Positions 1 to 47,860 of a stretch of DNA of 47,860 bases are shown piece by piece. The position numbers and the translations under genes were made by a program. Numbering within the stretch: the stretch's first letter is position 1; each line of letters starts with the position of its first letter. This DNA comes from an uncultured Enterobacterales bacterium (GTDB lineage: Bacteria > Myxococcota_A > UBA796). The notes under the pieces are model-generated. The model was not told where the DNA came from and made no database searches. It worked only from the letters and a program-made list of their open reading frames with translations. The stretch covers positions 1 through 47,860 of the forward strand of contig CAZKOI010000001.1 of NCBI GenBank assembly GCA_964554315.1. The letters are read 5' to 3'.

Positions 1-432
1 CAGCACATTGGCTTTGTCTTCCAGTTCCACCACCTCCTCCCCGATCAGGACGCCGTGCACAACGTGATGATTCCGGCACTGATCAGCGGAATGCGCCAAC
101 CCGAAGCGCGCGACCGGGCTGCGGCGCTCCTCGAGCGTGTTGGGCTCGCGGACCGACTAGACCACCGGCCGGGGGAGCTCTCCGGTGGGGAGCAGCAGCG
201 TGTGGCTCTGGCTCGTGCGTTGGTGCAGAGTCCGCGGTTGCTCTTGGCGGATGAGCCGACGGGAAACCTCGATCCCGACACGGCTGCGGAGATGCTTGAT
301 CTCATGCTGAGCCTGAATGAGTCCGAGGATACGACGCTCATGGTGGTGACCCACTCTCTGGCTCTGGCGGCGCGATTTCCACGTCAGCTCTCGCTCGAGG
401 GTGGACGGTTTGTGGAGCAGCCATGCGCCTGA
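1..432 (+). CDS. lolD: ABC transporter ATP-binding protein, LolD-like (5' end lies outside window)
   Basis: Frame 1 is open from nt 1 ([14 protein letters not shown]...). It has the ABC signature [15 protein letters not shown] and Walker [13 protein letters not shown], and lies directly upstream of and overlapping bamA. Confidence 0.75.
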
Positions 433-3008
433 TGTGGATGCTCGTCGCCTTCTTTGCCACAGCACCGACGGCGTCGGCCCAGTGGGCATCCGAGGTCGCC
501 GTCGAGGAGGGCGTGCCGGAGACGGTGAAGGGCCATGTGGTCGACGTTCGCTTTACGGGGCTCAGCCGCGTCGAGGAGGCTGCGCTTCTGGCCTCGGTGG
601 GGATGAGGGCCGGCGAGCTGGTCAGCATGGCCAAGATTCAGCGGGATCTGATCGCCATCTACGAGACCGGCTTCATCGAAGATGTTCGAGTCGACATCTC
701 CCCAGCGGAAGGCGAGACGATTCTGGGCAATCCACCGGTTCGAGTCACCTTCGAGGTGCAAGAGAAGCCGGCGATTCGAGACACGCTGATCAGCGGAAAC
801 AAGAAGATCGACGAGGAGGGACTGCGCGAGGTCATCTTCATCGATCCCTTCGCGGTGCTCAACCAAGCGGACATCAACGACAGCATCGAGGCGATGCGCA
901 ACCTCTACCTCGAGAAGGGCTTCTACCTGGTCGAGATCGAGCCCATCATCCACGAGGTGGATGAGGATGTCGTCGAGGTCGAGTTCAAGATCAAAGAGAA
1001 CAAGAAGGTTCGAGTCCAGCGAATCGACATCGTCGGCAATGAGCAGGTCCCCGACCGCAAGCTCAAGAAGTTCATGCAGACCAAGGAGGCCGGCATCATG
1101 CCGTGGCTGTCCTCGAGGGGCGTGTTCAATGAGGCCATGCTGCAGGCGGACACGGCCATCATGCAGCAGGTGTTTCTGGAGCACGGCTTCGTCGATGTGA
1201 AGATTGAGCCTGCGACGACCTACCTGTCGAAGGACAAGCGATTTGTCTATGCGACGATCCACGTCACGGAGGGGCAAGAGTACAAGCTCGGCAAGATCAC
1301 GATTGAGGGAGATTTTGACGACGCCAAGGGCCTGACCGAGGAAGCGGTCACCCGCATCATCGAGGGAACATCCGCCGCCGACATCCGGCTACGCTACGAG
1401 CGAGCGAAGCGGAAGGCGGCGCGTGGCAGCGAAGAGGAGAGCCCCCCACCCGCGCCCGGCTGGGATCGGCGCCGAACAGACCCCTTCAACCTCGACGCGA
1501 ACAAGCCCGTGCGAACGGGGGATGTCTACACCCTGAGCACGCTCCAAATGGTCCGCCAGGAGATTCAGGACCTCTATGGCGAGGAGGGCTATGCGTTCGC
1601 GAATGTGAACCCCATCCCCACCACGCATCCTGAGGACGGCGTGGTTGACCTCAACTTCGCCATCTCGAAGGGCGAGCGCATGTGGATTGGGCAGATCGAC
1701 ATCACGGGGAATGATCCCACCTTTGACAAGGTCATTCGCCGAGAGATTCCCATCAATGAAGGGGATTTATTCTCGACATCGAAGGTCCGCGAGGCTCAGA
1801 TGCGGCTGCAGAGGACGGGCTTCTTTGAGACCGTGGCGGTGGAGACGCCACCCGCCAAGGAGGAACAGACGCTCGACATGAAGGTCGATGTGCTCAGCCA
1901 GCCAACGGGCAGCTTCTCAATTGGTGCCGGATTCTCGAGCATCGAGAACTTCATGTTCACGGCCCAAGTTCAGAAGAACAACTTCCTGGGGCTGGGCTAC
2001 ATCATGGCGGCATCCGCCAACATCAGCGGGCTTCGTCAGCAGGCCAACTTCAACATCTTCGACCCCTACTTTTTGGACTCGCGATGGACGCTCAGGCTCG
2101 GCGCCTACCTCACCCAAGAGCAGTTTATTGAGAATCAAATCAGTCGTGGAGGCAGCCTCGGAATCGGGCGGTATCTCGACGCTCGGGATGACCAAAAGCT
2201 TGAGGTGGTCTACTCGGTCAACGAGTCCGACCTTGTTGGTCTGGCGCCCTACAAGGCTCGGATGTACGGCGGCGAGCTCTATGAGCAGGGCGTGAGCAGC
2301 TCGGGTGGCCTTGTCTACAGCCTAGACAAGCGAAACAACCGCATCAATGCCACCAAGGGCTTCATGGGTTCGCTCAGCGGGACGCTCACGGGTGGCTGGA
2401 GAGCAAACGACGAGGAAGTCGTCAGTCTCTTTGGTGGTGACTTCAACTACTACGAGCTCAAGGCCAACCTTCGAACCTACTACCCACTGGTCAAGTCTGA
2501 GGCTCTGGTCTTCAAGTACAACGTCACGCTCGGTCACATGGGCAGCACGGACGGCACCATCATTCCATGGAGCCAGCGCTACAAGGTGGGCGGCATCACC
2601 TCCATCCGTGGCTACGACTGGTACTCCCTTGGGCCCAGCATTCGAGCCAGCGGCTATCGGGCAGGAACTCATGTTCTTGCGTGGCAAGGCTCGGACGATC
2701 CCAGCGCGGCCGATGATAGGTTGGTGATTGGCGGTACGCGCTCCTGGGTCAACAACTTCGAGGTCGAGGCGCCCATTGTTCGACAAGCGGGCATCTCGGC
2801 TGTTGTGTTCTTCGATACCGGAAACGCCTATGGCGATGTCTGGGGTCGAGGACCCTTCGATGCCAGCGATCTTCGAGCTGCCTATGGGTTCGGAATTCGC
2901 TGGTTCTCCCCGATGGGGCCCCTCCGCTTTGAGTGGGGCTTCCCGATCAATCCGCGCGCCGACGAGCGCACGGTCGTCTTTGATTTTTCCATGGGCTCAA
3001 TGTTCTAG
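423..3008 (+). CDS. bamA: Outer membrane protein assembly factor BamA (Omp85 family)
   Basis: 861 aa with a signal peptide ([17 protein letters not shown]), repeated POTRA-like modules and a C-terminal surface-antigen barrel ending in an aromatic residue (...FSMGSMF). It sits in the conserved bamA-skp-lpxD-fabZ context. Confidence 0.92.
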
Positions 3009-3038
3009 GGCGCAGCCTAAACCCTCCCGGAGGCCAAC

Positions 3039-3533
3039 ATGATGTTTCGAACACTCTTACTCAGTACACTCCTGAGCGCACAGAGCGCATTTGCCGGCGG
3101 AATCGCCGTCGTGGACTTCAACAAGGCCGGTTCACTGGTCCGCGAAGGCGCAAAGATTCAGGCTGACCTTGAGCAGCTTGCCTCCGACCGCAAGCAGCGC
3201 ATCACGGAGATGCAGGCCGAGTTCCAGGCCAAGGGTGAGGCCTACCAGAAGCAGCAAATGATCCTTAGTGAGGAGACTCGCGCACAGAAGGAGCAAGAGT
3301 TGATGCAGATGCAACAAGAGCTCCAGCAGGCCATGATGTCGGCCGAGCAGGAGCTGCAGTCTGCCCAGGCGCGGAAGGCCAACGCCCTCTTTGAGCGGAT
3401 GCGCTCGGTCGTCGAGACGATCGGCAAAGAGAAGGGCTATGACATCGTGATTGAGGCCAGCGCCGTCATGTACCACGGCGACGTGGACGACATTACGGCC
3501 GAGCTCGTCACCCGCTTCGACTCGGGCAAGTAG
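3039..3533 (+). CDS. skp: Periplasmic chaperone Skp/OmpH
   Basis: 164 aa with a signal peptide ending SAFAGG and a Q/E/K-rich coiled-coil body. It lies between bamA and lpxD. Confidence 0.85.
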   Translation: MMFRTLLLSTLLSAQSAFAGGIAVVDFNKAGSLVREGAKIQADLEQLASDRKQRITEMQAEFQAKGEAYQKQQMILSEETRAQKEQELMQMQQELQQAMMSAEQELQSAQARKANALFERMRSVVETIGKEKGYDIVIEASAVMYHGDVDDITAELVTRFDSGK

Positions 3534-3536
3534 TCC

Positions 3537-4568
3537 GTGGGCGGCCCGCTCACACTGAGCGAGGTCGCTGCCATGGTCGGTGGTCGTGTCGCGGGCGACG
3601 GAGCCGCCGTGGTGGTGGGCGTGCGGGCGCTGAACACGGCGGGCCCGCAGCACCTCAGCTTCTTGGCCAACCGACGCTACACACCAACCGCTCGCGGAAC
3701 CGCGGCCGGTGCCGTTCTAGTCGGTCCTGACGTCGATCTGGGCGACACTGCGACGGTGGTGGTGGAGGACCCCTACCGGGCATTCGCGCAGGTCATGCAG
3801 CACTTCCATCCTGCCGAGGTTCCGGAGCCGAGGATCGATCCGCTCGCGCAGGTGGCCTCGGACGCGGTGGTCTCGGGTGCCCGCGTCGATGCCTTTGCGT
3901 GGGTCGGCTCGGGAGCCCAGGTTGGGCCCGGTACATGGCTTCAGTCTGGCGCGTACGTCGGCGCGGGGGCGGTGGTCGGTCGGGGGTGTAGGCTGATGCC
4001 CAATGCCGTGGTCATGGATGGGTGCGAGATCGGTGAGCGAGTATGGCTCAATCCCGGTGCCGTCGTGGGCTCGGACGGCTTTGGTTTTGCGCCGGGGCCG
4101 ACCGGTCATCTCAAGATTCCCCAGGTTGGTCAGGTCACGCTTGGGGATGACGTTGAGGTGGGCGCGAACAGCTGCATCGACCGGGCTGCGCTCGACCACA
4201 CGCGTGTGGGGTCGGGCTCGAAGTTGGACAATCTGGTCCAGGTTGGCCACGGGGCAGAGCTGGGTGCGGACTGCCTGATGGTGGCCTACTCAGGCGTCGC
4301 AGGCTCCGCCTCTCTGGGGAGAGGTGTGGTGCTTGCGGCCAAGGCGGCGGTGTTGGGTCACTTGAGCGTTGGGGATGGGACTCGTGTGGGCGTAGCCAGC
4401 GTCGTCACCGCTTCGGTCGAGGCGAACCGTGCGGTCTCGGGTGTCCCTGCCATCGAGCACCGCCGATGGAGGCGTGCGGTCACCGCCTTTAGCGAGCTCG
4501 ACCAGCTCACGAAGCAAGTCCGCCGCCTTGAGAAGAGGCTGAAGGATCTAGAGGAGAGACAACCATGA
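3537..4568 (+). CDS. lpxD: UDP-3-O-(3-hydroxyacyl)glucosamine N-acyltransferase
   Basis: N-terminus TLSEVAAMVGGRVAGDG is typical of LpxD. It has a long left-handed beta-helix hexapeptide region and overlaps fabZ by 4 nt. Confidence 0.9.
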   Translation: MGGPLTLSEVAAMVGGRVAGDGAAVVVGVRALNTAGPQHLSFLANRRYTPTARGTAAGAVLVGPDVDLGDTATVVVEDPYRAFAQVMQHFHPAEVPEPRIDPLAQVASDAVVSGARVDAFAWVGSGAQVGPGTWLQSGAYVGAGAVVGRGCRLMPNAVVMDGCEIGERVWLNPGAVVGSDGFGFAPGPTGHLKIPQVGQVTLGDDVEVGANSCIDRAALDHTRVGSGSKLDNLVQVGHGAELGADCLMVAYSGVAGSASLGRGVVLAAKAAVLGHLSVGDGTRVGVASVVTASVEANRAVSGVPAIEHRRWRRAVTAFSELDQLTKQVRRLEKRLKDLEERQP

Positions 4569-4999
4569 ACATCGACGCCGTCATGGCGCTGCTGCCCCAT
4601 CGCTATCCCTTCCTGATGATCGACCGCGTGGAGTCCGTTGACCCGGGTGAGCGCGCGGTGGCGACAAAGTGCGTCACCATCAATGAGCCGCACTTTCAGG
4701 GTCACTTTCCTCAGGCACCGATCATGCCGGGAGTGCTCATCGTGGAGGCGTTTGCGCAAACTGCAGGGATCGTCGCGCTGACGGCCCACGAAGACCTTGC
4801 GAGAAAGACGGTCTTACTTCTTGGGATCGACAAGGTCCGATTTCGACGGCCGGTACGTCCCGGTGACCGCCTCGAGATCACCGCGGAAAAGCAGGGCGTG
4901 TCGAGGGGAATCTGGACGTTTCGAGTGGTGGCCCGTGTCGACGGAGCGAAGGTTGCAGACGGCAGCCTGATGGCGACGGTCGCTGACGAATCGGTTTGA
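4565..4999 (+). CDS. fabZ: 3-hydroxyacyl-ACP dehydratase FabZ
   Basis: Hot-dog fold motifs LPHRYPFLMIDRV, EPHFQGHFP and PIMPGVLIVEA; 144 aa. Confidence 0.93.
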   Translation: MNIDAVMALLPHRYPFLMIDRVESVDPGERAVATKCVTINEPHFQGHFPQAPIMPGVLIVEAFAQTAGIVALTAHEDLARKTVLLLGIDKVRFRRPVRPGDRLEITAEKQGVSRGIWTFRVVARVDGAKVADGSLMATVADESV

Positions 5000-5067
5000 G
5001 CTAGCGAAGCGCTGGATTGATGGGACATAATCACAGTAGGATGGGGCGTTAGAGGACCCGCGAAGCT

Positions 5068-6507
5068 GTGACGACACGAGAGTCAAAAGATCCCGCCGCC
5101 CCGGCTGTGGGGGAGCGTTCAGGGGGGGCGACCAACATTCTCGCGCCCGGAACACTGATCGGCGGAAAATTTCGCATTGAGCAGCGCATCGCACGCGGCG
5201 GTCAGGCCTCCGTGTATCTGGCTCGACAAGAGCCGCTCAACCGTCCCGTTGCACTCAAGCTGCTGTCCCCGCCCTCCTTCGAGGCAACGACGGCTGAACG
5301 CGACGAGTTTGAGCAGCGCTTTCTGCTTGAGGCGCGAACCCTCGCCGGGCTCGATCATCCGAACATCGTGACGGTCTATGACTACGGCGAGACGCATGAC
5401 GGGCGGTATTACCTCGCGATGGAGTTCATCAGCGGGGGGCGCTTTCTGGATCTGATAAGGCGTAGTCACATGGAGCCCTCACGGGCCGTCAATCTGTGCA
5501 TTCAGGTCGCCCAAGCGCTTCGCTATGCTCACAAGCGAGGCGTGGTTCATCGCGACGTAAAGAACTCCAATGTCTTGGTTCGCCAGCTGGACAACGGAGA
5601 GGAGCAGGCCAAGGTGGTGGACTTTGGGTTGGTCAAGCTCTCTAAGGTGGACTCTGGTCTCACGCAGACCGGCATGATCCTGGGGTCACCCCACTTCATG
5701 GCACCGGAGCAAGCCACCGGTCAAGGCGTGGACCACCGGGCAGACATCTATGCAACGGGTGTCTTGCTCTACTGCGGCCTGACCGGCAGGTATCCCTTCG
5801 ACGGACCCCATGCGACGGCCATCATCACGGCCCATGTCACTCGCGATGTCCCGACCTTTGCGAGTGTTGCACCGAAGGTGCGAATTCCCGATGGCCTAGA
5901 GCTGGTCGTGCGGCGGTGTCTCGAGAAGAAACCCAGCCGCCGATACCCGAGCATGGACGCGCTCATCGCGGATCTCTTGCCCTACCATACGGGAAGCCCT
6001 GTGGAGGCCGCCTCGGGTGAGTTTCATACCCTCACCGGGGTGAAGGCCGTTCGGCCGAGGCGAGATTGGGCCTCTGTTTGGGCCGGCATCGTCGTCGGTG
6101 GAGTCATCGCGGTCTTGGTGGCGATGGTCGTGGTGACTGCGGTGCTGGGATACAGGATGCGCGATCAAGCGCAGGCGGACGAGCGTCTTCCTCAGGAAGC
6201 GAGCGCTTCAACGCAGGCGGTCGACGTGAGGGATGAGCCCCCGCCAGCGACACCTCAGCCGGCGACAGAGCCGACCGAGGAACCCGTGGAAGCCGCTGCC
6301 CCGGCTCCGTCGCCGCCGGCAGAAGCCAGGCCGGCTCGCTCCAAACCTCGTCGGGCGAGCCCTGCCAAGGCTCGCTCCGAGCGCAAGAGGGCCGCGGCCT
6401 CGACCAAGCCTGCACCCGCTCCAACCCCCGCCCCGCCTCCTAAGTCGGGCGGCGATGATTGGTCCGACGTTGACCTCGAGCGCTTGGAGAACCCCTGGGA
6501 CGAGTGA
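5068..6507 (+). CDS. Membrane-anchored Ser/Thr protein kinase with Pro/Ala-rich C-terminal tail
   Basis: Hanks kinase motifs are present: G-loop IARGGQASVY, VALK, HRDVKNSN, DFG and APE. One TM helix (GIVVGGVIAVLVAMVVVTAVLG) is followed by ~110 aa of P/A/K-rich low complexity. Confidence 0.9.
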   Translation: MTTRESKDPAAPAVGERSGGATNILAPGTLIGGKFRIEQRIARGGQASVYLARQEPLNRPVALKLLSPPSFEATTAERDEFEQRFLLEARTLAGLDHPNIVTVYDYGETHDGRYYLAMEFISGGRFLDLIRRSHMEPSRAVNLCIQVAQALRYAHKRGVVHRDVKNSNVLVRQLDNGEEQAKVVDFGLVKLSKVDSGLTQTGMILGSPHFMAPEQATGQGVDHRADIYATGVLLYCGLTGRYPFDGPHATAIITAHVTRDVPTFASVAPKVRIPDGLELVVRRCLEKKPSRRYPSMDALIADLLPYHTGSPVEAASGEFHTLTGVKAVRPRRDWASVWAGIVVGGVIAVLVAMVVVTAVLGYRMRDQAQADERLPQEASASTQAVDVRDEPPPATPQPATEPTEEPVEAAAPAPSPPAEARPARSKPRRASPAKARSERKRAAASTKPAPAPTPAPPPKSGGDDWSDVDLERLENPWDE

Positions 6508-7313
6508 TCGCCGGCCTCCTGTTCTGTCTCGCGGTGGCTGGGCCTGTTCACGCTCAGCAGTCCTCCAGTCGAGATTCGCGCGCGAAGGAGCTGTTCGTCA
6601 CCGGGCAGAGCTTCTACCAGTCGGGCCGCTACCGCGATGCCTTGGTCGCATTCGAGACCGCCTTTCGGCTGAGCGGGCGGAGCAATATCCTTCGCTCGAT
6701 CGCCTATTGTCACGAAAACCTGGGCGAGATTCAGCAGGCGCTCGACGTCTTGTACCGGTATCGTGGCCTCGCAGCAGAAGACAAGATGGCCGAGATCGAG
6801 CGCCACATTCAGCGCCTAGAGGATCGTCTGCGGGAGGAGACCGTCGTAGTTGCTCCCGTCGAGGGTCGCTCAGAGGATCCTCAGCGGACGGAACGTCGCT
6901 CGAATGATGGGGTCTCGACCGCCCCCTCCTCCTCCGAGCAGACCAAGAAGCCAGCGGCTAGACCCCGCACAATAGAGCCGCAGAGAGCCTGGCAAGTCGG
7001 GCTTGGGCCGACGCTGGCCTATGGCGTCGGGGGTGTGGCGATCGCGACGGGCGGTGTGTTTGCCATCAAGGCTCAGCAGGCGCGAGTCTCCGCGGCGTCC
7101 CTCTGCAGTGACGGGGCTGGCTTCTGCCCCCGCTCGGCGGCCCCATACATCAATGATGACGGGACCTACTCCATGCTGGCCGATACGAGCTTCGCCGTCG
7201 GTGGACTGGCCCTCGTCGGTGCGACCGTTTGGATGGTGGTCAACAACCGCGCTGCCGCTGGGGTGCGCGTGCTTCCGACGGGCAATGGCCTTGGACTGGT
7301 AGGGAGCTTCTGA
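6504..7313 (+). CDS. Exported TPR-like repeat protein with C-terminal hydrophobic segments
   Basis: Signal peptide MIAGLLFCLAVAGPVHAQQ and a TPR-like stretch (GQSFYQSGRYRDALVAFETAFRLS...). There are two hydrophobic helices near the C-terminus. The start overlaps the kinase stop. Confidence 0.65.
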   Translation: MIAGLLFCLAVAGPVHAQQSSSRDSRAKELFVTGQSFYQSGRYRDALVAFETAFRLSGRSNILRSIAYCHENLGEIQQALDVLYRYRGLAAEDKMAEIERHIQRLEDRLREETVVVAPVEGRSEDPQRTERRSNDGVSTAPSSSEQTKKPAARPRTIEPQRAWQVGLGPTLAYGVGGVAIATGGVFAIKAQQARVSAASLCSDGAGFCPRSAAPYINDDGTYSMLADTSFAVGGLALVGATVWMVVNNRAAAGVRVLPTGNGLGLVGSF

Positions 7314-8815
7314 TGCGATCCTTGATGGTTGGTGTCTCGCTGGTCTTCACCAGCTGCTCGTTCACCAAGTTTGCGTTCACCAAGTGTGACCGCAACCAAG
7401 AGTGCCGTGACGCCTTTGGTTGGGGCTATGTCTGCGCCCAAGATCTCTGCCAAGAGGTGGCTCCAATCAAGCGGTGCGAGCGTACCTACCCGAGCGATCT
7501 CCTCAACAACGTGGAGGGGTATCGGGACCGCATTGTCATTGGGGTTCAGTTCGACCAGAGTCAGTTTGAGGTGGAGTCGCTGGCCGCGGAGTTCGCTCTC
7601 GAGGAAGCCATCAGTGCCAGCGGACTCGGCGACAAGAAGTTCGCTGCCGTGGTCTGTACCAACGAGGCCTCGTCGGCCTTCGATGGGCTCGACCAAGACC
7701 AGGCGAATGTTGCGGTGAGCGAGTACTTGGCAGACCAAGTGGGTGTGGCGGCCATCATCGGCCCGGCCTCGAGCGATCGCGTCGAGGAGGCCTTCTTGGC
7801 TGTTGAGCCGTTTGGCACGTTGGTGATCTCCCCGACGGCGACGAGCCCCGCGCTCACGCCGCTGGATGGCGCGGTGTCGACGTACTCCGAGCCGGGCCTG
7901 CTGTGGCGAACATCCCCACCCGATGACATCCAAGGGGCGGCGCTCGCCGAGCTGATGCGTGCCGAGGGAGTCCGCACCGTGGCCGTGATCGTCGAAGAGG
8001 GCAATTACGGCACAGCACTCGGTGTGATCGTCAAGAACACCTTTGAGGATGATGGAGGGGCGGCGACCCTGGTGCCGTTCGACAGCGGCAGTACCGCATC
8101 GCTCCTTGAGAAGGTGGCGATGGTGGAGAACATGTCCGTGGGCGGCGTCGTCTTCATCTCTTCCGATCGAGGGGATACGGAGGCGTTTCTCCAGGTCGTC
8201 GCCTCGCGCTCGGCCGGGCAAGGACACGATTGCAGCTCGGAAGACGACTGCCCCTTCCGCGACGATGGCGCACAGATCTACCTTGCCGACGGCGGCAAGG
8301 ACCTGACGCTCTTCGAGAACGTGGACGGGATCGAGGGAATCCTAGAGCGTGTTCGGGGGACCGCCCCCACTCATCAGCAGGGCTATGTCTACGATGTCTT
8401 TGCAGAGAGCTTCGATGCCAAGCGCGGAGCGGGGTCGGCGGCCTCGACTCCGTTTACGCCGTATGCCTACGATGCCGGCTGGCTTGTTGTCCACGGGGCG
8501 GCATGGGCGCACTACAACGAAGCGACCATCAACGGGCTCGGCATCGCGCGAGGGCTGCGTCAGGTGAGCAACAAGCAAGCAGGGACGCTCGACGTCGAGG
8601 TGGGACGCATCGACTGGAATGCGGTGAAGTCGGAGTTTCAGTCGGCCCAACCGATCGACGTGGAGGGCGCCTCTGGAACGCTCGATTTTGACTCGGAGAC
8701 GGGGGAGACGTCCGGGGTGATTGAGGAATGGTGTGTTCGCGACTTGGGCACAGGACTCGGCTTCGGAACTGTCTTTATCAGTGAGGACCAAACGTCAGTC
8801 TGCGTACCGAACTAG
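7313..8815 (+). CDS. Lipoprotein, type-I periplasmic binding protein fold (LivK/branched-chain amino-acid-binding-like)
   Basis: Internal ATG at 7313 overlaps the upstream stop (TGATG). It has a lipobox-like MRSLMVGVSLVFTSC and LivK-like blocks (IVIGVQFD..., AAIIGPASSDRV, VISPTATSPALT). The longer ORF from 7229 would overlap the upstream gene. Confidence 0.65.
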   Translation: MRSLMVGVSLVFTSCSFTKFAFTKCDRNQECRDAFGWGYVCAQDLCQEVAPIKRCERTYPSDLLNNVEGYRDRIVIGVQFDQSQFEVESLAAEFALEEAISASGLGDKKFAAVVCTNEASSAFDGLDQDQANVAVSEYLADQVGVAAIIGPASSDRVEEAFLAVEPFGTLVISPTATSPALTPLDGAVSTYSEPGLLWRTSPPDDIQGAALAELMRAEGVRTVAVIVEEGNYGTALGVIVKNTFEDDGGAATLVPFDSGSTASLLEKVAMVENMSVGGVVFISSDRGDTEAFLQVVASRSAGQGHDCSSEDDCPFRDDGAQIYLADGGKDLTLFENVDGIEGILERVRGTAPTHQQGYVYDVFAESFDAKRGAGSAASTPFTPYAYDAGWLVVHGAAWAHYNEATINGLGIARGLRQVSNKQAGTLDVEVGRIDWNAVKSEFQSAQPIDVEGASGTLDFDSETGETSGVIEEWCVRDLGTGLGFGTVFISEDQTSVCVPN

Positions 8816-9663
8816 CGAACGAGTCCTTCGATGAGCGGGACCTCGAGGACCTTTTCGTGATGGATGGGCCCGTGACCAAAGAACCCCTCTTCGCCGAAGA
8901 GCTCGCCGTGATCCGCGGTGATGGTCAGCCAGGTGTTTGAGGGCAGGGCATCAAGGAGGTCTTTCACGGCCCCATCCACCCAGGAGACTGTGCGGACCTG
9001 CCGAGCCTGAAGTTCCCTGAGCCGGTCCAGGTCGAAGCCGGCCTCAGCCTCGGTCAGCATGCTCCCCCCGCCAGCTCGCTTGAAGACACCGTGTACACCG
9101 TGAATGACGGGCCACTCATTCTCGGGCTCATCCGGTGTGGCGTATGGATAGTGGGTCTCACCCGTGTTGAGGAGAACAAAGTTGGGCCGTTCCGTTGACC
9201 ACTTGATCAGCGGCAGCATGGCCCGGAGGTCGTTGTGCGCCGGAGCCAGCGACCAGGCGTCAAAGTCTACGTTGAGCGGGGTGTGGCTGTTCAGCACCGG
9301 AAGACTCACGACGGCCTGTGTGTGGTAGCCCAGCGTGTACCTCAAGAAGTGCGGCAGCCAGAGCCTCGGGACCATGTCGACAAAGCCAAGCTGCGGAACG
9401 CCCAGGCGGTGCGCGAGGCCGCCGAGCTCTTGCTTGTAGTAGGTCGATGCAAACACATGCCGAGGGTTCTTGTGGGGAAGCAACCCCATCAGCAGGTTGA
9501 AGTGTGCAGGAGAAGTCCAGCTTGCGTAGCTGTATCGGCGCTCGAGTGCCCCCAGACGTGCCATGGTCGGCGTCTGAGCCGCGGCGAAGCTGTCGAAGCG
9601 GCAGGAGTCTAAGACCAAGAGCACAAAGTTCCGCGCACCGGCCGGGGGATCAGGTCTAGTCAC
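8812..9663 (-). CDS. Alkaline-phosphatase-superfamily metalloenzyme (nucleotide pyrophosphatase/phosphodiesterase- or sulfatase-like), soluble
   Basis: N-terminal metal-ligand block FVLLVLDSCRFDSF, nucleophile-region-like WTSPAHFNLLMG and distal block ITADHGELFGEEGFFGHG. Confidence 0.6.
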   Translation of the reverse strand: MTRPDPPAGARNFVLLVLDSCRFDSFAAAQTPTMARLGALERRYSYASWTSPAHFNLLMGLLPHKNPRHVFASTYYKQELGGLAHRLGVPQLGFVDMVPRLWLPHFLRYTLGYHTQAVVSLPVLNSHTPLNVDFDAWSLAPAHNDLRAMLPLIKWSTERPNFVLLNTGETHYPYATPDEPENEWPVIHGVHGVFKRAGGGSMLTEAEAGFDLDRLRELQARQVRTVSWVDGAVKDLLDALPSNTWLTITADHGELFGEEGFFGHGPIHHEKVLEVPLIEGLVR

Positions 9664-9727
9664 GGGGGTGGGCTAACCCAATTTGAGTTCTGCCTCGACT
9701 CACGCGCTCGTCAGCCAGGTCCCGCTC

Positions 9728-10492
9728 TCAGCCCATCCAGGCGCCGCCATTGATATCGATGCCTTGTCCCGTCACCCCGGTCGCGTCAGGGGACATCAGC
9801 CAATTGACGACACCCGCGACGTGCTCGGGTTGACTCATGCGACCGGCCGGGACGGCCTTCATGGCGATGGCATGGGCCTCCTCACGTGTGACACCGATGG
9901 CGTTTGCCATGCCGTCGATCCCATCCCAAGCCATCTCCGTCTCGACCCAGCCCGGACAGATCGCGTTGACCTGGACGCCGTCCGATGCCAGCTCAAGCGC
10001 GAGGGCTCGGATGAGGCCCAGGATGGCCGTCTTGGATGCACAGTACCCGGTGTAGCCAGGCACACCAAAGCGCCCGAGAATGGACGCGATGGCGATGAGG
10101 TGACGAGCATCCGGTCCCGGCGCCAGGTGGCGCTGTGCGGCTCGGAGGCAGTAGTATGTGCCCATGAGGTTGGTCTGGACCAAGTCGTCAAAGCGGTCAT
10201 CGGGACCGTCGACGTTAGGCCCGCCGACGCCGCTGTTGGCGACAAACCCCGTGATTGGGCCGAGCGCGTGGACCAGAGCCTCAAAGGCCCGGTTCACGGC
10301 GTCTCGGTCACGAATATCGCACGCGGAAACGACGACCTTCGGAGCGCCCGCCTGTCGAGCGGCGTCCGCGACGACGTGTAGACGGTCTTCTCCACGAGCC
10401 AGGAGGGCCAGCTGATGGCCTGATGATGCTAGCCGAAGCGCGATGGCGCGGCCTATTCCGGTGCCTGCGCCGGTGATGACGGTGGTTTTCAT
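9728..10492 (-). CDS. Short-chain dehydrogenase/reductase (FabG-like)
   Basis: Rossmann motif TGAGTGIGRA, NSGVGG, and catalytic YxxxK (YCASK). Confidence 0.85.
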   Translation of the reverse strand: MKTTVITGAGTGIGRAIALRLASSGHQLALLARGEDRLHVVADAARQAGAPKVVVSACDIRDRDAVNRAFEALVHALGPITGFVANSGVGGPNVDGPDDRFDDLVQTNLMGTYYCLRAAQRHLAPGPDARHLIAIASILGRFGVPGYTGYCASKTAILGLIRALALELASDGVQVNAICPGWVETEMAWDGIDGMANAIGVTREEAHAIAMKAVPAGRMSQPEHVAGVVNWLMSPDATGVTGQGIDINGGAWMG

Positions 10493-10503
10493 GCGGTCTC
10501 TCC

Positions 10504-11160
10504 TCAGAGAACCAAGCTCACGCTCAGACCATCACCCGTTGGTAGAATCCCAGTCTGGATGCGAGGGTCTGCATAGAGCCTAGCGTTAAAGTTTTGAAGG
10601 GCCTCGGTAGCCGAGTCTCCAGGCTCGGCTGGTGAAGCGGTTCGGCCACCCCAGAGGACATTATCGGCGAGAATCAGGCCGCCTGGACGCAGGCGAGGAA
10701 TCGCAGCCTCGAGTGCATCGACGTAGCCTTCTTTGTCGATGTCGATCAGCACCGCGTCAAAGGTGCCCTCCGTTTGCTTGAAGAGCGCGATGGCGTCTCC
10801 CACTCGGATATCAATCCGAGCGGCCAGAGGGTGGTCACCATAGATGCGCGCGAAGTGGGCTTGAACCGACGGATCGACCTCGGTCCCGATCACGGAGCCC
10901 CCGTCCCCTACGGCTCGGGCGAAGTAGTAGGCCGAGAAGCCGAAGCCGGAGCCAAACTCGAATACCCGGCGAGCACCAATTCCCCGTGCCAAGAGCTCGA
11001 GCCAGCGACCCGAGGTCTGACCGATGAGAGGAAAATCGTGAGCGAGCGCATGACGCTCCAGGGAGGCCTCGAGCGGCGTGCGGTCTGGGCTCAAGCCGTC
11101 GATGTAGGCCCCCACAGCGGGAGTCAGGATGGGCAATCGTGCGTTGGATGGAGCGGCCAT
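10504..11160 (-). CDS. Class I SAM-dependent O-methyltransferase (caffeoyl-CoA OMT-like family)
   Basis: SAM-binding block VFEFGSGFGFSAYYFA and distal blocks FDAVLIDIDKEGY and GGLILADNVLWGG, typical of the Methyltransf_3/24 family. Confidence 0.75.
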   Translation of the reverse strand: MAAPSNARLPILTPAVGAYIDGLSPDRTPLEASLERHALAHDFPLIGQTSGRWLELLARGIGARRVFEFGSGFGFSAYYFARAVGDGGSVIGTEVDPSVQAHFARIYGDHPLAARIDIRVGDAIALFKQTEGTFDAVLIDIDKEGYVDALEAAIPRLRPGGLILADNVLWGGRTASPAEPGDSATEALQNFNARLYADPRIQTGILPTGDGLSVSLVL

Positions 11161-11162
11161 TC

Positions 11163-11891
11163 TTAGCCTCTAAGGCTCCGCCAGCGATTGTGCAGCCACA
11201 ACCAGCTGTGCGGACGCTCGCGGATCTTTTCTTCATAAAAGGACTGACTGAAGGCGGTCAGGGCGAGTACGGCTTCCGAGGTGTCCTCGGGTATCGGAGG
11301 ATGGATACGCTCAACCCGAATATGGTGGTGACCGCGATCATCTCGCCATTGGCTGGCGCCGAAGAGGGGGGCCTTGGTCGCGGCGGCCAGTGCTCCAAAG
11401 CCGCTCGAGGTGAGCGCCCCGCGATTGAAGAAGGGCACCTCGATCCCATCATTCTGGCGCTGGTCCTGAACGAACACCACCAACCGTCCGCGTCGCAGCG
11501 CACGCAAGGCGGCCAGCGCAGAGTCGGTGGGCCCCAGGAGCTCTAGTCCTGCTCGACGCCTCAACCGCTCTATCCACCAGGCCGCGACCGGATTGGAGGG
11601 CGTCTTGACAAAGATGGTCAACGGGGCCGCTTGAGCCGCCGAGAGCAGGCAGAGATCCCATGCTCCGAGGTGACCGGCCAGACATATTCCTCCGCCTTGA
11701 ACCAGCTCCGCACCGTGAACGGTTGCTCTGCGCCCCATCAGGATTTCGACGTAGGACCATGCGAGCTCACCCACCGTTTTGCGAAGCTCGTCGATGCGCC
11801 GTTCCGGAAAGGCGCCTCGGAAATTCTCAATCGCGACCTGCTTACGTATGGGCAGCAGCCACCACCATATCCAGCCCAGCAAGCGGGTCAT
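11163..11891 (-). CDS. Lipid A biosynthesis (Kdo)2-lipid IVA acyltransferase-like protein (LpxL/HtrB family)
   Basis: N-terminal membrane anchor MTRLLGWIWWWLL, a lysophospholipid acyltransferase-like body, and HLGAWD resembling the HxxxxD/E catalytic block. The ATG at 11891 overlaps the waaA-lpxK stop (ATGA). Confidence 0.7.
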   Translation of the reverse strand: MTRLLGWIWWWLLPIRKQVAIENFRGAFPERRIDELRKTVGELAWSYVEILMGRRATVHGAELVQGGGICLAGHLGAWDLCLLSAAQAAPLTIFVKTPSNPVAAWWIERLRRRAGLELLGPTDSALAALRALRRGRLVVFVQDQRQNDGIEVPFFNRGALTSSGFGALAAATKAPLFGASQWRDDRGHHHIRVERIHPPIPEDTSEAVLALTAFSQSFYEEKIRERPHSWLWLHNRWRSLRG

Positions 11892-13837
11892 GCGTGGTGT
11901 TGTCCAATGGCGGTCAGCAGGGCCTCGGCGCCTATCACATGCAGGTCGAGCCTCAACGCCCACACATCCGCATCGGGCGGAAGCCGGGCGGCGTCCTTCT
12001 CAGTCACGATCGTGCCTGGCTTGAGGGGGCCCAGCTCACCATGATCTCGAACCACCCGGAGGGACCGTATGGTGAGTCCGAGGTCGAGCAGTGTGCCTAC
12101 GAAGCGCTCGGGAAATGCAATTCCAACGGCCACATCGACCTCGCCGGAGACGGCACAGAGGTCGAGGAGTTGGCCTCGGTGAAGCCAACCTGTCGGTCGA
12201 AGCTGGCTTCGGACCAGAGGACGGCCTGGGGGCAGCGTGGGCTCGGGAACCTCCGCGGACCAGTTCGATAGCCAGAGCGCATCGACGTGATCGAGCTCGG
12301 ACCAGGGCAAGCGCTGCGTCCCCACCGGGATGGGCCCGCCGCCCGTGGGGCGAACCGTGTCGATGACGCCGATTCTAAAGGCCCGACGGAGTCGAGGATC
12401 ACTCAGTCCACCGTCGATGATGGTGGTCTGGTCCGGCGGACGGGCGGCGAGCGCTGCAGTCCTGTCGGGAGCCGACACCACCGCGAGGCCGCGTCGATGA
12501 AGCATCTCGAGTTCGTCGCCGAGCTTTACGCCAGGTCCAGGGTGCCTCTCTTCTCGGCCGCGACCCTGGCGTCGGTAGCCCGCGCTCAAGATGACGCTTC
12601 CCTCAAGGTGCTCAGCGAGCCAAGCCGCGACAGGCGTTCGACCCGCACCGCCGGCGACGACACCCCCAACCAGGACGCACGGACGGGGCAGATCGACGGG
12701 GCGTCGCAGGCTCCGATGAAGCGCGGATAGTCCACGCCACACGGGCGTGAGCACGCTCAGCCAGGGGCGGTGGGGTCGCTCAGGCAGGTGGACGCCGGCA
12801 GGCACACGAGCCAACCAGTGGAGGGGGGGCTCCTTGATGGGTCGGGGAGACATTCGGGGGCGGTCTTGAAGCTGGCGGATGGTTCGGCCGAGCTCGGCGG
12901 CATTTTGCACGATGTGGACCTCGACGGCCGTCCATGCTTGAGGAGAGGCGCTGCGATGAGGGCCGGCAACGATGTGGCACCCCCACATTGAAGCCATGCT
13001 GGGGTCGTGTCCTCCGATCTGCGGGTCGAACGTTCCGCCGATGATGGCGGTGTGGGCCTCTGGCAGCAGGCCGTCAAGCTCCCCCATGGTGTCCAGGACC
13101 AAGACTCCGCTCGCGCGATCCTCGGCAAGCTGCGTTCGACGCTGCGGCGAGAAGGTGCACCACGCTGAGATGAGCGATTCGACATCGTCGAGGTGCCGAG
13201 GTGCGAGGATGAGCGTGGGCCGGGGTTCGGGGAGTGTTGCCCACGCCGCCCGCAAGAGGCGCTCATCCTCCGTTCGTAGGCTCGCGGCGATCACCGTCCC
13301 CTCGGGTAGGTGGAGCGTAGGCTGAGGCGTGGGAGCAAAGTGCTTCAGCGGTCCCGTCTCCTCCGAATCTATCCAAACCACCTCGGCCATGAGGCGGGTG
13401 AAGACAGGCTTCAAACGCTGCCAACGCTGCCAGCCTCGACCTCGTCTCCCGCCAACCACACACACGGGAATTCCGCGAGCTCTCGCTGCCAAGATCCAAC
13501 CGGGCCAGAGCTCGGCCTCCACCAGAATTAAGCGGCTGGGTCGCGCCCGGTCGAGCCACGGGCCAATCACGAAGGGGAGGTCGAGAGGGGCCGGGAATGC
13601 GCCGCGCACCTCGGTTCGCCAGGAGCCGGCGGTTCGCCACACGGGGCCGAGGTGGGGGGCAATGGCCTCAATGATGCGGTGCTCACCCAAGCTCGCGCCG
13701 TGGATCCATGTCCGGCCAGGAACGGGTACGGGCACCCGCAGCATGTGTCGACGTGCGCTGGGATGCAGCAGGAGGACGGGCCATGCCGCGAGTCCGACCA
13801 AGCGCCACAGCAGCAAGAGGCCGTCGATAAACATCAC
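11888..13837 (-). CDS. Fusion protein: Kdo transferase WaaA (N-terminal ~325 aa) plus tetraacyldisaccharide 4'-kinase LpxK (C-terminal ~300 aa)
   Basis: The N-terminal half has WaaA blocks (IHGASLGE, VEAELWPG, LAPRHLDD, LDTMGEL, IGGTF..GGHDP). The C-terminal half has LpxK blocks (P-loop VGGVVAGGAGRTP, IIDGGLSD, PVGTQRLPWSEL). It is a single uninterrupted 649-aa ORF. Confidence 0.8.
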   Translation of the reverse strand: MMFIDGLLLLWRLVGLAAWPVLLLHPSARRHMLRVPVPVPGRTWIHGASLGEHRIIEAIAPHLGPVWRTAGSWRTEVRGAFPAPLDLPFVIGPWLDRARPSRLILVEAELWPGWILAARARGIPVCVVGGRRGRGWQRWQRLKPVFTRLMAEVVWIDSEETGPLKHFAPTPQPTLHLPEGTVIAASLRTEDERLLRAAWATLPEPRPTLILAPRHLDDVESLISAWCTFSPQRRTQLAEDRASGVLVLDTMGELDGLLPEAHTAIIGGTFDPQIGGHDPSMASMWGCHIVAGPHRSASPQAWTAVEVHIVQNAAELGRTIRQLQDRPRMSPRPIKEPPLHWLARVPAGVHLPERPHRPWLSVLTPVWRGLSALHRSLRRPVDLPRPCVLVGGVVAGGAGRTPVAAWLAEHLEGSVILSAGYRRQGRGREERHPGPGVKLGDELEMLHRRGLAVVSAPDRTAALAARPPDQTTIIDGGLSDPRLRRAFRIGVIDTVRPTGGGPIPVGTQRLPWSELDHVDALWLSNWSAEVPEPTLPPGRPLVRSQLRPTGWLHRGQLLDLCAVSGEVDVAVGIAFPERFVGTLLDLGLTIRSLRVVRDHGELGPLKPGTIVTEKDAARLPPDADVWALRLDLHVIGAEALLTAIGQHHA

Positions 13838-13840
13838 TCA

Positions 13841-13876
13841 CCAAAAAAAGAAGGGGGATGGCCGAAGCCATCCCCC
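13841..13876 (-). terminator. Rho-independent terminator of the 13898-15163 gene
   Basis: On the minus strand there is a perfect 10-bp stem GGGGGATGGC / GCCATCCCCC (13853-13862 and 13867-13876) with a 4-nt loop. It is followed by TTCTTTTTTTGG (13841-13852). Confidence 0.8.
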
Positions 13877-13897
13877 GAGTCTTAACCGCAGCGGGGT

Positions 13898-15163
13898 TTA
13901 GTCGTCGCGACGTCGACCGAGGGCTGCGAGGCCGAGAGCGAGGGCAAGGCCAAGGGGAGCGGTTCGGCTTCCCGAGGTCGAGCAGCTCGCAGGCTGGGCG
14001 GGAACCTCGACGTTGATGTTCGTGGTCGAACCGGAGCCGGCCTGCGTCGTGTCCTCGGTATCGGCGACCTCGTCGGTCTCCTCTACCGGGGCCTCGGGCT
14101 CGCCGGAGCCGTTGTCCTCTGGGCCTGTCTCGTAGTCTTCGAGATCAATGGCGGGACGGTCGATTTGAATGTTGTTGATCGCGATGGACATGGTGGACTC
14201 GCTGTCCCACCAGTACCAGCGAGGGATGGCGGTTGTGCCGGAGAGCTCGAGGCGCTCCAGGTTGAACCCCTTGCCCTCATCGGCCTGCATAACGAGCATG
14301 TACTCGTGGTAGGCGTTTTGGTCCTCGCGGTCCCAGCTGTCGAGGTACAGGTCCCAGTCCATGTCCGCTGGCGTACCTTGGACCATCATCTCCCAGCGCC
14401 AGAGGGTGATCTGGTACTTGGTCTGAATCTGGAAAGAGTCGTTCAGGTATCCCTTGGCCTGAACCGTGGCAGAGACTTCCTCGCCGATGGTACCGGCATC
14501 GGTCTCTTCCTCGTTCTTGTACTCGTAGGCCACCATCGCGGCGCCTTCCGCGTTGGTGTTGAGGCCGTAGGAGCTCTCCATCGTCACCGACCCGTAGGCA
14601 TCCCAGCCATACGACTCGAAGGGAAGCGACCAGTCCCAGCGGAACCCCGCGTTGTCGAGCTCGTTGTAGGTCTCGGCGTGGAGGCTGAGTACGGGGGCGT
14701 CCTCAACCATGAGTCGCCAGTCTTCCTCAAGGTTGGGAGAGGTGCGCGCCTTGACCACCGCAACCCAGAAGTCGGAGCCGCGGTCGATGGAGGACTCGAA
14801 CCAGAAGAACTCGACGATCATGTCGGTGGTGTTGCCGTGGCGGTCTTCCACGCCTGCGTACAGCGTGTTGCCTGAGAAGAATGCGTAGCGGAAGTTCTCG
14901 TCATCCTCGAGCACACCAGCGGTCACTTCACCGATGCTGACATCGATGTCGCCCTTGAGCATGAGCGCACCCTTGAAGGAGGTCTCCGCGTCGGTGAGGT
15001 CGGCGCTGGAGCTGACCGTAGAGGAGCCACCGCTGCTGCCCGAGGAGCTGCCGTCGTCGTACGAGTCCCAGTCGAAGAGACCAGAGTCATCCGCGAGGGT
15101 TGGTCCAGCGACCAGCGATGCGATGAGTCCGAGGGCTCCGAGTGTGTGTTGAGTGCGCGTCAT
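13898..15163 (-). CDS. Secreted, very acidic Trp-rich protein of unknown function with MYXO-CTERM-type C-terminal sorting tail
   Basis: Signal peptide (LGALGLIASLVAGPTLADD) and a Ser/Gly-rich linker. The C-terminus is CSTSGSRTAPLGLALALGLAALGRRRDD: an invariant-type Cys, a hydrophobic helix and a basic cluster. Confidence 0.75.
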   Translation of the reverse strand: MTRTQHTLGALGLIASLVAGPTLADDSGLFDWDSYDDGSSSGSSGGSSTVSSSADLTDAETSFKGALMLKGDIDVSIGEVTAGVLEDDENFRYAFFSGNTLYAGVEDRHGNTTDMIVEFFWFESSIDRGSDFWVAVVKARTSPNLEEDWRLMVEDAPVLSLHAETYNELDNAGFRWDWSLPFESYGWDAYGSVTMESSYGLNTNAEGAAMVAYEYKNEEETDAGTIGEEVSATVQAKGYLNDSFQIQTKYQITLWRWEMMVQGTPADMDWDLYLDSWDREDQNAYHEYMLVMQADEGKGFNLERLELSGTTAIPRWYWWDSESTMSIAINNIQIDRPAIDLEDYETGPEDNGSGEPEAPVEETDEVADTEDTTQAGSGSTTNINVEVPAQPASCSTSGSRTAPLGLALALGLAALGRRRDD

Positions 15164-15277
15164 GATTTACTCCACGGGTTGGGTTGTGTGGTGTTTGGGA
15201 TGTCTGTTTCTACACCACGCGCACAGGCCGCATTGTGACGGCGGTGTGAAACGAAATGGTCTTCCGTGACGCATCTG

Positions 15278-15300
15278 TGACACCCGGACAGATGACACCC
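15278..15300. repeat. Direct repeat TGACACCC-N7-TGACACCC in the intergenic region upstream of the 13898-15163 gene
   Basis: Exact 8-mers at 15278-15285 and 15293-15300, with additional GTGAC-like words nearby (15230-15270). Confidence 0.4.
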
Positions 15301-15322
15301 AGCCGTCACCGAAGCGGAGTGC

Positions 15323-17104
15323 TCAGCACGCGCCTACGGCTTGAATCGAGGCCAGTTTGGCGTAGAGGCCTCGCGCGGCGAGGAGAGCTCGATGATCCCC
15401 CTGCTCGACCACGTGGCCTCTTTCGAGGACCACGATCTTGTCCGCGCTCTGAATGGTGGAGAGTCGGTGGGCGATGGCCAAGACCGTCCGGTCCTTCATG
15501 AGTCGTGCGACAGCATCCTTGATGAGGGCCTCGCTCTCGCTGTCCAGCGCGCTGGTCGCCTCATCGAGGATAAGGATGGGGGCGTCCCGTAAGAATGCGC
15601 GTGCGATACAGATACGCTGTCGTTCGCCACCGGAGAGGCGCATTCCGCGAGCATCGACGGTGGTGTCGTAGCCGTCGGGGAGCGCCGTGATGAAGGCGTG
15701 GGCGTTTGCCGCCTTCGCTGCTGCCACGACGTCGTCGCGACTAGCCTCGGTGCCGAAGGCAATGTTGTCGGCAATGGAGGCATCGAACAGGAAGCTGTCT
15801 TGGCTCACATAAGCAATGGAGCGACGCAGCGAGCGAAGGGTGTACTCGTCGAGGCACTGTCCATTCAGCAAGACACGGCCCTCGCTCGGTTCGATCAGTC
15901 TCGGTACGAGCCTCGCCAGCGTGGACTTGCCTGCGCCGGACGGTCCCACCAGGGCGACGACCTCGCCCGCGCGCAACTCAAGGTTGATGCCATGGAGCAC
16001 GGGCTCGTCGCCGTATTGAAACGAGACGTCCTGGAGCTTGAGGTCTTGGGGGGAGGTCGGAGCCGTTTGCGTTCCACGGTCTTCCACAGCGGGCTCGGTG
16101 TCGAGGATCTCGAAGATGCCCTCCGCGCCTGCGCGCGCTTGTTGGACGAGTTCTTGTATCTTGGAGATGCCCTTCAGCGGCTCATTCAGAAGCCCGAGAG
16201 CGACCATGAACGCAATCAGCTCCCCCGCCTGCAGCTGGCCAGCGAGGACCTGCTGCCCGCCGGCCCATAGCACGCCTCCGACGGCAACAGCGGCGATGAG
16301 CTCAACCACAGGTCCCGGCGAGAGCTTTGCCAAGAAGGCACGAAGCTGAAGCCTGCGGTGCTCCTCGTTGACAGCCTTAAACTCTGCGGCTCTGGATGGG
16401 CTGCCCCCGTGGGTCTCCACCACCTCGATACCCGAGAGGCTCTCTGCTGCAGTGGTCGCGAGGCCAGCCATGCTGTCGAGGCTTGCTCGAGCCTCGCGTC
16501 GAAGTCGCCTTCCGAAGTGGGCGATGGGCCATGCCACGAGCGGGAGCAGAACCATCGCTAGGAGGGTGAGGTGCGCGTTCATCCATGCGGCTGCGGCGAG
16601 CAGAACCAGCAGCGTCAGCGGTTGCTGAATCGCTGTCACGATACCGCTGACGCCGTATTGAATTGTGTTGACGTCCTGGGTGAGCCTCGCCAGGCTGGCC
16701 CCAACAGGGTGGCTCTGGTGCCAACGAACCCCCAGGCGCAGCATGTGCTCGAAGAGGTCACCTCGGAGGTCGGTGATCACGCGCCAGGCGATGTGGCGAG
16801 TGAGCATGCCTCGGCCCACCTTGAGCACCCCGCCTAGAGCATAGAGTCCGACCACCGCCAGCGGCATGAGGGCGAGAGCCTCTCGATCCTTGGCGATCAA
16901 GACGTCGTCCAGGACCTGCTCGATCAGCAGGACCAGGAGTCCGGGTATGAGGGCCTGTAGCGCCATCAAGAGCACAGCAAGGCACAGGCGTGATCGGTAG
17001 GGGCGAAAGTAGCCCAAGAGTCGTAGCGTGGTGGCGGAGGGCCTCACTGGCCTCGCCACCGAAGCATCGGAACCACAAAGGCGGCCTCCAGTGCGATGTT
17101 CCAC
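15323..17104 (-). CDS. msbA: Lipid A export ATP-binding/permease protein MsbA (ABC exporter)
   Basis: Six-TM exporter domain plus an NBD with Walker A GPSGAGKST, signature LSGGERQRICIARA and Walker B ILILDEATSALD. It lies in the lpxB operon context. The start is uncertain: ATG at 17104 or in-frame GTG at 17059. Confidence 0.85.
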   Translation of the reverse strand: MEHRTGGRLCGSDASVARPVRPSATTLRLLGYFRPYRSRLCLAVLLMALQALIPGLLVLLIEQVLDDVLIAKDREALALMPLAVVGLYALGGVLKVGRGMLTRHIAWRVITDLRGDLFEHMLRLGVRWHQSHPVGASLARLTQDVNTIQYGVSGIVTAIQQPLTLLVLLAAAAWMNAHLTLLAMVLLPLVAWPIAHFGRRLRREARASLDSMAGLATTAAESLSGIEVVETHGGSPSRAAEFKAVNEEHRRLQLRAFLAKLSPGPVVELIAAVAVGGVLWAGGQQVLAGQLQAGELIAFMVALGLLNEPLKGISKIQELVQQARAGAEGIFEILDTEPAVEDRGTQTAPTSPQDLKLQDVSFQYGDEPVLHGINLELRAGEVVALVGPSGAGKSTLARLVPRLIEPSEGRVLLNGQCLDEYTLRSLRRSIAYVSQDSFLFDASIADNIAFGTEASRDDVVAAAKAANAHAFITALPDGYDTTVDARGMRLSGGERQRICIARAFLRDAPILILDEATSALDSESEALIKDAVARLMKDRTVLAIAHRLSTIQSADKIVVLERGHVVEQGDHRALLAARGLYAKLASIQAVGAC

Positions 17105-17721
17105 GACATCTTGGATTGTCCGGCGAACCGATCGGCGAAGATGATGGGAACCTCGCGAATGCGTGCTCCGCGACGATGGGCCCGAAAGGTGGTCTCGACC
17201 TGGAAGGCGTAGCCCTCAGAGCGAATGGACTGCAGGTCAATGCGGGCCAAGAGGGGGGCGCGCCAGGCCTTGAAGCCGCCCGTGAGGTCTCGATAGGGAA
17301 GATCCAGAAGCAGCCGAGAGTAACGGGAGCCAAACCGGGAGAGCCAGAGGCGAGTCGCATCCCAGTTCTCGATCCCGCCTCCCTCCACCCAGCGAGACCC
17401 GAGGACCAGGTCCGCCTCCTCAAGTGCTGGCAGGAGACGAGCGACATCGCTCGGTTGATGTGACAGGTCCGCGTCCATCTGTACGATCGGATCGAGGCCC
17501 AGTGAGAGGGCCTCCGTCATGCCGTGAACATAGGCGCTGGCGAGCCCCATCTTACGGCCGCGCCGGATCACTCGAGCGCCGGCCTTCTCAGCGAGCTCGG
17601 GGGTTCCATCCTTGCTGCCATCGTCGACGACAATGATCTGGGCATCGAGCGGCGCCAGTCCCTCGAACAGCGCAGGGATGTTCTCGGCCTCGTTGTAGGT
17701 TGGAATCACGACGCCCGTCAT
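17044..17721 (-). CDS. GT2 polyprenol-phosphate glycosyltransferase (Dpm1/Ppm1-like)
   Basis: VVIPTYNEAENI, VVDDGSKDGT, and a DAD (DxD-type) motif in QMDADLSH. There are no C-terminal TM helices. The ATG at 17721 overlaps the lpxB stop (ATGA). Confidence 0.8.
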   Translation of the reverse strand: MTGVVIPTYNEAENIPALFEGLAPLDAQIIVVDDGSKDGTPELAEKAGARVIRRGRKMGLASAYVHGMTEALSLGLDPIVQMDADLSHQPSDVARLLPALEEADLVLGSRWVEGGGIENWDATRLWLSRFGSRYSRLLLDLPYRDLTGGFKAWRAPLLARIDLQSIRSEGYAFQVETTFRAHRRGARIREVPIIFADRFAGQSKMSWNIALEAAFVVPMLRWRGQ

Positions 17722-18746
17722 GCGAAAGCTCCCGCGGCGTGCCAAACGGCCGCGGCGGCTCGGTCGCTGGCGCCTGGGACCCCCAGAGCGCTCAGGTCCA
17801 CCGGCTGGGTCGCCGGAAGGGCCAGCAACTCTGACGCAAGGCGCTGGGGCTCCAGGGTCTGGATGAACTCAGGAACGACCTGCTTGTTGGCGAGAATATT
17901 GGGCATCGCGATGTGATCTATCCCTCGAACAAGGAGCCGGCCCAGTCCGTATGTCATGGGATGTACCCGGTGGGCGACCACCTGCGGAACGCCCATCACC
18001 GCCAGCTCAAGGGTGATGGTTCCGCTCTTGGTCAGCACGCCTCTCGCCTTCGAGAGTGCCTCGACACGATAGGTCTGCTCCAGCCACGAGGGCACACCCG
18101 AGAGGCGCTCGGGGGTCAGCAGGACAAAGCGCGCGCGAGGTTGCTTTTCTCGGAGGTGCTCTGCCGCAGCGATGAACGGGCCCAGCATGCGGGCGATCTC
18201 TTGGGGTCGCGAGCCTGGCGCGAGCCCGAAGAGGTGGGGGTCAATCGTCTCTCGCTTTGGGAGTCGATCGACGACGGGGTGACCCACCCAAACCGACGGC
18301 TGGTCAAACAGCACGGGCTCAAACTCAAACAGGCAGAGGAGCTGGTCAAAGACATCCGACAGTGCCTTGGCTCGTCCGGGTCGCCACGCCCAGACCTGGG
18401 GGGTGACGTAGCCAACGCTGAGGACACCGAGAGACATGGCATAGCGGCCCAAGGGATGGTGGAGGTCAGGGGCGTCGATGAATATGGCGGCATCGGGACG
18501 GGTCTCGAGTGCGCGCTTAAGCGATGCCCGGACGCGAAGTATCTCGGGGAGACGGCCCAGGACCTCGATCAGGCCCATGGCATTGACGTCCTCCATCCGC
18601 GCCAGAGGCTCGACGCCAGCGGCGCGCATCTTCGGTCCGGCGAGGCCAAAGAACGTCGCCTCGCCCGCTCGACCCAGCGCCTTGACCAGCTCGCATCCGA
18701 GTACATCGCCGGAGGGCTCTGCTGCTGAGACGAAGATGCGCTTCAT
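17718..18746 (-). CDS. lpxB: Lipid-A-disaccharide synthase LpxB
   Basis: N-terminus MKRIFVSAAEPSGD is typical of LpxB, with a GT19-like body. The ATG at 18746 overlaps the upstream stop (ATGA). The longer ORF to 18833 is probably an over-extension. Confidence 0.88.
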   Translation of the reverse strand: MKRIFVSAAEPSGDVLGCELVKALGRAGEATFFGLAGPKMRAAGVEPLARMEDVNAMGLIEVLGRLPEILRVRASLKRALETRPDAAIFIDAPDLHHPLGRYAMSLGVLSVGYVTPQVWAWRPGRAKALSDVFDQLLCLFEFEPVLFDQPSVWVGHPVVDRLPKRETIDPHLFGLAPGSRPQEIARMLGPFIAAAEHLREKQPRARFVLLTPERLSGVPSWLEQTYRVEALSKARGVLTKSGTITLELAVMGVPQVVAHRVHPMTYGLGRLLVRGIDHIAMPNILANKQVVPEFIQTLEPQRLASELLALPATQPVDLSALGVPGASDRAAAAVWHAAGAFA

Positions 18747-19597
18747 GGAAGGTCCGGAAAGTCGAATTGATGGAGCCCTTGGTCGTCGATCGCGGTCCAG
18801 TACATCACTGCAGTGGTGTGGATGGCGGACCATCGACCTTGCCGGTCAAGTGCGATCAGACCGGCCGCCCACTGGCGGCTCACCATCCGCTCTCTGACGC
18901 GTGCTGTCGCGTCCTCGATAGCCAGACCGCTATCCACCGCGGCCACCGCTCGCGCCGCGAGCGCCCCATCGACGATGTCCTCTCCGATTCCAGTGCAGCT
19001 GACACCGGCGTTGGGTGAGGCGAAGTTTCCCGCCACGGTCGCAGAGTCACTCACTCGGCCGATGCCCTCCATTCCTCGTCCGCCGGTGCTCGTGGCAGCG
19101 GCGATGTGACCCCGTAGGTCACAGACCACGGCCCCAATGGTGCCCGTCTCCCCTTCGATGGCTTCGCGCCAGGATTGCAGGGCCGCCTCGGTTCTCACAT
19201 CCCCCTCCCGGAGGCCAAGCTCCCGGGCACGCTGCAGCGCTCCGGCGCCAGACAAGACCCTGTCCCGCTCCTGCTGGAGCTGACGACACAGCAAAATGGG
19301 ATTCAGGATGCCCTCCACGTTGACCACGCCGCTGAAGCGCTCGAGGTGTCCATCCATCAAGGCGGCCGATAGGCGTGCCGCACCGTCGCTCTGGAGCTTT
19401 GATCCAGTTCCTGCATTGAAGAGCGGAATGTCCTCCAGCGCCCGCGCGGCCTCCACGGCGACATGTACCGCACTCTGGCCAGCCTTCACTTGCGACCATG
19501 CATCCTCCGCCACTTGCGCCAACAGTGACTTGAGGGCCGCACGCTCGGCTCTCGGACGCGGGCGTCCAGCGCCGCCATGGAGGATCAGACCAGGCAT
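18743..19597 (-). CDS. Isoaspartyl peptidase / L-asparaginase-like Ntn hydrolase
   Basis: LHGGAG, NAGTGS, autoprocessing/nucleophile block GTIGAVVCD, AATSTGG and GRVSDS. Confidence 0.8.
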   Translation of the reverse strand: MPGLILHGGAGRPRPRAERAALKSLLAQVAEDAWSQVKAGQSAVHVAVEAARALEDIPLFNAGTGSKLQSDGAARLSAALMDGHLERFSGVVNVEGILNPILLCRQLQQERDRVLSGAGALQRARELGLREGDVRTEAALQSWREAIEGETGTIGAVVCDLRGHIAAATSTGGRGMEGIGRVSDSATVAGNFASPNAGVSCTGIGEDIVDGALAARAVAAVDSGLAIEDATARVRERMVSRQWAAGLIALDRQGRWSAIHTTAVMYWTAIDDQGLHQFDFPDLP

Positions 19598-20427
19598 CGT
19601 CGAATCTCGTCAGCGAGCTGCATGGCCATCAATCCGTCGTGGCCCGAGCATGGAAAAGCGGTTCCCTCCCTTATGGCGCGCAGGAAAGCGTCATGCTCCG
19701 CCTCGAGCGGGTCCACCTCTGGTACCTCGACCGCCACAGTGGGCTTGCCCCAGGGGGTGTGCAGTCCGGAGCGTTGGTGGAGATCGAGGCTCCAGTAGTG
19801 CCCTTGTGCAAACGCCCGCCAAGTGCGAAATGTCGCTGTGGAGAGCCGAGATGCGGTCACATTAGCGACGGCGGTGCGGCCCGAGGCCAGCCTCAGCTCG
19901 ACTCGTGCGCTGACCATATCGAGCGGTCCACCGGACATGCTCATCCCCTTTGCTCGGACGTCCAACACCTCGGCACTGACCCGATGGAGGAGCAGATCGA
20001 GATCATGAATCATCAGGTCATCGATGACGTCGATGTCAGGCTGACGGGAGGGGGCATCCGCGAGGCGCTCGATCTGTAAAAACTCGAGTTCAAAGCCGTC
20101 GAGTGCGCGGAGCACAGGGTTGAAGCGTTCGATGTGTCCAACGGCAAGGTGCGGGTGTTGGGCGAGTGCCTCTGCCAGCGCCAGAGAGGGTGCCAGCGGC
20201 TTCTCGATGAGGCAGGGAATCCCCGAGGAGAGCAGCGGCATCGCCACGGATGCATGAGATGCTGTCGGTGTCGCGATGACGGCGAAGTCAGGCGGCTTAG
20301 CCGGAGGCGGAGACAGGCCAAGCCGAGGATCGATGATGGCCAGCCTGACATCGCCTCGGGCCAGCAGCTTAGAGGCATGCATACGCCCCATCCGGCCGTG
20401 TCCATAGAGGACACCACACAGAGTCAT
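19585..20427 (-). CDS. Gfo/Idh/MocA-family NAD(P)-dependent oxidoreductase
   Basis: N-terminal Rossmann-type CGVLYGHGRMGRMHA and the EKP motif (CLIEKPLA). The start overlaps the lpxA stop. Confidence 0.75.
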   Translation of the reverse strand: MTLCGVLYGHGRMGRMHASKLLARGDVRLAIIDPRLGLSPPPAKPPDFAVIATPTASHASVAMPLLSSGIPCLIEKPLAPSLALAEALAQHPHLAVGHIERFNPVLRALDGFELEFLQIERLADAPSRQPDIDVIDDLMIHDLDLLLHRVSAEVLDVRAKGMSMSGGPLDMVSARVELRLASGRTAVANVTASRLSTATFRTWRAFAQGHYWSLDLHQRSGLHTPWGKPTVAVEVPEVDPLEAEHDAFLRAIREGTAFPCSGHDGLMAMQLADEIRRCLV

Positions 20428-21221
20428 GCGCTGCCGTGCGGTGCGGTACCGGCCGACCGACAGATTCCCCTCTGGCTGACCTCGATGAACGAGACCAGCT
20501 CCATGACCTCAGGGAAGTCGGTGTAGACCTCGCGGACCTGCTCGAGGGCTATCCGCAGAGGAAGTCCCTGGTGAAAGAGCTCGCGATAGGCTCCCTTCAA
20601 GGCGTTGACGACGTCGAGCGAGAGACCGTTTCGCCGCAGGCCGACGATGTTTAGACCAAAGAGTCGAGCGCGGTCGCCCTGTGCGATGGTGAAGGGCGGA
20701 ACGTCTTGCGCAGCCATCCCCCCGCCGCCGACCATGGCACATCGCCCAATGCGGCAGTGCTGGTGAACGCCCACCAGTCCACCCAACACGACCTTGTCTT
20801 CAATCTTTACGTGACCAGCGATGTTGGCGGAATTCGCGAAGACACAGCCGTTGCCGATGACAGCGTCGTGCGCCACGTGGCTGTAGGCCATGAAGAGGTT
20901 GTCGTCTCCGATAACGGTCTCGCCGCCCATGGTGCCGCGGTTGACCGTCGAGAATTCGCGAAATGTGTTTCGCTTACCCACGCGTAGAGACGAGTCTTCA
21001 CCCCTAAACTTCATGTCCTGTGCGTCACCACCGATCGCGGCATGGGAGAAGATCTGACAGTCCTCACCGATGATGGTGGGGCCAGTCACCACAGCGTGCG
21101 AGCCCACAGAAACACCCTTTTCTAGGGTGACGTCTGCGCCGATGATGGCGTACGGCCCAAGGACAACGCCATCGGCGAGGTTGGCGCGCTCATGAACTAC
21201 AGCGGTGGGATGAATCGACAT
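20424..21221 (-). CDS. lpxA: Acyl-ACP--UDP-N-acetylglucosamine O-acyltransferase LpxA
   Basis: N-terminus MSIHPTAVV with hexapeptide repeats, a C-terminal helical domain, and an LpxA-typical block (GLNIVGLRRNG). Confidence 0.92.
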   Translation of the reverse strand: MSIHPTAVVHERANLADGVVLGPYAIIGADVTLEKGVSVGSHAVVTGPTIIGEDCQIFSHAAIGGDAQDMKFRGEDSSLRVGKRNTFREFSTVNRGTMGGETVIGDDNLFMAYSHVAHDAVIGNGCVFANSANIAGHVKIEDKVVLGGLVGVHQHCRIGRCAMVGGGGMAAQDVPPFTIAQGDRARLFGLNIVGLRRNGLSLDVVNALKGAYRELFHQGLPLRIALEQVREVYTDFPEVMELVSFIEVSQRGICRSAGTAPHGSA

Positions 21222-21231
21222 GGGTCACTCC

Positions 21232-21258
21232 GGGCCACAAACCTAACCGGTGTGGCCC
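21232..21258. other. Inverted repeat GGGCCACA-N11-TGTGGCCC between hspQ and lpxA
   Basis: Perfect 8-bp arms at 21232-21239 and 21251-21258. No T-tract follows on the minus strand. Confidence 0.35.
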
Positions 21259-21270
21259 GATTCGGGATGC

Positions 21271-21597
21271 CTAATTTTCCATCCCGCCCACACTGTATGA
21301 CCCGTCCTCGAACTCGTTGAAAAACACAGGTACGTAGGGGTGATTGACGGGTTCTTTGCTGTCATCCGCCTCGAGGTTGATCTCCGCCTCGTAGGTCTCG
21401 ATGGCGCGATTGTGGACCAAGATCTGGTACCACGGGCTGTTTCGGTCGGCGGCGCTCGGCGATACGCGTCGCTGAAGCTCCTCGCTGCCTTCGTATCCCG
21501 TGTGGGCATCAACAATCACGCCGCGGTATCCGAACCGCTTGTGGTGCACGACTTGGCCGACCTTGAAGTACGGCGTTCGTCGATTGTTTTTGCCCAT
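21271..21597 (-). CDS. hspQ: Heat shock protein HspQ / hemimethylated-DNA-binding (YccV) domain protein
   Basis: FKVGQVVHHKRFGYRGVIVD followed by PWYQILV, characteristic of the YccV/HspQ family; 108 aa. Confidence 0.8.
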   Translation of the reverse strand: MGKNNRRTPYFKVGQVVHHKRFGYRGVIVDAHTGYEGSEELQRRVSPSAADRNSPWYQILVHNRAIETYEAEINLEADDSKEPVNHPYVPVFFNEFEDGSYSVGGMEN

Positions 21598-21641
21598 CTG
21601 AGCCCCCTGGCCGTCACCCTGCCCGGGGCATCCCCGGAGCC

Positions 21642-22388
21642 TCAGTATCTCATATGGCGCAAGATTTGTGTGTAGTCGTGTGTGACATCTGCGCTCGGAC
21701 AGTGCTCCCGCAAGAGGGCTTGCTTAGCCAAGGCGGCTTGATTGTCGGCCCAGGCATTTCGAATCCGGCAGATGACCTGAAGTCCAATGGCTTGTTCGAC
21801 GGCAGCAGGACTGACGCCGCTGTCGGGGTGGGCACGGTTAATGATTCCCATGGCCACTTGGCCGTCCACGTTCAACGAGGCGAGGACGTCGAGTCGCCGC
21901 TTGGCACCGATAAGCGCCGGTCGCTGCTCCGTCGTCACCAAGAGTCGGTCATCGGCGTAGGCACAGGCGGTGAGCGAGACTTCATTGAGGTCGGTTCCAC
22001 AGTCAATGACCACAACATCAAACTGAGCACGAAGCTGGTTTAGCAGTCGAAGGACGTCCTGTGCGTCGACGGCATCGGCGTCCGCGAGATCGGGGGCCAG
22101 CCCCAGCACAGAGAAGCCGAGACGGTGGCGGGGAATAGGCGCCCGTGCGGTCACGTCCTCGGTGCTGTTCATCCAGGTCATGACGGTGGGTTCGCGCTCC
22201 AGACCCACATGCAGGCCAACGTCGCCCAGAAACAGGTTGAGATCCAGCAACAAAACGGAGCGTGTCTTCGAATTGGCGAGTTCAGCCGCGAGGTTTGCGG
22301 CGACGGTTGTGGTACCGACGCCTCCCTTGGCGCCCAGAATAGCGATGGCTCGTCCATTGTTCGACATAGGGGTCCTCAGTAACGGCAC
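21642..22388 (-). CDS. ParA/MinD-superfamily ATPase (CpaE/TadZ-like ATPase domain only)
   Basis: Deviant Walker A ILGAKGGVGTTTVAANLA and Walker B-like VVVIDCG. There is no receiver or other N-terminal domain. An alternative ATG lies at 22367. Confidence 0.75.
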   Translation of the reverse strand: MPLLRTPMSNNGRAIAILGAKGGVGTTTVAANLAAELANSKTRSVLLLDLNLFLGDVGLHVGLEREPTVMTWMNSTEDVTARAPIPRHRLGFSVLGLAPDLADADAVDAQDVLRLLNQLRAQFDVVVIDCGTDLNEVSLTACAYADDRLLVTTEQRPALIGAKRRLDVLASLNVDGQVAMGIINRAHPDSGVSPAAVEQAIGLQVICRIRNAWADNQAALAKQALLREHCPSADVTHDYTQILRHMRY

Positions 22389-23680
22389 GCGGCGATGATG
22401 TGCTCAGGTGAAGGGTTGGTGTTCCACGCGTCGAGGATGTCGTCTGCGGGAGAACGCCCCGCCTCGATGCGCTCGAGGAGCGGCTCGATCTTATCAAGGT
22501 CCAGAGGAAGGCAAGCCTTGAGGCCCCGCTCGGCAATGTCGCCCAGGTCGGAGGCCCAGTCCGCGAGCGTGCGACGGCCGACACGTGCCTCGAGACCCGA
22601 GCGGGCTGCGGCGGTGAATCGCTCGGTGTGAGAGCCACACTTCTCGAGCTCCCGGACCAACTCAAGGCCCTCATCGAGCGCGATGTTGCAGTAAAGCATG
22701 CCTGTGAAGAGCGCGCAGAAGGCCAGCGCCATATCGTGACCGACACAGTCGGCGCCGCGGATCTCGATGGTTCGCTTGATGCGCACCTCGGGGAACACGG
22801 ATGTCTGGTGAAGAGCCCAGTCTTCCTTAGTCGGAAAGTGGCCGTCGATGCCGTGGTCAAGGAAGGTCCTAAACGATGTGCCGTGGGCGGCGACCCACTC
22901 CCCGTCCTGAATCCGGAACATCATCGGCGAGTCGAGAAGGTAGTTCACCCAACGCTCGAAGCTGAAGTCGCTTCGAAGCCCCGGAGGAAAGCCGGTTCGA
23001 TCAGGGTCTGTTCGGGTCCAGATGTGGCCGCGATACGACTTAAAGCCCGTTGGCTTGTTCTCGAGGAGGGGTGAGTTGGCAAACAACGCGGTGGTCAGAG
23101 GTGCGAGGCCTGCTGCGAGGCGCACCTTTCGGGCACAGTCCGCCTCCGAAGAGAAGTCGTAATTGGCCTGAACACTGCACGTGCCCTTCATCATGTGCGC
23201 GGCCAGGTCGCCCCGCTGGGGCAGATAGCGCTTCATGATCCCGTAGCGAGCCTTGGGCACCCAAGGGATGGCGGCAATGGGGGTGACCGGAGTCACGCCA
23301 GCGGCGATCCAGACATGATCTCGGCCCTCTGAGATGTCCAGCAGCGCTCGGCGATTGGCCATCATTTCTTCGGCGAGCGCGGAGAGCGAGGCGTGAGGGG
23401 CTCCGCTGAGCTCAACCTGCCCACCGGGCTCGAGTGTAATGTTGGCCATGTCCTCGCGATGAAGCGCGATGATGTTGTTCCCCTCCCGGTGGGGGCGCCA
23501 GGAGGTGTCCAGAGCGAGCTGGTCCAGAATCCAACCGATGCCGTCGGGCTCGAAGTAGCCTATTGGGCGGCCGTCACGTCGGACCACTGCACGTTCAAAT
23601 TCGCCGCCGACCAGCCACTTCTCTCGCGGCGTGCAGTAAGTGTGAAAGGACTCGATGAGGTCTGATGCTTTCAGCCGCAT
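22376..23680 (-). CDS. gshA: Glutamate--cysteine ligase, plant/alphaproteobacterial type (GCS2 family)
   Basis: KWLVGGEFERAVV and ITLEPGGQVELSGAP blocks match plant-type GSH1. ATG at 23680 was chosen (MRLKASDL...); the ORF extends to 23806. Confidence 0.82.
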   Translation of the reverse strand: MRLKASDLIESFHTYCTPREKWLVGGEFERAVVRRDGRPIGYFEPDGIGWILDQLALDTSWRPHREGNNIIALHREDMANITLEPGGQVELSGAPHASLSALAEEMMANRRALLDISEGRDHVWIAAGVTPVTPIAAIPWVPKARYGIMKRYLPQRGDLAAHMMKGTCSVQANYDFSSEADCARKVRLAAGLAPLTTALFANSPLLENKPTGFKSYRGHIWTRTDPDRTGFPPGLRSDFSFERWVNYLLDSPMMFRIQDGEWVAAHGTSFRTFLDHGIDGHFPTKEDWALHQTSVFPEVRIKRTIEIRGADCVGHDMALAFCALFTGMLYCNIALDEGLELVRELEKCGSHTERFTAAARSGLEARVGRRTLADWASDLGDIAERGLKACLPLDLDKIEPLLERIEAGRSPADDILDAWNTNPSPEHIIAACRY

Positions 23681-23738
23681 GACGGTTCTCTTGGGAAGGT
23701 GTACGTGAGAATGGGTATGATGCCTCAGGAGGTCAAGC

Positions 23739-24308
23739 ATGCGAATTTTTCTCTTCGTCCTCAGCGCAGGATGCACGCCGCACCTGGAGAGCGAGCCTCG
23801 AGCCACCTGTGGTGGTGAGGAGCTGGAGAACAGCTGGGAGAAGTCTGCTCCACCCGTCGCACTTGAGGGCGAGGGATTCTCGCGAGGTTCGGTCGTGCCC
23901 GACTTCTGCCTCGAGGATCAAAACGGAGACAGGACCTCCCTCTGGCAGTTCTACGGCGACGTGATTTTGTTGGACATCTCCACCATGTGGTGCGGCCCCT
24001 GCCAGCAGATCGCGAAGGACGTGGAGGAGACTTGGCACGACTATTCGGAGGAAGGCTTCACCTACATCACCGTTCTTCCCGAGGACCTCGAAGGAGGCCA
24101 GGTCGATCGCGCTGACCTCCAAGAGTGGTCTGAAGAGTTCGGAATTACGGCGCCCATTCTCGCGGACAACGAGGGCTTTGGCTACAGCGTTGAGCCTGAG
24201 CGGGCTTGGCCCGTCGTGATGTTGATCGATCGCAAGATGTCGGTGCTCGTCGAGAGGATTGCGCCCAACGACCACGCCATTCGAGAGGCGATCGAAGCCG
24301 CGCTCTGA
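23739..24308 (+). CDS. Thioredoxin-fold thiol:disulfide oxidoreductase lipoprotein (TlpA/redoxin-like), Cys form
   Basis: Lipobox MRIFLFVLSAGC and redox motif WCGPC in a redoxin-like context (VVPDFCLEDQNGDR...VILLDISTMWCGPCQ). Confidence 0.85.
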   Translation: MRIFLFVLSAGCTPHLESEPRATCGGEELENSWEKSAPPVALEGEGFSRGSVVPDFCLEDQNGDRTSLWQFYGDVILLDISTMWCGPCQQIAKDVEETWHDYSEEGFTYITVLPEDLEGGQVDRADLQEWSEEFGITAPILADNEGFGYSVEPERAWPVVMLIDRKMSVLVERIAPNDHAIREAIEAAL

Positions 24309-24317
24309 GCGCCGACC

Positions 24318-25115
24318 CTACTGCAGACGCATGATGATGTGAAACCCGTGGGCGGACTCTACGACGCCGGTGTGAGCACCGACATCAAGATCGAATGCTG
24401 CGGCATCAAACTGCGGGGCCATCTGCCCTTGCTGGAACCAACCCAGGTGTCCGCCTCGCTTGCCGAAAGGGCCGTCTGACCACTCCCTGGCCACCTCGTC
24501 AAAGGGCTGGCCAGATACGACGCGCTCGAGTGCTTGGTCAGCGCGAAGTCTCGCCTCTTCCTTGGTGCGCTCTGAGCGGGTCTTTTTAAGCCCCTCCCAC
24601 TGAATGAGGATGTGGGCCAAGGCCACCTCGACCACCTCCAATCGCTCGATGATGTGGAAGCCGAACGGGGTCTCAACCACCCCGGAGCGCGCTCCGACCT
24701 TGAGCGCGAGAGTGGCCTCTTCGAACACGGGGTTCATGACGCCGGTCGTGAATACACCGAGGTCTCCGCCGCGAGACCGGGTACCGTCATCAGAGTGGCG
24801 CTGAACGAGCTCCTCAAAGTCTCCACCGCTCTGAAGCTCGCTCAGGAGACCCTCGGCGATCGTCCGAGCCTCTTGGGCCGTTCGCGTGACGCCGTCCGGT
24901 ACGCGCGTCGCGTCACGGTGAGCGATCAAGAGGTGACGAGCGCGGATACGAGGGTGTGGAACCTCTGCAATGGGGCGGATCTCCGGGGCAGGCGGAGGCG
25001 TATCTTTCTCCGACTCACTGGCGCTGCTGCTGACTTCGGAGGGCTGCGGCGGCGGCTCCTCCGAGCCCAGCTCATTGCACGACACACACAAACAGAGCAA
25101 AAATGCACGAAACAT
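24318..25115 (-). CDS. Peptidyl-prolyl cis-trans isomerase with two parvulin (PpiC) domains, probable lipoprotein
   Basis: Two rotamase repeats each end in GFHII (..TPFGFHIIERL, ..SAHGFHIIMRL). A lipobox-like MFRAFLLCLCVSC follows the ATG at 25115. Start uncertain: the ORF extends to 25304. Confidence 0.8.
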   Translation of the reverse strand: MFRAFLLCLCVSCNELGSEEPPPQPSEVSSSASESEKDTPPPAPEIRPIAEVPHPRIRARHLLIAHRDATRVPDGVTRTAQEARTIAEGLLSELQSGGDFEELVQRHSDDGTRSRGGDLGVFTTGVMNPVFEEATLALKVGARSGVVETPFGFHIIERLEVVEVALAHILIQWEGLKKTRSERTKEEARLRADQALERVVSGQPFDEVAREWSDGPFGKRGGHLGWFQQGQMAPQFDAAAFDLDVGAHTGVVESAHGFHIIMRLQ

Positions 25116-25152
25116 GAATCCGACTAACCGGCTTTGGCTCCGAGGTGTGCCC

Positions 25153-26274
25153 ATGACTGCCAACATCCTGCGCATCGGCGTGCTCTGGCTGGGACTCTGC
25201 GGGTCGGCTCTCGCGGAGGATGACCTACCGGATAGGGTTGAGCGGTGGATGGAGAGTGTGGTCCTGCTGGTCACGGGGCCCGGCTGGTGCTCCGGAGTGG
25301 TCATCGACGACCAGGGGACCGTAGCGACCGCCTATCATTGTGTGGCCTCCGGTCTGCGCAGCGAGGTTCACACCGAGAGCGGGGACCGCTTCATGGGGCG
25401 CACCATCGCGGCTCGGCCGCGGGATGATATCGCGCTGATTCGTGTGCCGGGTCTCGCGGGTCGTGCTCAGCCCCTCTCGCTTCGGGAGGATTCGCCGCGT
25501 CGAGGAGAGACGGTCTACGGCCTGGGTCATCCGTTTGCCCCCTACGCGGACCGCACGGATGCCATGAAGGGAATGCTCACATGGAGCGTCACCCGGGGCA
25601 TCGTGAGCAACGTTGGTCCCAGGCTGCTGCAGACAGATGCGGCGCTGAACCCAGGAAACTCCGGCGGCCCGGTCGTGGATGACGAGGGCCGAATTGTGGG
25701 CATTACCTCGCGAAAGCTAAGCGGCGACAATGTGGCCTTTCTATCGACGGCCAAGAACCTCCAGGCTCTGGTGGACTCCGGCCAGAAGCCGTCTCCCATT
25801 GGCGGCACCCTGGGCTTGGGTGTGTCCCTAGTGATGCCGCAAGATGAGGCTGCGGCGGGTCTCGGGATCGGCCTTTCGACGACCATTCGAGACCGACTCG
25901 TGCTCGGCGGTGAGCTGTTCCTGAACGGCGCCACCGAGGCGGATGCAGCCTACGTTGGCGAGGTATGGTCGCCAATGTGGATGCTGTCGGGAGGGGTGAG
26001 GCAGACCCTTGGGCGCGGCCACTTTCACTCGGCCATTGAGCTCGGCGCAGGGCTGGTCGGCTCTCAGACGCTCTCGCGCGGAGACTACCTTGAGGGTGAG
26101 CGGCGCTGGACAATGGCGGTCGAGCGCGGGACGGAACCGGCCGCCTATGCCCGATTCAGCTTTGGCGGAGCAGGGGTGCGTATGGTGGTCTTACCCACGC
26201 GGCCGTCCGCTCTCGGCGGGGCCAGCTACTTGGTGGCCTTGGACATCGGGCTGCCGCCGCTCGCCACTTACTAG
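25153..26274 (+). CDS. Trypsin-like (S1) serine protease with Gly-rich C-terminal beta-rich tail
   Basis: Signal peptide MTANILRIGVLWLGLCGSALA and catalytic triad context TAYHCV, DDIALIRV, GNSGGPV. The ~155-aa C-terminal region has alternating hydrophobic residues and ends ...LPPLATY. Confidence 0.8.
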   Translation: MTANILRIGVLWLGLCGSALAEDDLPDRVERWMESVVLLVTGPGWCSGVVIDDQGTVATAYHCVASGLRSEVHTESGDRFMGRTIAARPRDDIALIRVPGLAGRAQPLSLREDSPRRGETVYGLGHPFAPYADRTDAMKGMLTWSVTRGIVSNVGPRLLQTDAALNPGNSGGPVVDDEGRIVGITSRKLSGDNVAFLSTAKNLQALVDSGQKPSPIGGTLGLGVSLVMPQDEAAAGLGIGLSTTIRDRLVLGGELFLNGATEADAAYVGEVWSPMWMLSGGVRQTLGRGHFHSAIELGAGLVGSQTLSRGDYLEGERRWTMAVERGTEPAAYARFSFGGAGVRMVVLPTRPSALGGASYLVALDIGLPPLATY

Positions 26275-27053
26275 ACGAATCGAACGCTGACTGGCGCGTG
26301 GTCGCTGAGTCCCGCCGATCGGCCAATCCAGGCAGAATCCGCGTGCTTCAGCAGGTCGGGCGTGGCCATGAGATAGTCCAGGCGCCAGCCTCGGTTTAGC
26401 TCTCGTGCTCTCCCTCGATTGGACCACCAAGAGTACTCCTGTACGCCGGGGTTGAGGTGCCTCCAGAGGTCGACCCATCCCTGATCGAGCAGCTGATCCA
26501 TCCAGGCCCGCTCGTGGGGGAGAAATCCCGAGTTGTTCTTGTTCGCTCGCGGGTTGTGGATGTCGATCTCGGTGTGGGCGATGTTGTAGTCACCGCACAC
26601 AACGGTTGGAATTCCATCCTCCAGCAGCTTGGCGGTCTGTCCGAGCCAATGAGCTAAGAATTGGTCCTTCATTCCTTGGCGCTCCTCGCCGGAGCTTCCT
26701 GAGGGGATGTACAGGCTGATGACCTTGGTGGGACCGATCTCAGGCGCGTCCACGACGACCCAGCAGCACCGACCTTCTCGGTCGGCCCAGTCCAATCCGG
26801 TGCCCTGCCCGCGCTCAAGGACGGGCAGGCGACTCCAGGCGGCCACTCCAGAGTAGCCCTTCTTCTCCGCCTCAACACGAATCGACGCCCAGCCCCGAGG
26901 TGGCTGATGCTCCTTGAGGAGTTGGTGCTCTTGGATTCGCATTTCTTGTAGGGCGAGCACATCGCAGCGCTCCTTGCTTCGCCAGTCGGGAAATCCCTTT
27001 CTCGCCGCCGAGCGGATTCCGTTCACGTTCAGTGTGGTCAGGATCCAGCTCAT
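26271..27053 (-). CDS. xthA: Exodeoxyribonuclease III (AP endonuclease)
   Basis: TLNVNGIRSA, LALQEMR, GDYNIAH and SDHAP blocks of the EEP/ExoIII family. Confidence 0.9.
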   Translation of the reverse strand: MSWILTTLNVNGIRSAARKGFPDWRSKERCDVLALQEMRIQEHQLLKEHQPPRGWASIRVEAEKKGYSGVAAWSRLPVLERGQGTGLDWADREGRCCWVVVDAPEIGPTKVISLYIPSGSSGEERQGMKDQFLAHWLGQTAKLLEDGIPTVVCGDYNIAHTEIDIHNPRANKNNSGFLPHERAWMDQLLDQGWVDLWRHLNPGVQEYSWWSNRGRARELNRGWRLDYLMATPDLLKHADSAWIGRSAGLSDHAPVSVRFV

Positions 27054-27712
27054 TCTTCCTCCAGCGGTCCAGGACCGATGAGGGTGTAGGTTCCATGGGC
27101 CACGTCTTCCGATGTGGTGGCGCGGATTACCGAGCCCTCGACGTCGATGCTCTGGCCGCCCTCCAGCCGCTCGACGAGCTCACCTTCAACGCTCACGTCG
27201 AGGGAGCCAGCGCTGCACCAGATGCGGTACAGGCGGGTTGCCGTTCCTCGAAAGATCGTCTGCCAGGGCTGATCTATCCCAGCAGCATGGTCCAGTCGGA
27301 TGGAGCCGAGACGTCCCGTCTTATCGTCGGTGCTCGGGCGCCATGGGCTTGACGCTGTGTGCGGCGGCGAAACCTTGACGTGTGTGAACATCGCCTCGGC
27401 CCGGATGCGCTCAAGCTCCTCAGGCAGGACCTCATCGGTGTCGGCGATGCGAAGCTCCGGGGTGTCGCCGGTCGTCCGGGGGGCGCCTGCATCACGCCCG
27501 CCGTCGACCACCTGCACCCCCACACTCTCGGGGACTGGAAAGCCCTCGCCGAGCACCTGTACGTCGAGTCCGATGCCCGTCTCCAGCGACTCTAGCGCCT
27601 GACGAACACCCTCTGCGAGCGCGTCCTTTGTGGCGTCATCGGAGACACCGCCGTCGTCGAGTGCATCGAGGACCTGGCGGATGACTTCTGACCATCGTTC
27701 GTCGTCGGACAT
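27050..27712 (-). CDS. Hypothetical acidic protein (possible small beta-barrel/cupin-like C-terminal domain)
   Basis: A 220-aa ORF with genome-typical codon bias. Its stop overlaps the xthA start, and it lies 20 nt downstream of the MATE gene. No motif recognised. Confidence 0.5.
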   Translation of the reverse strand: MSDDERWSEVIRQVLDALDDGGVSDDATKDALAEGVRQALESLETGIGLDVQVLGEGFPVPESVGVQVVDGGRDAGAPRTTGDTPELRIADTDEVLPEELERIRAEAMFTHVKVSPPHTASSPWRPSTDDKTGRLGSIRLDHAAGIDQPWQTIFRGTATRLYRIWCSAGSLDVSVEGELVERLEGGQSIDVEGSVIRATTSEDVAHGTYTLIGPGPLEEE

Positions 27713-27732
27713 GAACTCCCTCTCTGGCGCCC

Positions 27733-29085
27733 CTATATCTCTCGGTCCAGCGCCGCGCCCCTAAGCCATGACGCGCCTCGAAGACGCCAGGCGAGGACCA
27801 TGGCCAAGAGGGTCAGCTCGACCGTGAACCCCGCCCAGGCCCCCCTGGCCCCCCACTGCAGGATGAAGACGCCGAAGTAGGCTGCCGGGACTTTGATCAT
27901 CCATGCCCCCATGAGCGAAACCACCATCACCCAGCGGGTGTCTCCCGCGCCGTTGAGGCCTCCCGAGATGGCCATGACTACGGCATCGAAGATCTGGAAG
28001 GCCGCGGCCAGCATGAGCAGGCTGGAGGCGACATTGGCCACCGCAGGCTCCGCGCCAAAGGGCGCGATGAGCAACTCTGGAAGGAGCATAAAGACCACGC
28101 CCCAAGTGGCCATGATGCCGACGGCGAGCTTTATCGCCGAGTGAACGACGGGCCGTGCGAGGTGAGCGCGCTTGGCCCCCACGAATTGACCGACCAACAC
28201 CCCCGCCGCCTCTCCAACCGCGTGGCCAGGCAAGAAGCTGAGCGAGCAGATGCGGACCACAATCACGTGAGCGGCGAGCTCAATGGCGCCGACGTGGGTG
28301 ATCATGGAAGAAAAGATCACAAAGCTGCCCATGTCGAGCGTGTAGCGAACACCGATGGGCACCCCCATCCTCAGCGTCTCCTTCAAGAGTCGGCGATCGG
28401 TGCCCGAGGGTATGTCACGAAGCAGGGGTCTGGCGCGATGCATCAGGTAGACCACCTGAACGCTCAATGCGATCACGGTCGAGAGAGCTGCGCCGGCCAC
28501 GCCGAGCTGAGGAAAGGGGCCGAGTCCGAAGATCAGTACCGGGTCCAGCACCATATTGAGCGCATTGGAGACCAGCGTGGCCTTCATCGGCGTCACGGTG
28601 TCGCCTCGTCCTTGAAAGTAGGCCGCAATGCCGATGTTCATCAGCACCATCGGTGCACCCAAGATGCGGATGCTGAAGAAGCTGTCCGCGTGCACCGCGA
28701 CGTCGGCCTCCGCTCCGAGCCATCCGAAGACCTCGGCTGGGGCGAGGCTGAGCAAGCTCATGAGAACCCCGAGCGGCAGCGCGAGCGTGAGTACCTGCCA
28801 GCCCACGCGTCCAGCCGTCTGAGCATCGTTAGCGCCAGTGGCCTGAGAGACCAAGACCCGAACGCCCCCCATCAGGCCGGCCCCGAAGCTCTGGGTAAAG
28901 AAGACCACGATTCCGGCTAGACCGACGGCTGCGAGGGGAGCGGTGCCGAGGCGTGACACGAAGAGCGTGTCCACCACGCTCATCGCGGTGTAGGAGAGCA
29001 TGGAGACCATCACAGGCCAGGCGAGATTGAACACCGCGCGTACGGATGTCTCGCGGTGCTCTCGCGTCGTTTGGTCGGCCGTCAT
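27733..29085 (-). CDS. MATE family efflux transporter
   Basis: 450 aa, ~12 TM helices, internal two-fold repeat, N-terminal block typical of NorM/DinF-like MATE proteins (AWPVMVSMLSYTAMSVVDTLFV). Confidence 0.85.
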   Translation of the reverse strand: MTADQTTREHRETSVRAVFNLAWPVMVSMLSYTAMSVVDTLFVSRLGTAPLAAVGLAGIVVFFTQSFGAGLMGGVRVLVSQATGANDAQTAGRVGWQVLTLALPLGVLMSLLSLAPAEVFGWLGAEADVAVHADSFFSIRILGAPMVLMNIGIAAYFQGRGDTVTPMKATLVSNALNMVLDPVLIFGLGPFPQLGVAGAALSTVIALSVQVVYLMHRARPLLRDIPSGTDRRLLKETLRMGVPIGVRYTLDMGSFVIFSSMITHVGAIELAAHVIVVRICSLSFLPGHAVGEAAGVLVGQFVGAKRAHLARPVVHSAIKLAVGIMATWGVVFMLLPELLIAPFGAEPAVANVASSLLMLAAAFQIFDAVVMAISGGLNGAGDTRWVMVVSLMGAWMIKVPAAYFGVFILQWGARGAWAGFTVELTLLAMVLAWRLRGASWLRGAALDREI

Positions 29086-29126
29086 TGGATCCCTTCTCTG
29101 GCAACGGCCAGCGGTGGGAGCGCTGC

Positions 29127-29960
29127 TCAGTCGGTCAGAGCGTGCTCAAACTGTCGGGCCGCCAAGTATTCGTCCAGATCTCTCGCGCCCTCTTCCTCCT
29201 GGCCGAGCTCGATTCGGAGGAGTCCGCGATCCCTTCGGGCCTCGATGGCCTCTGGGTGCAGGACCAGCAGGCGCTCCACACAACGCAGGGCTCCGCTCAA
29301 GTCGCCTCGTCGCATGTAGGAGGAGCGGAGGTTGTTGTTGATGCGAACCAGGAAGTCCCGCGAACTGACGGGCTTGAGCCACCAACTCAGGGGAGGCATC
29401 CGGTTACCGGCTCGCTCGGAGATACGCTCGAACCACGGCTCCAGCTGGTCCAGTCGGAGTACTCGACCACCGAAGTAGGGGTCGATGTAGAAGCGGGGGA
29501 GTGATTCGGCGGGAGAGACGAGAAAGTGGGTCGGGAATCCCACGCCGTGGAGACGCAGCCCGACCGCATCGGCGACGACGATGGCCACCAGGCTGAGCGT
29601 GATGGGAAGACCCGTTCGATCACGAAGCACGGCATCGAGCAGCGAGTTGTCGGGGCTGTAGTAGTCCGTCTCGTTGCCCGAGAAGCCCAGCGTGACGAAG
29701 AGGTGGTGATTCAGTCTCGCTGTGGCCTCGATGACCGGCGTGCCCTCCGGGATGTAGAGTCCCTCGCTCAAGGCGCCGAGCGCTGTCATCGTGTCGTCGA
29801 TGGAGGTGGCGGCTCTTTCTTCGGCGGCGATCCAGGCGGCGGCCTCAGCGAGCGGAAGGTCGTCCCCGTGCGTGCTCAGGAGCGAGACGAACTCTGCGCG
29901 AGCGAGCTCGCGCGGGCTGGGCTGAACGTCGAAGGTGGTGGGGGGTGTCGGCATGACCAA
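29127..29960 (-). CDS. SirB1/YchA-family protein (transglutaminase-like N-domain plus TPR-like C-domain)
   Basis: DYYSPDNSLLDAVLRDRTGLPITLSLV and GFPTHFLV blocks, with a C-terminal TPR-like helical repeat. Confidence 0.7.
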   Translation of the reverse strand: MVMPTPPTTFDVQPSPRELARAEFVSLLSTHGDDLPLAEAAAWIAAEERAATSIDDTMTALGALSEGLYIPEGTPVIEATARLNHHLFVTLGFSGNETDYYSPDNSLLDAVLRDRTGLPITLSLVAIVVADAVGLRLHGVGFPTHFLVSPAESLPRFYIDPYFGGRVLRLDQLEPWFERISERAGNRMPPLSWWLKPVSSRDFLVRINNNLRSSYMRRGDLSGALRCVERLLVLHPEAIEARRDRGLLRIELGQEEEGARDLDEYLAARQFEHALTD

Positions 29961-30019
29961 TCTCAGCTATGGCTTAGCCGAGCAAGCCTGAATGCGCACG
30001 TCAGGTTGAGGAGAGCGCG

Positions 30020-31696
30020 ATGACATGGACACCCTACTCCGGCGAGGCCTATCTCGACTTTCAACAGACGGAGGCTTGGTGTCGGGCGCTTGCTGCGGCT
30101 CACCCCGATTGGATCACGATTGAAGAGATCGGTCGGAGCCGGCAGGGACGGCCTATCCTCTTGCTTACCGTAGGCGACCAGCGGGAAGAACCGAGTGCTC
30201 GGCCAGCACTCTGGCTCGATGGTGGGACTCATGCCGCAGAGTGGACTGGGGTCATGGCGGTCCTCCATACGCTGTCGCGCTGGGCGACCAAGCTCGCCGC
30301 AGGCGACCCAGAGACGACACAGCGCTTCATGGGCACGACCGCTTATGTCGTGCCGTGTATCAGTCCGGATGGTTTTCAAGCCATGTGTGACGGCTCTTCC
30401 TTTCTGCGGTCTTCGTTACGGCCGCCCATCGAGGGCGATCACCACGTCGGTCTCCGACCCGCAGACATCACCGGGGATGGCGCCATTCGATGGATGAGGT
30501 GGCGGCATGAGGCAGGTCCATGGGTGTGTGACCCCGAAGAGCCAATGGGGATGCGGCACCGCCGGCTCAGCGATTCGCCTGACGAGGCGTTTTTCTTCTG
30601 CACGGAGGGGACCTTCATCCACTGGGACGGTGTGGAGTGGAAGGATGCACCGCGGGAGTTTGGGCTCGACCTCAATCGGAATTTTCCGGGCAACTGGGCC
30701 CCCTTCAGGATGTTTGGGATGGACGGCGGGCTCTATCCGCTGAGCGAGCCAGAGAGTCGCGCGGTGGTCGATGCCGTCGCCGCCCGATCAAACATCGCGG
30801 TCGCCCTCACGAACCACACTTACACCGGCTGCATTCTCACGCAGCCTTACCGTGACCCGAGCCCCATGGGGCAGGCTGACATCGATCTCTTCGAGCGACT
30901 CGCCGAGGGCGCTGTCGATGGGACGGGGTATCGGGTGATCAAGACCCACCCCGATTTCGTCTACAACCCGAAGGTCGACATCGTCGGTGTGTGGTCGGAC
31001 ACCCTCTCGACGACCTTCGGGATCCCTGGGTATACCCTTGAGCTCTGGAATCCCTATGGCTTCGCGGGCGTCGAGATAGAGAAGCCAGCCGAGTTCTTCC
31101 GAAAGCCGTCACCCGCGCACATCCGCCAGCTCCTTCAGGCCTTCACAGCCGACCCCGCTGCGGTGTCTGAATGGACCTCGGTGGAGCACCCGCAGCTAGG
31201 GGCGGTTGAAGTGGGCGGCATTGACTACATGCGCACCATCCGCAATCCGCCGGAGGCGCTCCTTCCGGCGGAAGTCGGGCGCGGGGCCACCGTCGCCGAT
31301 CGAATGCTGGCGGCGACGCCGCGGCTGAGAGTCACCCTCCATGTCGTCCGACGTGAGGCCCTCGTGACAGTCGAGGCTGTCGTTGAGAACTTGGGGTTTC
31401 TGCCCACCGCCGCGTCGGCCCATGCAGAGAAGCTGCAGCTCGTCCCGCCCATTCGCCTCGAGCTCGCAGCGCCGGACTCGGTCACCGTTCTCGACGGCGA
31501 GCTGATTCAGACCCTGGCGAACCTTGAGGGCTGGGGAAGCCTGCAGGTGGGTGCGGCTCGCCATGCCGTCTACCCCGGACTTGGCGCGACCTCTGTTCGA
31601 GCGCGAGTGCGCTGGATCGTCCAGGGTTCGGGACCCGTCGAGGTCTCCTGGCATGCCCCGCGAGCAGGTAGCGGTGCCGCGTCGATCGAGGTTTAG
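30020..31696 (+). CDS. M14-family zinc metallocarboxypeptidase
   Basis: HxxE zinc motif in WLDGGTHAAEWTG, a downstream NRNF block (DLNRNFPGNW) and TNHTY. It has a long C-terminal extension. Confidence 0.8.
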   Translation: MTWTPYSGEAYLDFQQTEAWCRALAAAHPDWITIEEIGRSRQGRPILLLTVGDQREEPSARPALWLDGGTHAAEWTGVMAVLHTLSRWATKLAAGDPETTQRFMGTTAYVVPCISPDGFQAMCDGSSFLRSSLRPPIEGDHHVGLRPADITGDGAIRWMRWRHEAGPWVCDPEEPMGMRHRRLSDSPDEAFFFCTEGTFIHWDGVEWKDAPREFGLDLNRNFPGNWAPFRMFGMDGGLYPLSEPESRAVVDAVAARSNIAVALTNHTYTGCILTQPYRDPSPMGQADIDLFERLAEGAVDGTGYRVIKTHPDFVYNPKVDIVGVWSDTLSTTFGIPGYTLELWNPYGFAGVEIEKPAEFFRKPSPAHIRQLLQAFTADPAAVSEWTSVEHPQLGAVEVGGIDYMRTIRNPPEALLPAEVGRGATVADRMLAATPRLRVTLHVVRREALVTVEAVVENLGFLPTAASAHAEKLQLVPPIRLELAAPDSVTVLDGELIQTLANLEGWGSLQVGAARHAVYPGLGATSVRARVRWIVQGSGPVEVSWHAPRAGSGAASIEV

Positions 31697-32553
31697 TTGA
31701 CCTGATCAGGGGTCTTCGCGACGATCATCTGCTCGAGGCGCTCGGCGGACACCAGGTAGGGAACATTGCAGAAGTGGCAGATGACCTCCGCTTGCCCATC
31801 CTCGTGGAGCATTGCCGTGAGCTCCTCAACCGGAAGGCTCAGGAGGACAGCCTCGACACGCTCTTGGCCGCAGGAACAACGCCATATCACATCGGTTTGT
31901 TCGAGAATTTCGAGCTTTACACCTTGTATTTCTCGCTCATCGAGGGCGCGTGCTAGCGCCTCTGCCGACATCTCCCGAACAGGGTCGAAGGTCACGACGA
32001 ACTCCGCACTTGCCTCCAGCTCGTTGACCGTTGTTGCGGGCAGTCGTTCGATGAGGATGCCCACGGCCCGCGCGATCGCGCCATCGGCCCCGACGCTGAC
32101 TTGAATGTTGAGCACGTTGTCGACCTGCGCGGATGCTCCCATGTGTCGATTGAGCGCAGCAACGATGGACTCCCGATCGATGGGAGTGACGCCGCGGTAG
32201 AGCTCTCGCCCGGGGAGCGACTTTATCGCCAGCATCATGCCGTCCAGACCGGTTTCCTCGGACAAAAAGACGGCGTCGGGCGTGAAACGAGCACGGATTC
32301 CTCCGCTGCTGTCGACATCGGCGATGAAGGCGCACTGTGGGCGGCTGCACTGCATCTGCAGGGTCAGCCGCTCCTCGCCCTTGATCTGCCCAGCCATCAC
32401 TACGGCCGCCACGACGGCCTCGCCGGCAAGGCCTACCGCATCCTTGCGGAGCTTATGAAGTTGACGGGTCTGCTCCGCCACATCAGTGACATCGATGGCG
32501 AACACTCGTGCCATTCCGTCGCCCAATACGCCACGAATCAATTGGTCGGCCAT
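31693..32553 (-). CDS. hslO: Redox-regulated chaperone Hsp33
   Basis: C-terminal zinc centre CSCG...CHFC and an Hsp33-like N-domain; 286 aa. Confidence 0.88.
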   Translation of the reverse strand: MADQLIRGVLGDGMARVFAIDVTDVAEQTRQLHKLRKDAVGLAGEAVVAAVVMAGQIKGEERLTLQMQCSRPQCAFIADVDSSGGIRARFTPDAVFLSEETGLDGMMLAIKSLPGRELYRGVTPIDRESIVAALNRHMGASAQVDNVLNIQVSVGADGAIARAVGILIERLPATTVNELEASAEFVVTFDPVREMSAEALARALDEREIQGVKLEILEQTDVIWRCSCGQERVEAVLLSLPVEELTAMLHEDGQAEVICHFCNVPYLVSAERLEQMIVAKTPDQVN

Positions 32554-32676
32554 CGCGCTTCTCCTGAGGCGGCGCCACTATCTCTCTTGGGACCTCTTGA
32601 CATCCCGCACCCCAAAGTCGGGCCATAACCGGATACCCTTGCCGTTCAGCCTCTCTTCCCTCACACCGGCGGAACC

Positions 32677-33678
32677 ATGTCACTGTCCCCTAAGCTCCGC
32701 GCTGTCCTCCTGGGGCTCGGTGTGTTGGTGGGCATCGAGGCTCTGGCTCGGATGACCGTTGAGGAGGACACCCTTCTGTTCGCTTTTGAGAAGCCCGACG
32801 GCTTGATCGGCGTGCTGGGTAGCAAGGTCTTCGTCCGAGAGTCACAGACCCATAGGGGTCAGGACGGGCCGTACGCTTACACCATCCGGACCAATGCGCT
32901 CGGTCTCCGTGCCGATGCGGAGGTAGAGAGGGCGATGCCCGAAGGAGAGGAGCGCTACCTCGCTCTGGGTGACAGCTGGATTTTTGGGACGTCTCTGGAC
33001 CAGTCTGCCACCGTGCCGGAGCGGCTCGCTGCGGCGCTGAGTCAGGCCAAGGGGCTTTCGGTAGCGGTGGTCAACGGCGGTATCCCGGGTGGATCAGCGT
33101 TTGAGGCGCTCGCCCGCTGGCGCGAGCTTTCGGATGGATATGAGTGGACGGGATTGGTGCTGGGCATACCACACAATGTTGGGCGCCAGACCAGCCTGGC
33201 CGCAGAGCGCGGCACCGTCTTTCACCCTACTCAGGGGGCGCCTTACATCAATAGCCGACTCTACCTGCTGCTTCGATCCTGGATCGCGCCATACACCCGG
33301 CCTCGGTACGCCCCCGCGACGCCACCGGACGATGGTGGGCTGCGGGAAGACATTCGCTTCATTGTGTCGGATGCGCGCTCGAGAGGGCTCTCTGTGGTCG
33401 TCATTCAAGACCCGGGTCGGATGGAAGATGCTGTGGGCCGTGTTCGCCAAGTCGACCAGCGGTGGCGGGAGGAGCTGATGCCCCTCGGGGCTGTCTTTGC
33501 AGGCCATGCTTTGAACACCCGAGACTGCTGGGGTCATCTCGACCTCGGGCATCCAGGGGTGTTGGGGGCACAGGCCATCGCCGCTGTCGTCGCTGAGGCG
33601 ATGATGTCCGGAAACACTAGGGACGGCCTCTCCGCGGAGCCGCCCTGCTCGAGCTTTACCGGCGAGGCCCCTCGGTGA
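32677..33678 (+). CDS. Membrane-anchored SGNH/GDSL-family hydrolase
   Basis: N-terminal TM helix, block I LALGDSWIFG and GGIPGG (block II-like). Confidence 0.7.
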   Translation: MSLSPKLRAVLLGLGVLVGIEALARMTVEEDTLLFAFEKPDGLIGVLGSKVFVRESQTHRGQDGPYAYTIRTNALGLRADAEVERAMPEGEERYLALGDSWIFGTSLDQSATVPERLAAALSQAKGLSVAVVNGGIPGGSAFEALARWRELSDGYEWTGLVLGIPHNVGRQTSLAAERGTVFHPTQGAPYINSRLYLLLRSWIAPYTRPRYAPATPPDDGGLREDIRFIVSDARSRGLSVVVIQDPGRMEDAVGRVRQVDQRWREELMPLGAVFAGHALNTRDCWGHLDLGHPGVLGAQAIAAVVAEAMMSGNTRDGLSAEPPCSSFTGEAPR

Positions 33679-35510
33679 GAGAGCGCCTCGTTGGCGTGAC
33701 GATGGCATGGGGACCTCCCGTCCTTGTGATGGGCGTGATCCTCTTGCAGCAGCTGGCCTGGCTCAACCTACACACGGCGATCGACACTTGGGACGATGAC
33801 GCAGGACTCTTCAAGCTGGCCCTGTGCTACGCCGGAATGGATGCCAGCGGTGACATCGGCTGCGCAGCAGGAGCACCCTACCCTCCGCTGGTGCCCTGGC
33901 TTGCCGCGCAACGCTTTCTGAGTGCCGGCTCCGCGAGTCTGCACCTGGCCCTGACCAGTCAGTGGCCCTTCCTGTTGGTCCTTTGCGGCTCGCTATACAT
34001 GGGCATGCGGCGAGTGGCCTCACCCATGGCGGGTCTAGCGGCAATGGCGCTGGGGCCGGTTGTGGTCTGGTCACTGCACATCCGGGGAAAGGTCTACACG
34101 GAGGTGCCGCTCGCGGCGCTGGTGGTGGCCGCAGTTGTGGCCTTGTCGCTCTCCGAGGGCTTTCGGCGACGGGTACCGTCCGCGCTTCTCGGCCTGATCC
34201 TTGGTCTTGGCCTCCTCACCAAGTGGTCCTTTGCATTCTTTCTTGGTCCACCGGTTTTGATCGCGGTCGTTTACGCCGTCTACCGGTCCGTAGAGCCGCG
34301 TCTGATGCGCTTGGGTGCGGCAGGCGTGGCCGCTGCGGTGCCGCTCTTGGTGGTGGCCGGTGCCGCGTCTTGGGTTCCTTATGGTCTCACCATGGGGTTC
34401 TGGTCGGCTCTAGGGCTGGTTGCGGGGCTCGCATGGTGCGCTTGGCGCCGTCCTGCGCTCGTCTCGGCCTCCACGCTCGGGAACGTCGGGCTCTGTACGG
34501 TCCTCGTGGTGGCCGTGTCGGGGCCATGGTACTGGTCACACCTCGCGAGCATGCAAGAGTTTTTGGCCGCTAACGTCGCGCAGGAGTACCACGGCGACCC
34601 CATCACCGGGATTGCTGCATGGCCCTTCTACCCCGCCGTGTTGACGACGCGGGTGATGTCCACGCCGCTCCTGGGGCTCGCGCTGATGGGCGCCGCGTTG
34701 GCGGTCAGGCCGCGAGCACCCGCTCTGGTGCGCTGGTCCTTGTGTGCCCTTCTTTGTGGGACCAGCATCCTCGGCTTTTTGCCTTATCGATCGGGTCGGT
34801 ACGTCATCGCGGGTGTGGGCTTACTGGCGATACTCGCGCTTTGGCCTGTCGTCATACGCCCTCACATTGCTCGGTGGGCGGGGCCCGTCGCGTTGTTCGT
34901 GGGGCTCGCACACCAGCTGAGCTGGATTCCGCTTGCAGCAGGGGGCGGCTCGCTGCCTCACCATTGGTCCCTGCTGACGCTGCCCGAGCCCGACCTCATG
35001 GGAAACACCAAGCACGGGGTGTACACGGCGTACCGAGACCTGCTCGAGCCAAGGTGGAGATTTCTGCCTGTTGCGAGCCCCCCTGTGAACCGCCAGACTG
35101 AGGCGGCTTGGGTCGCAAAGCAGGTGGCCCGGCTCTCGAGAGAGCAGCCTACCTTGACGGTGGTCACAGGAGGAGGTGGCTTGAATCTCAACGCGGCCTC
35201 GAGTCACCTCGCGGGCTTAAGGCCACCGGCGACGACCAAGGTCATGAGCGGGCAAGGTGAAGTCAACGGTGAGGCGCTAAAAGCGTGGAGGCAGCGGGCA
35301 CGGCGGCCTCGAGACCAGCCGGCCACTGCTCACGGGCGCCCCGTACCGAGGCGACTGCTCATCGCCCTCGCGAGGCCGTTCAGTCAGGCCCTGGACGAAC
35401 GTCAAGTGGCCACGCTTCGGTCGGCAGGGTTGGGGCCCCTTGCGCACACGGGCAGAGGCGAAGGCTTCGAGCCCTTGGCCATCAGCATCTGGGGTGAGGG
35501 GGCGCCGTGA
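33675..35510 (+). CDS. Polytopic GT-C-fold glycosyltransferase-like membrane protein (ArnT/PMT-like)
   Basis: At least 10 predicted TM helices. An acidic first-loop motif (IDTWDDDAG) resembles the GT-C catalytic loop. It has a soluble C-terminal domain and overlaps both neighbours by 4 nt. Confidence 0.6.
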   Translation: MRERLVGVTMAWGPPVLVMGVILLQQLAWLNLHTAIDTWDDDAGLFKLALCYAGMDASGDIGCAAGAPYPPLVPWLAAQRFLSAGSASLHLALTSQWPFLLVLCGSLYMGMRRVASPMAGLAAMALGPVVVWSLHIRGKVYTEVPLAALVVAAVVALSLSEGFRRRVPSALLGLILGLGLLTKWSFAFFLGPPVLIAVVYAVYRSVEPRLMRLGAAGVAAAVPLLVVAGAASWVPYGLTMGFWSALGLVAGLAWCAWRRPALVSASTLGNVGLCTVLVVAVSGPWYWSHLASMQEFLAANVAQEYHGDPITGIAAWPFYPAVLTTRVMSTPLLGLALMGAALAVRPRAPALVRWSLCALLCGTSILGFLPYRSGRYVIAGVGLLAILALWPVVIRPHIARWAGPVALFVGLAHQLSWIPLAAGGGSLPHHWSLLTLPEPDLMGNTKHGVYTAYRDLLEPRWRFLPVASPPVNRQTEAAWVAKQVARLSREQPTLTVVTGGGGLNLNAASSHLAGLRPPATTKVMSGQGEVNGEALKAWRQRARRPRDQPATAHGRPVPRRLLIALARPFSQALDERQVATLRSAGLGPLAHTGRGEGFEPLAISIWGEGAP

Positions 35511-36253
35511 AGGTCGTCGCGTTGCATGGTTTTACGGGCTCGGGCGCCGACTTTGCACCGCTGGCAGACCGGCTGAGTGTGCCCCTGTTGGCCCTCGATC
35601 TCATCGGACACGGGGAGGCGCCAGCCCCGAAAGACCCGGCGGCATACCGCATGTCCGCTCAGGTTGAATACTTGGCCGACCAGCTGGGCGATAATGACCT
35701 TGTCGTGCTGGGGTATTCGCTGGGAGGGAGGGTTGCCCTTCGGCTGTGGCCGCGCCTCGAGGCAAGGCTGCGAGGCATGATACTGATTAGCGCGAACCCC
35801 GGAATCATCGACCCCGTCGATCGAGCGGAGCGAATGGCGCAAGACCATGCACTAGCGGGCCAGATCGAGGAGGAGGGGATCGAGTGGTTCTGCCGCCACT
35901 GGTCGCAGCAGCCGCTCATAAAGACTCAAGCAGGGATCGCGGAGCCCATTCGGGCTCAGATGGAGCGTCGGCGCCTCCAGAACCGCGCGATCGGGCTTGC
36001 TCACACGCTCCGGAGTGCGGGTCAGGGGGCCGCGGACCCCGTCTGGGATCAGCTAGAGCATGTGGCCGTCCCGTGCTTGGTCATGACGGGTGCGCTGGAC
36101 CCCAAGTACTGTGACATCGGTGAACGAATGGCCCGACAGATGCCCCGGGGGTTTCACCAGACGGTCGAGCGCGTCGGTCACTGTGCCCACCTCGAGGACA
36201 TTGAGACATCCGCTGCAGCGATTGACCGGTTCGTGCGTGGCCTCAGCGAGTGA
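35507..36253 (+). CDS. Alpha/beta hydrolase, MenH (SHCHC synthase)-like
   Basis: ALHGFTGSGADF, DLIGHG and nucleophile elbow GYSLGGRVAL. No other men genes occur in the window, so the specific function is unassigned. Confidence 0.6.
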   Translation: MKVVALHGFTGSGADFAPLADRLSVPLLALDLIGHGEAPAPKDPAAYRMSAQVEYLADQLGDNDLVVLGYSLGGRVALRLWPRLEARLRGMILISANPGIIDPVDRAERMAQDHALAGQIEEEGIEWFCRHWSQQPLIKTQAGIAEPIRAQMERRRLQNRAIGLAHTLRSAGQGAADPVWDQLEHVAVPCLVMTGALDPKYCDIGERMARQMPRGFHQTVERVGHCAHLEDIETSAAAIDRFVRGLSE

Positions 36254-37007
36254 AGGTCCAAGTGGTCTCGGTGGAGGCCTCGGGGTCGAACGCGTAGCCT
36301 CCCGAGGTGAAGTCCTTGAGTGCCTCCGGATCATCAAGCCGGTGCTCGATGATGTGCCGTGCCATCATGCCGCGGGCCTTCTTCGCCAGGAAGCTAATCA
36401 TCTTCGGCTTGCCGTCCCGCACTTCCTTAAACGCAGGCGTGATGACCTGGCCCACGAGGCGCTGGGTCTGCACAGACTTGAAGTATTCGTTCGATGCCAG
36501 GTTGATCACTGTACGGTTGGCATGGTTCGCGAGGCGTTCGTTCAGCTCTACCGTGATCCGGTCACCCCAGAACTGGTACAGGTCGCGACCTCGTTGGGTC
36601 TTGAACTTCGTCCCCATCTCCAATCGATACGGCTGGATGAGATCGAGCGGTCGGAGAATGCCGTACAGTCCCGAGAGGATTGCGAGGTGATCTTGCGCCC
36701 AGTGGAGGTCCTCAGCCGAGAGCGATGAGGCCTCGAGTCCTGCGTAGGTGTCCCCGTCGAACATCAGCGCTGCAGGCTTCGCATTTTCGGGGGTGAAGGG
36801 CATGTCGAAGCTCTGAAAGCGTCCGTGGTTGAGAACGGCCAGGCTCTCGGAGATGCCCATCAGATCCTGGAGGTCCTTGGGTTTGAGTCGCTTCGCCTTT
36901 GCGACCAGCGTCGAGGTGTCATCCAGCAGCGCAGGCTGCGTAAGGTCGAGGCTTCGACTGAGGGTTTCGGTGTCGAGCTTCTTCGCGGGTGAGACTATGG
37001 CGAGCAT
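36243..37007 (-). CDS. yaaA: Peroxide stress protein YaaA (UPF0246/DUF328)
   Basis: N-terminus MLAIVSPAKKLD and LSGLYGILRPLD blocks characteristic of YaaA. Confidence 0.85.
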   Translation of the reverse strand: MLAIVSPAKKLDTETLSRSLDLTQPALLDDTSTLVAKAKRLKPKDLQDLMGISESLAVLNHGRFQSFDMPFTPENAKPAALMFDGDTYAGLEASSLSAEDLHWAQDHLAILSGLYGILRPLDLIQPYRLEMGTKFKTQRGRDLYQFWGDRITVELNERLANHANRTVINLASNEYFKSVQTQRLVGQVITPAFKEVRDGKPKMISFLAKKARGMMARHIIEHRLDDPEALKDFTSGGYAFDPEASTETTWTFTR

Positions 37008-37034
37008 GAAGACCTCCAGTGCGGGGTTAACCGC

Positions 37035-37727
37035 CTATTCCTCGTCATGCGCAGACAAGACGCGCACACGGCGTGTGATGGAAAGCCCCAGTTCAAGGAG
37101 AATCATTCCCAGGAGTCCTCCGATCATCAAGCCGCTGAGCCACCACAGCGGCGACACCGGTACGCCATCGGCACGTCGGTCTCGACCCAAGGCCAGCAAG
37201 GATGCTGGAGCGTGACGCGTCCGTATGCCAGGTCTAGCGTCATCGCGCTTGTCGCTGACCTCAGGCGCGGGACACACCATTCGCTGGTCTGCCCAAGTCA
37301 CCAAGATGGCCCCAGGCTGTGCCTTGAGCTCAATCGCGTGCTGGTCCGTGGGGGGGGTGATGGCTCCTACACAGGAGACATCTTGATCGCCGCGGCGGGC
37401 GACGACAGGCGCTTCTGAGGAAACCCAAATCCATGTTGCGACGGACCCCTCGCCCCCAAGGCTAATGCCGATGTCGTTGTGTTCGCGAGCACGGACATAG
37501 ACCTGGTCTGCCGGTCCATCCGCCAACCACTGCGTCTGCGGGCCCAGTCGCCATGCACTACTCAGGATGGGAAAGTGGGGGGGGTGCGGCGGGAGGCTGT
37601 CACCAGCGATACGGGACCACCCCACAGGAGGCTCGACAGCCCGCTTGCTCTCGTAGATGGACACCACCTTGCCCGTTCCGATCAGGGCTGCGCAGGCGAC
37701 GGCGAGTCGAAGGGGTCTGCCCTTCAT
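37035..37727 (-). CDS. Hypothetical exported protein with C-terminal membrane anchor
   Basis: N-terminal signal/anchor (LRLAVACAALIGTG) and a C-terminal TM helix (WWLSGLMIGGLLGMILLELGL). It overlaps the upstream gene by 4 nt. Confidence 0.5.
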   Translation of the reverse strand: MKGRPLRLAVACAALIGTGKVVSIYESKRAVEPPVGWSRIAGDSLPPHPPHFPILSSAWRLGPQTQWLADGPADQVYVRAREHNDIGISLGGEGSVATWIWVSSEAPVVARRGDQDVSCVGAITPPTDQHAIELKAQPGAILVTWADQRMVCPAPEVSDKRDDARPGIRTRHAPASLLALGRDRRADGVPVSPLWWLSGLMIGGLLGMILLELGLSITRRVRVLSAHDEE

Positions 37728-38803
37728 GGATTGGACCCCTGGCTGCTGTCTTGTGCGCCCCGCACAGGGGGATGCCAGCGCAGGGGTTTGCCGCGCACCC
37801 AGGTCTTTAGGGTGCGGGTCAGCGCGTATGAGAGGATGCGGTGGCCATGGGGAGAGAGCAGCGTGCTGTCGATAAAGAGATCCTCCAGGGTGCGTCCGCT
37901 AGTTCGAAACACTTCGGGTCCATCCAGCACCCAGGCTCCATGGCGACGAGCGACATTCCACATCACCTCGCGGTAGGGCCTCAGCGCGTGGGGTGTATCT
38001 CCACTGATGTCGCCACCGTTTGGGGTCAGCACCAAGGCGACCTCGACACCGCGCTCCCTTGCTTCTTGGACCAGGGCATCGAGATGTTCATCGTAGGTCG
38101 AGGGGCTCATTCGGGCGTCGCCGCTTGGGTTGGCGGATGCGGTACCGGCGAACACCGACCTTCGAAGGTCAGCCTTCGGGCCCCTTCTTATGCTCACGAT
38201 GTGCTCAAGGACCCGAAAGATAGCGAAGCGCTCCAGCCCCTTTCGGGTCTCTGAGCGGCCTCGATAGACGGACAAGAGGTCGATGTCCCGGTAGGGCCCG
38301 ACGGAGACCTCTGCTCCGGGGCCTTCGATGATCAGCAGGTCGGGCTCCAGTCTCCAGCCGCGCATGTCCATCAGGTTTCGTGTCTGGAGTGCGGTGTACC
38401 GAGGTACGGCAAGGTTGAGATCCTCCAGTCCGACTCGTGAGCCTCCCAGCTCTGCGATGGCGTCGGCTGAGAAGATCTCGTGGCGCTCGACGCCTTCGCC
38501 AAAGGCGATGCTTCCTCCCACGGTGATGATTCTGCGGCTCTCGGCGGCCTTTTGCGAGCGAACCTCGGGCCCCCGCATGCCCGCGCTGTTGATGTGAACG
38601 CGCTGACCATTGACGGCGGTATCGCCAGGAGGAAGGCCCCAGAGAAGGTAGGGGTGACCGAGCTGCACTTGATTCGGATCGTCGGGGTCGAGCGTGAGCT
38701 CTCGCTCCATACGAGCCGTCCCTTGCTCGAGTGCCCAGAGCCCGCCCGCGGCCACAAGCAAGGCGGCCATGACCGCGCGAATTGTCCAGCGAGAAGCCTG
38801 CAT
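37724..38803 (-). CDS. Membrane-anchored SGNH-like protein with a GGS variant of block I
   Basis: Same architecture as the 32677-33678 product (N-terminal TM helix, ...NSAGMRGPE..., then block I). Block I reads ITVGGSIAFG instead of GDS. Confidence 0.55.
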   Translation of the reverse strand: MQASRWTIRAVMAALLVAAGGLWALEQGTARMERELTLDPDDPNQVQLGHPYLLWGLPPGDTAVNGQRVHINSAGMRGPEVRSQKAAESRRIITVGGSIAFGEGVERHEIFSADAIAELGGSRVGLEDLNLAVPRYTALQTRNLMDMRGWRLEPDLLIIEGPGAEVSVGPYRDIDLLSVYRGRSETRKGLERFAIFRVLEHIVSIRRGPKADLRRSVFAGTASANPSGDARMSPSTYDEHLDALVQEARERGVEVALVLTPNGGDISGDTPHALRPYREVMWNVARRHGAWVLDGPEVFRTSGRTLEDLFIDSTLLSPHGHRILSYALTRTLKTWVRGKPLRWHPPVRGAQDSSQGSNP

Positions 38804-38850
38804 GGGGGGACCCTATCGTCTCGAGAGGCGGCACGTCGCTGCCGGCTTGC

Positions 38851-38928
38851 ATATACTTTAATATCAACATAGATAATTTAATAACTTAATGTTAATAAAA
38901 AAACGTGATAGATATTGTATCAACTAAC
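38851..38928. promoter_or_regulatory. AT-rich divergent promoter/operator region with paired TATCAAC and ATAGATA words
   Basis: 15 G/C in the 80 nt from 38851 to 38930 by my count, against a very GC-rich background. TATCAAC occurs at 38862-38868 and 38918-38924, and ATAGATA at 38869-38875 and 38908-38914. TTAATA occurs three times. The tract runs into the first codons of the XRE gene. Confidence 0.6.
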
Positions 38929-39462
38929 CTCGCGCTCAACGTTCGCCATCTGCGCTCTGCAAGGCAGTTGAGTCAAGCCCAGCTCGCCGAAATAGCTGGC
39001 ATTCCTCGACCGACATTGGCCAACCTGGAGTCCGGGAAGGCCAACCCCACTTTGTCTGTGCTGATGCGCTTGGCGAGCGCTCTTCAGGTGCTGATTGAGG
39101 AGCTCGTGGCCCCGCCGCGGGCGTCCGCAACACACCATGGTGCAGACGATCTCCCCCTGCGTCAGCGGGGGCCTGTTTCCATCGTGAAGGTTCTGCCTGA
39201 CGCTATGCGTGGGCTTGACATAGAGCGGATACAGGTTCCCGCTGGCCATCTCTTTTCCGCGATTCCTCACGCGCGAGGAACCCGGGCCTACCTCAGCGGT
39301 CAGCGGGGCAGAGTTGAGGTGAATGTGGGAGGCGAGGTCCATGTCTTGGAGGAGGGTGATGTGGTGGTCTTCCGAGGTGACCAGCGCCACAGCATTGAGA
39401 ATCGTGAGGCGGCAGAGGCGGTTGTGCTCAGAGTGGTCACCCTCGCGCCGGTGCCGGAGTGA
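38905..39462 (+). CDS. XRE-family HTH transcriptional regulator with C-terminal cupin domain
   Basis: HTH_3 block LRSARQLSQAQLAEIAGIPRPTLANLESGKANPTLSVLMRLASAL and a cupin-like C-terminal half (GEVHVLEEGDVVVFRGDQRHSIEN). The GTG start lies inside the AT-rich tract. Confidence 0.85.
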   Translation: MIDIVSTNLALNVRHLRSARQLSQAQLAEIAGIPRPTLANLESGKANPTLSVLMRLASALQVLIEELVAPPRASATHHGADDLPLRQRGPVSIVKVLPDAMRGLDIERIQVPAGHLFSAIPHARGTRAYLSGQRGRVEVNVGGEVHVLEEGDVVVFRGDQRHSIENREAAEAVVLRVVTLAPVPE

Positions 39463-39519
39463 AAGAACGTCGCGCTCCAGAGACGGAGGGGGTAGAATGG
39501 GCGCTCAACGGGAGCCTAG

Positions 39520-40362
39520 ATGCGCGGCCTCATTTCTTTGATTCTGATCGCATGCGGTGATGTGAAGGACGCCGCCGAGGATACCGAGGCCGTGCTTGCG
39601 TCGGATGCCGATGCGGACGCGGACGCTGATTCCGACGCTGATTCCGACGCTGATTCCGATACCGATGCTGACGCTGACGCTGACGCTGACGCTGATGCCG
39701 ATGCCGACGCCGATGCCGACGCCGATGCGGACGCGGACGCCGATGCCGATGCCGACGCGGACGCCGATGCCGACGCGGACGCCGATGCGGACGCCGACGC
39801 GGACGCCGATGCCGACGCGGACGCCGATGCCGATGCCGATGGCGACACACCCCTGCGGGAGTACATCGGCGGATACCCCGTCAATCCCTGTGAGAGTACG
39901 CCCTCTCCGACGGGCTACGGCGTGGGCCAGATCGTGCCTGACTTCGCCCTGGTCGATCAGCACGGCGAGGAGGTCCGGCTCTCTGACTTCTGTGGGTCAG
40001 TGGTCCTCCTCGAGACAGCGGCCTTCTGGTGAGGCTCCTGCGCGGCAAGCGCACCGGGTCTGGATGACCTGTACGACACCTACCGAGACCGTGGCTTTGT
40101 GGTCATGTCACTCATGATCGAGAACTGGGCCGGGGGTATTCCCTCGGTCAGTGAGCTCGGCTCCTGGGCCTCGTCCTACGGAATGTCGTCTCCCGTCTTG
40201 GCCGATGCCGGGATGGGCGTGACCTCCCAGTTCATCTGGGCGGACGGGGTGACGTCATTCGCACTTCCGTCCAAGCACCTCATCGGGCCCGGGATGGAGG
40301 TCTTGGCCATCAATGAGGCGCACATCCCAGCCTCGCTCATCGAGGCTCATCTGCCCGATTAG
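39520..40362 (+). CDS. Thioredoxin-fold (TlpA/redoxin-like) lipoprotein with (Asp-Ala)n linker and in-frame TGA at the CxxC position. Candidate selenoprotein; alternatively a nonsense pseudogene.
   Basis: ORFs 39520-40032 and 40099-40362 are in the same frame and separated only by TGA 40030-40032. Read-through gives ...[10 protein letters not shown]-[TGA]-GSCAAS..., a W-U-G-S-C redox motif. From VPDF to the motif it aligns without gaps to the WCGPC of the paralog at 23739-24308. Lipobox LILIAC. Confidence 0.55.
39604..39846 (+). repeat. Imperfect hexanucleotide tandem repeat (GAY-GCN)n encoding ~81 aa of Asp-Ala/Asp-Ser dipeptides
   Basis: Codons 29-109 of the gene read [26 protein letters not shown]...DADGD. 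Synonymous variation (gat/gac, gcc/gcg/gct) breaks the perfect DNA identity. Confidence 0.95.
40030..40071 (+). other. In-frame UGA plus downstream candidate SECIS-like hairpins
   Basis: Hairpin A (40036-40058): stem TGCGC/GCGCA with loop GGCAA, extendable by 3 bp across a CC bulge. Hairpin B (40055-40071): CGGGTC/GACCTG (one G-U pair) with loop TGGAT, starting 28 nt after the UGA. The two are mutually exclusive and were paired by eye only. Confidence 0.35.
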
Positions 40363-40406
40363 CCCCCCAGCCATGCCACCAACGACGTGCCGCTGCGCGG
40401 TCTGCG

Positions 40407-41294
40407 TCACTCCTCTCTCGGCCGAGCCCGGATACCATTGTAGTAGTCATCGGCGTACGTCTCACCGGGGGTGCACGTGCTCGAGTACTCCTCAAAGCAC
40501 CGGACCTCCATGTTGAAGTAGAGGGTCCGCTCTGTCGCCCCGAGATCGCAGTCCCACTCCCCGGGGGTGGCTTTCTGGCTCCAATTGAGCGACGACGGGT
40601 TGGGATTTGGGCTCAGCAGGCGGCAGCGAGGAGAGTCGTCCACCTGCTCTCCTCCGGGCACCACCGAGAACCACCCGTGCCAATAGAGCCCGCTGGCATG
40701 CAGACCGGGCATGTTGTTGGTGATCTCGGCCGTACCGGAGCGCCCAATCGCATTGGCGGTGAAGGGCAGGGAGAGAATCTTGCCGCTCGGAATTCGGAGA
40801 TCATTCGTCCAATAGCTGGCCCCCAGCGACCAATTGTCGAGGTGAATCTCCGGGTCACAGACCACCCGCTCGGCGACCTCCGCGGGCACACCGCTGCAGT
40901 ACGCTGCGGGCTCCGGTATGGCCTCTTCGAAGACGGCAATGACCGAGCAGTCCTGCGTCACCGGTGCCGTCCTGAACTGAAGCCCCTCCACACTGCCGCC
41001 GCACGTGCCCGTGACAGCTGCCAATCCCCACCCCTCGTCGGGCGTCACATCAACCCGAAGCACCCGCCCGTCATTGACCCTCACATCGCCGACCGGCGTG
41101 GCGAACCCGCCACCGCTCACGGACGTCGATACCGTGTGCCAGACCGCGTCCTCTCCGGTGTCAGTCGACTGCGGGGCTCCGGTGTCGAGCGAGGTTGGTT
41201 TATCCGAGCCGCTGTCGCTGGACGCCGCTTTATCGCTCTGGCATCCCGTCATGAGACCCAGACATAGGGTGATCATAGAGGTCTTAAACGGCAT
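40407..41294 (-). CDS. Lipoprotein with divergent InlB B-repeat-like domain and Cys-rich C-terminal domain of unknown function
   Basis: An ATG at 41294 is preceded by GGAGAG, with lipobox LGLMTGC and an S/D/T-rich linker. The B-repeat-like segment is VSGGGFATPVGDVRVNDGRVLRVDVTPDEGWGLAAVTGTCGG...VIAVF. The mature part has 8 further Cys. Confidence 0.65.
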   Translation of the reverse strand: MPFKTSMITLCLGLMTGCQSDKAASSDSGSDKPTSLDTGAPQSTDTGEDAVWHTVSTSVSGGGFATPVGDVRVNDGRVLRVDVTPDEGWGLAAVTGTCGGSVEGLQFRTAPVTQDCSVIAVFEEAIPEPAAYCSGVPAEVAERVVCDPEIHLDNWSLGASYWTNDLRIPSGKILSLPFTANAIGRSGTAEITNNMPGLHASGLYWHGWFSVVPGGEQVDDSPRCRLLSPNPNPSSLNWSQKATPGEWDCDLGATERTLYFNMEVRCFEEYSSTCTPGETYADDYYNGIRARPREE

Positions 41295-41484
41295 GAGGAT
41301 CGTCTCTCCTGGGTCCAACTATTGGCGGCGATAAGCGCGGGTGGTCGTCGCTCCGTACCGGTGGAGCGGGACGCTCTCAGAAGGTATTCCCGGTTCGGAA
41401 GCTGACAACGGTGCAGTCGTCTAAGGCGCGTGCGGCCGAGGTTCGCTCTCGTGACCGGCTGCTTCATCGCCCCGTCACGCCCGT

Positions 41485-42243
41485 CTATGCTGGTTGTCGA
41501 AGGACCCCTACCGTGACATCCAGCGTCCCATCGGGAAACATCTCGATGGCATCCGGATAGCCCTCCAGGCCGTGCCGTCTCAAGGCACTCATGCACCGAT
41601 GCCATGAGTCTGGGGCGCCGAAGTGAAGCGCGATCGCGCGAGCCAGCTCGGTCGTTCCAGACCATCGCGCCTCGGAGACCCAGACCACGCTAGCGACCGA
41701 GCCGCGGCACCACCTCACGCCCCAGATGCCGGCTGCCCCGTGGTCGACCAGCGTCGCGACCTGCTCCGCGAGCGTGCCGCGAAGGTAGTGAAAGGGCGCG
41801 GACTGGTGTCGAGTGATCACGCTCCGTGCCCCCACCGGTACGGTGGCGATGAGACACATCAAGTCACCCGCGAATTCAGGGGGACGCAGCGCCTCGACAG
41901 CCGCAATGGCGCGGTGGTCCTGGAGGTCGTCGAGGTAGATCTCCGCGCCGTCCGACCCGTCGGTGTCTATCATGCGGCGCATGCCTGGAATCGATAGCGC
42001 GAGTAGATCACGCGTCTGGGCGCACGGCCACTGGCTCTGGACCGCCGTCGCCCAGGCCTCCGGCTCCCCTTGGTCGCTGACCGCCACACGGGGCGGGCGG
42101 TCCGTTACTCCAAAGGCCAGAATCGGGCCCACCTTGAAGTCTTCTATCAAGGGATCCGCGACTTCAGGTCGGATGAGCCGGGCTATCCTCGACGGTACCC
42201 CCGCTGGAAAGACAGCATCGAGCATCGCTTGGGTCGAGCTCAC
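41485..42243 (-). CDS. Hypothetical protein, translationally coupled to the radical SAM genes
   Basis: A 252-aa ORF whose start overlaps the stop of the upstream radical SAM gene by 4 nt. No signal peptide, TM helix or catalytic motif recognised. Confidence 0.6.
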   Translation of the reverse strand: MSSTQAMLDAVFPAGVPSRIARLIRPEVADPLIEDFKVGPILAFGVTDRPPRVAVSDQGEPEAWATAVQSQWPCAQTRDLLALSIPGMRRMIDTDGSDGAEIYLDDLQDHRAIAAVEALRPPEFAGDLMCLIATVPVGARSVITRHQSAPFHYLRGTLAEQVATLVDHGAAGIWGVRWCRGSVASVVWVSEARWSGTTELARAIALHFGAPDSWHRCMSALRRHGLEGYPDAIEMFPDGTLDVTVGVLRQPA

Positions 42244-43304
42244 GGCCAGCCCAGCTCTCGTCGCAGGGCCAAGATGGCCAGATCAATCGCGGCACCGAAG
42301 CGACAGTTTTCCTCAATGATCTGTCGCTCCTCGCTTCCCTCCGGATAGCTGCCGACCATCACATCATACAGCTCAGAGAGCGACCACCTCAGCGGGTCAA
42401 AGTGCACCGTTTCGCTGAGATGACCCCGCCAGTATGTCTCCTTGAGGCGAGGAAAGCGCCGCTCCAGGAAGATGGCTCCGTCATGGTAGATGCGACCGTC
42501 TACATCCACGATGAGATCATCGGACAGCATGACGGGCTCGCAGTCGCTCTTCCAATTGAACAACACCATCTCTTCAGCGTGAGCATGGTGATGGCGGAGT
42601 ACACGAAGAAGCGAGCCGATGTAGGCATCCATCTGCTCTTGGCTCCAGCGCATCCCCACCGCATAGTTAAGCTGAAGGCGTCGAACACCGGTCTCCAGGG
42701 CCCACTGATATCGCTCCATGCACGCGTCAGCGGCAGCAGGCGGCAGCACGGCATTCATGAACCACGGCACTCGGTGACCCTGCAGCAGCTTGATGGCGCG
42801 AGTCACGCCAGCATAGGCCTCCTCGTCAGAGCACAGGTGCGCCTGACGAAACCGGCGGTGAGCGAGCGCCGGGCCGTCGAGAGAGAACATGAGCATCACA
42901 GGATGCTCGGCCAAGAAGTCAAGCTGAGCCTCCGTGAGGCCCACACCGTTGGTGGTGAGGCAGATCTCGAGCTTTCGTCCTTCTCGCTCAGGGTGTGCGG
43001 ACACATAGCGAACCGCGTCCTCGAGCACCGACCAGCAGCGGGTCGGCTCGCCGCCAAAGAACTGAAGCTCAAGCCTGGGTCGGCTGGACTTCATCAACAG
43101 GTCGATGGCCCGTCGTGCATCCGACGACGCCAGCTCCGCCGCGCCCTCCATCTTGTCCACCAGACAGTAGCCGCAGCGGAGCTCACATGAGCGCGTCAAC
43201 ATGAGCATCAAGCGCTCAACGCCAGGTCCTTCTCCGAGGTTTACGCTGCCTCGGCGGAGGATCTGGCCGAGGCGCTTCTGTGCCTGATCGGGGGTCGGTA
43301 TCAC
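42240..43304 (-). CDS. Radical SAM protein (anSME/SPASM-family-like core without a C-terminal Cys cluster)
   Basis: CxxxCxxC motif in LMLTRSCELRCGYCLV and a GGEP block (LQFFGGEPT). The C-terminal region has the SPASM-like VDVDGRIYHDG but lacks the auxiliary-cluster cysteines. Confidence 0.85.
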   Translation of the reverse strand: MIPTPDQAQKRLGQILRRGSVNLGEGPGVERLMLMLTRSCELRCGYCLVDKMEGAAELASSDARRAIDLLMKSSRPRLELQFFGGEPTRCWSVLEDAVRYVSAHPEREGRKLEICLTTNGVGLTEAQLDFLAEHPVMLMFSLDGPALAHRRFRQAHLCSDEEAYAGVTRAIKLLQGHRVPWFMNAVLPPAAADACMERYQWALETGVRRLQLNYAVGMRWSQEQMDAYIGSLLRVLRHHHAHAEEMVLFNWKSDCEPVMLSDDLIVDVDGRIYHDGAIFLERRFPRLKETYWRGHLSETVHFDPLRWSLSELYDVMVGSYPEGSEERQIIEENCRFGAAIDLAILALRRELGWP

Positions 43305-44611
43305 GCGCGAAGCTCCACCGGTGGACGAGGCACGGGTGTCGACTCGGTCGGTTCAGGACCTCGAATCATCCGGAGCGCTTGGTGAACCTTGTCCAAGTCC
43401 GACTGGGTACAGTGAGTAAGACGAATCATCGCCTCGCCTGCCCCAAAGGGCTGATCAACATAGCGCTCGATCAGCAGATCATTCGCCTCGCAGAGTTGGT
43501 ACAACCTCGTCCATCGCTCGGGGGTGTAGTACTTCCAGCTCAGCTCACCCGCCCCGACCTCTCGCGCCATGCGGACCGTCGCGGCCAGGTGTTGGGGAGT
43601 CTCGAAGGGAAGGCCCATGATGAAGCTCGCATGAACCGTGATGCCTGAATCCTCGAGACGCCTGACCGCCTCGAGCGCCGCGGCGTTGGTAAAGGGCTTG
43701 TCCAAGAAGCGACGCCGATAGGCCTCATCGCCGCACTCCAGCCCGAGAACAGCATAGTCACAGCCCGCGCGCGCGAGATCGGCCACCAGCGTCTCCGTGA
43801 CCTGCTCCACCCGCAGCTGCACGGCGAGAGGCTGACCCACCTCGGATGCATAGGCCGAGCAAAATGAAGAGACCCATCGGCGGTCGAGCGGGAAGATGGC
43901 ATCCCAAGTAGCGAAGCCATGCTCCACCGAGACGGTCTGCATCGTTCGTTGCATCTCTGAGATGGTGCGATCGACGGAGCGAAGGGTCATGGATCCAGCG
44001 GTGGGTTGACCATGAAGTCGGCGGTAGCCATCAATGCCGCAGAAGGTGCAGGTAAAGGGACAGAAGCCACGAGATATTGCGACCCCCACCGCTTGCTCAT
44101 AGCGATTGCCCGCGTTGGTGAGATCCCCAAAGAGTCCTCGATCCCAGTCCGGCAGTCCGTCGACGTCGGCCACGCGGGGTCGCTGCACCGGATCGGCGGA
44201 CCCGCGCCGTAGGATGCCCGGGTGAGGAATGTCCGGCCGCTCGATCCACCCCAACAGCCCCGGCTCTCCCTCGCCAGCACAGACAGCGTCGACATCCAGC
44301 TGGGCGAGTGTCTCCGTCGGGTAGGTCGTGGGGTGTGCACCGCCGGCGATGACGCGTGCGTCCGGCAGTGCCGCGCGCAGAGCGGGCAGGACTTCCGCCA
44401 CCCGCTCAAAGCGACAGGTCATGAAGCTCAACCCCACCACCTCCGCAGCGCTCTGCTGGGCGGCCTGCTGGATCTCAGCGCAGGTCGCCTCGTCCTGAAT
44501 GGTCAGCAACTCGACGCTGTGGCCCGCCTCCTTGAGCCAGGCCGAGAGAGCGGCTATCGAGCTGTTGAACTGCACCCCTGCCTGGGCGGTATGGACGAAG
44601 AGGACATTCAT
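43301..44611 (-). CDS. B12-binding-domain radical SAM protein (class B-like)
   Basis: N-terminal cobalamin-binding-like Rossmann domain (MNVLFVHTAQ...VVGLSFMT...VIAGGAHPT), followed by ISRGFCPFTCTFCGI (CxxxCxxC). Confidence 0.85.
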   Translation of the reverse strand: MNVLFVHTAQAGVQFNSSIAALSAWLKEAGHSVELLTIQDEATCAEIQQAAQQSAAEVVGLSFMTCRFERVAEVLPALRAALPDARVIAGGAHPTTYPTETLAQLDVDAVCAGEGEPGLLGWIERPDIPHPGILRRGSADPVQRPRVADVDGLPDWDRGLFGDLTNAGNRYEQAVGVAISRGFCPFTCTFCGIDGYRRLHGQPTAGSMTLRSVDRTISEMQRTMQTVSVEHGFATWDAIFPLDRRWVSSFCSAYASEVGQPLAVQLRVEQVTETLVADLARAGCDYAVLGLECGDEAYRRRFLDKPFTNAAALEAVRRLEDSGITVHASFIMGLPFETPQHLAATVRMAREVGAGELSWKYYTPERWTRLYQLCEANDLLIERYVDQPFGAGEAMIRLTHCTQSDLDKVHQALRMIRGPEPTESTPVPRPPVELRA

Positions 44612-44636
44612 GGGTCAGAGCGTGTAGGGTAGCAGA

Positions 44637-45554
44637 GTGAACCAAGCAGACCACGAGGATCGTAGCATCGCGCGCCTGATGACGGCGTCGATCGCAGAGC
44701 AAGCCGAGACGATGGCGAGCTGGGGGATGGACCGGGTCGGCCTCTTGATTCTCATGAGCCCCTGTCACGGTCGGTGCATCTTCTGCGCCCAGCCCGCAGT
44801 CACTCACCCTCCGCCCGAGGACTGGACCCCTTGGACACAGGTCTCCCGCTACCTGGAGGGCAACCGTGCCGCCGCGCTGCGGGGCCTCTGCATCGGCGGA
44901 ACCGAGCCCACCAGTCATCCGGACTTCGCGCGCACCCTCGAGCTGGCCGGCGACGTAGGCTTCGAGCACATCGAGCTGATGACCTCAGGCCTGACCCTCA
45001 GCGAGCCGAACGTGGCCGAGGACTGGGTGGCCTCCGGCATACGCAGTGTCGCCGTGCCCATCTACGGACATGAGGCCCTTCATCACAACCGTGTGGTCGG
45101 GGTCCCTGCCTTTGACCGGCTCGTGGCGGGCCTGGATGCTGCTCGCCGTGCCGGAATCACCGTCCACGCTCACACCCTGGCGCTGGCGGAGACGCTCCCT
45201 ATTCTCGGGGATCTCGCCGAGTTCGTGACCTCGCGTTGGGGAACGCCGCTGACCCTCGCGCCCGCTCGACCGAAAGACGCTGTCTGGGACTACCGGGGGA
45301 GAGCCCCCAGCCTCGTGGACATCAGCCGCCACATCGACGGCGTGCCCGAGGCTCATCTCCAGCTGACGGGATGGCCTTCCTGCCTGACCCCCTCACGACG
45401 CCGCGGTGCCGCGACAGTGATGAGGCTGTATTTCCTGGGGCAATCTCGAAGCTTTCACCCATCCTGCAGCAACTGTCAGGCTCAGCCGTCGTGTCCCGGC
45501 GTTGTCAGCACGCTCCTTGAGCGCGATGGAGCCCGCGGCCTCACCCCCGCCTAG
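44637..45554 (+). CDS. Radical SAM protein with partial SPASM/twitch-like C-terminal Cys motif
   Basis: CxxxCxxC in LILMSPCHGRCIFCAQ and a GGTEPT block. The C-terminal CSNCQAQPSCPG gives CxxCxxxxxC. Start uncertain: GTG 44637, or ATG at 44679, 44712 or 44727. Confidence 0.8.
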   Translation: MNQADHEDRSIARLMTASIAEQAETMASWGMDRVGLLILMSPCHGRCIFCAQPAVTHPPPEDWTPWTQVSRYLEGNRAAALRGLCIGGTEPTSHPDFARTLELAGDVGFEHIELMTSGLTLSEPNVAEDWVASGIRSVAVPIYGHEALHHNRVVGVPAFDRLVAGLDAARRAGITVHAHTLALAETLPILGDLAEFVTSRWGTPLTLAPARPKDAVWDYRGRAPSLVDISRHIDGVPEAHLQLTGWPSCLTPSRRRGAATVMRLYFLGQSRSFHPSCSNCQAQPSCPGVVSTLLERDGARGLTPA

Positions 45555-45586
45555 GTCGAGTTTGTTACGCAGGGTCCTCGCCTTCT

Positions 45587-46327
45587 TTGGCCTCAGGTGG
45601 TTCGATGTCCTCTCCCCTAATCGCATGCTTCTCCCTCCTCATCGCTCTCGTCTCGGGCACCGCCCAGGCCGAGACCCGCTGCGAGTGGCTTGAAGATCTG
45701 CCCAAGACCCCGTTCGATCAAGAGCAGGTGGTGGCCTGCCCCAATGAAGTGCTGGAGTATGTCTACTGGTACACCAACGGCATCCGTCGAAAGAGCCGGA
45801 CCTACGCCCAGATGGGCTCGGGCGTCTGGCGCTCGGCCAAGAGCCCTTACGCAACCGATGATCCCTGTGCCACGGGCTTCGTTCACCACAGCGACGGACA
45901 GCCCATGGGGGGCCTCCCCGAGGATGTTCGCTCTCGCTGGACAGAGCCCGACCCTGAGGTTCAGGAATTCAATGCGTTCTTGACCAAGGTTGGCACACCC
46001 GAGTGCGACATCAAGGACCCGAAGTACGGCTACTGGTGCCACCTCCTCGCGGACGCGCCGCCGACGGTCAAGCCCCTCGAGGAAGAAGGCGAGTCATGCC
46101 TGACAGCGGATCTTGAGGATCTGTATCAGTGCTTCCCCAAGCGCCGCTCGGTCACGGCAGCCTACCTGGCCGAGCAGACCAACAAGATGCTTCTCCTCGA
46201 GTGGCTCCTCATCCACCGGGTGGGCTTCGACCCCGCTCGACAATACCTGATCTCTCTTCCACAGGTCTCAACGCATCGCCGCGAGCTGAACCTGGTTGCC
46301 AAGTACCGCATCTGCACACGGGACTAA
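45587..46327 (+). CDS. Secreted Cys-rich protein of unknown function
   Basis: Signal peptide (MSSPLIACFSLLIALVSGTAQA), 8 Cys in the mature part and no recognised domain. It lies 32 nt downstream of the third radical SAM gene on the same strand. An alternative ATG is at 45605. Confidence 0.6.
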   Translation: MASGGSMSSPLIACFSLLIALVSGTAQAETRCEWLEDLPKTPFDQEQVVACPNEVLEYVYWYTNGIRRKSRTYAQMGSGVWRSAKSPYATDDPCATGFVHHSDGQPMGGLPEDVRSRWTEPDPEVQEFNAFLTKVGTPECDIKDPKYGYWCHLLADAPPTVKPLEEEGESCLTADLEDLYQCFPKRRSVTAAYLAEQTNKMLLLEWLLIHRVGFDPARQYLISLPQVSTHRRELNLVAKYRICTRD

Positions 46328-46343
46328 AGTCCGGTCGCTCGGG

Positions 46344-47860
46344 TCACGTCGGCGACGGTGCCACTGTCTGGGTTCGTGTCCCTCGTGTCGCTGCCCACAC
46401 TGAGAAAGCCATGAAGGCCGTGAACTGCGGCCCATAGGCGCCGAACCACCACCCGATGACCGGGAGCAACCCCGTCGAAACGATCGCACCGCCCCACACT
46501 ACGAGGCGCTGACGCGGCGATCGGCGCTCGCCCAGAATCGGCTGATGGCCTGCCCCCCTCATGCGGATCCAGATGAGGAGGGCCGCCGGGAGTCCAATCG
46601 CCGCGGGGAGGAACACCGGATCGATGCCATCGCCGTGTAAACCCAGGGCGCCCCGCACCAGGATCACCCCCAGAGCGTACCCCATCACGCTGGTGGCCCA
46701 CGGTAGACGTGCTCCGCGAATGGGGCGCAGGCCCTTCCAGAGCATGACCAAGAGCATCCAGCCCGGCATGACGACGAACACCAAGCCAATGAGGTTCGCC
46801 GAGAAGATATCCTCCGCATCCTCGGGAAAGGGCGACCGATAGGCCTTGCCGCGCATGACGTCGATGATGCGACGGGCGACGGTGGACGCGGACACCGCCA
46901 TGACGCCGCGATTAACGAGAACGGTCACGGTCGTGTTCCAGGCAGGGATCGTGCTGACATGGGCACTGAAGCCGTGGGGCTCAAGCGCCCCGTTGTGCCA
47001 ATACTCACGGATGCCATCGCGCGCTCTCAGCCCAATGCCGAGCCCGTAGCTCTCATCCGTCGAGCGGGGTCGGAGCATCTCAACGAGCACCTCAGACGGG
47101 ATGATCTCGCCCGCTGTGAGCGCCTGGAAGAAGCGGGTAAGCTCGGCCGGGGTAGAAAAGGCATGTCCGGCGGCCCCAACTCGACTGGGCGCGTCGGCGG
47201 GAAGACCCAGCCACTGAGTCGAGGCCAGCGCCTCACTGCCGATGGTGATGTTCATCGGCGCGACACGGTTAAAGAAGTCGTCCACGCGCGCGGGCTCTGT
47301 CCCTGTTCGCTTCAGACCCAGCGGAGCAAGCAGACGCCGCTGGATGATCTCGTCGTAGGTGCCCTGGTCTTTGGCCATGACCAGGAGTCCTGCCAGGTTG
47401 TAGCCAACATTGGAGTACTCGCTCTTCGATCCCGGCGTGAAGTCCAGCTCAATGTGACGGGCCTCCTCGAGAAAGGCCGTGCGGACCGATGCGTCGCGCA
47501 GCGGATCCCGGCCGACCTTCATCTCAAGACTCAGGGCCTCCCGCGGAAATCCACACTCATGCGCCAGCAGACGTCCGACCGTGCATGCCTCCCCCTCCCT
47601 CGACGCATCGGAGGGCGACCAGCCGGGGAGGTGCGCACCAATGGGGTCATCCAGCCCCAGCCGACCCTCCTCGACGAGATGCAGCACCGCCGTGCTGCAG
47701 AGGGTCTTCGAGATCGAACCGAGCCAAAAAATGGAGTCCTGACCGAGCGGCTCACCGCCGACGTCGGTGCCCTCACTGACCGAGAACACCACCTCGCCCT
47801 CAACCTCAACCCGAATCGCCCCACTAAACCACCGCAAGAAGCCGGGATCATTCAGCAAGT
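46344..47860 (-). CDS. Beta-lactamase-fold serine hydrolase (class C/PBP4*-like) fused to a C-terminal polytopic membrane domain (N-terminus probably outside window)
   Basis: SxxK (GSISKT), YxN (YSNVGY) and HNG third motif, followed by ~4-5 hydrophobic helices in the last ~170 aa. The reading frame is open to the window edge. Confidence 0.75.
   Translation of the reverse strand, partial: LLNDPGFLRWFSGAIRVEVEGEVVFSVSEGTDVGGEPLGQDSIFWLGSISKTLCSTAVLHLVEEGRLGLDDPIGAHLPGWSPSDASREGEACTVGRLLAHECGFPREALSLEMKVGRDPLRDASVRTAFLEEARHIELDFTPGSKSEYSNVGYNLAGLLVMAKDQGTYDEIIQRRLLAPLGLKRTGTEPARVDDFFNRVAPMNITIGSEALASTQWLGLPADAPSRVGAAGHAFSTPAELTRFFQALTAGEIIPSEVLVEMLRPRSTDESYGLGIGLRARDGIREYWHNGALEPHGFSAHVSTIPAWNTTVTVLVNRGVMAVSASTVARRIIDVMRGKAYRSPFPEDAEDIFSANLIGLVFVVMPGWMLLVMLWKGLRPIRGARLPWATSVMGYALGVILVRGALGLHGDGIDPVFLPAAIGLPAALLIWIRMRGAGHQPILGERRSPRQRLVVWGGAIVSTGLLPVIGWWFGAYGPQFTAFMAFSVWAATRGTRTQTVAPSPT

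Follow-up and report, generated by a model that had tools for sequence, protein, structure and literature searches.

Within the window, by which we mean the whole 47,860-nt stretch of DNA that was analysed, positions 39520–40362 hold one reading frame that runs from an ATG at 39520 to a TAG at 40360–40362 with a TGA at 40030–40032 as its sole internal stop. Reading of the sequence and its translation bears out an earlier note on this DNA, which had placed the open reading frames 39520–40032 and 40099–40362 in a single frame broken by this TGA alone, and read-through gives a protein of 280 residues in which ...LLETAAFW precedes the TGA. Since an in-frame TAG (39517–39519) stands directly ahead of it, ATG 39520 is the earliest possible start. 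We propose that the locus is one gene, encoding a 280-residue selenoprotein with a SECIS-type hairpin in its message, and that the product is an envelope lipoprotein and thioredoxin-fold oxidoreductase, a reading to which we assign a probability of roughly 0.88. The features on which the argument draws are the following.

39510–39514, + strand: Shine-Dalgarno-like GGGAG, 5 nt before the ATG; read from the sequence, with a presumed function
39520–40362, + strand: predicted selenoprotein coding sequence, complete, 280 codons including Sec171; stop TAG at 40360–40362
39520–39555, + strand: predicted lipoprotein (SPII-type) signal peptide with lipobox L-I-A-C; codon of Cys12 at 39553–39555
39604–39845, + strand: acidic low-complexity tether (DA)n with some DS/DT, about 39 GAYGCN hexamers, from Tandem Repeats Finder and translation
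39847–40359, + strand: ResA/TlpA-like thioredoxin-fold domain with a W-U-G-S-C active site, from Pfam, NCBIfam and PDB matches and the P0008 model
40030–40032, + strand: in-frame TGA, predicted codon of Sec171, the attacking residue of UxxC
40039–40041, + strand: TGC codon of Cys174, the resolving Cys of UxxC; its column, C65, does not vary in alignment A1 or A3
40039–40053, + strand: hairpin 1 (UGCGC-GGCAA-GCGCA), accessory or spacer, the less strongly supported of the two
40055–40071, + strand: hairpin 2, putative SECIS core, 6-bp stem CGGGUC/GACCUG with the loop UGGAU at 40061–40065
23739–24308, + strand: Cys paralogue, a TlpA/ResA-like lipoprotein with WCGPC (32% identity, E 4e-25)

Signal, tether and fold of the product

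The predicted signal peptide, as judged by eye, combines a positively charged N-region with a hydrophobic core and a lipobox that satisfies the consensus [LVI][ASTVI][GAS]C, and it is short, with 11 residues ahead of the Cys. The N-termini of the orthologues are all short and hydrophobic as well, with a lipobox-like end in [GAS]C (VWGGC, LAVGC, LGTSC, FTSC, LIAC, FLAC), and other acidic linkers (DTxDT, GGDDGG, EPTS) take the position of the tether; the architecture of the product is kept among the orthologues.

The read-through protein, with U entered as C, matches PF00578 (AhpC-TSA; 3.1e-15, 56.7 bits against a cut-off of 26) and PF08534 (Redoxin; 3.9e-11, 43.4 bits against a cut-off of 26.6), in both cases over residues 135–261 and across the TGA. 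The structure was modelled with AF2 on the Cys orthologue P0008 in place of the window protein (pLDDT 84, pTM 0.79), and as modelled on this orthologue the fold is thioredoxin-like, with target-normalised TM scores of 0.79–0.83 and a Foldseek E of 1e-11 to ResA and thiol-disulfide oxidoreductases. In the model W-C-x-x-C precedes the helix 87–103, and the conserved Pro loop is represented by P141; W61, C62 (U), C65 and P141 are invariant in alignment A3, and two further invariant cysteines lie in NPC and DFCG. With the Pfam match spanning the TGA and the P0008 model to compare, it holds that neither half-frame contains a complete thioredoxin fold, as the earlier note had maintained. Its alignment to the paralogue at 23739–24308 is likewise reproduced, gap-free from VPDF to ...LAD, with the TGA on the first Cys.

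The best sequence matches in the PDB are the Etrx lipoproteins 2yp6/4hqz (5.7e-12), and ResA is matched also. The NCBIfam scores for ResA (NF002854, 48 bits against a cut-off of 170) and TlpA (NF047696, 36 against 230) lie far under their cut-offs and exclude orthology, and by these profiles the product is ResA/TlpA-like and an orthologue of neither. We also considered and rejected a true peroxiredoxin, as there is no PxxxTxxC(U) peroxidatic site and the active site W-U-G-S-C is a UxxC of the thioredoxin type; it is this thioredoxin-type UxxC, in place of TxxU/TxxC, that accounts for the name 'Prx-like' in the literature (PMC1088965).

Conservation of the TGA codon and the hairpins downstream

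The same-codon TGG-TGA is present in the DNA of the orthologous loci L001–L004 and L006–L018, on contigs with a GC of 0.38–0.65 and at a protein identity of 41–100%, and at least 12 of these orthologues are diverged (41–81% identity, over the same GC range). Unless the contig breaks off first, about 104–117 open codons follow the TGA, up to a conserved C-terminus, and the TGA orthologues carry no further disabling mutations. The region after the TGA evolves under purifying selection (dN/dS 0.18–0.35 with dS of about 1 or more), which indicates that the part downstream of the TGA is translated. When orthologues with either Cys or TGA in this column were sought both were found, the Cys relatives (P0001–P0016, L005 and L020–L025) having W-C-G-x-C with TGY at the codon of the TGA. 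Three called proteins, P0017, P0018 and P0021, stop exactly at the ...W before the TGA and are deposited as fragments of 141–151 aa. When genome contigs were scanned for family members, the sole hit was a MAG with the Cys form, 'uncultured proteobacterium'.

The earlier note had drawn two alternative hairpins downstream of the TGA, and both are present, hairpin 1 at 40039–40053 with the loop GGCAA and hairpin 2 at 40055–40071 with the loop UGGAU; as candidates for the SECIS core the second stands and the first does not. The published rules for bacterial SECIS elements allow an upper stem of 4–16 bp, an apical loop of 3–9 nt (PMC13188914, Fig. 2 legend) of the form N1-G-[G|U]-N-N2, a distance from UGA to loop of 16–37 nt and an MFE of at most -7.5 kcal/mol (PMC13188914). 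Hairpin 2 satisfies them in its 6-bp stem, its 5-nt N1-G-G-N-N2 loop and its 28-nt spacing, and its energy in the window, -7.8 kcal/mol, falls marginally under the limit; in the orthologues the energy is mostly -7.2 to -11.9 kcal/mol, with a weaker -3.5 in L004. The loop starts 28 nt past the UGA in 12 of 12 Sec sequences, and its U-G-G columns are invariant, the UGGAU of the window being UGGAA in most orthologues and UGGGA or UGGAG in others. Hairpin 1, whose loop begins 11 nt past the UGA and so fails the range of 16–37 nt (PMC13188914), is rejected as the SECIS on account of this spacing, its variable register and its often broken inner pairs, although pairing reaches 82% of its cells among the Sec forms. 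Taken together the two hairpins reach -11 to -21 kcal/mol across the sequences. Hairpin 2 resembles the bSECISearch consensus in stem, loop form and spacing, with an energy of about -7 to -12 kcal/mol that is weaker in L004, and differs from it in that a second, less conserved hairpin takes up the interval from the UGA to the core.

The evidence for this structure is comparative and not thermodynamic. Folded as a single sequence, the window downstream of the TGA has an energy indistinguishable from that of shuffles (z -0.55), and for this reason we dropped thermodynamics alone as evidence for a SECIS. Across the 12 distinct Sec sequences 97% of the cells of hairpin 2 are paired, and double compensatory changes occur in four of its six pairs, with single positions showing GC/UA/CG or GC/CG/AU. 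The covariation of the two-hairpin structure as a whole is 0.528 against 0.187 when shuffled (0/500), slid controls reach at most 0.074, and RNAalifold independently predicts both hairpins. In the Cys forms, by comparison, 64% of the cells are paired, which equals the shuffled value, and there is no compensatory change. Leucine in the loop is encoded by CUG in all 12 Sec forms, AT-rich ones included, as against 1 of 8 Cys forms. A conserved structure 3' of the TGA is therefore present in the Sec forms as a covarying hairpin and absent from the Cys forms. Rfam yielded no match, either for the whole window at the gathering threshold or for 39950–40200 at E<=10, and so offers no independent SECIS call. 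A scan of the window for an open-frame TGA followed by a bSECIS-type hairpin gave two hits, the TGA at 40030–40032 and one at 12782 on the - strand, which we regard as a chance match because it is out of frame inside a KdtA/LpxK gene.

Readings of the internal TGA

The conserved TGA, the selected frame downstream, the Sec/Cys pair and the covarying hairpin support the candidate selenocysteine that the earlier note had put forward, and on the strength of these comparisons selenocysteine is almost certainly what the internal TGA encodes. The alternative that survives best, improbable as we hold it to be, is a recoding of the UGA to another amino acid, either to Cys, via SelB and the SECIS with a tRNA(Sec)-like Cys tRNA, or to Trp or Cys by near-cognate read-through that the hairpins stimulate. 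The first of these routes has been reported for some Deltaproteobacteria, and a conserved UGA with a hairpin does not identify the amino acid inserted. Furthermore, searches of the 47.9-kb window and of every retrieved locus turned up no selA, selB, selD or tRNA-Sec, and across the window and 15 loci ARAGORN detected no tRNA of any kind. Against this, a UGA on the catalytic Cys of CxxC that is followed by a GG-loop bSECIS at canonical spacing is the standard Sec signature (PMC13188914, PMC1088965), the family has already been scored as a selenoprotein in the GOS data, and other genes of the window terminate normally at TGA, YaaA and asparaginase with their complete Pfam domains among them. Because many complete-domain genes of the window end at TGA, an alternative genetic code in which UGA is Trp or Gly was also rejected.

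Slightly less probable again is real termination at the TGA, which would leave a lipoprotein of 170 residues only, perhaps together with a C-terminal fragment started at the GTG at 40099. Gene callers do annotate such pieces, as in P0017, P0018 and P0021 and in genes 193–639 and 718–969 of L001, and an exact-protein look-up of the 170-aa N-terminal frame returned no record. Yet these fragments would each lack a complete fold, the 22 codons from the TGA to GTG 40099 are conserved in frame, including the invariant resolving Cys and an Ala, and downstream of the TGA there is neither a conserved start nor a conserved RBS; competition by RF2 is expected to yield a certain amount of truncated protein, as a by-product rather than as the function.

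A recent nonsense mutation from TGC or TGT to TGA, with the gene decaying as a pseudogene in this lineage, is very unlikely. One nucleotide change would suffice for it and the Sec machinery is absent from the window, but the same TGA without additional lesions in orthologues so far diverged, the selection on the downstream region and a covarying hairpin seen in the TGA forms alone, which a pseudogene would not keep, refute this alternative of the earlier note. Its other alternative, a sequencing or assembly error at 40030–40032, is the least probable of all, having nothing beyond its prior possibility in its favour and being refuted by two independent assemblies of the same population from other samples (L006, Ga0181588; L007, Ga0181578), which are 99–100% identical to the window and differ from it at nearby synonymous sites with the TGA unchanged, while TARA and other contigs carry the TGA too.

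Relatives, proposed mechanism and significance

Selenoproteins of the Prx-like/Trx-like type with UxxC are a long-known and abundant marine class in the GOS/Sargasso data (PMC1088965, PMC2398784). The product of 39520–40362 resembles the GOS 'Prx-like 3' proteins (Zhang & Gladyshev 2008, PMC2398784), which also have a PF00578/PF08534 thioredoxin fold with Sec first in UxxC and are likewise marine metagenomic with many Cys homologues. Membership follows from its UxxC, its PF08534 match and its homology to a listed read, JCVI_READ_1091139219293 ('#Prx-like 3', Dataset S1), which belongs to the same family (36% identity, E 1e-28) and has the hallmarks DFC..., W-U-G-A-C, HP[IV][VL].D and GLP...L[I].PG.E in common with it. 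Most 'Prx-like 3' reads, however, form another subfamily with FATWUGGC... and C-terminal dockerin-like extensions. PMC2398784 and PMC1088965 hold no description of the lipoprotein subfamily with YIGGY...C...DFC...WUGxC, or of its lipobox, acidic tether and SECIS, and the terms 'signal peptide', 'periplasm' and 'lipoprotein' are absent from both. The locus is thus a well-supported additional member of a catalogued marine selenoprotein type.

ResA, TlpA, CcmG (DsbE) and the pneumococcal Etrx1 and Etrx2 have the fold and the position of W-C-x-x-C in common with this protein and are membrane-tethered or lipoproteins that face the envelope, as is predicted here; they use Cys, whereas Sec is predicted at 39520–40362, and the extra invariant cysteines of NPC and DFCG are a further difference. 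The curated selenoprotein family NF041054 of NCBIfam ('ResA-like WAxxUGC motif-containing protein') likewise has a ResA-like fold with Sec in its redox motif, and membership in it was rejected (25.3 against 300 bits, 62 of 354 profile positions, W-U-G-S-C and not W-A-x-x-U-G-C). For export there are precedents: MccSep of Geobacter sulfurreducens has been shown experimentally to be periplasmic, with its signal peptide cleaved and one Se per subunit (PMC13510729), and Sec-containing SaoX/SaoC lipoproteins have been predicted (bioRxiv 10.1101/2022.07.06.499078). As is predicted at 39520–40362, these combine an N-terminal signal peptide, an in-frame UGA and a downstream SECIS; MccSep is a multihaem cytochrome and SaoX/SaoC are ABC substrate-binding proteins, however, with fold and chemistry unrelated to a thioredoxin-fold lipoprotein, and they come from anaerobes, whereas the present family is known from the metagenomes of TARA and other marine samples. 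The lipobox LIAC and the fold support the exported, lipid-anchored selenoprotein oxidoreductase of the earlier note, and its remark that such export is unusual was overstated.

We propose the following model for the expression and function of this protein. As the message is translated, the UGA at 40030–40032 would be decoded as selenocysteine, with the hairpin at 40055–40071, whose GG loop lies 28 nt downstream, serving as the bacterial SECIS and recruiting SelB-GTP-Sec-tRNA(Sec), and the hairpin at 40039–40053 may help to place this core. The lipoprotein signal peptide, with its lipobox LIAC, suggests that the chain is exported unfolded via the Sec translocon, after which Cys12 would be lipidated and the acidic (DA)n tether of about 95 residues would hold the domain on the envelope side of the membrane. 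There Sec171 would attack as the nucleophile and Cys174 resolve, in a selenenylsulfide cycle within a domain like that of ResA/TlpA/CcmG/Etrx, giving an extracytoplasmic thiol-disulfide (or possibly peroxide) reductase that is presumably re-reduced by a membrane electron shuttle of the CcdA/DsbD type. Pfam/NCBIfam annotation of about 45 window ORFs and 10 orthologue neighbours revealed neither a partner of the CcdA/DsbD type nor a conserved neighbourhood, and genes for cytochrome maturation, Sco or Msr are absent from the vicinity of 39520–40362; the only synteny with L008 is an unknown lipoprotein at a distance of about 5 kb.

A wider reading, which we offer tentatively and at somewhat less than even odds, is that the family represents a marine Gram-negative clade of selenoenzymes that are lipid-anchored, have a thioredoxin fold and face the envelope, and in which Sec came first and the Cys forms arose later as a duplicated offshoot, an order taken from a rough NJ tree. 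The SECIS of such a clade would comprise both hairpins as one unit within the first active-site helix, and the enzyme would be a Se-dependent extracytoplasmic disulfide or peroxide reductase. If this is true, RNA pairing would dictate the amino acids at four codons after CxxC.

As gene callers split or shorten this gene and its orthologues, annotation should join 39520–40362 into one Sec-containing coding sequence. What is known of Sec decoding is unchanged by these findings, and catalogues of ocean metagenomes have listed this class of protein since 2005–2008; the locus adds a well-documented UxxC selenoprotein with a predicted lipoprotein signal and tether. Its clear SECIS covariation, together with the matched control of the Cys forms, makes the family a useful training case for SECIS and selenoprotein finders. 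Finally, it is useful for asking why the envelope redox enzymes of marine bacteria adopt selenium.

The reading frame and its TGA

We read 39520-40362 as a single gene, predicted to encode a selenocysteine (Sec)-containing and probably lipid-anchored oxidoreductase of the ResA/TlpA-like type.

39520-40362, plus strand: predicted Sec gene, from ATG 39520 to TAG 40360-40362, with a 280-residue read-through product

In the translation of frame 1 over 39300-40560 the TGA at 40030-40032 is the sole break between this ATG and TAG, which bears out the proposal of the earlier note that the called ORFs 39520-40032 and 40099-40362 share one frame. Upstream of the ATG lie an in-frame TAG and, 5 nt before the start, GGGAG. 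The read-through product matches the Pfam families AhpC-TSA (PF00578, 3.1e-15) and Redoxin (PF08534, 3.9e-11) over residues 135-261, spanning the TGA. That the TGA falls on the first Cys of a CxxC motif, as had also been suggested, is confirmed by alignment to the in-window paralogue 23739-24308 (WCGPC; 32% identity, E 4e-25), which is gap-free from VPDF to ...LAD.

Sixteen full-length relatives with W-C-G-x-C, at 41-47% identity, came out of a protein search, as did three called proteins, 68-81% identical over the covered part, whose last residues are exactly ...AYW or ...TFW. On the contigs of these three, TGG-TGA stands at the protein end and the frame then continues; at the related locus L001 the frame past the TGA reaches the window's own C-terminal end, ...IEAHLPD and stop. 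A metagenome scan added 14 further loci. Two of the related loci, L006 and L007, come from other assemblies and match the window at 99-100% identity, carrying the same TGA while nearby synonymous sites differ; L008-L018 all have TGA at the Sec codon, at identities from 77% down to 41% and contig GC of 0.38-0.64, and on every contig that extends far enough the frame then stays open for 104-117 codons. In comparisons of the window with six orthologues, dN/dS after the TGA is 0.18-0.35, with dS about 1 or saturated, and the region after the TGA is therefore translated in frame. A pseudogene is rejected, as the TGA is kept in diverged orthologues and the downstream frame is open with this dN/dS, and a sequencing or assembly error is rejected by the same TGA in L006, L007 and the diverged orthologues. 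A genetic code in which UGA is sense is excluded because TGA serves other genes of the window as a normal stop codon, ending for example the YaaA and asparaginase genes, both with complete Pfam domains.

A covarying hairpin downstream of the UGA

The two hairpins described in the earlier note were recovered, at 40039-40053 (loop GGCAA) and 40055-40071 (loop UGGAU), and RNAalifold independently predicts the same pair. Across 12 distinct Sec-form sequences (TGA at the Sec position), aligned without gaps from the UGA onward, 90% of cells in the two-hairpin structure are paired, against 71% in shuffles, and the covariation score of 0.528 (0.187 in shuffles) was reached by 0/500 shuffles; when the 3' partners were shifted by 1-3 columns, it fell to 0.074 or less. 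Helix 2 (40055-40060 with 40066-40071) is 97% paired, with both-sided changes in four of its six pairs, such as GC/UA/CG and GC/CG/AU at single positions. Helix 1 is 82% paired, its inner pairs often broken or register-shifted. Published constraints on the bacterial SECIS are a stem of 4-16 bp, a loop of 3-9 nt, a distance of 16-37 nt from the UGA, an MFE of -7.5 or lower and an apical loop with G in its first two positions, in the pattern N1-G-[G|U]-N-N2 (PMC13188914). Hairpin 2, with a 6-bp stem, loop UGGAU/UGGAA and a distance of 28 nt, fits the constraints on stem, loop and spacing; its energy is marginally below the limit in the window, at -7.8 kcal/mol, and is -7.2 to -11.9 across most orthologues, with one weaker case. 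The loop of hairpin 1 begins 11 nt after the UGA, too close for the 16-37 nt range. We assign 40055-40071 as the predicted SECIS core.

As a matched control we used eight distinct Cys-form sequences (TGY in place of the TGA), which encode nearly the same peptide (...EAPELEALY...). These are 64% paired, equal to their own shuffles, with a covariation score of 0.179 against 0.190 shuffled and no compensatory changes in the hairpin pairs. All 12 Sec forms, those on contigs of about 0.4 GC included, use CUG as the Leu codon that supplies the loop UG; Cys forms use CUC, UUG, CUU, UUA or CUG. Since the window sequence folded alone does no better than shuffles and an Rfam search of the hairpin region found no matching model, the case for the SECIS element is comparative. 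Together, the TGA kept in orthologues, the selected downstream frame and the covarying hairpin uphold the earlier note's reading of the codon as Sec.

When both strands of the window were scanned for a TGA flanked on either side by 40 or more open codons and accompanied by a bSECIS-type hairpin, the matches were the Sec site and one other match, a TGA at 12782 (minus strand; 7-bp stem, loop CGUGU, 36-nt spacing), which is out of frame to the covering KdtA/LpxK gene and was set aside as chance.

Protein architecture and genomic surroundings

The N-terminus ([12 protein letters not shown]) carries the lipobox L-I-A-C, and all orthologues, Sec and Cys forms alike, open with a brief hydrophobic segment that closes on ...[GAS]-C. 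Next comes an acidic low-complexity tether, encoded by about 39 GAYGCN hexamers specifying (DA)n (39604-39845), in place of which orthologues have DTxDT, GGDDGG or EPTS. The linker of L007, otherwise 100% identical, is apparently about 8 residues longer, reflecting either repeat-length polymorphism or an assembly effect, and the repeat yields long spurious ORFs on the opposite strand and in other frames (39505-39963, 39516-39884, 39530-39850 and 39596-40117). Among solved structures the closest in sequence are those of Etrx, pneumococcal surface lipoproteins (2yp6/4hqz, about 6e-12), and of ResA, and an AlphaFold model of the Cys orthologue P0008 (pLDDT 84), standing in for the window protein, gives a target-normalised TM of about 0.8 to ResA-type thiol-disulfide oxidoreductases. 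The NCBIfam models ResA, TlpA and "ResA-like WAxxUGC" score far below their cut-offs; by these comparisons the predicted product is ResA/TlpA-like and an orthologue of none of the three. Alignment columns W61, U/C62, C65 and P141 are invariant, as are, in Sec and Cys forms of the subfamily, two extra cysteines, Cys124 (39889-39891, N-P-C) and Cys158 (39991-39993, D-F-C-G), which may be joined in a structural disulfide, as is typical of envelope proteins, or act as a second redox pair. One Sec-form orthologue (L012 2413-3975; 524 aa in total) is extended at its N-terminus by 412 residues that match no Pfam family.

The window comes from a Gram-negative bacterium. Its outer-membrane/lipid A biogenesis genes (423-21221) run from BamA, Skp and LpxD, through other genes, to a lipid A acyltransferase, KdtA-LpxK (an unusual fusion ORF of 649 aa), an MsbA-like ABC exporter, LpxB and LpxA; further genes encode a Ser/Thr kinase, GCS2, Hsp33, YaaA and a radical-SAM cluster. 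Neither the 47.9-kb window nor the surroundings of the orthologues hold selA, selB, selD, tRNA-Sec or CcdA/DsbD, and no conserved gene neighbourhood was found between the Sec gene and the orthologue loci. The only hint of shared context is the convergent neighbour at 40407-41318 (minus strand), a putative lipoprotein of 303 aa that matches no Pfam family and whose homologue (L008 4161-4889, about 50-68% identity in segments) lies about 5 kb from the L008 Sec gene. Directly downstream of the Sec locus, 41485-45554 encodes three radical-SAM proteins, of which one has a B12-binding domain, and Pfam-unmatched proteins; this cluster may be a cassette for modifying peptides or lipids. The Cys paralogue 23739-24308, a TlpA-like lipoprotein, and a GCS2-type glutamate-cysteine ligase (22376-23806, minus strand) lie head-to-head and may form a thiol-redox pair; their ORFs as called share about 68 nt at the 5' ends, so one of the two starts has probably been misplaced.

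Relation to known selenoproteins and Sec/Cys history

Thioredoxin-fold "Prx-like" and "Trx-like" proteins with UxxC count among the commonest classes of selenoprotein in the Sargasso Sea and GOS data (PMC1088965, PMC2398784), the latter with 225 Prx-like 1 and 68 Prx-like 3 sequences (PMC2398784). Read JCVI_READ_1091139219293, listed under "#Prx-like 3" in GOS Dataset S1 (PMC2398784), carries hallmarks of the Sec-gene family (...LYDFCAQAILLVSAADWUGACHGEAPSLVGWYEKYKDRGF...) and aligns to the window protein (36% identity, E 1e-28). By that listing the family was already counted as a selenoprotein, but neither its SECIS nor its lipoprotein architecture is described in that work (PMC2398784). Export of selenoproteins also has precedent, in the periplasmic MccSep of Geobacter, whose signal peptide is cleaved and which contains one Se per subunit (PMC13510729), and in the predicted Sec-containing lipoproteins of the SAO system (bioRxiv 10.1101/2022.07.06.499078).

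Sec forms occur as a single copy per contig. Cys-form relatives occur as tandem paralogue pairs, of about 198 aa and then about 248 aa, both WCGxC lipoproteins, adjoining a GH16 glycosidase and, in L020, also PEP carboxylase.

Cys-form tandem pairs
L020, 2350-3747
L023, 1551-2927
L024, 369-1745
L025

In a rough NJ tree the Cys forms are nested inside the Sec forms, which suggests that Sec could be ancestral in the subfamily. The gene at 39520-40362 is a well-supported addition to an already known selenoprotein class; what would be new beyond the catalogued class, if true, is the ancestral Sec in this subfamily and the two-hairpin layout.

Follow-up and report, generated by a model that had tools for sequence, protein, structure and literature searches.

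A Recurrent Radical SAM-Rich Gene Cassette Encoding a Predicted PT-Barrel Protein, with a Possible Role in Tailoring an Aromatic Metabolite

Three different radical SAM (rSAM) enzymes (A, B and D) and a protein with a predicted PT-barrel fold (C) are encoded in a compact gene cluster of the window, i.e., the whole 47,860-nt stretch of DNA that was analysed. The arrangement, written here as D|A-B-C, most likely constitutes a self-contained, vertically conserved biosynthetic cassette, the smallest version of a group of rSAM-rich clusters from marine and Myxococcota-like bacteria. Our leading, still tentative proposal is that of a new tailoring cassette whose substrate is aromatic and encoded elsewhere, maturation of the exported proteins encoded beside it not being its role.

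Organisation of the Cassette

On the minus strand, A (43,301–44,611; 436 aa) is a cobalamin-binding (class B) rSAM enzyme with the motif CPFTCTFC, the cysteines of its CX3CX2C signature being C184, C188 and C191. It is joined to B (42,240–43,304; 354 aa; rSAM motif CELRCGYC), and B to C (41,485–42,243; 252 aa), via a 4-nt GTGA start/stop overlap in either case; every open reading frame of this overlapping array, including the overlaps, was found as described in the earlier note. Enzyme D (44,637–45,554; plus strand; 305 aa), with the motif CHGRCIFC and a C-terminal CSNCQAQPSC, is encoded divergently from A. The ATG of A at 44,611 and the GTG of D at 44,637 are separated by a spacer of 25 nt (44,612–44,636). 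Depending on the start codon of D, a distance of 25 to 90 nt had been considered; since D is of 305 aa in the public gene call too and its first residues can be aligned in relatives, the long start, and with it the distance of 25 nt, is likely. Given this short spacer, both promoters would lie largely within the neighbouring coding sequence. Downstream of D, on the plus strand, E (45,587–46,327) encodes a protein with a signal peptide and eight cysteines in its mature part.

Recurrence in Other Lineages

The D|A-B-C order with the same 4-nt overlaps was found in ~11 distinct lineages (A being 65–99% identical) and the A-B-D trio in ~10 further ones, with the relatives, full cassette and trio taken together, amounting to ~20 uncultured marine and Myxococcota-like bacteria. 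In related loci where both protein ends could be mapped, the D-A spacer measured 25–33 nt. Because order, overlaps and short spacer recur in ~11 lineages, the clustering of these genes is far above chance expectation. A, C and D each form a narrow family, and these families are co-extensive and found together; co-location of the genes elsewhere, for which a survey had been suggested, is seen in many other contigs.

Conserved flanks of the cassette were seen in L004 alone, a contig with 99% identity from the same species as the window, which ends before the genes for the XRE-cupin regulator and the TGA-containing oxidoreductase; in the other lineages, they are unrelated and encode NHL-repeat proteins, heme o synthase, DUF1501/PSCyt proteins and others. 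This bears on a suggestion of the earlier note, in which the secreted 8-Cys protein next to the cassette, or a lipoprotein, is its maturation substrate and an envelope-maturation island of 38.85–46.3 kb also includes the XRE-cupin regulator and the TGA oxidoreductase. In its favour are the adjacency of the genes in the window and in the near-identical L004 and the unrelated Cys-rich lipoproteins encoded between D and A in the Polyangiaceae cluster L007. However, neither E nor the neighbouring F has a homologue beside the cassette in any other lineage, both accompanying it only in L004; the Cys-rich proteins of L007 are not homologous to E, and such proteins are plentiful in these genomes. As the four partners named in that suggestion neighbour the cassette in the same species only, the island is unsupported, and maturation of the exported proteins, already largely refuted by the synteny survey, is very unlikely.

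In more distant relatives (Polyangiaceae and other deltaproteobacterial MAGs), the A-B-D trio is part of larger clusters that count as many as eight rSAM genes and, in some cases, additionally hold a PT-barrel gene and a gene for a CndH-type flavin halogenase. Their extra rSAM enzymes r341 and r633 are paralogous to B (28% identity), and in a 740-aa rSAM enzyme that occurs in these clusters, a B12-rSAM is joined in one chain to a D-like domain retaining the 4-Cys site, a "Rosetta stone" fusion linking the A-type and D-type modules. About one in two of the more distant clusters lacks C (L007, L009, L011 and L032); therefore, prenyl transfer cannot be the core chemistry. Most likely, the invariant core consists of the B12-dependent A, the single-cluster enzyme B and the twitch-type, two-cluster enzyme D, with C being accessory.

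The Radical SAM Enzymes

A gave Pfam scores of 71.5 bits (B12-binding) and 56.9 bits (Radical_SAM) and shares with class B enzymes (BchE, HpnJ/HpnR, PhpK, ApyD/PoyC, TokK and BzaD) the N-terminal B12-binding domain and, placed after it, an rSAM core with CX3CX2C. Unlike these, it scores no higher than 85 bits in any curated family, the respective cutoffs being 251–750 bits; its top NCBIfam match was BchE with 85 bits, for which the cutoff is 481, and A can thus not be counted as a member of any equivalog. Its family is narrow, with ~55 clusters at ≥51% identity, from where identity falls abruptly to 28%.

The weak matches of A to HpnJ (65 bits), a ladderane B12-rSAM (44 bits) and HpnR (26 bits) would be compatible with lipid or isoprenoid modification, with a polyprenyl diphosphate or a prenylated lipid or quinone bound in the PT barrel and its hydrocarbon chain methylated, coupled or cyclised by the rSAM enzymes. 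HpnP/HpnR/HpnJ, GrsA/B, Tes/Mss and the ladderane enzymes provide analogues, a peptide precursor is absent, and the tetraether synthase GDGT-MAS is both the only PDB sequence match and the fourth-ranked fold match of D. Radical chemistry on lipids is mostly the domain of B12-rSAMs and of rSAMs with auxiliary clusters (PMC13459092). However, the scores are all far under the cutoffs (HpnJ, 578; ladderane, 360; Tes, 18 bits against 450), and lipid, hopanoid or isoprenoid genes are not conserved nearby, the UbiA gene adjoining D in L002 and L026 being a heme o synthase gene that is grouped with an SCO1 gene. Moreover, the flavoenzyme of related clusters carries the motifs of halogenases and not those of geranylgeranyl reductases. 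We consider a lipid product improbable.

B contains a Radical_SAM domain (Pfam) with a core resembling the peptide-maturase/anSME type. Its NCBIfam matches to PapB (106 bits; cutoff 340), QhpD (83 bits) and HxsB (81 bits) are confined to core residues ~29–240. Among 21 homologues, the only conserved cysteines are C40/C44/C47 and C255; because conservation is restricted to CX3CX2C and C255, B is devoid of a SPASM or twitch cluster, in line with the lack of SPASM cysteines reported before.

D, likewise with a Radical_SAM domain (Pfam), had HxsC4 (69 bits; cutoff 500) and HxsC (58 bits; cutoff 268) as top NCBIfam matches, and its family is narrow, comprising 37 clusters all at ≥38% identity. Invariant in 17 homologues are C43/C47/C50 and the C-terminal C249/C277/C280/C286; the latter four, in keeping with the partial SPASM/twitch motif noted previously, probably form a twitch-like site for an auxiliary cluster. 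The structure model (pLDDT 94.5) had BlsE, MoaA, GDGT-MAS and SuiB as top Foldseek matches. With the small-molecule twitch enzymes BlsE, MoaA and BtrN, D shares a partial TIM-barrel core and the C-terminal 4-Cys site; however, even for the structurally closest BlsE and MoaA, TM scores are only 0.5–0.57 at 15–19% identity, and no substrate-binding residues can be transferred.

The low-score likeness of D to HxsC and of B to HxsB raises the question of a divergent HXS-like anti-phage defence system, in which this enzyme pair serves the maturation of a protein effector (PMC13128918). Common to both systems are a PapB/HxsB-like rSAM enzyme and a short HxsC-like one with a second cluster site. Yet the entire window contains neither HxsA with HxS repeats, the substrate, nor the motif of the partner HxsD. 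The cassette is ordered otherwise than HxsD-B-C-A, HxsB has a second (SPASM) cluster that B lacks, and the cassette additionally holds a B12-rSAM and a PT-barrel protein. With scores far under the cutoffs and nothing relevant from PADLOC, such a defence function is very unlikely. None of the rSAM enzymes falls into a characterised isofunctional family, NCBIfam scores being far under the cutoffs throughout, and no known system has this gene order, as the earlier note had held.

The PT-Barrel Protein C

For C, no sequence match was obtained in Pfam, NCBIfam or the PDB, which agrees with its previous description as an unknown protein; what that description overlooked is the fold. The AlphaFold model (pLDDT 94.3) consists of five β-hairpins with helices between them, forming a 10-stranded barrel, and all 31 significant Foldseek matches in the PDB (probability 0.98–1.0; TM 0.46–0.57) are ABBA aromatic prenyltransferases, including NphB/Orf2, MpnD, AmbP1, EpzP, DMATS1 and CloQ. 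With high confidence, C is predicted to be a previously unrecognised PT-barrel (ABBA prenyltransferase-fold) protein. A search of its HMM against 1.84 billion representatives returned 100 matches, suggesting that C founds a small new sequence family of ~100 representatives. Among 60 diverse members, R52, R89 and D105 never vary, and D93, D106, R177, E191, R193, Y229 and D231 do so only rarely; with conserved Arg, Asp and Tyr on predicted barrel strands, the pattern appears enzyme-like.

C would, thus, have the antiparallel barrel of five repeats that is typical of ABBA prenyltransferases, and its conserved Arg, Asp and Tyr residues may fit a diphosphate/Mg2+ site. It differs from these enzymes in that the likeness is by fold alone (TM ~0.5), with no detectable sequence similarity, in being ~50 residues shorter and in the unusually acidic barrel interior (D93, D105, D106, D231 and E191). 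Furthermore, the gene for C invariably occurs alongside rSAM genes, with translational coupling to one of them; to our knowledge, no ABBA prenyltransferase in such a setting has been described.

Search for a Precursor Peptide

None of the small open reading frames located in the gaps or flanks has a conserved counterpart in another lineage, and within 10 kb of the cassette no conserved short frame or candidate precursor was found in >20 lineages, corroborating the previously noted lack of a precursor-peptide gene. Maturation of a RiPP or protein with the precursor encoded elsewhere would have A C-methylate, B and D (and r341 and r633) epimerise, crosslink or oxidise, C prenylate and, in some relatives, the halogenase chlorinate the peptide. 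B, r341 and r633 match PapB at 83–125 bits and also SCIFF/CteB, QhpD, a Nif11-type maturase and HxsB, and many-rSAM clusters are typical of RiPPs, with several rSAM genes in one operon, B12-dependent ones included, as in the proteusin/polytheonamide (PoyB-D) and bottromycin clusters. The B-type enzymes carry one invariant Cys ~215 residues past the cluster motif, which is presumably comparable to the Cys serving as hydrogen donor in rSAM epimerases, and cyanobactin F-type prenyltransferases prenylate peptides. In sequence, D is closest to HxsC, which together with HxsB matures a protein effector (PMC13128918). Against this stand the missing precursor, and the missing RRE, protease and transporter, which set the cassette apart from such clusters; leader peptidase or export genes are not conserved. 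No RRE-sized N-terminal extension was found in B, and an N-terminal RRE is excluded in both B and D because the rSAM motif begins at residues 40–43. B lacks SPASM, the maturase matches cover the generic rSAM core only and are far under the cutoffs, and cyanobactin prenyltransferases are not among the significant Foldseek matches of C in the PDB. Overall, a peptide or protein substrate is rather doubtful.

Proposed Chemistry of the Cassette

In four related lineages (L014, L016, L030 and L031), a flavin-dependent halogenase is encoded within the cluster, in L030 directly upstream of C. Its top PDB match is CndH (3e1t; 202 bits), the WxWxIP motif is kept, and an aligned Lys is taken by us to be the catalytic one. 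Halogenases and ABBA prenyltransferases both use electron-rich aromatic rings as substrates.

In tailoring of an aromatic metabolite, the substrate would be an electron-rich aromatic compound that is not encoded by the cassette, a free metabolite, either Trp/Tyr-derived or quinone-like, being most likely. A would act on an unactivated carbon in a methylcobalamin-dependent manner, by radical C-methylation or rearrangement, and B and D would abstract hydrogen via 5'-deoxyadenosyl, leading to C–C or C–X bond formation or oxidation. C may bind a prenyl diphosphate in the Arg/Asp/Tyr-lined barrel and transfer the prenyl group to the aromatic ring. That this is the most likely chemistry is argued by the synteny conserved amid unrelated flanks with co-occurring narrow families of A, C and D, by the absence of a conserved short frame and of room for an RRE in B and D, by the small-molecule nature of all aromatic prenyltransferases matched by the model of C, by the structural proximity of the D model to the small-molecule enzymes BlsE and MoaA and, by analogy, by the halogenase.

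Several observations run counter to aromatic tailoring. No scaffold-forming enzyme or isoprenoid-supply gene is conserved nearby, the substrates of CndH-type halogenases are often tethered, C resembles prenyltransferases by fold and not by sequence, and roughly half of the clusters in more distant relatives lack it. B, r341 and r633 find their top sequence matches among peptide maturases (PapB, CteB, QhpD and HxsB), and HxsC, the top match of D, modifies a protein (PMC13128918).

Of the interpretation given in the earlier note, the gene-order claim held, and neither of the outcomes that it had named as refuting, namely rSAM enzymes of characterised, separate families and a lack of co-location in other genomes, was observed. 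Exported-protein maturation and the island were not supported; the evidence points towards its fallback, a small-molecule or lipid product. The PT-barrel fold predicted for C alters the most likely chemistry of the cassette.

Organisation of the cassette

The cassette comprises four genes, A to D, in about 4.1 kb. On the minus strand, A (43301-44611, 436 aa, CPFTCTFC), B (42240-43304, 354 aa, CELRCGYC) and C (41485-42243, 252 aa) are joined by a GTGA start/stop overlap at both the A/B and the B/C junctions. D (44637-45554, plus strand, 305 aa) carries CHGRCIFC and a C-terminal CSNCQAQPSC motif; its start codon is divergent from that of A, with 25 nt in between, and the start giving 305 aa is also that of the public call, P0199, and fits the N-terminal conservation among relatives. 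The ORF coordinates, lengths and motifs of the earlier note were all reproduced, and Pfam placed B12-binding and Radical_SAM domains in A and Radical_SAM domains in B and D, while C had no Pfam match. The window, 47,860 bp long, corresponds to an entire NCBI contig. A search of the whole window with Rfam at the gathering threshold revealed no riboswitch and no other RNA element. All structures used in the analysis are predictions, and genes in related loci were called by tblastn and ORF mapping.

Conservation across related loci

Forty related loci were gathered by exact protein-sequence look-ups and two collection scans, and the reference proteins were then mapped by tblastn. Loci with an A protein 65-99% identical to that of the window were designated tier 1; they represent about 11 distinct lineages, mostly on short metagenome contigs (window and L004; L001; L002/L026; L003; L005/L006; L020; L021; L022/L037/L038; L023; L024/L025; L039/L040). 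Wherever the contig extends far enough, the arrangement of D divergent from A-B-C is retained with identical 4-nt overlaps, and the D-A spacer measures 25-33 nt in loci with both protein ends mapped. The clustering of these genes, which the earlier note had described for the window, is found on other contigs as well, in conserved order in about 11 tier-1 lineages. From one lineage to the next the flanks are unrelated; they encode NHL-repeat proteins in some cases, and in others heme o synthase together with SCO1, DUF1501/PSCyt proteins or different products. In three lineages (L003, L023, L037), one more B-like radical SAM (rSAM) protein is encoded 0-5 kb downstream.

The protein families themselves are narrow. 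For A, about 55 clusters were found at 51% identity or more before a drop to 28%, and for D there were 37 clusters, every one at least 38% identical; close relatives of C numbered only 17 among 5.8 billion proteins. GTDB representative genomes contained no C-family copy, and the A relatives found there were all at most 57% identical. We conclude that the cassette is a conserved, translationally coupled and self-contained unit of four narrow, co-distributed families.

Two tier-1 loci showed peculiarities of their assemblies. In L003, an ENA contig with a coverage of 0.036, the cassette is present with all genes fragmented and an r633-like rSAM gene (r633 being a B paralogue of larger clusters) behind C; this fragmentation most likely reflects low-coverage assembly with frameshifts and not pseudogenes. 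L001 (GCA_024449875.1, JAANSZ013768496.1) belongs to an assembly whose contig numbers exceed 13 million, which suggests a very large assembly of host or environmental origin with bacterial contigs inside.

Family placement of the radical SAM enzymes

A has the features of a class B rSAM enzyme, with PF02310 at 71.5 bits (cutoff 32.1), PF04055 at 56.9 bits and a CX3CX2C core. In NCBIfam it stayed below every cutoff; its top match was BchE with 85.5 bits (cutoff 481), and the other class B families gave at most 78 bits at cutoffs of 251-750. The class B families compared were BchE, HpnJ, HpnR, PhpK, ApyD, BzaD, AprD4, MCR Gln methylase and ladderane B12-rSAM. For B, the peptide maturases PapB (106 bits, cutoff 340), QhpD (83, cutoff 453) and anSME (60, cutoff 349) were likewise below cutoff, as was HxsB (81.3, cutoff 370), and the PapB, QhpD and HxsB matches covered the generic rSAM core only. 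D scored 69 bits with HxsC4 (cutoff 500) and 57.7 with HxsC (cutoff 267.9). With no NCBIfam cutoff reached, A, B and D lie outside every curated isofunctional family. The earlier note had matched the gene order with none of the systems it compared (pqq, mycofactocin, Hxs, hpn, bch, mqn). Remote PDB sequence matches were AprD4 and TokK for A, CteB and anSME for B, and GDGT-MAS (E=0.002) for D.

SPASM/twitch peptide maturases bind one or more auxiliary [4Fe-4S] clusters in a Cys-rich C-terminal domain. Across 21 homologues, C255 was the sole invariant Cys of B outside CX3CX2C; since only the SAM-cluster motif and C255 are conserved, B has no SPASM or twitch cluster. In D, C249, C277, C280 and C286 are invariant among 17-29 homologues and lie C-terminally, which points to a twitch-like auxiliary site. 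By its sequence D is of twitch type, with a Cys motif for a putative single auxiliary cluster behind the rSAM core. The model of D (pLDDT 94.5) had BlsE, MoaA, GDGT-MAS and SuiB as its nearest folds in Foldseek (TM 0.5-0.57), and the predicted fold is that of a generic twitch-type rSAM enzyme.

A lipid or isoprenoid as the substrate, a possibility considered with the review PMC13459092, is improbable: nothing specific speaks for it, and the cutoffs of the lipid-modifying rSAM families were missed by Tes (17.9, cutoff 450), HpnJ (64.9, cutoff 577.6), HpnR (26.1, cutoff 650) and the ladderane enzyme (44.4, cutoff 360).

The HxsB and HxsC matches also raised the possibility of a HXS-like defence role. 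HXS systems are defined by HxsA with His-Xaa-Ser repeats, by HxsD (LYW / LLNDYxLRE) and by the order HxsD-B-C-A (PMC13128918). None of the six frames of the window contained an HxS repeat or an HxsD motif; moreover, the gene order of the cassette is wrong and its scores are below the cutoffs, so that membership was rejected. As a defence system in general the cassette was discarded too, PADLOC having returned only generic viperin and rSAM-core matches. An HXS-like defence role is very unlikely.

Protein C is predicted to be a PT barrel

C gave nothing at E<0.01 in Pfam or NCBIfam, and its profile retrieved no prenyltransferase from the PDB at E<=10. Searching 1.84 billion cluster representatives with a C HMM yielded 100 matches. 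The AlphaFold model (pLDDT 94.3, pTM 0.91) revealed five beta-hairpins with helices between them, and the best 31 Foldseek matches in the PDB were all ABBA/PT-barrel aromatic prenyltransferases (probability 0.98-1.0, TM 0.46-0.57), including NphB/Orf2, MpnD, AmbP1/AmbP3, EpzP, DMATS1, AtaPT, FamD1, CymD and CloQ; the first match beyond these had E=0.12. As modelled, C corresponds to the ABBA fold, an antiparallel beta-barrel of ten strands in which a unit of helices plus a beta-hairpin occurs five times. It resembles the ABBA prenyltransferases in this predicted fold but lacks Pfam PTase_Orf2/Trp_DMAT and any detectable sequence homology to their solved members.

Among 60 diverse members of the C family, R52, R89 and D105 are invariant and D93, D106, R177, E191, R193, Y229 and D231 nearly so, and all of these residues lie on predicted strands. 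In ABBA prenyltransferases, basic residues and Tyr along the barrel bind the prenyl diphosphate, and such an enzyme-like pattern would fit a putative diphosphate/Mg2+ site. About ten family members, among them P0128, P0140, P0147, P0149, P0154, P0168 and P0170 (480-500 aa), are extended at the C-terminus by a domain of about 240 aa that Pfam did not recognise and whose tail is acidic (DDDD). P0101 differs from these, its additional domain being a YjbR domain at the N-terminus.

Search for a precursor or a peptide-recognition domain

The earlier note had found no convincing short ORF for a RiPP precursor in the gaps flanking the cassette, and the wider search bore this out: in an all-against-all comparison of ORFs of at least 25 aa from 18 loci of both tiers, nothing was conserved outside known genes. 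Apart from the near-identical L004, no locus had an ORF of this size outside A-D in common with the window locus, whose few real intergenic gaps encode only FabZ, an HspQ-like protein and a TlpA-like lipoprotein. A conserved stretch upstream of a halogenase gene in related clusters was dismissed as a precursor, since it is a B12-rSAM gene read on its antisense strand. As the rSAM motif begins at residue 40 in B and at residue 43 in D, there is no space for an N-terminal RRE. Pfam gave no PqqD match; r633 of related clusters has a further N-terminal region of about 300 aa, in which an HMM search for a hidden PT barrel detected no signal. Without an adjacent precursor gene, the cassette failed a defining test of RiPP clusters, and it likewise failed those that define SPASM maturases and the HXS system.

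In the main rival explanation the substrate is a peptide or a protein whose gene lies in trans. Two things speak for it: the resemblance of B and D to peptide maturases and HxsC, and recent work in which HxsB and HxsC were shown to mature a protein (PMC13128918). We regard it as rather unlikely, the scores of B and D having reached no curated maturase family.

Flanking genes and the proposed envelope island

According to the earlier note, the cassette might mature an adjacent exported protein and, together with an XRE-cupin regulator and a TGA-containing oxidoreductase gene, form an envelope-maturation island at 38.85-46.3 kb. The neighbours in question are E (45587-46327, plus strand), which has a signal peptide and eight Cys in its mature part, and F (40407-41318, minus strand), a lipoprotein with the lipobox LMTGC and eight further Cys that flanks the cassette on the side opposite E. 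Neither matched any family above cutoff. Besides the window, L004 alone has the two next to the cassette; this contig, at 99% identity, is too short to extend to the regulator and the TGA gene. The flanks of other lineages were unrelated. The link to E and F could hence not be upheld: the cassette is without a functional tie to the neighbouring exported proteins, and the island as such is most improbable. UbiA beside D in L002 and L026 was rejected as a partner, since it is a heme o synthase (278 bits, cutoff 210) with SCO1 nearby and is absent elsewhere.

The TGA gene (39520-40362, plus strand) codes for a lipoprotein of the TlpA/ResA-like thiol-disulfide oxidoreductase type and has a TGA in frame at 40030-40032. 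This codon aligns exactly with the first Cys of WCGPC in a paralogue within the window (23739-24308), giving FW-U-GS-C, and homology (32% identity) is found on both sides of it; judged by this alignment, the gene probably codes for a selenoprotein. For a hairpin 3' of the TGA as a selenocysteine-insertion element, the fold was no better than that of shuffled sequence, and Rfam detected nothing. The same gene contains a tandem repeat at 39604-39845 with periods of 6, 12, 30 and 42 nt; in the protein it gives a linker roughly 80 residues long that consists of (Asp-Ala)n and some Asp-Ser.

Larger clusters rich in radical SAM genes

Tier 2 comprises loci with A 51-57% identical. They come from about ten lineages, and GTDB MAGs of Polyangiaceae and of other deltaproteobacteria are among them. 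In these, A-B is kept, D is usually adjacent and further genes are added; the cassette of the window is the minimal version within this larger family of rSAM-rich clusters. The additional rSAM proteins are r341 and r633, paralogues of B at 28% identity; the twitch/SPASM rSAM r366; the HemN-like rSAM r606; and r740, in which a B12-rSAM is joined to a D-like domain, the latter keeping the four-Cys site and having no second SAM-cluster motif. L007 (JGI Ga0268298_10000601, 6779-20665) contains eight rSAM genes in about 14 kb, coding for D-like, A-like and B-like proteins, r341, r366, the 740-aa fusion, r606 and r633, and the same cluster is present in L012 (Polyangiaceae MAG contig JAXLYN010000036). 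None of the eight rSAMs of L007 reached a curated family cutoff. Between D and A, L007 also encodes two Gly-rich, Cys-rich lipoproteins.

The fusion in r740, together with the paralogy, suggests that A-type, B-type and D-type modules act as one unit that has been duplicated. A bolder reading, which we consider improbable, is that the trio A-B-D is a new three-component machine of a B12-rSAM, a single-cluster rSAM and a twitch rSAM, for whose physical cooperation the Rosetta-stone joining of A-like and D-like modules would speak. Starting from a primary metabolite and with no peptide precursor, it would build or deeply rearrange a scaffold, to be tailored by the new PT-barrel enzyme family and, in relatives, by a halogenase.

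C homologues (32-38% identity) occur in the tier-2 loci L014, L016, L027 and L030, and a six-frame HMM search found none in L007, L009, L011 and L032, which makes C a common accessory outside the invariant core. In L016 (10001-10935), A aligns at just 35% over residues 54-317, with B, C and D normal and no N run, and this A gene may be a degraded or replaced copy.

Inside four rSAM clusters a gene for a CndH/CmlS-type flavin-dependent halogenase was located (L014, 17450-18922, minus strand; L016, 18848-20167, minus strand; L030, 6146-7402, plus strand; L031, 2399-3160, plus strand), which in L030 lies directly upstream of C. Its top PDB match was myxobacterial CndH (3e1t, 202 bits), followed by 8zop (an unnamed halogenase), CmlS and PltA. 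The assignment as a halogenase rests on these scores, on the WxWxIP motif, present as GWVWFIP, and on the aligned Lys that is the presumed catalytic residue in CndH. Identification as a Trp hydroxylase of the QhpG/LodB type or as a geranylgeranyl reductase was rejected, QhpG scoring 60 and the reductase 46 bits versus 202-144 bits for CndH/CmlS/PltA.

Proposed function and significance

Taken together, a cassette acting on a free aromatic metabolite is our favoured, if tentative, reading. It is suggested by the lack of a precursor, a recognisable RRE, a protease and an exporter, by the structural proximity of D to small-molecule twitch enzymes, and by the fold matches of C, every significant one of which is a small-molecule prenyltransferase. 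The substrate probably carries an electron-rich aromatic ring, because the recurring non-rSAM partners are a predicted PT-barrel enzyme and a phenol/pyrrole-type halogenase, two kinds of enzyme that act on such rings. In the proposed model, A would use methylcobalamin for a radical methylation or a rearrangement, B and D would form bonds or perform oxidations, started by hydrogen abstraction, and C would transfer a prenyl group. With its class B rSAM, its twitch rSAM and its ABBA prenyltransferase fold, the cassette resembles natural-product tailoring sets.

In the literature, neither an rSAM and PT-barrel cluster nor, in myxobacteria, an rSAM, ABBA-prenyltransferase and halogenase cluster was found described, and no product, substrate or description was found for the cassette or the larger clusters. 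What is new here is a putatively biosynthetic, rSAM-rich cassette without earlier characterisation and a previously unrecognised PT-barrel family. For annotation, a fold can be assigned to the "hypothetical protein" C at the operon end, and the adjoining exported proteins should not be linked with the rSAM genes. The cassette is of interest to radical SAM and natural-product specialists and has no bearing on any long-standing open question.

Provided that the cassette is a biosynthetic unit, its genes represent four enzyme families that co-evolve and are uncharacterised, including a PT-barrel family missed by sequence methods. It would also direct attention to the broader group of clusters, with as many as eight rSAM genes, in MAGs of Polyangiaceae and other deltaproteobacteria. 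Its small size makes synthesis and expression easy, so that new B12-dependent radical chemistry and a new prenyltransferase scaffold would become accessible through it. Should the trio prove to be a scaffold-building machine, the larger clusters with their up to eight rSAM genes would, to our knowledge, be among the most rSAM-dense non-RiPP pathways, and a new class of metabolite or cofactor would be at hand from uncultured marine and Myxococcota-like bacteria.
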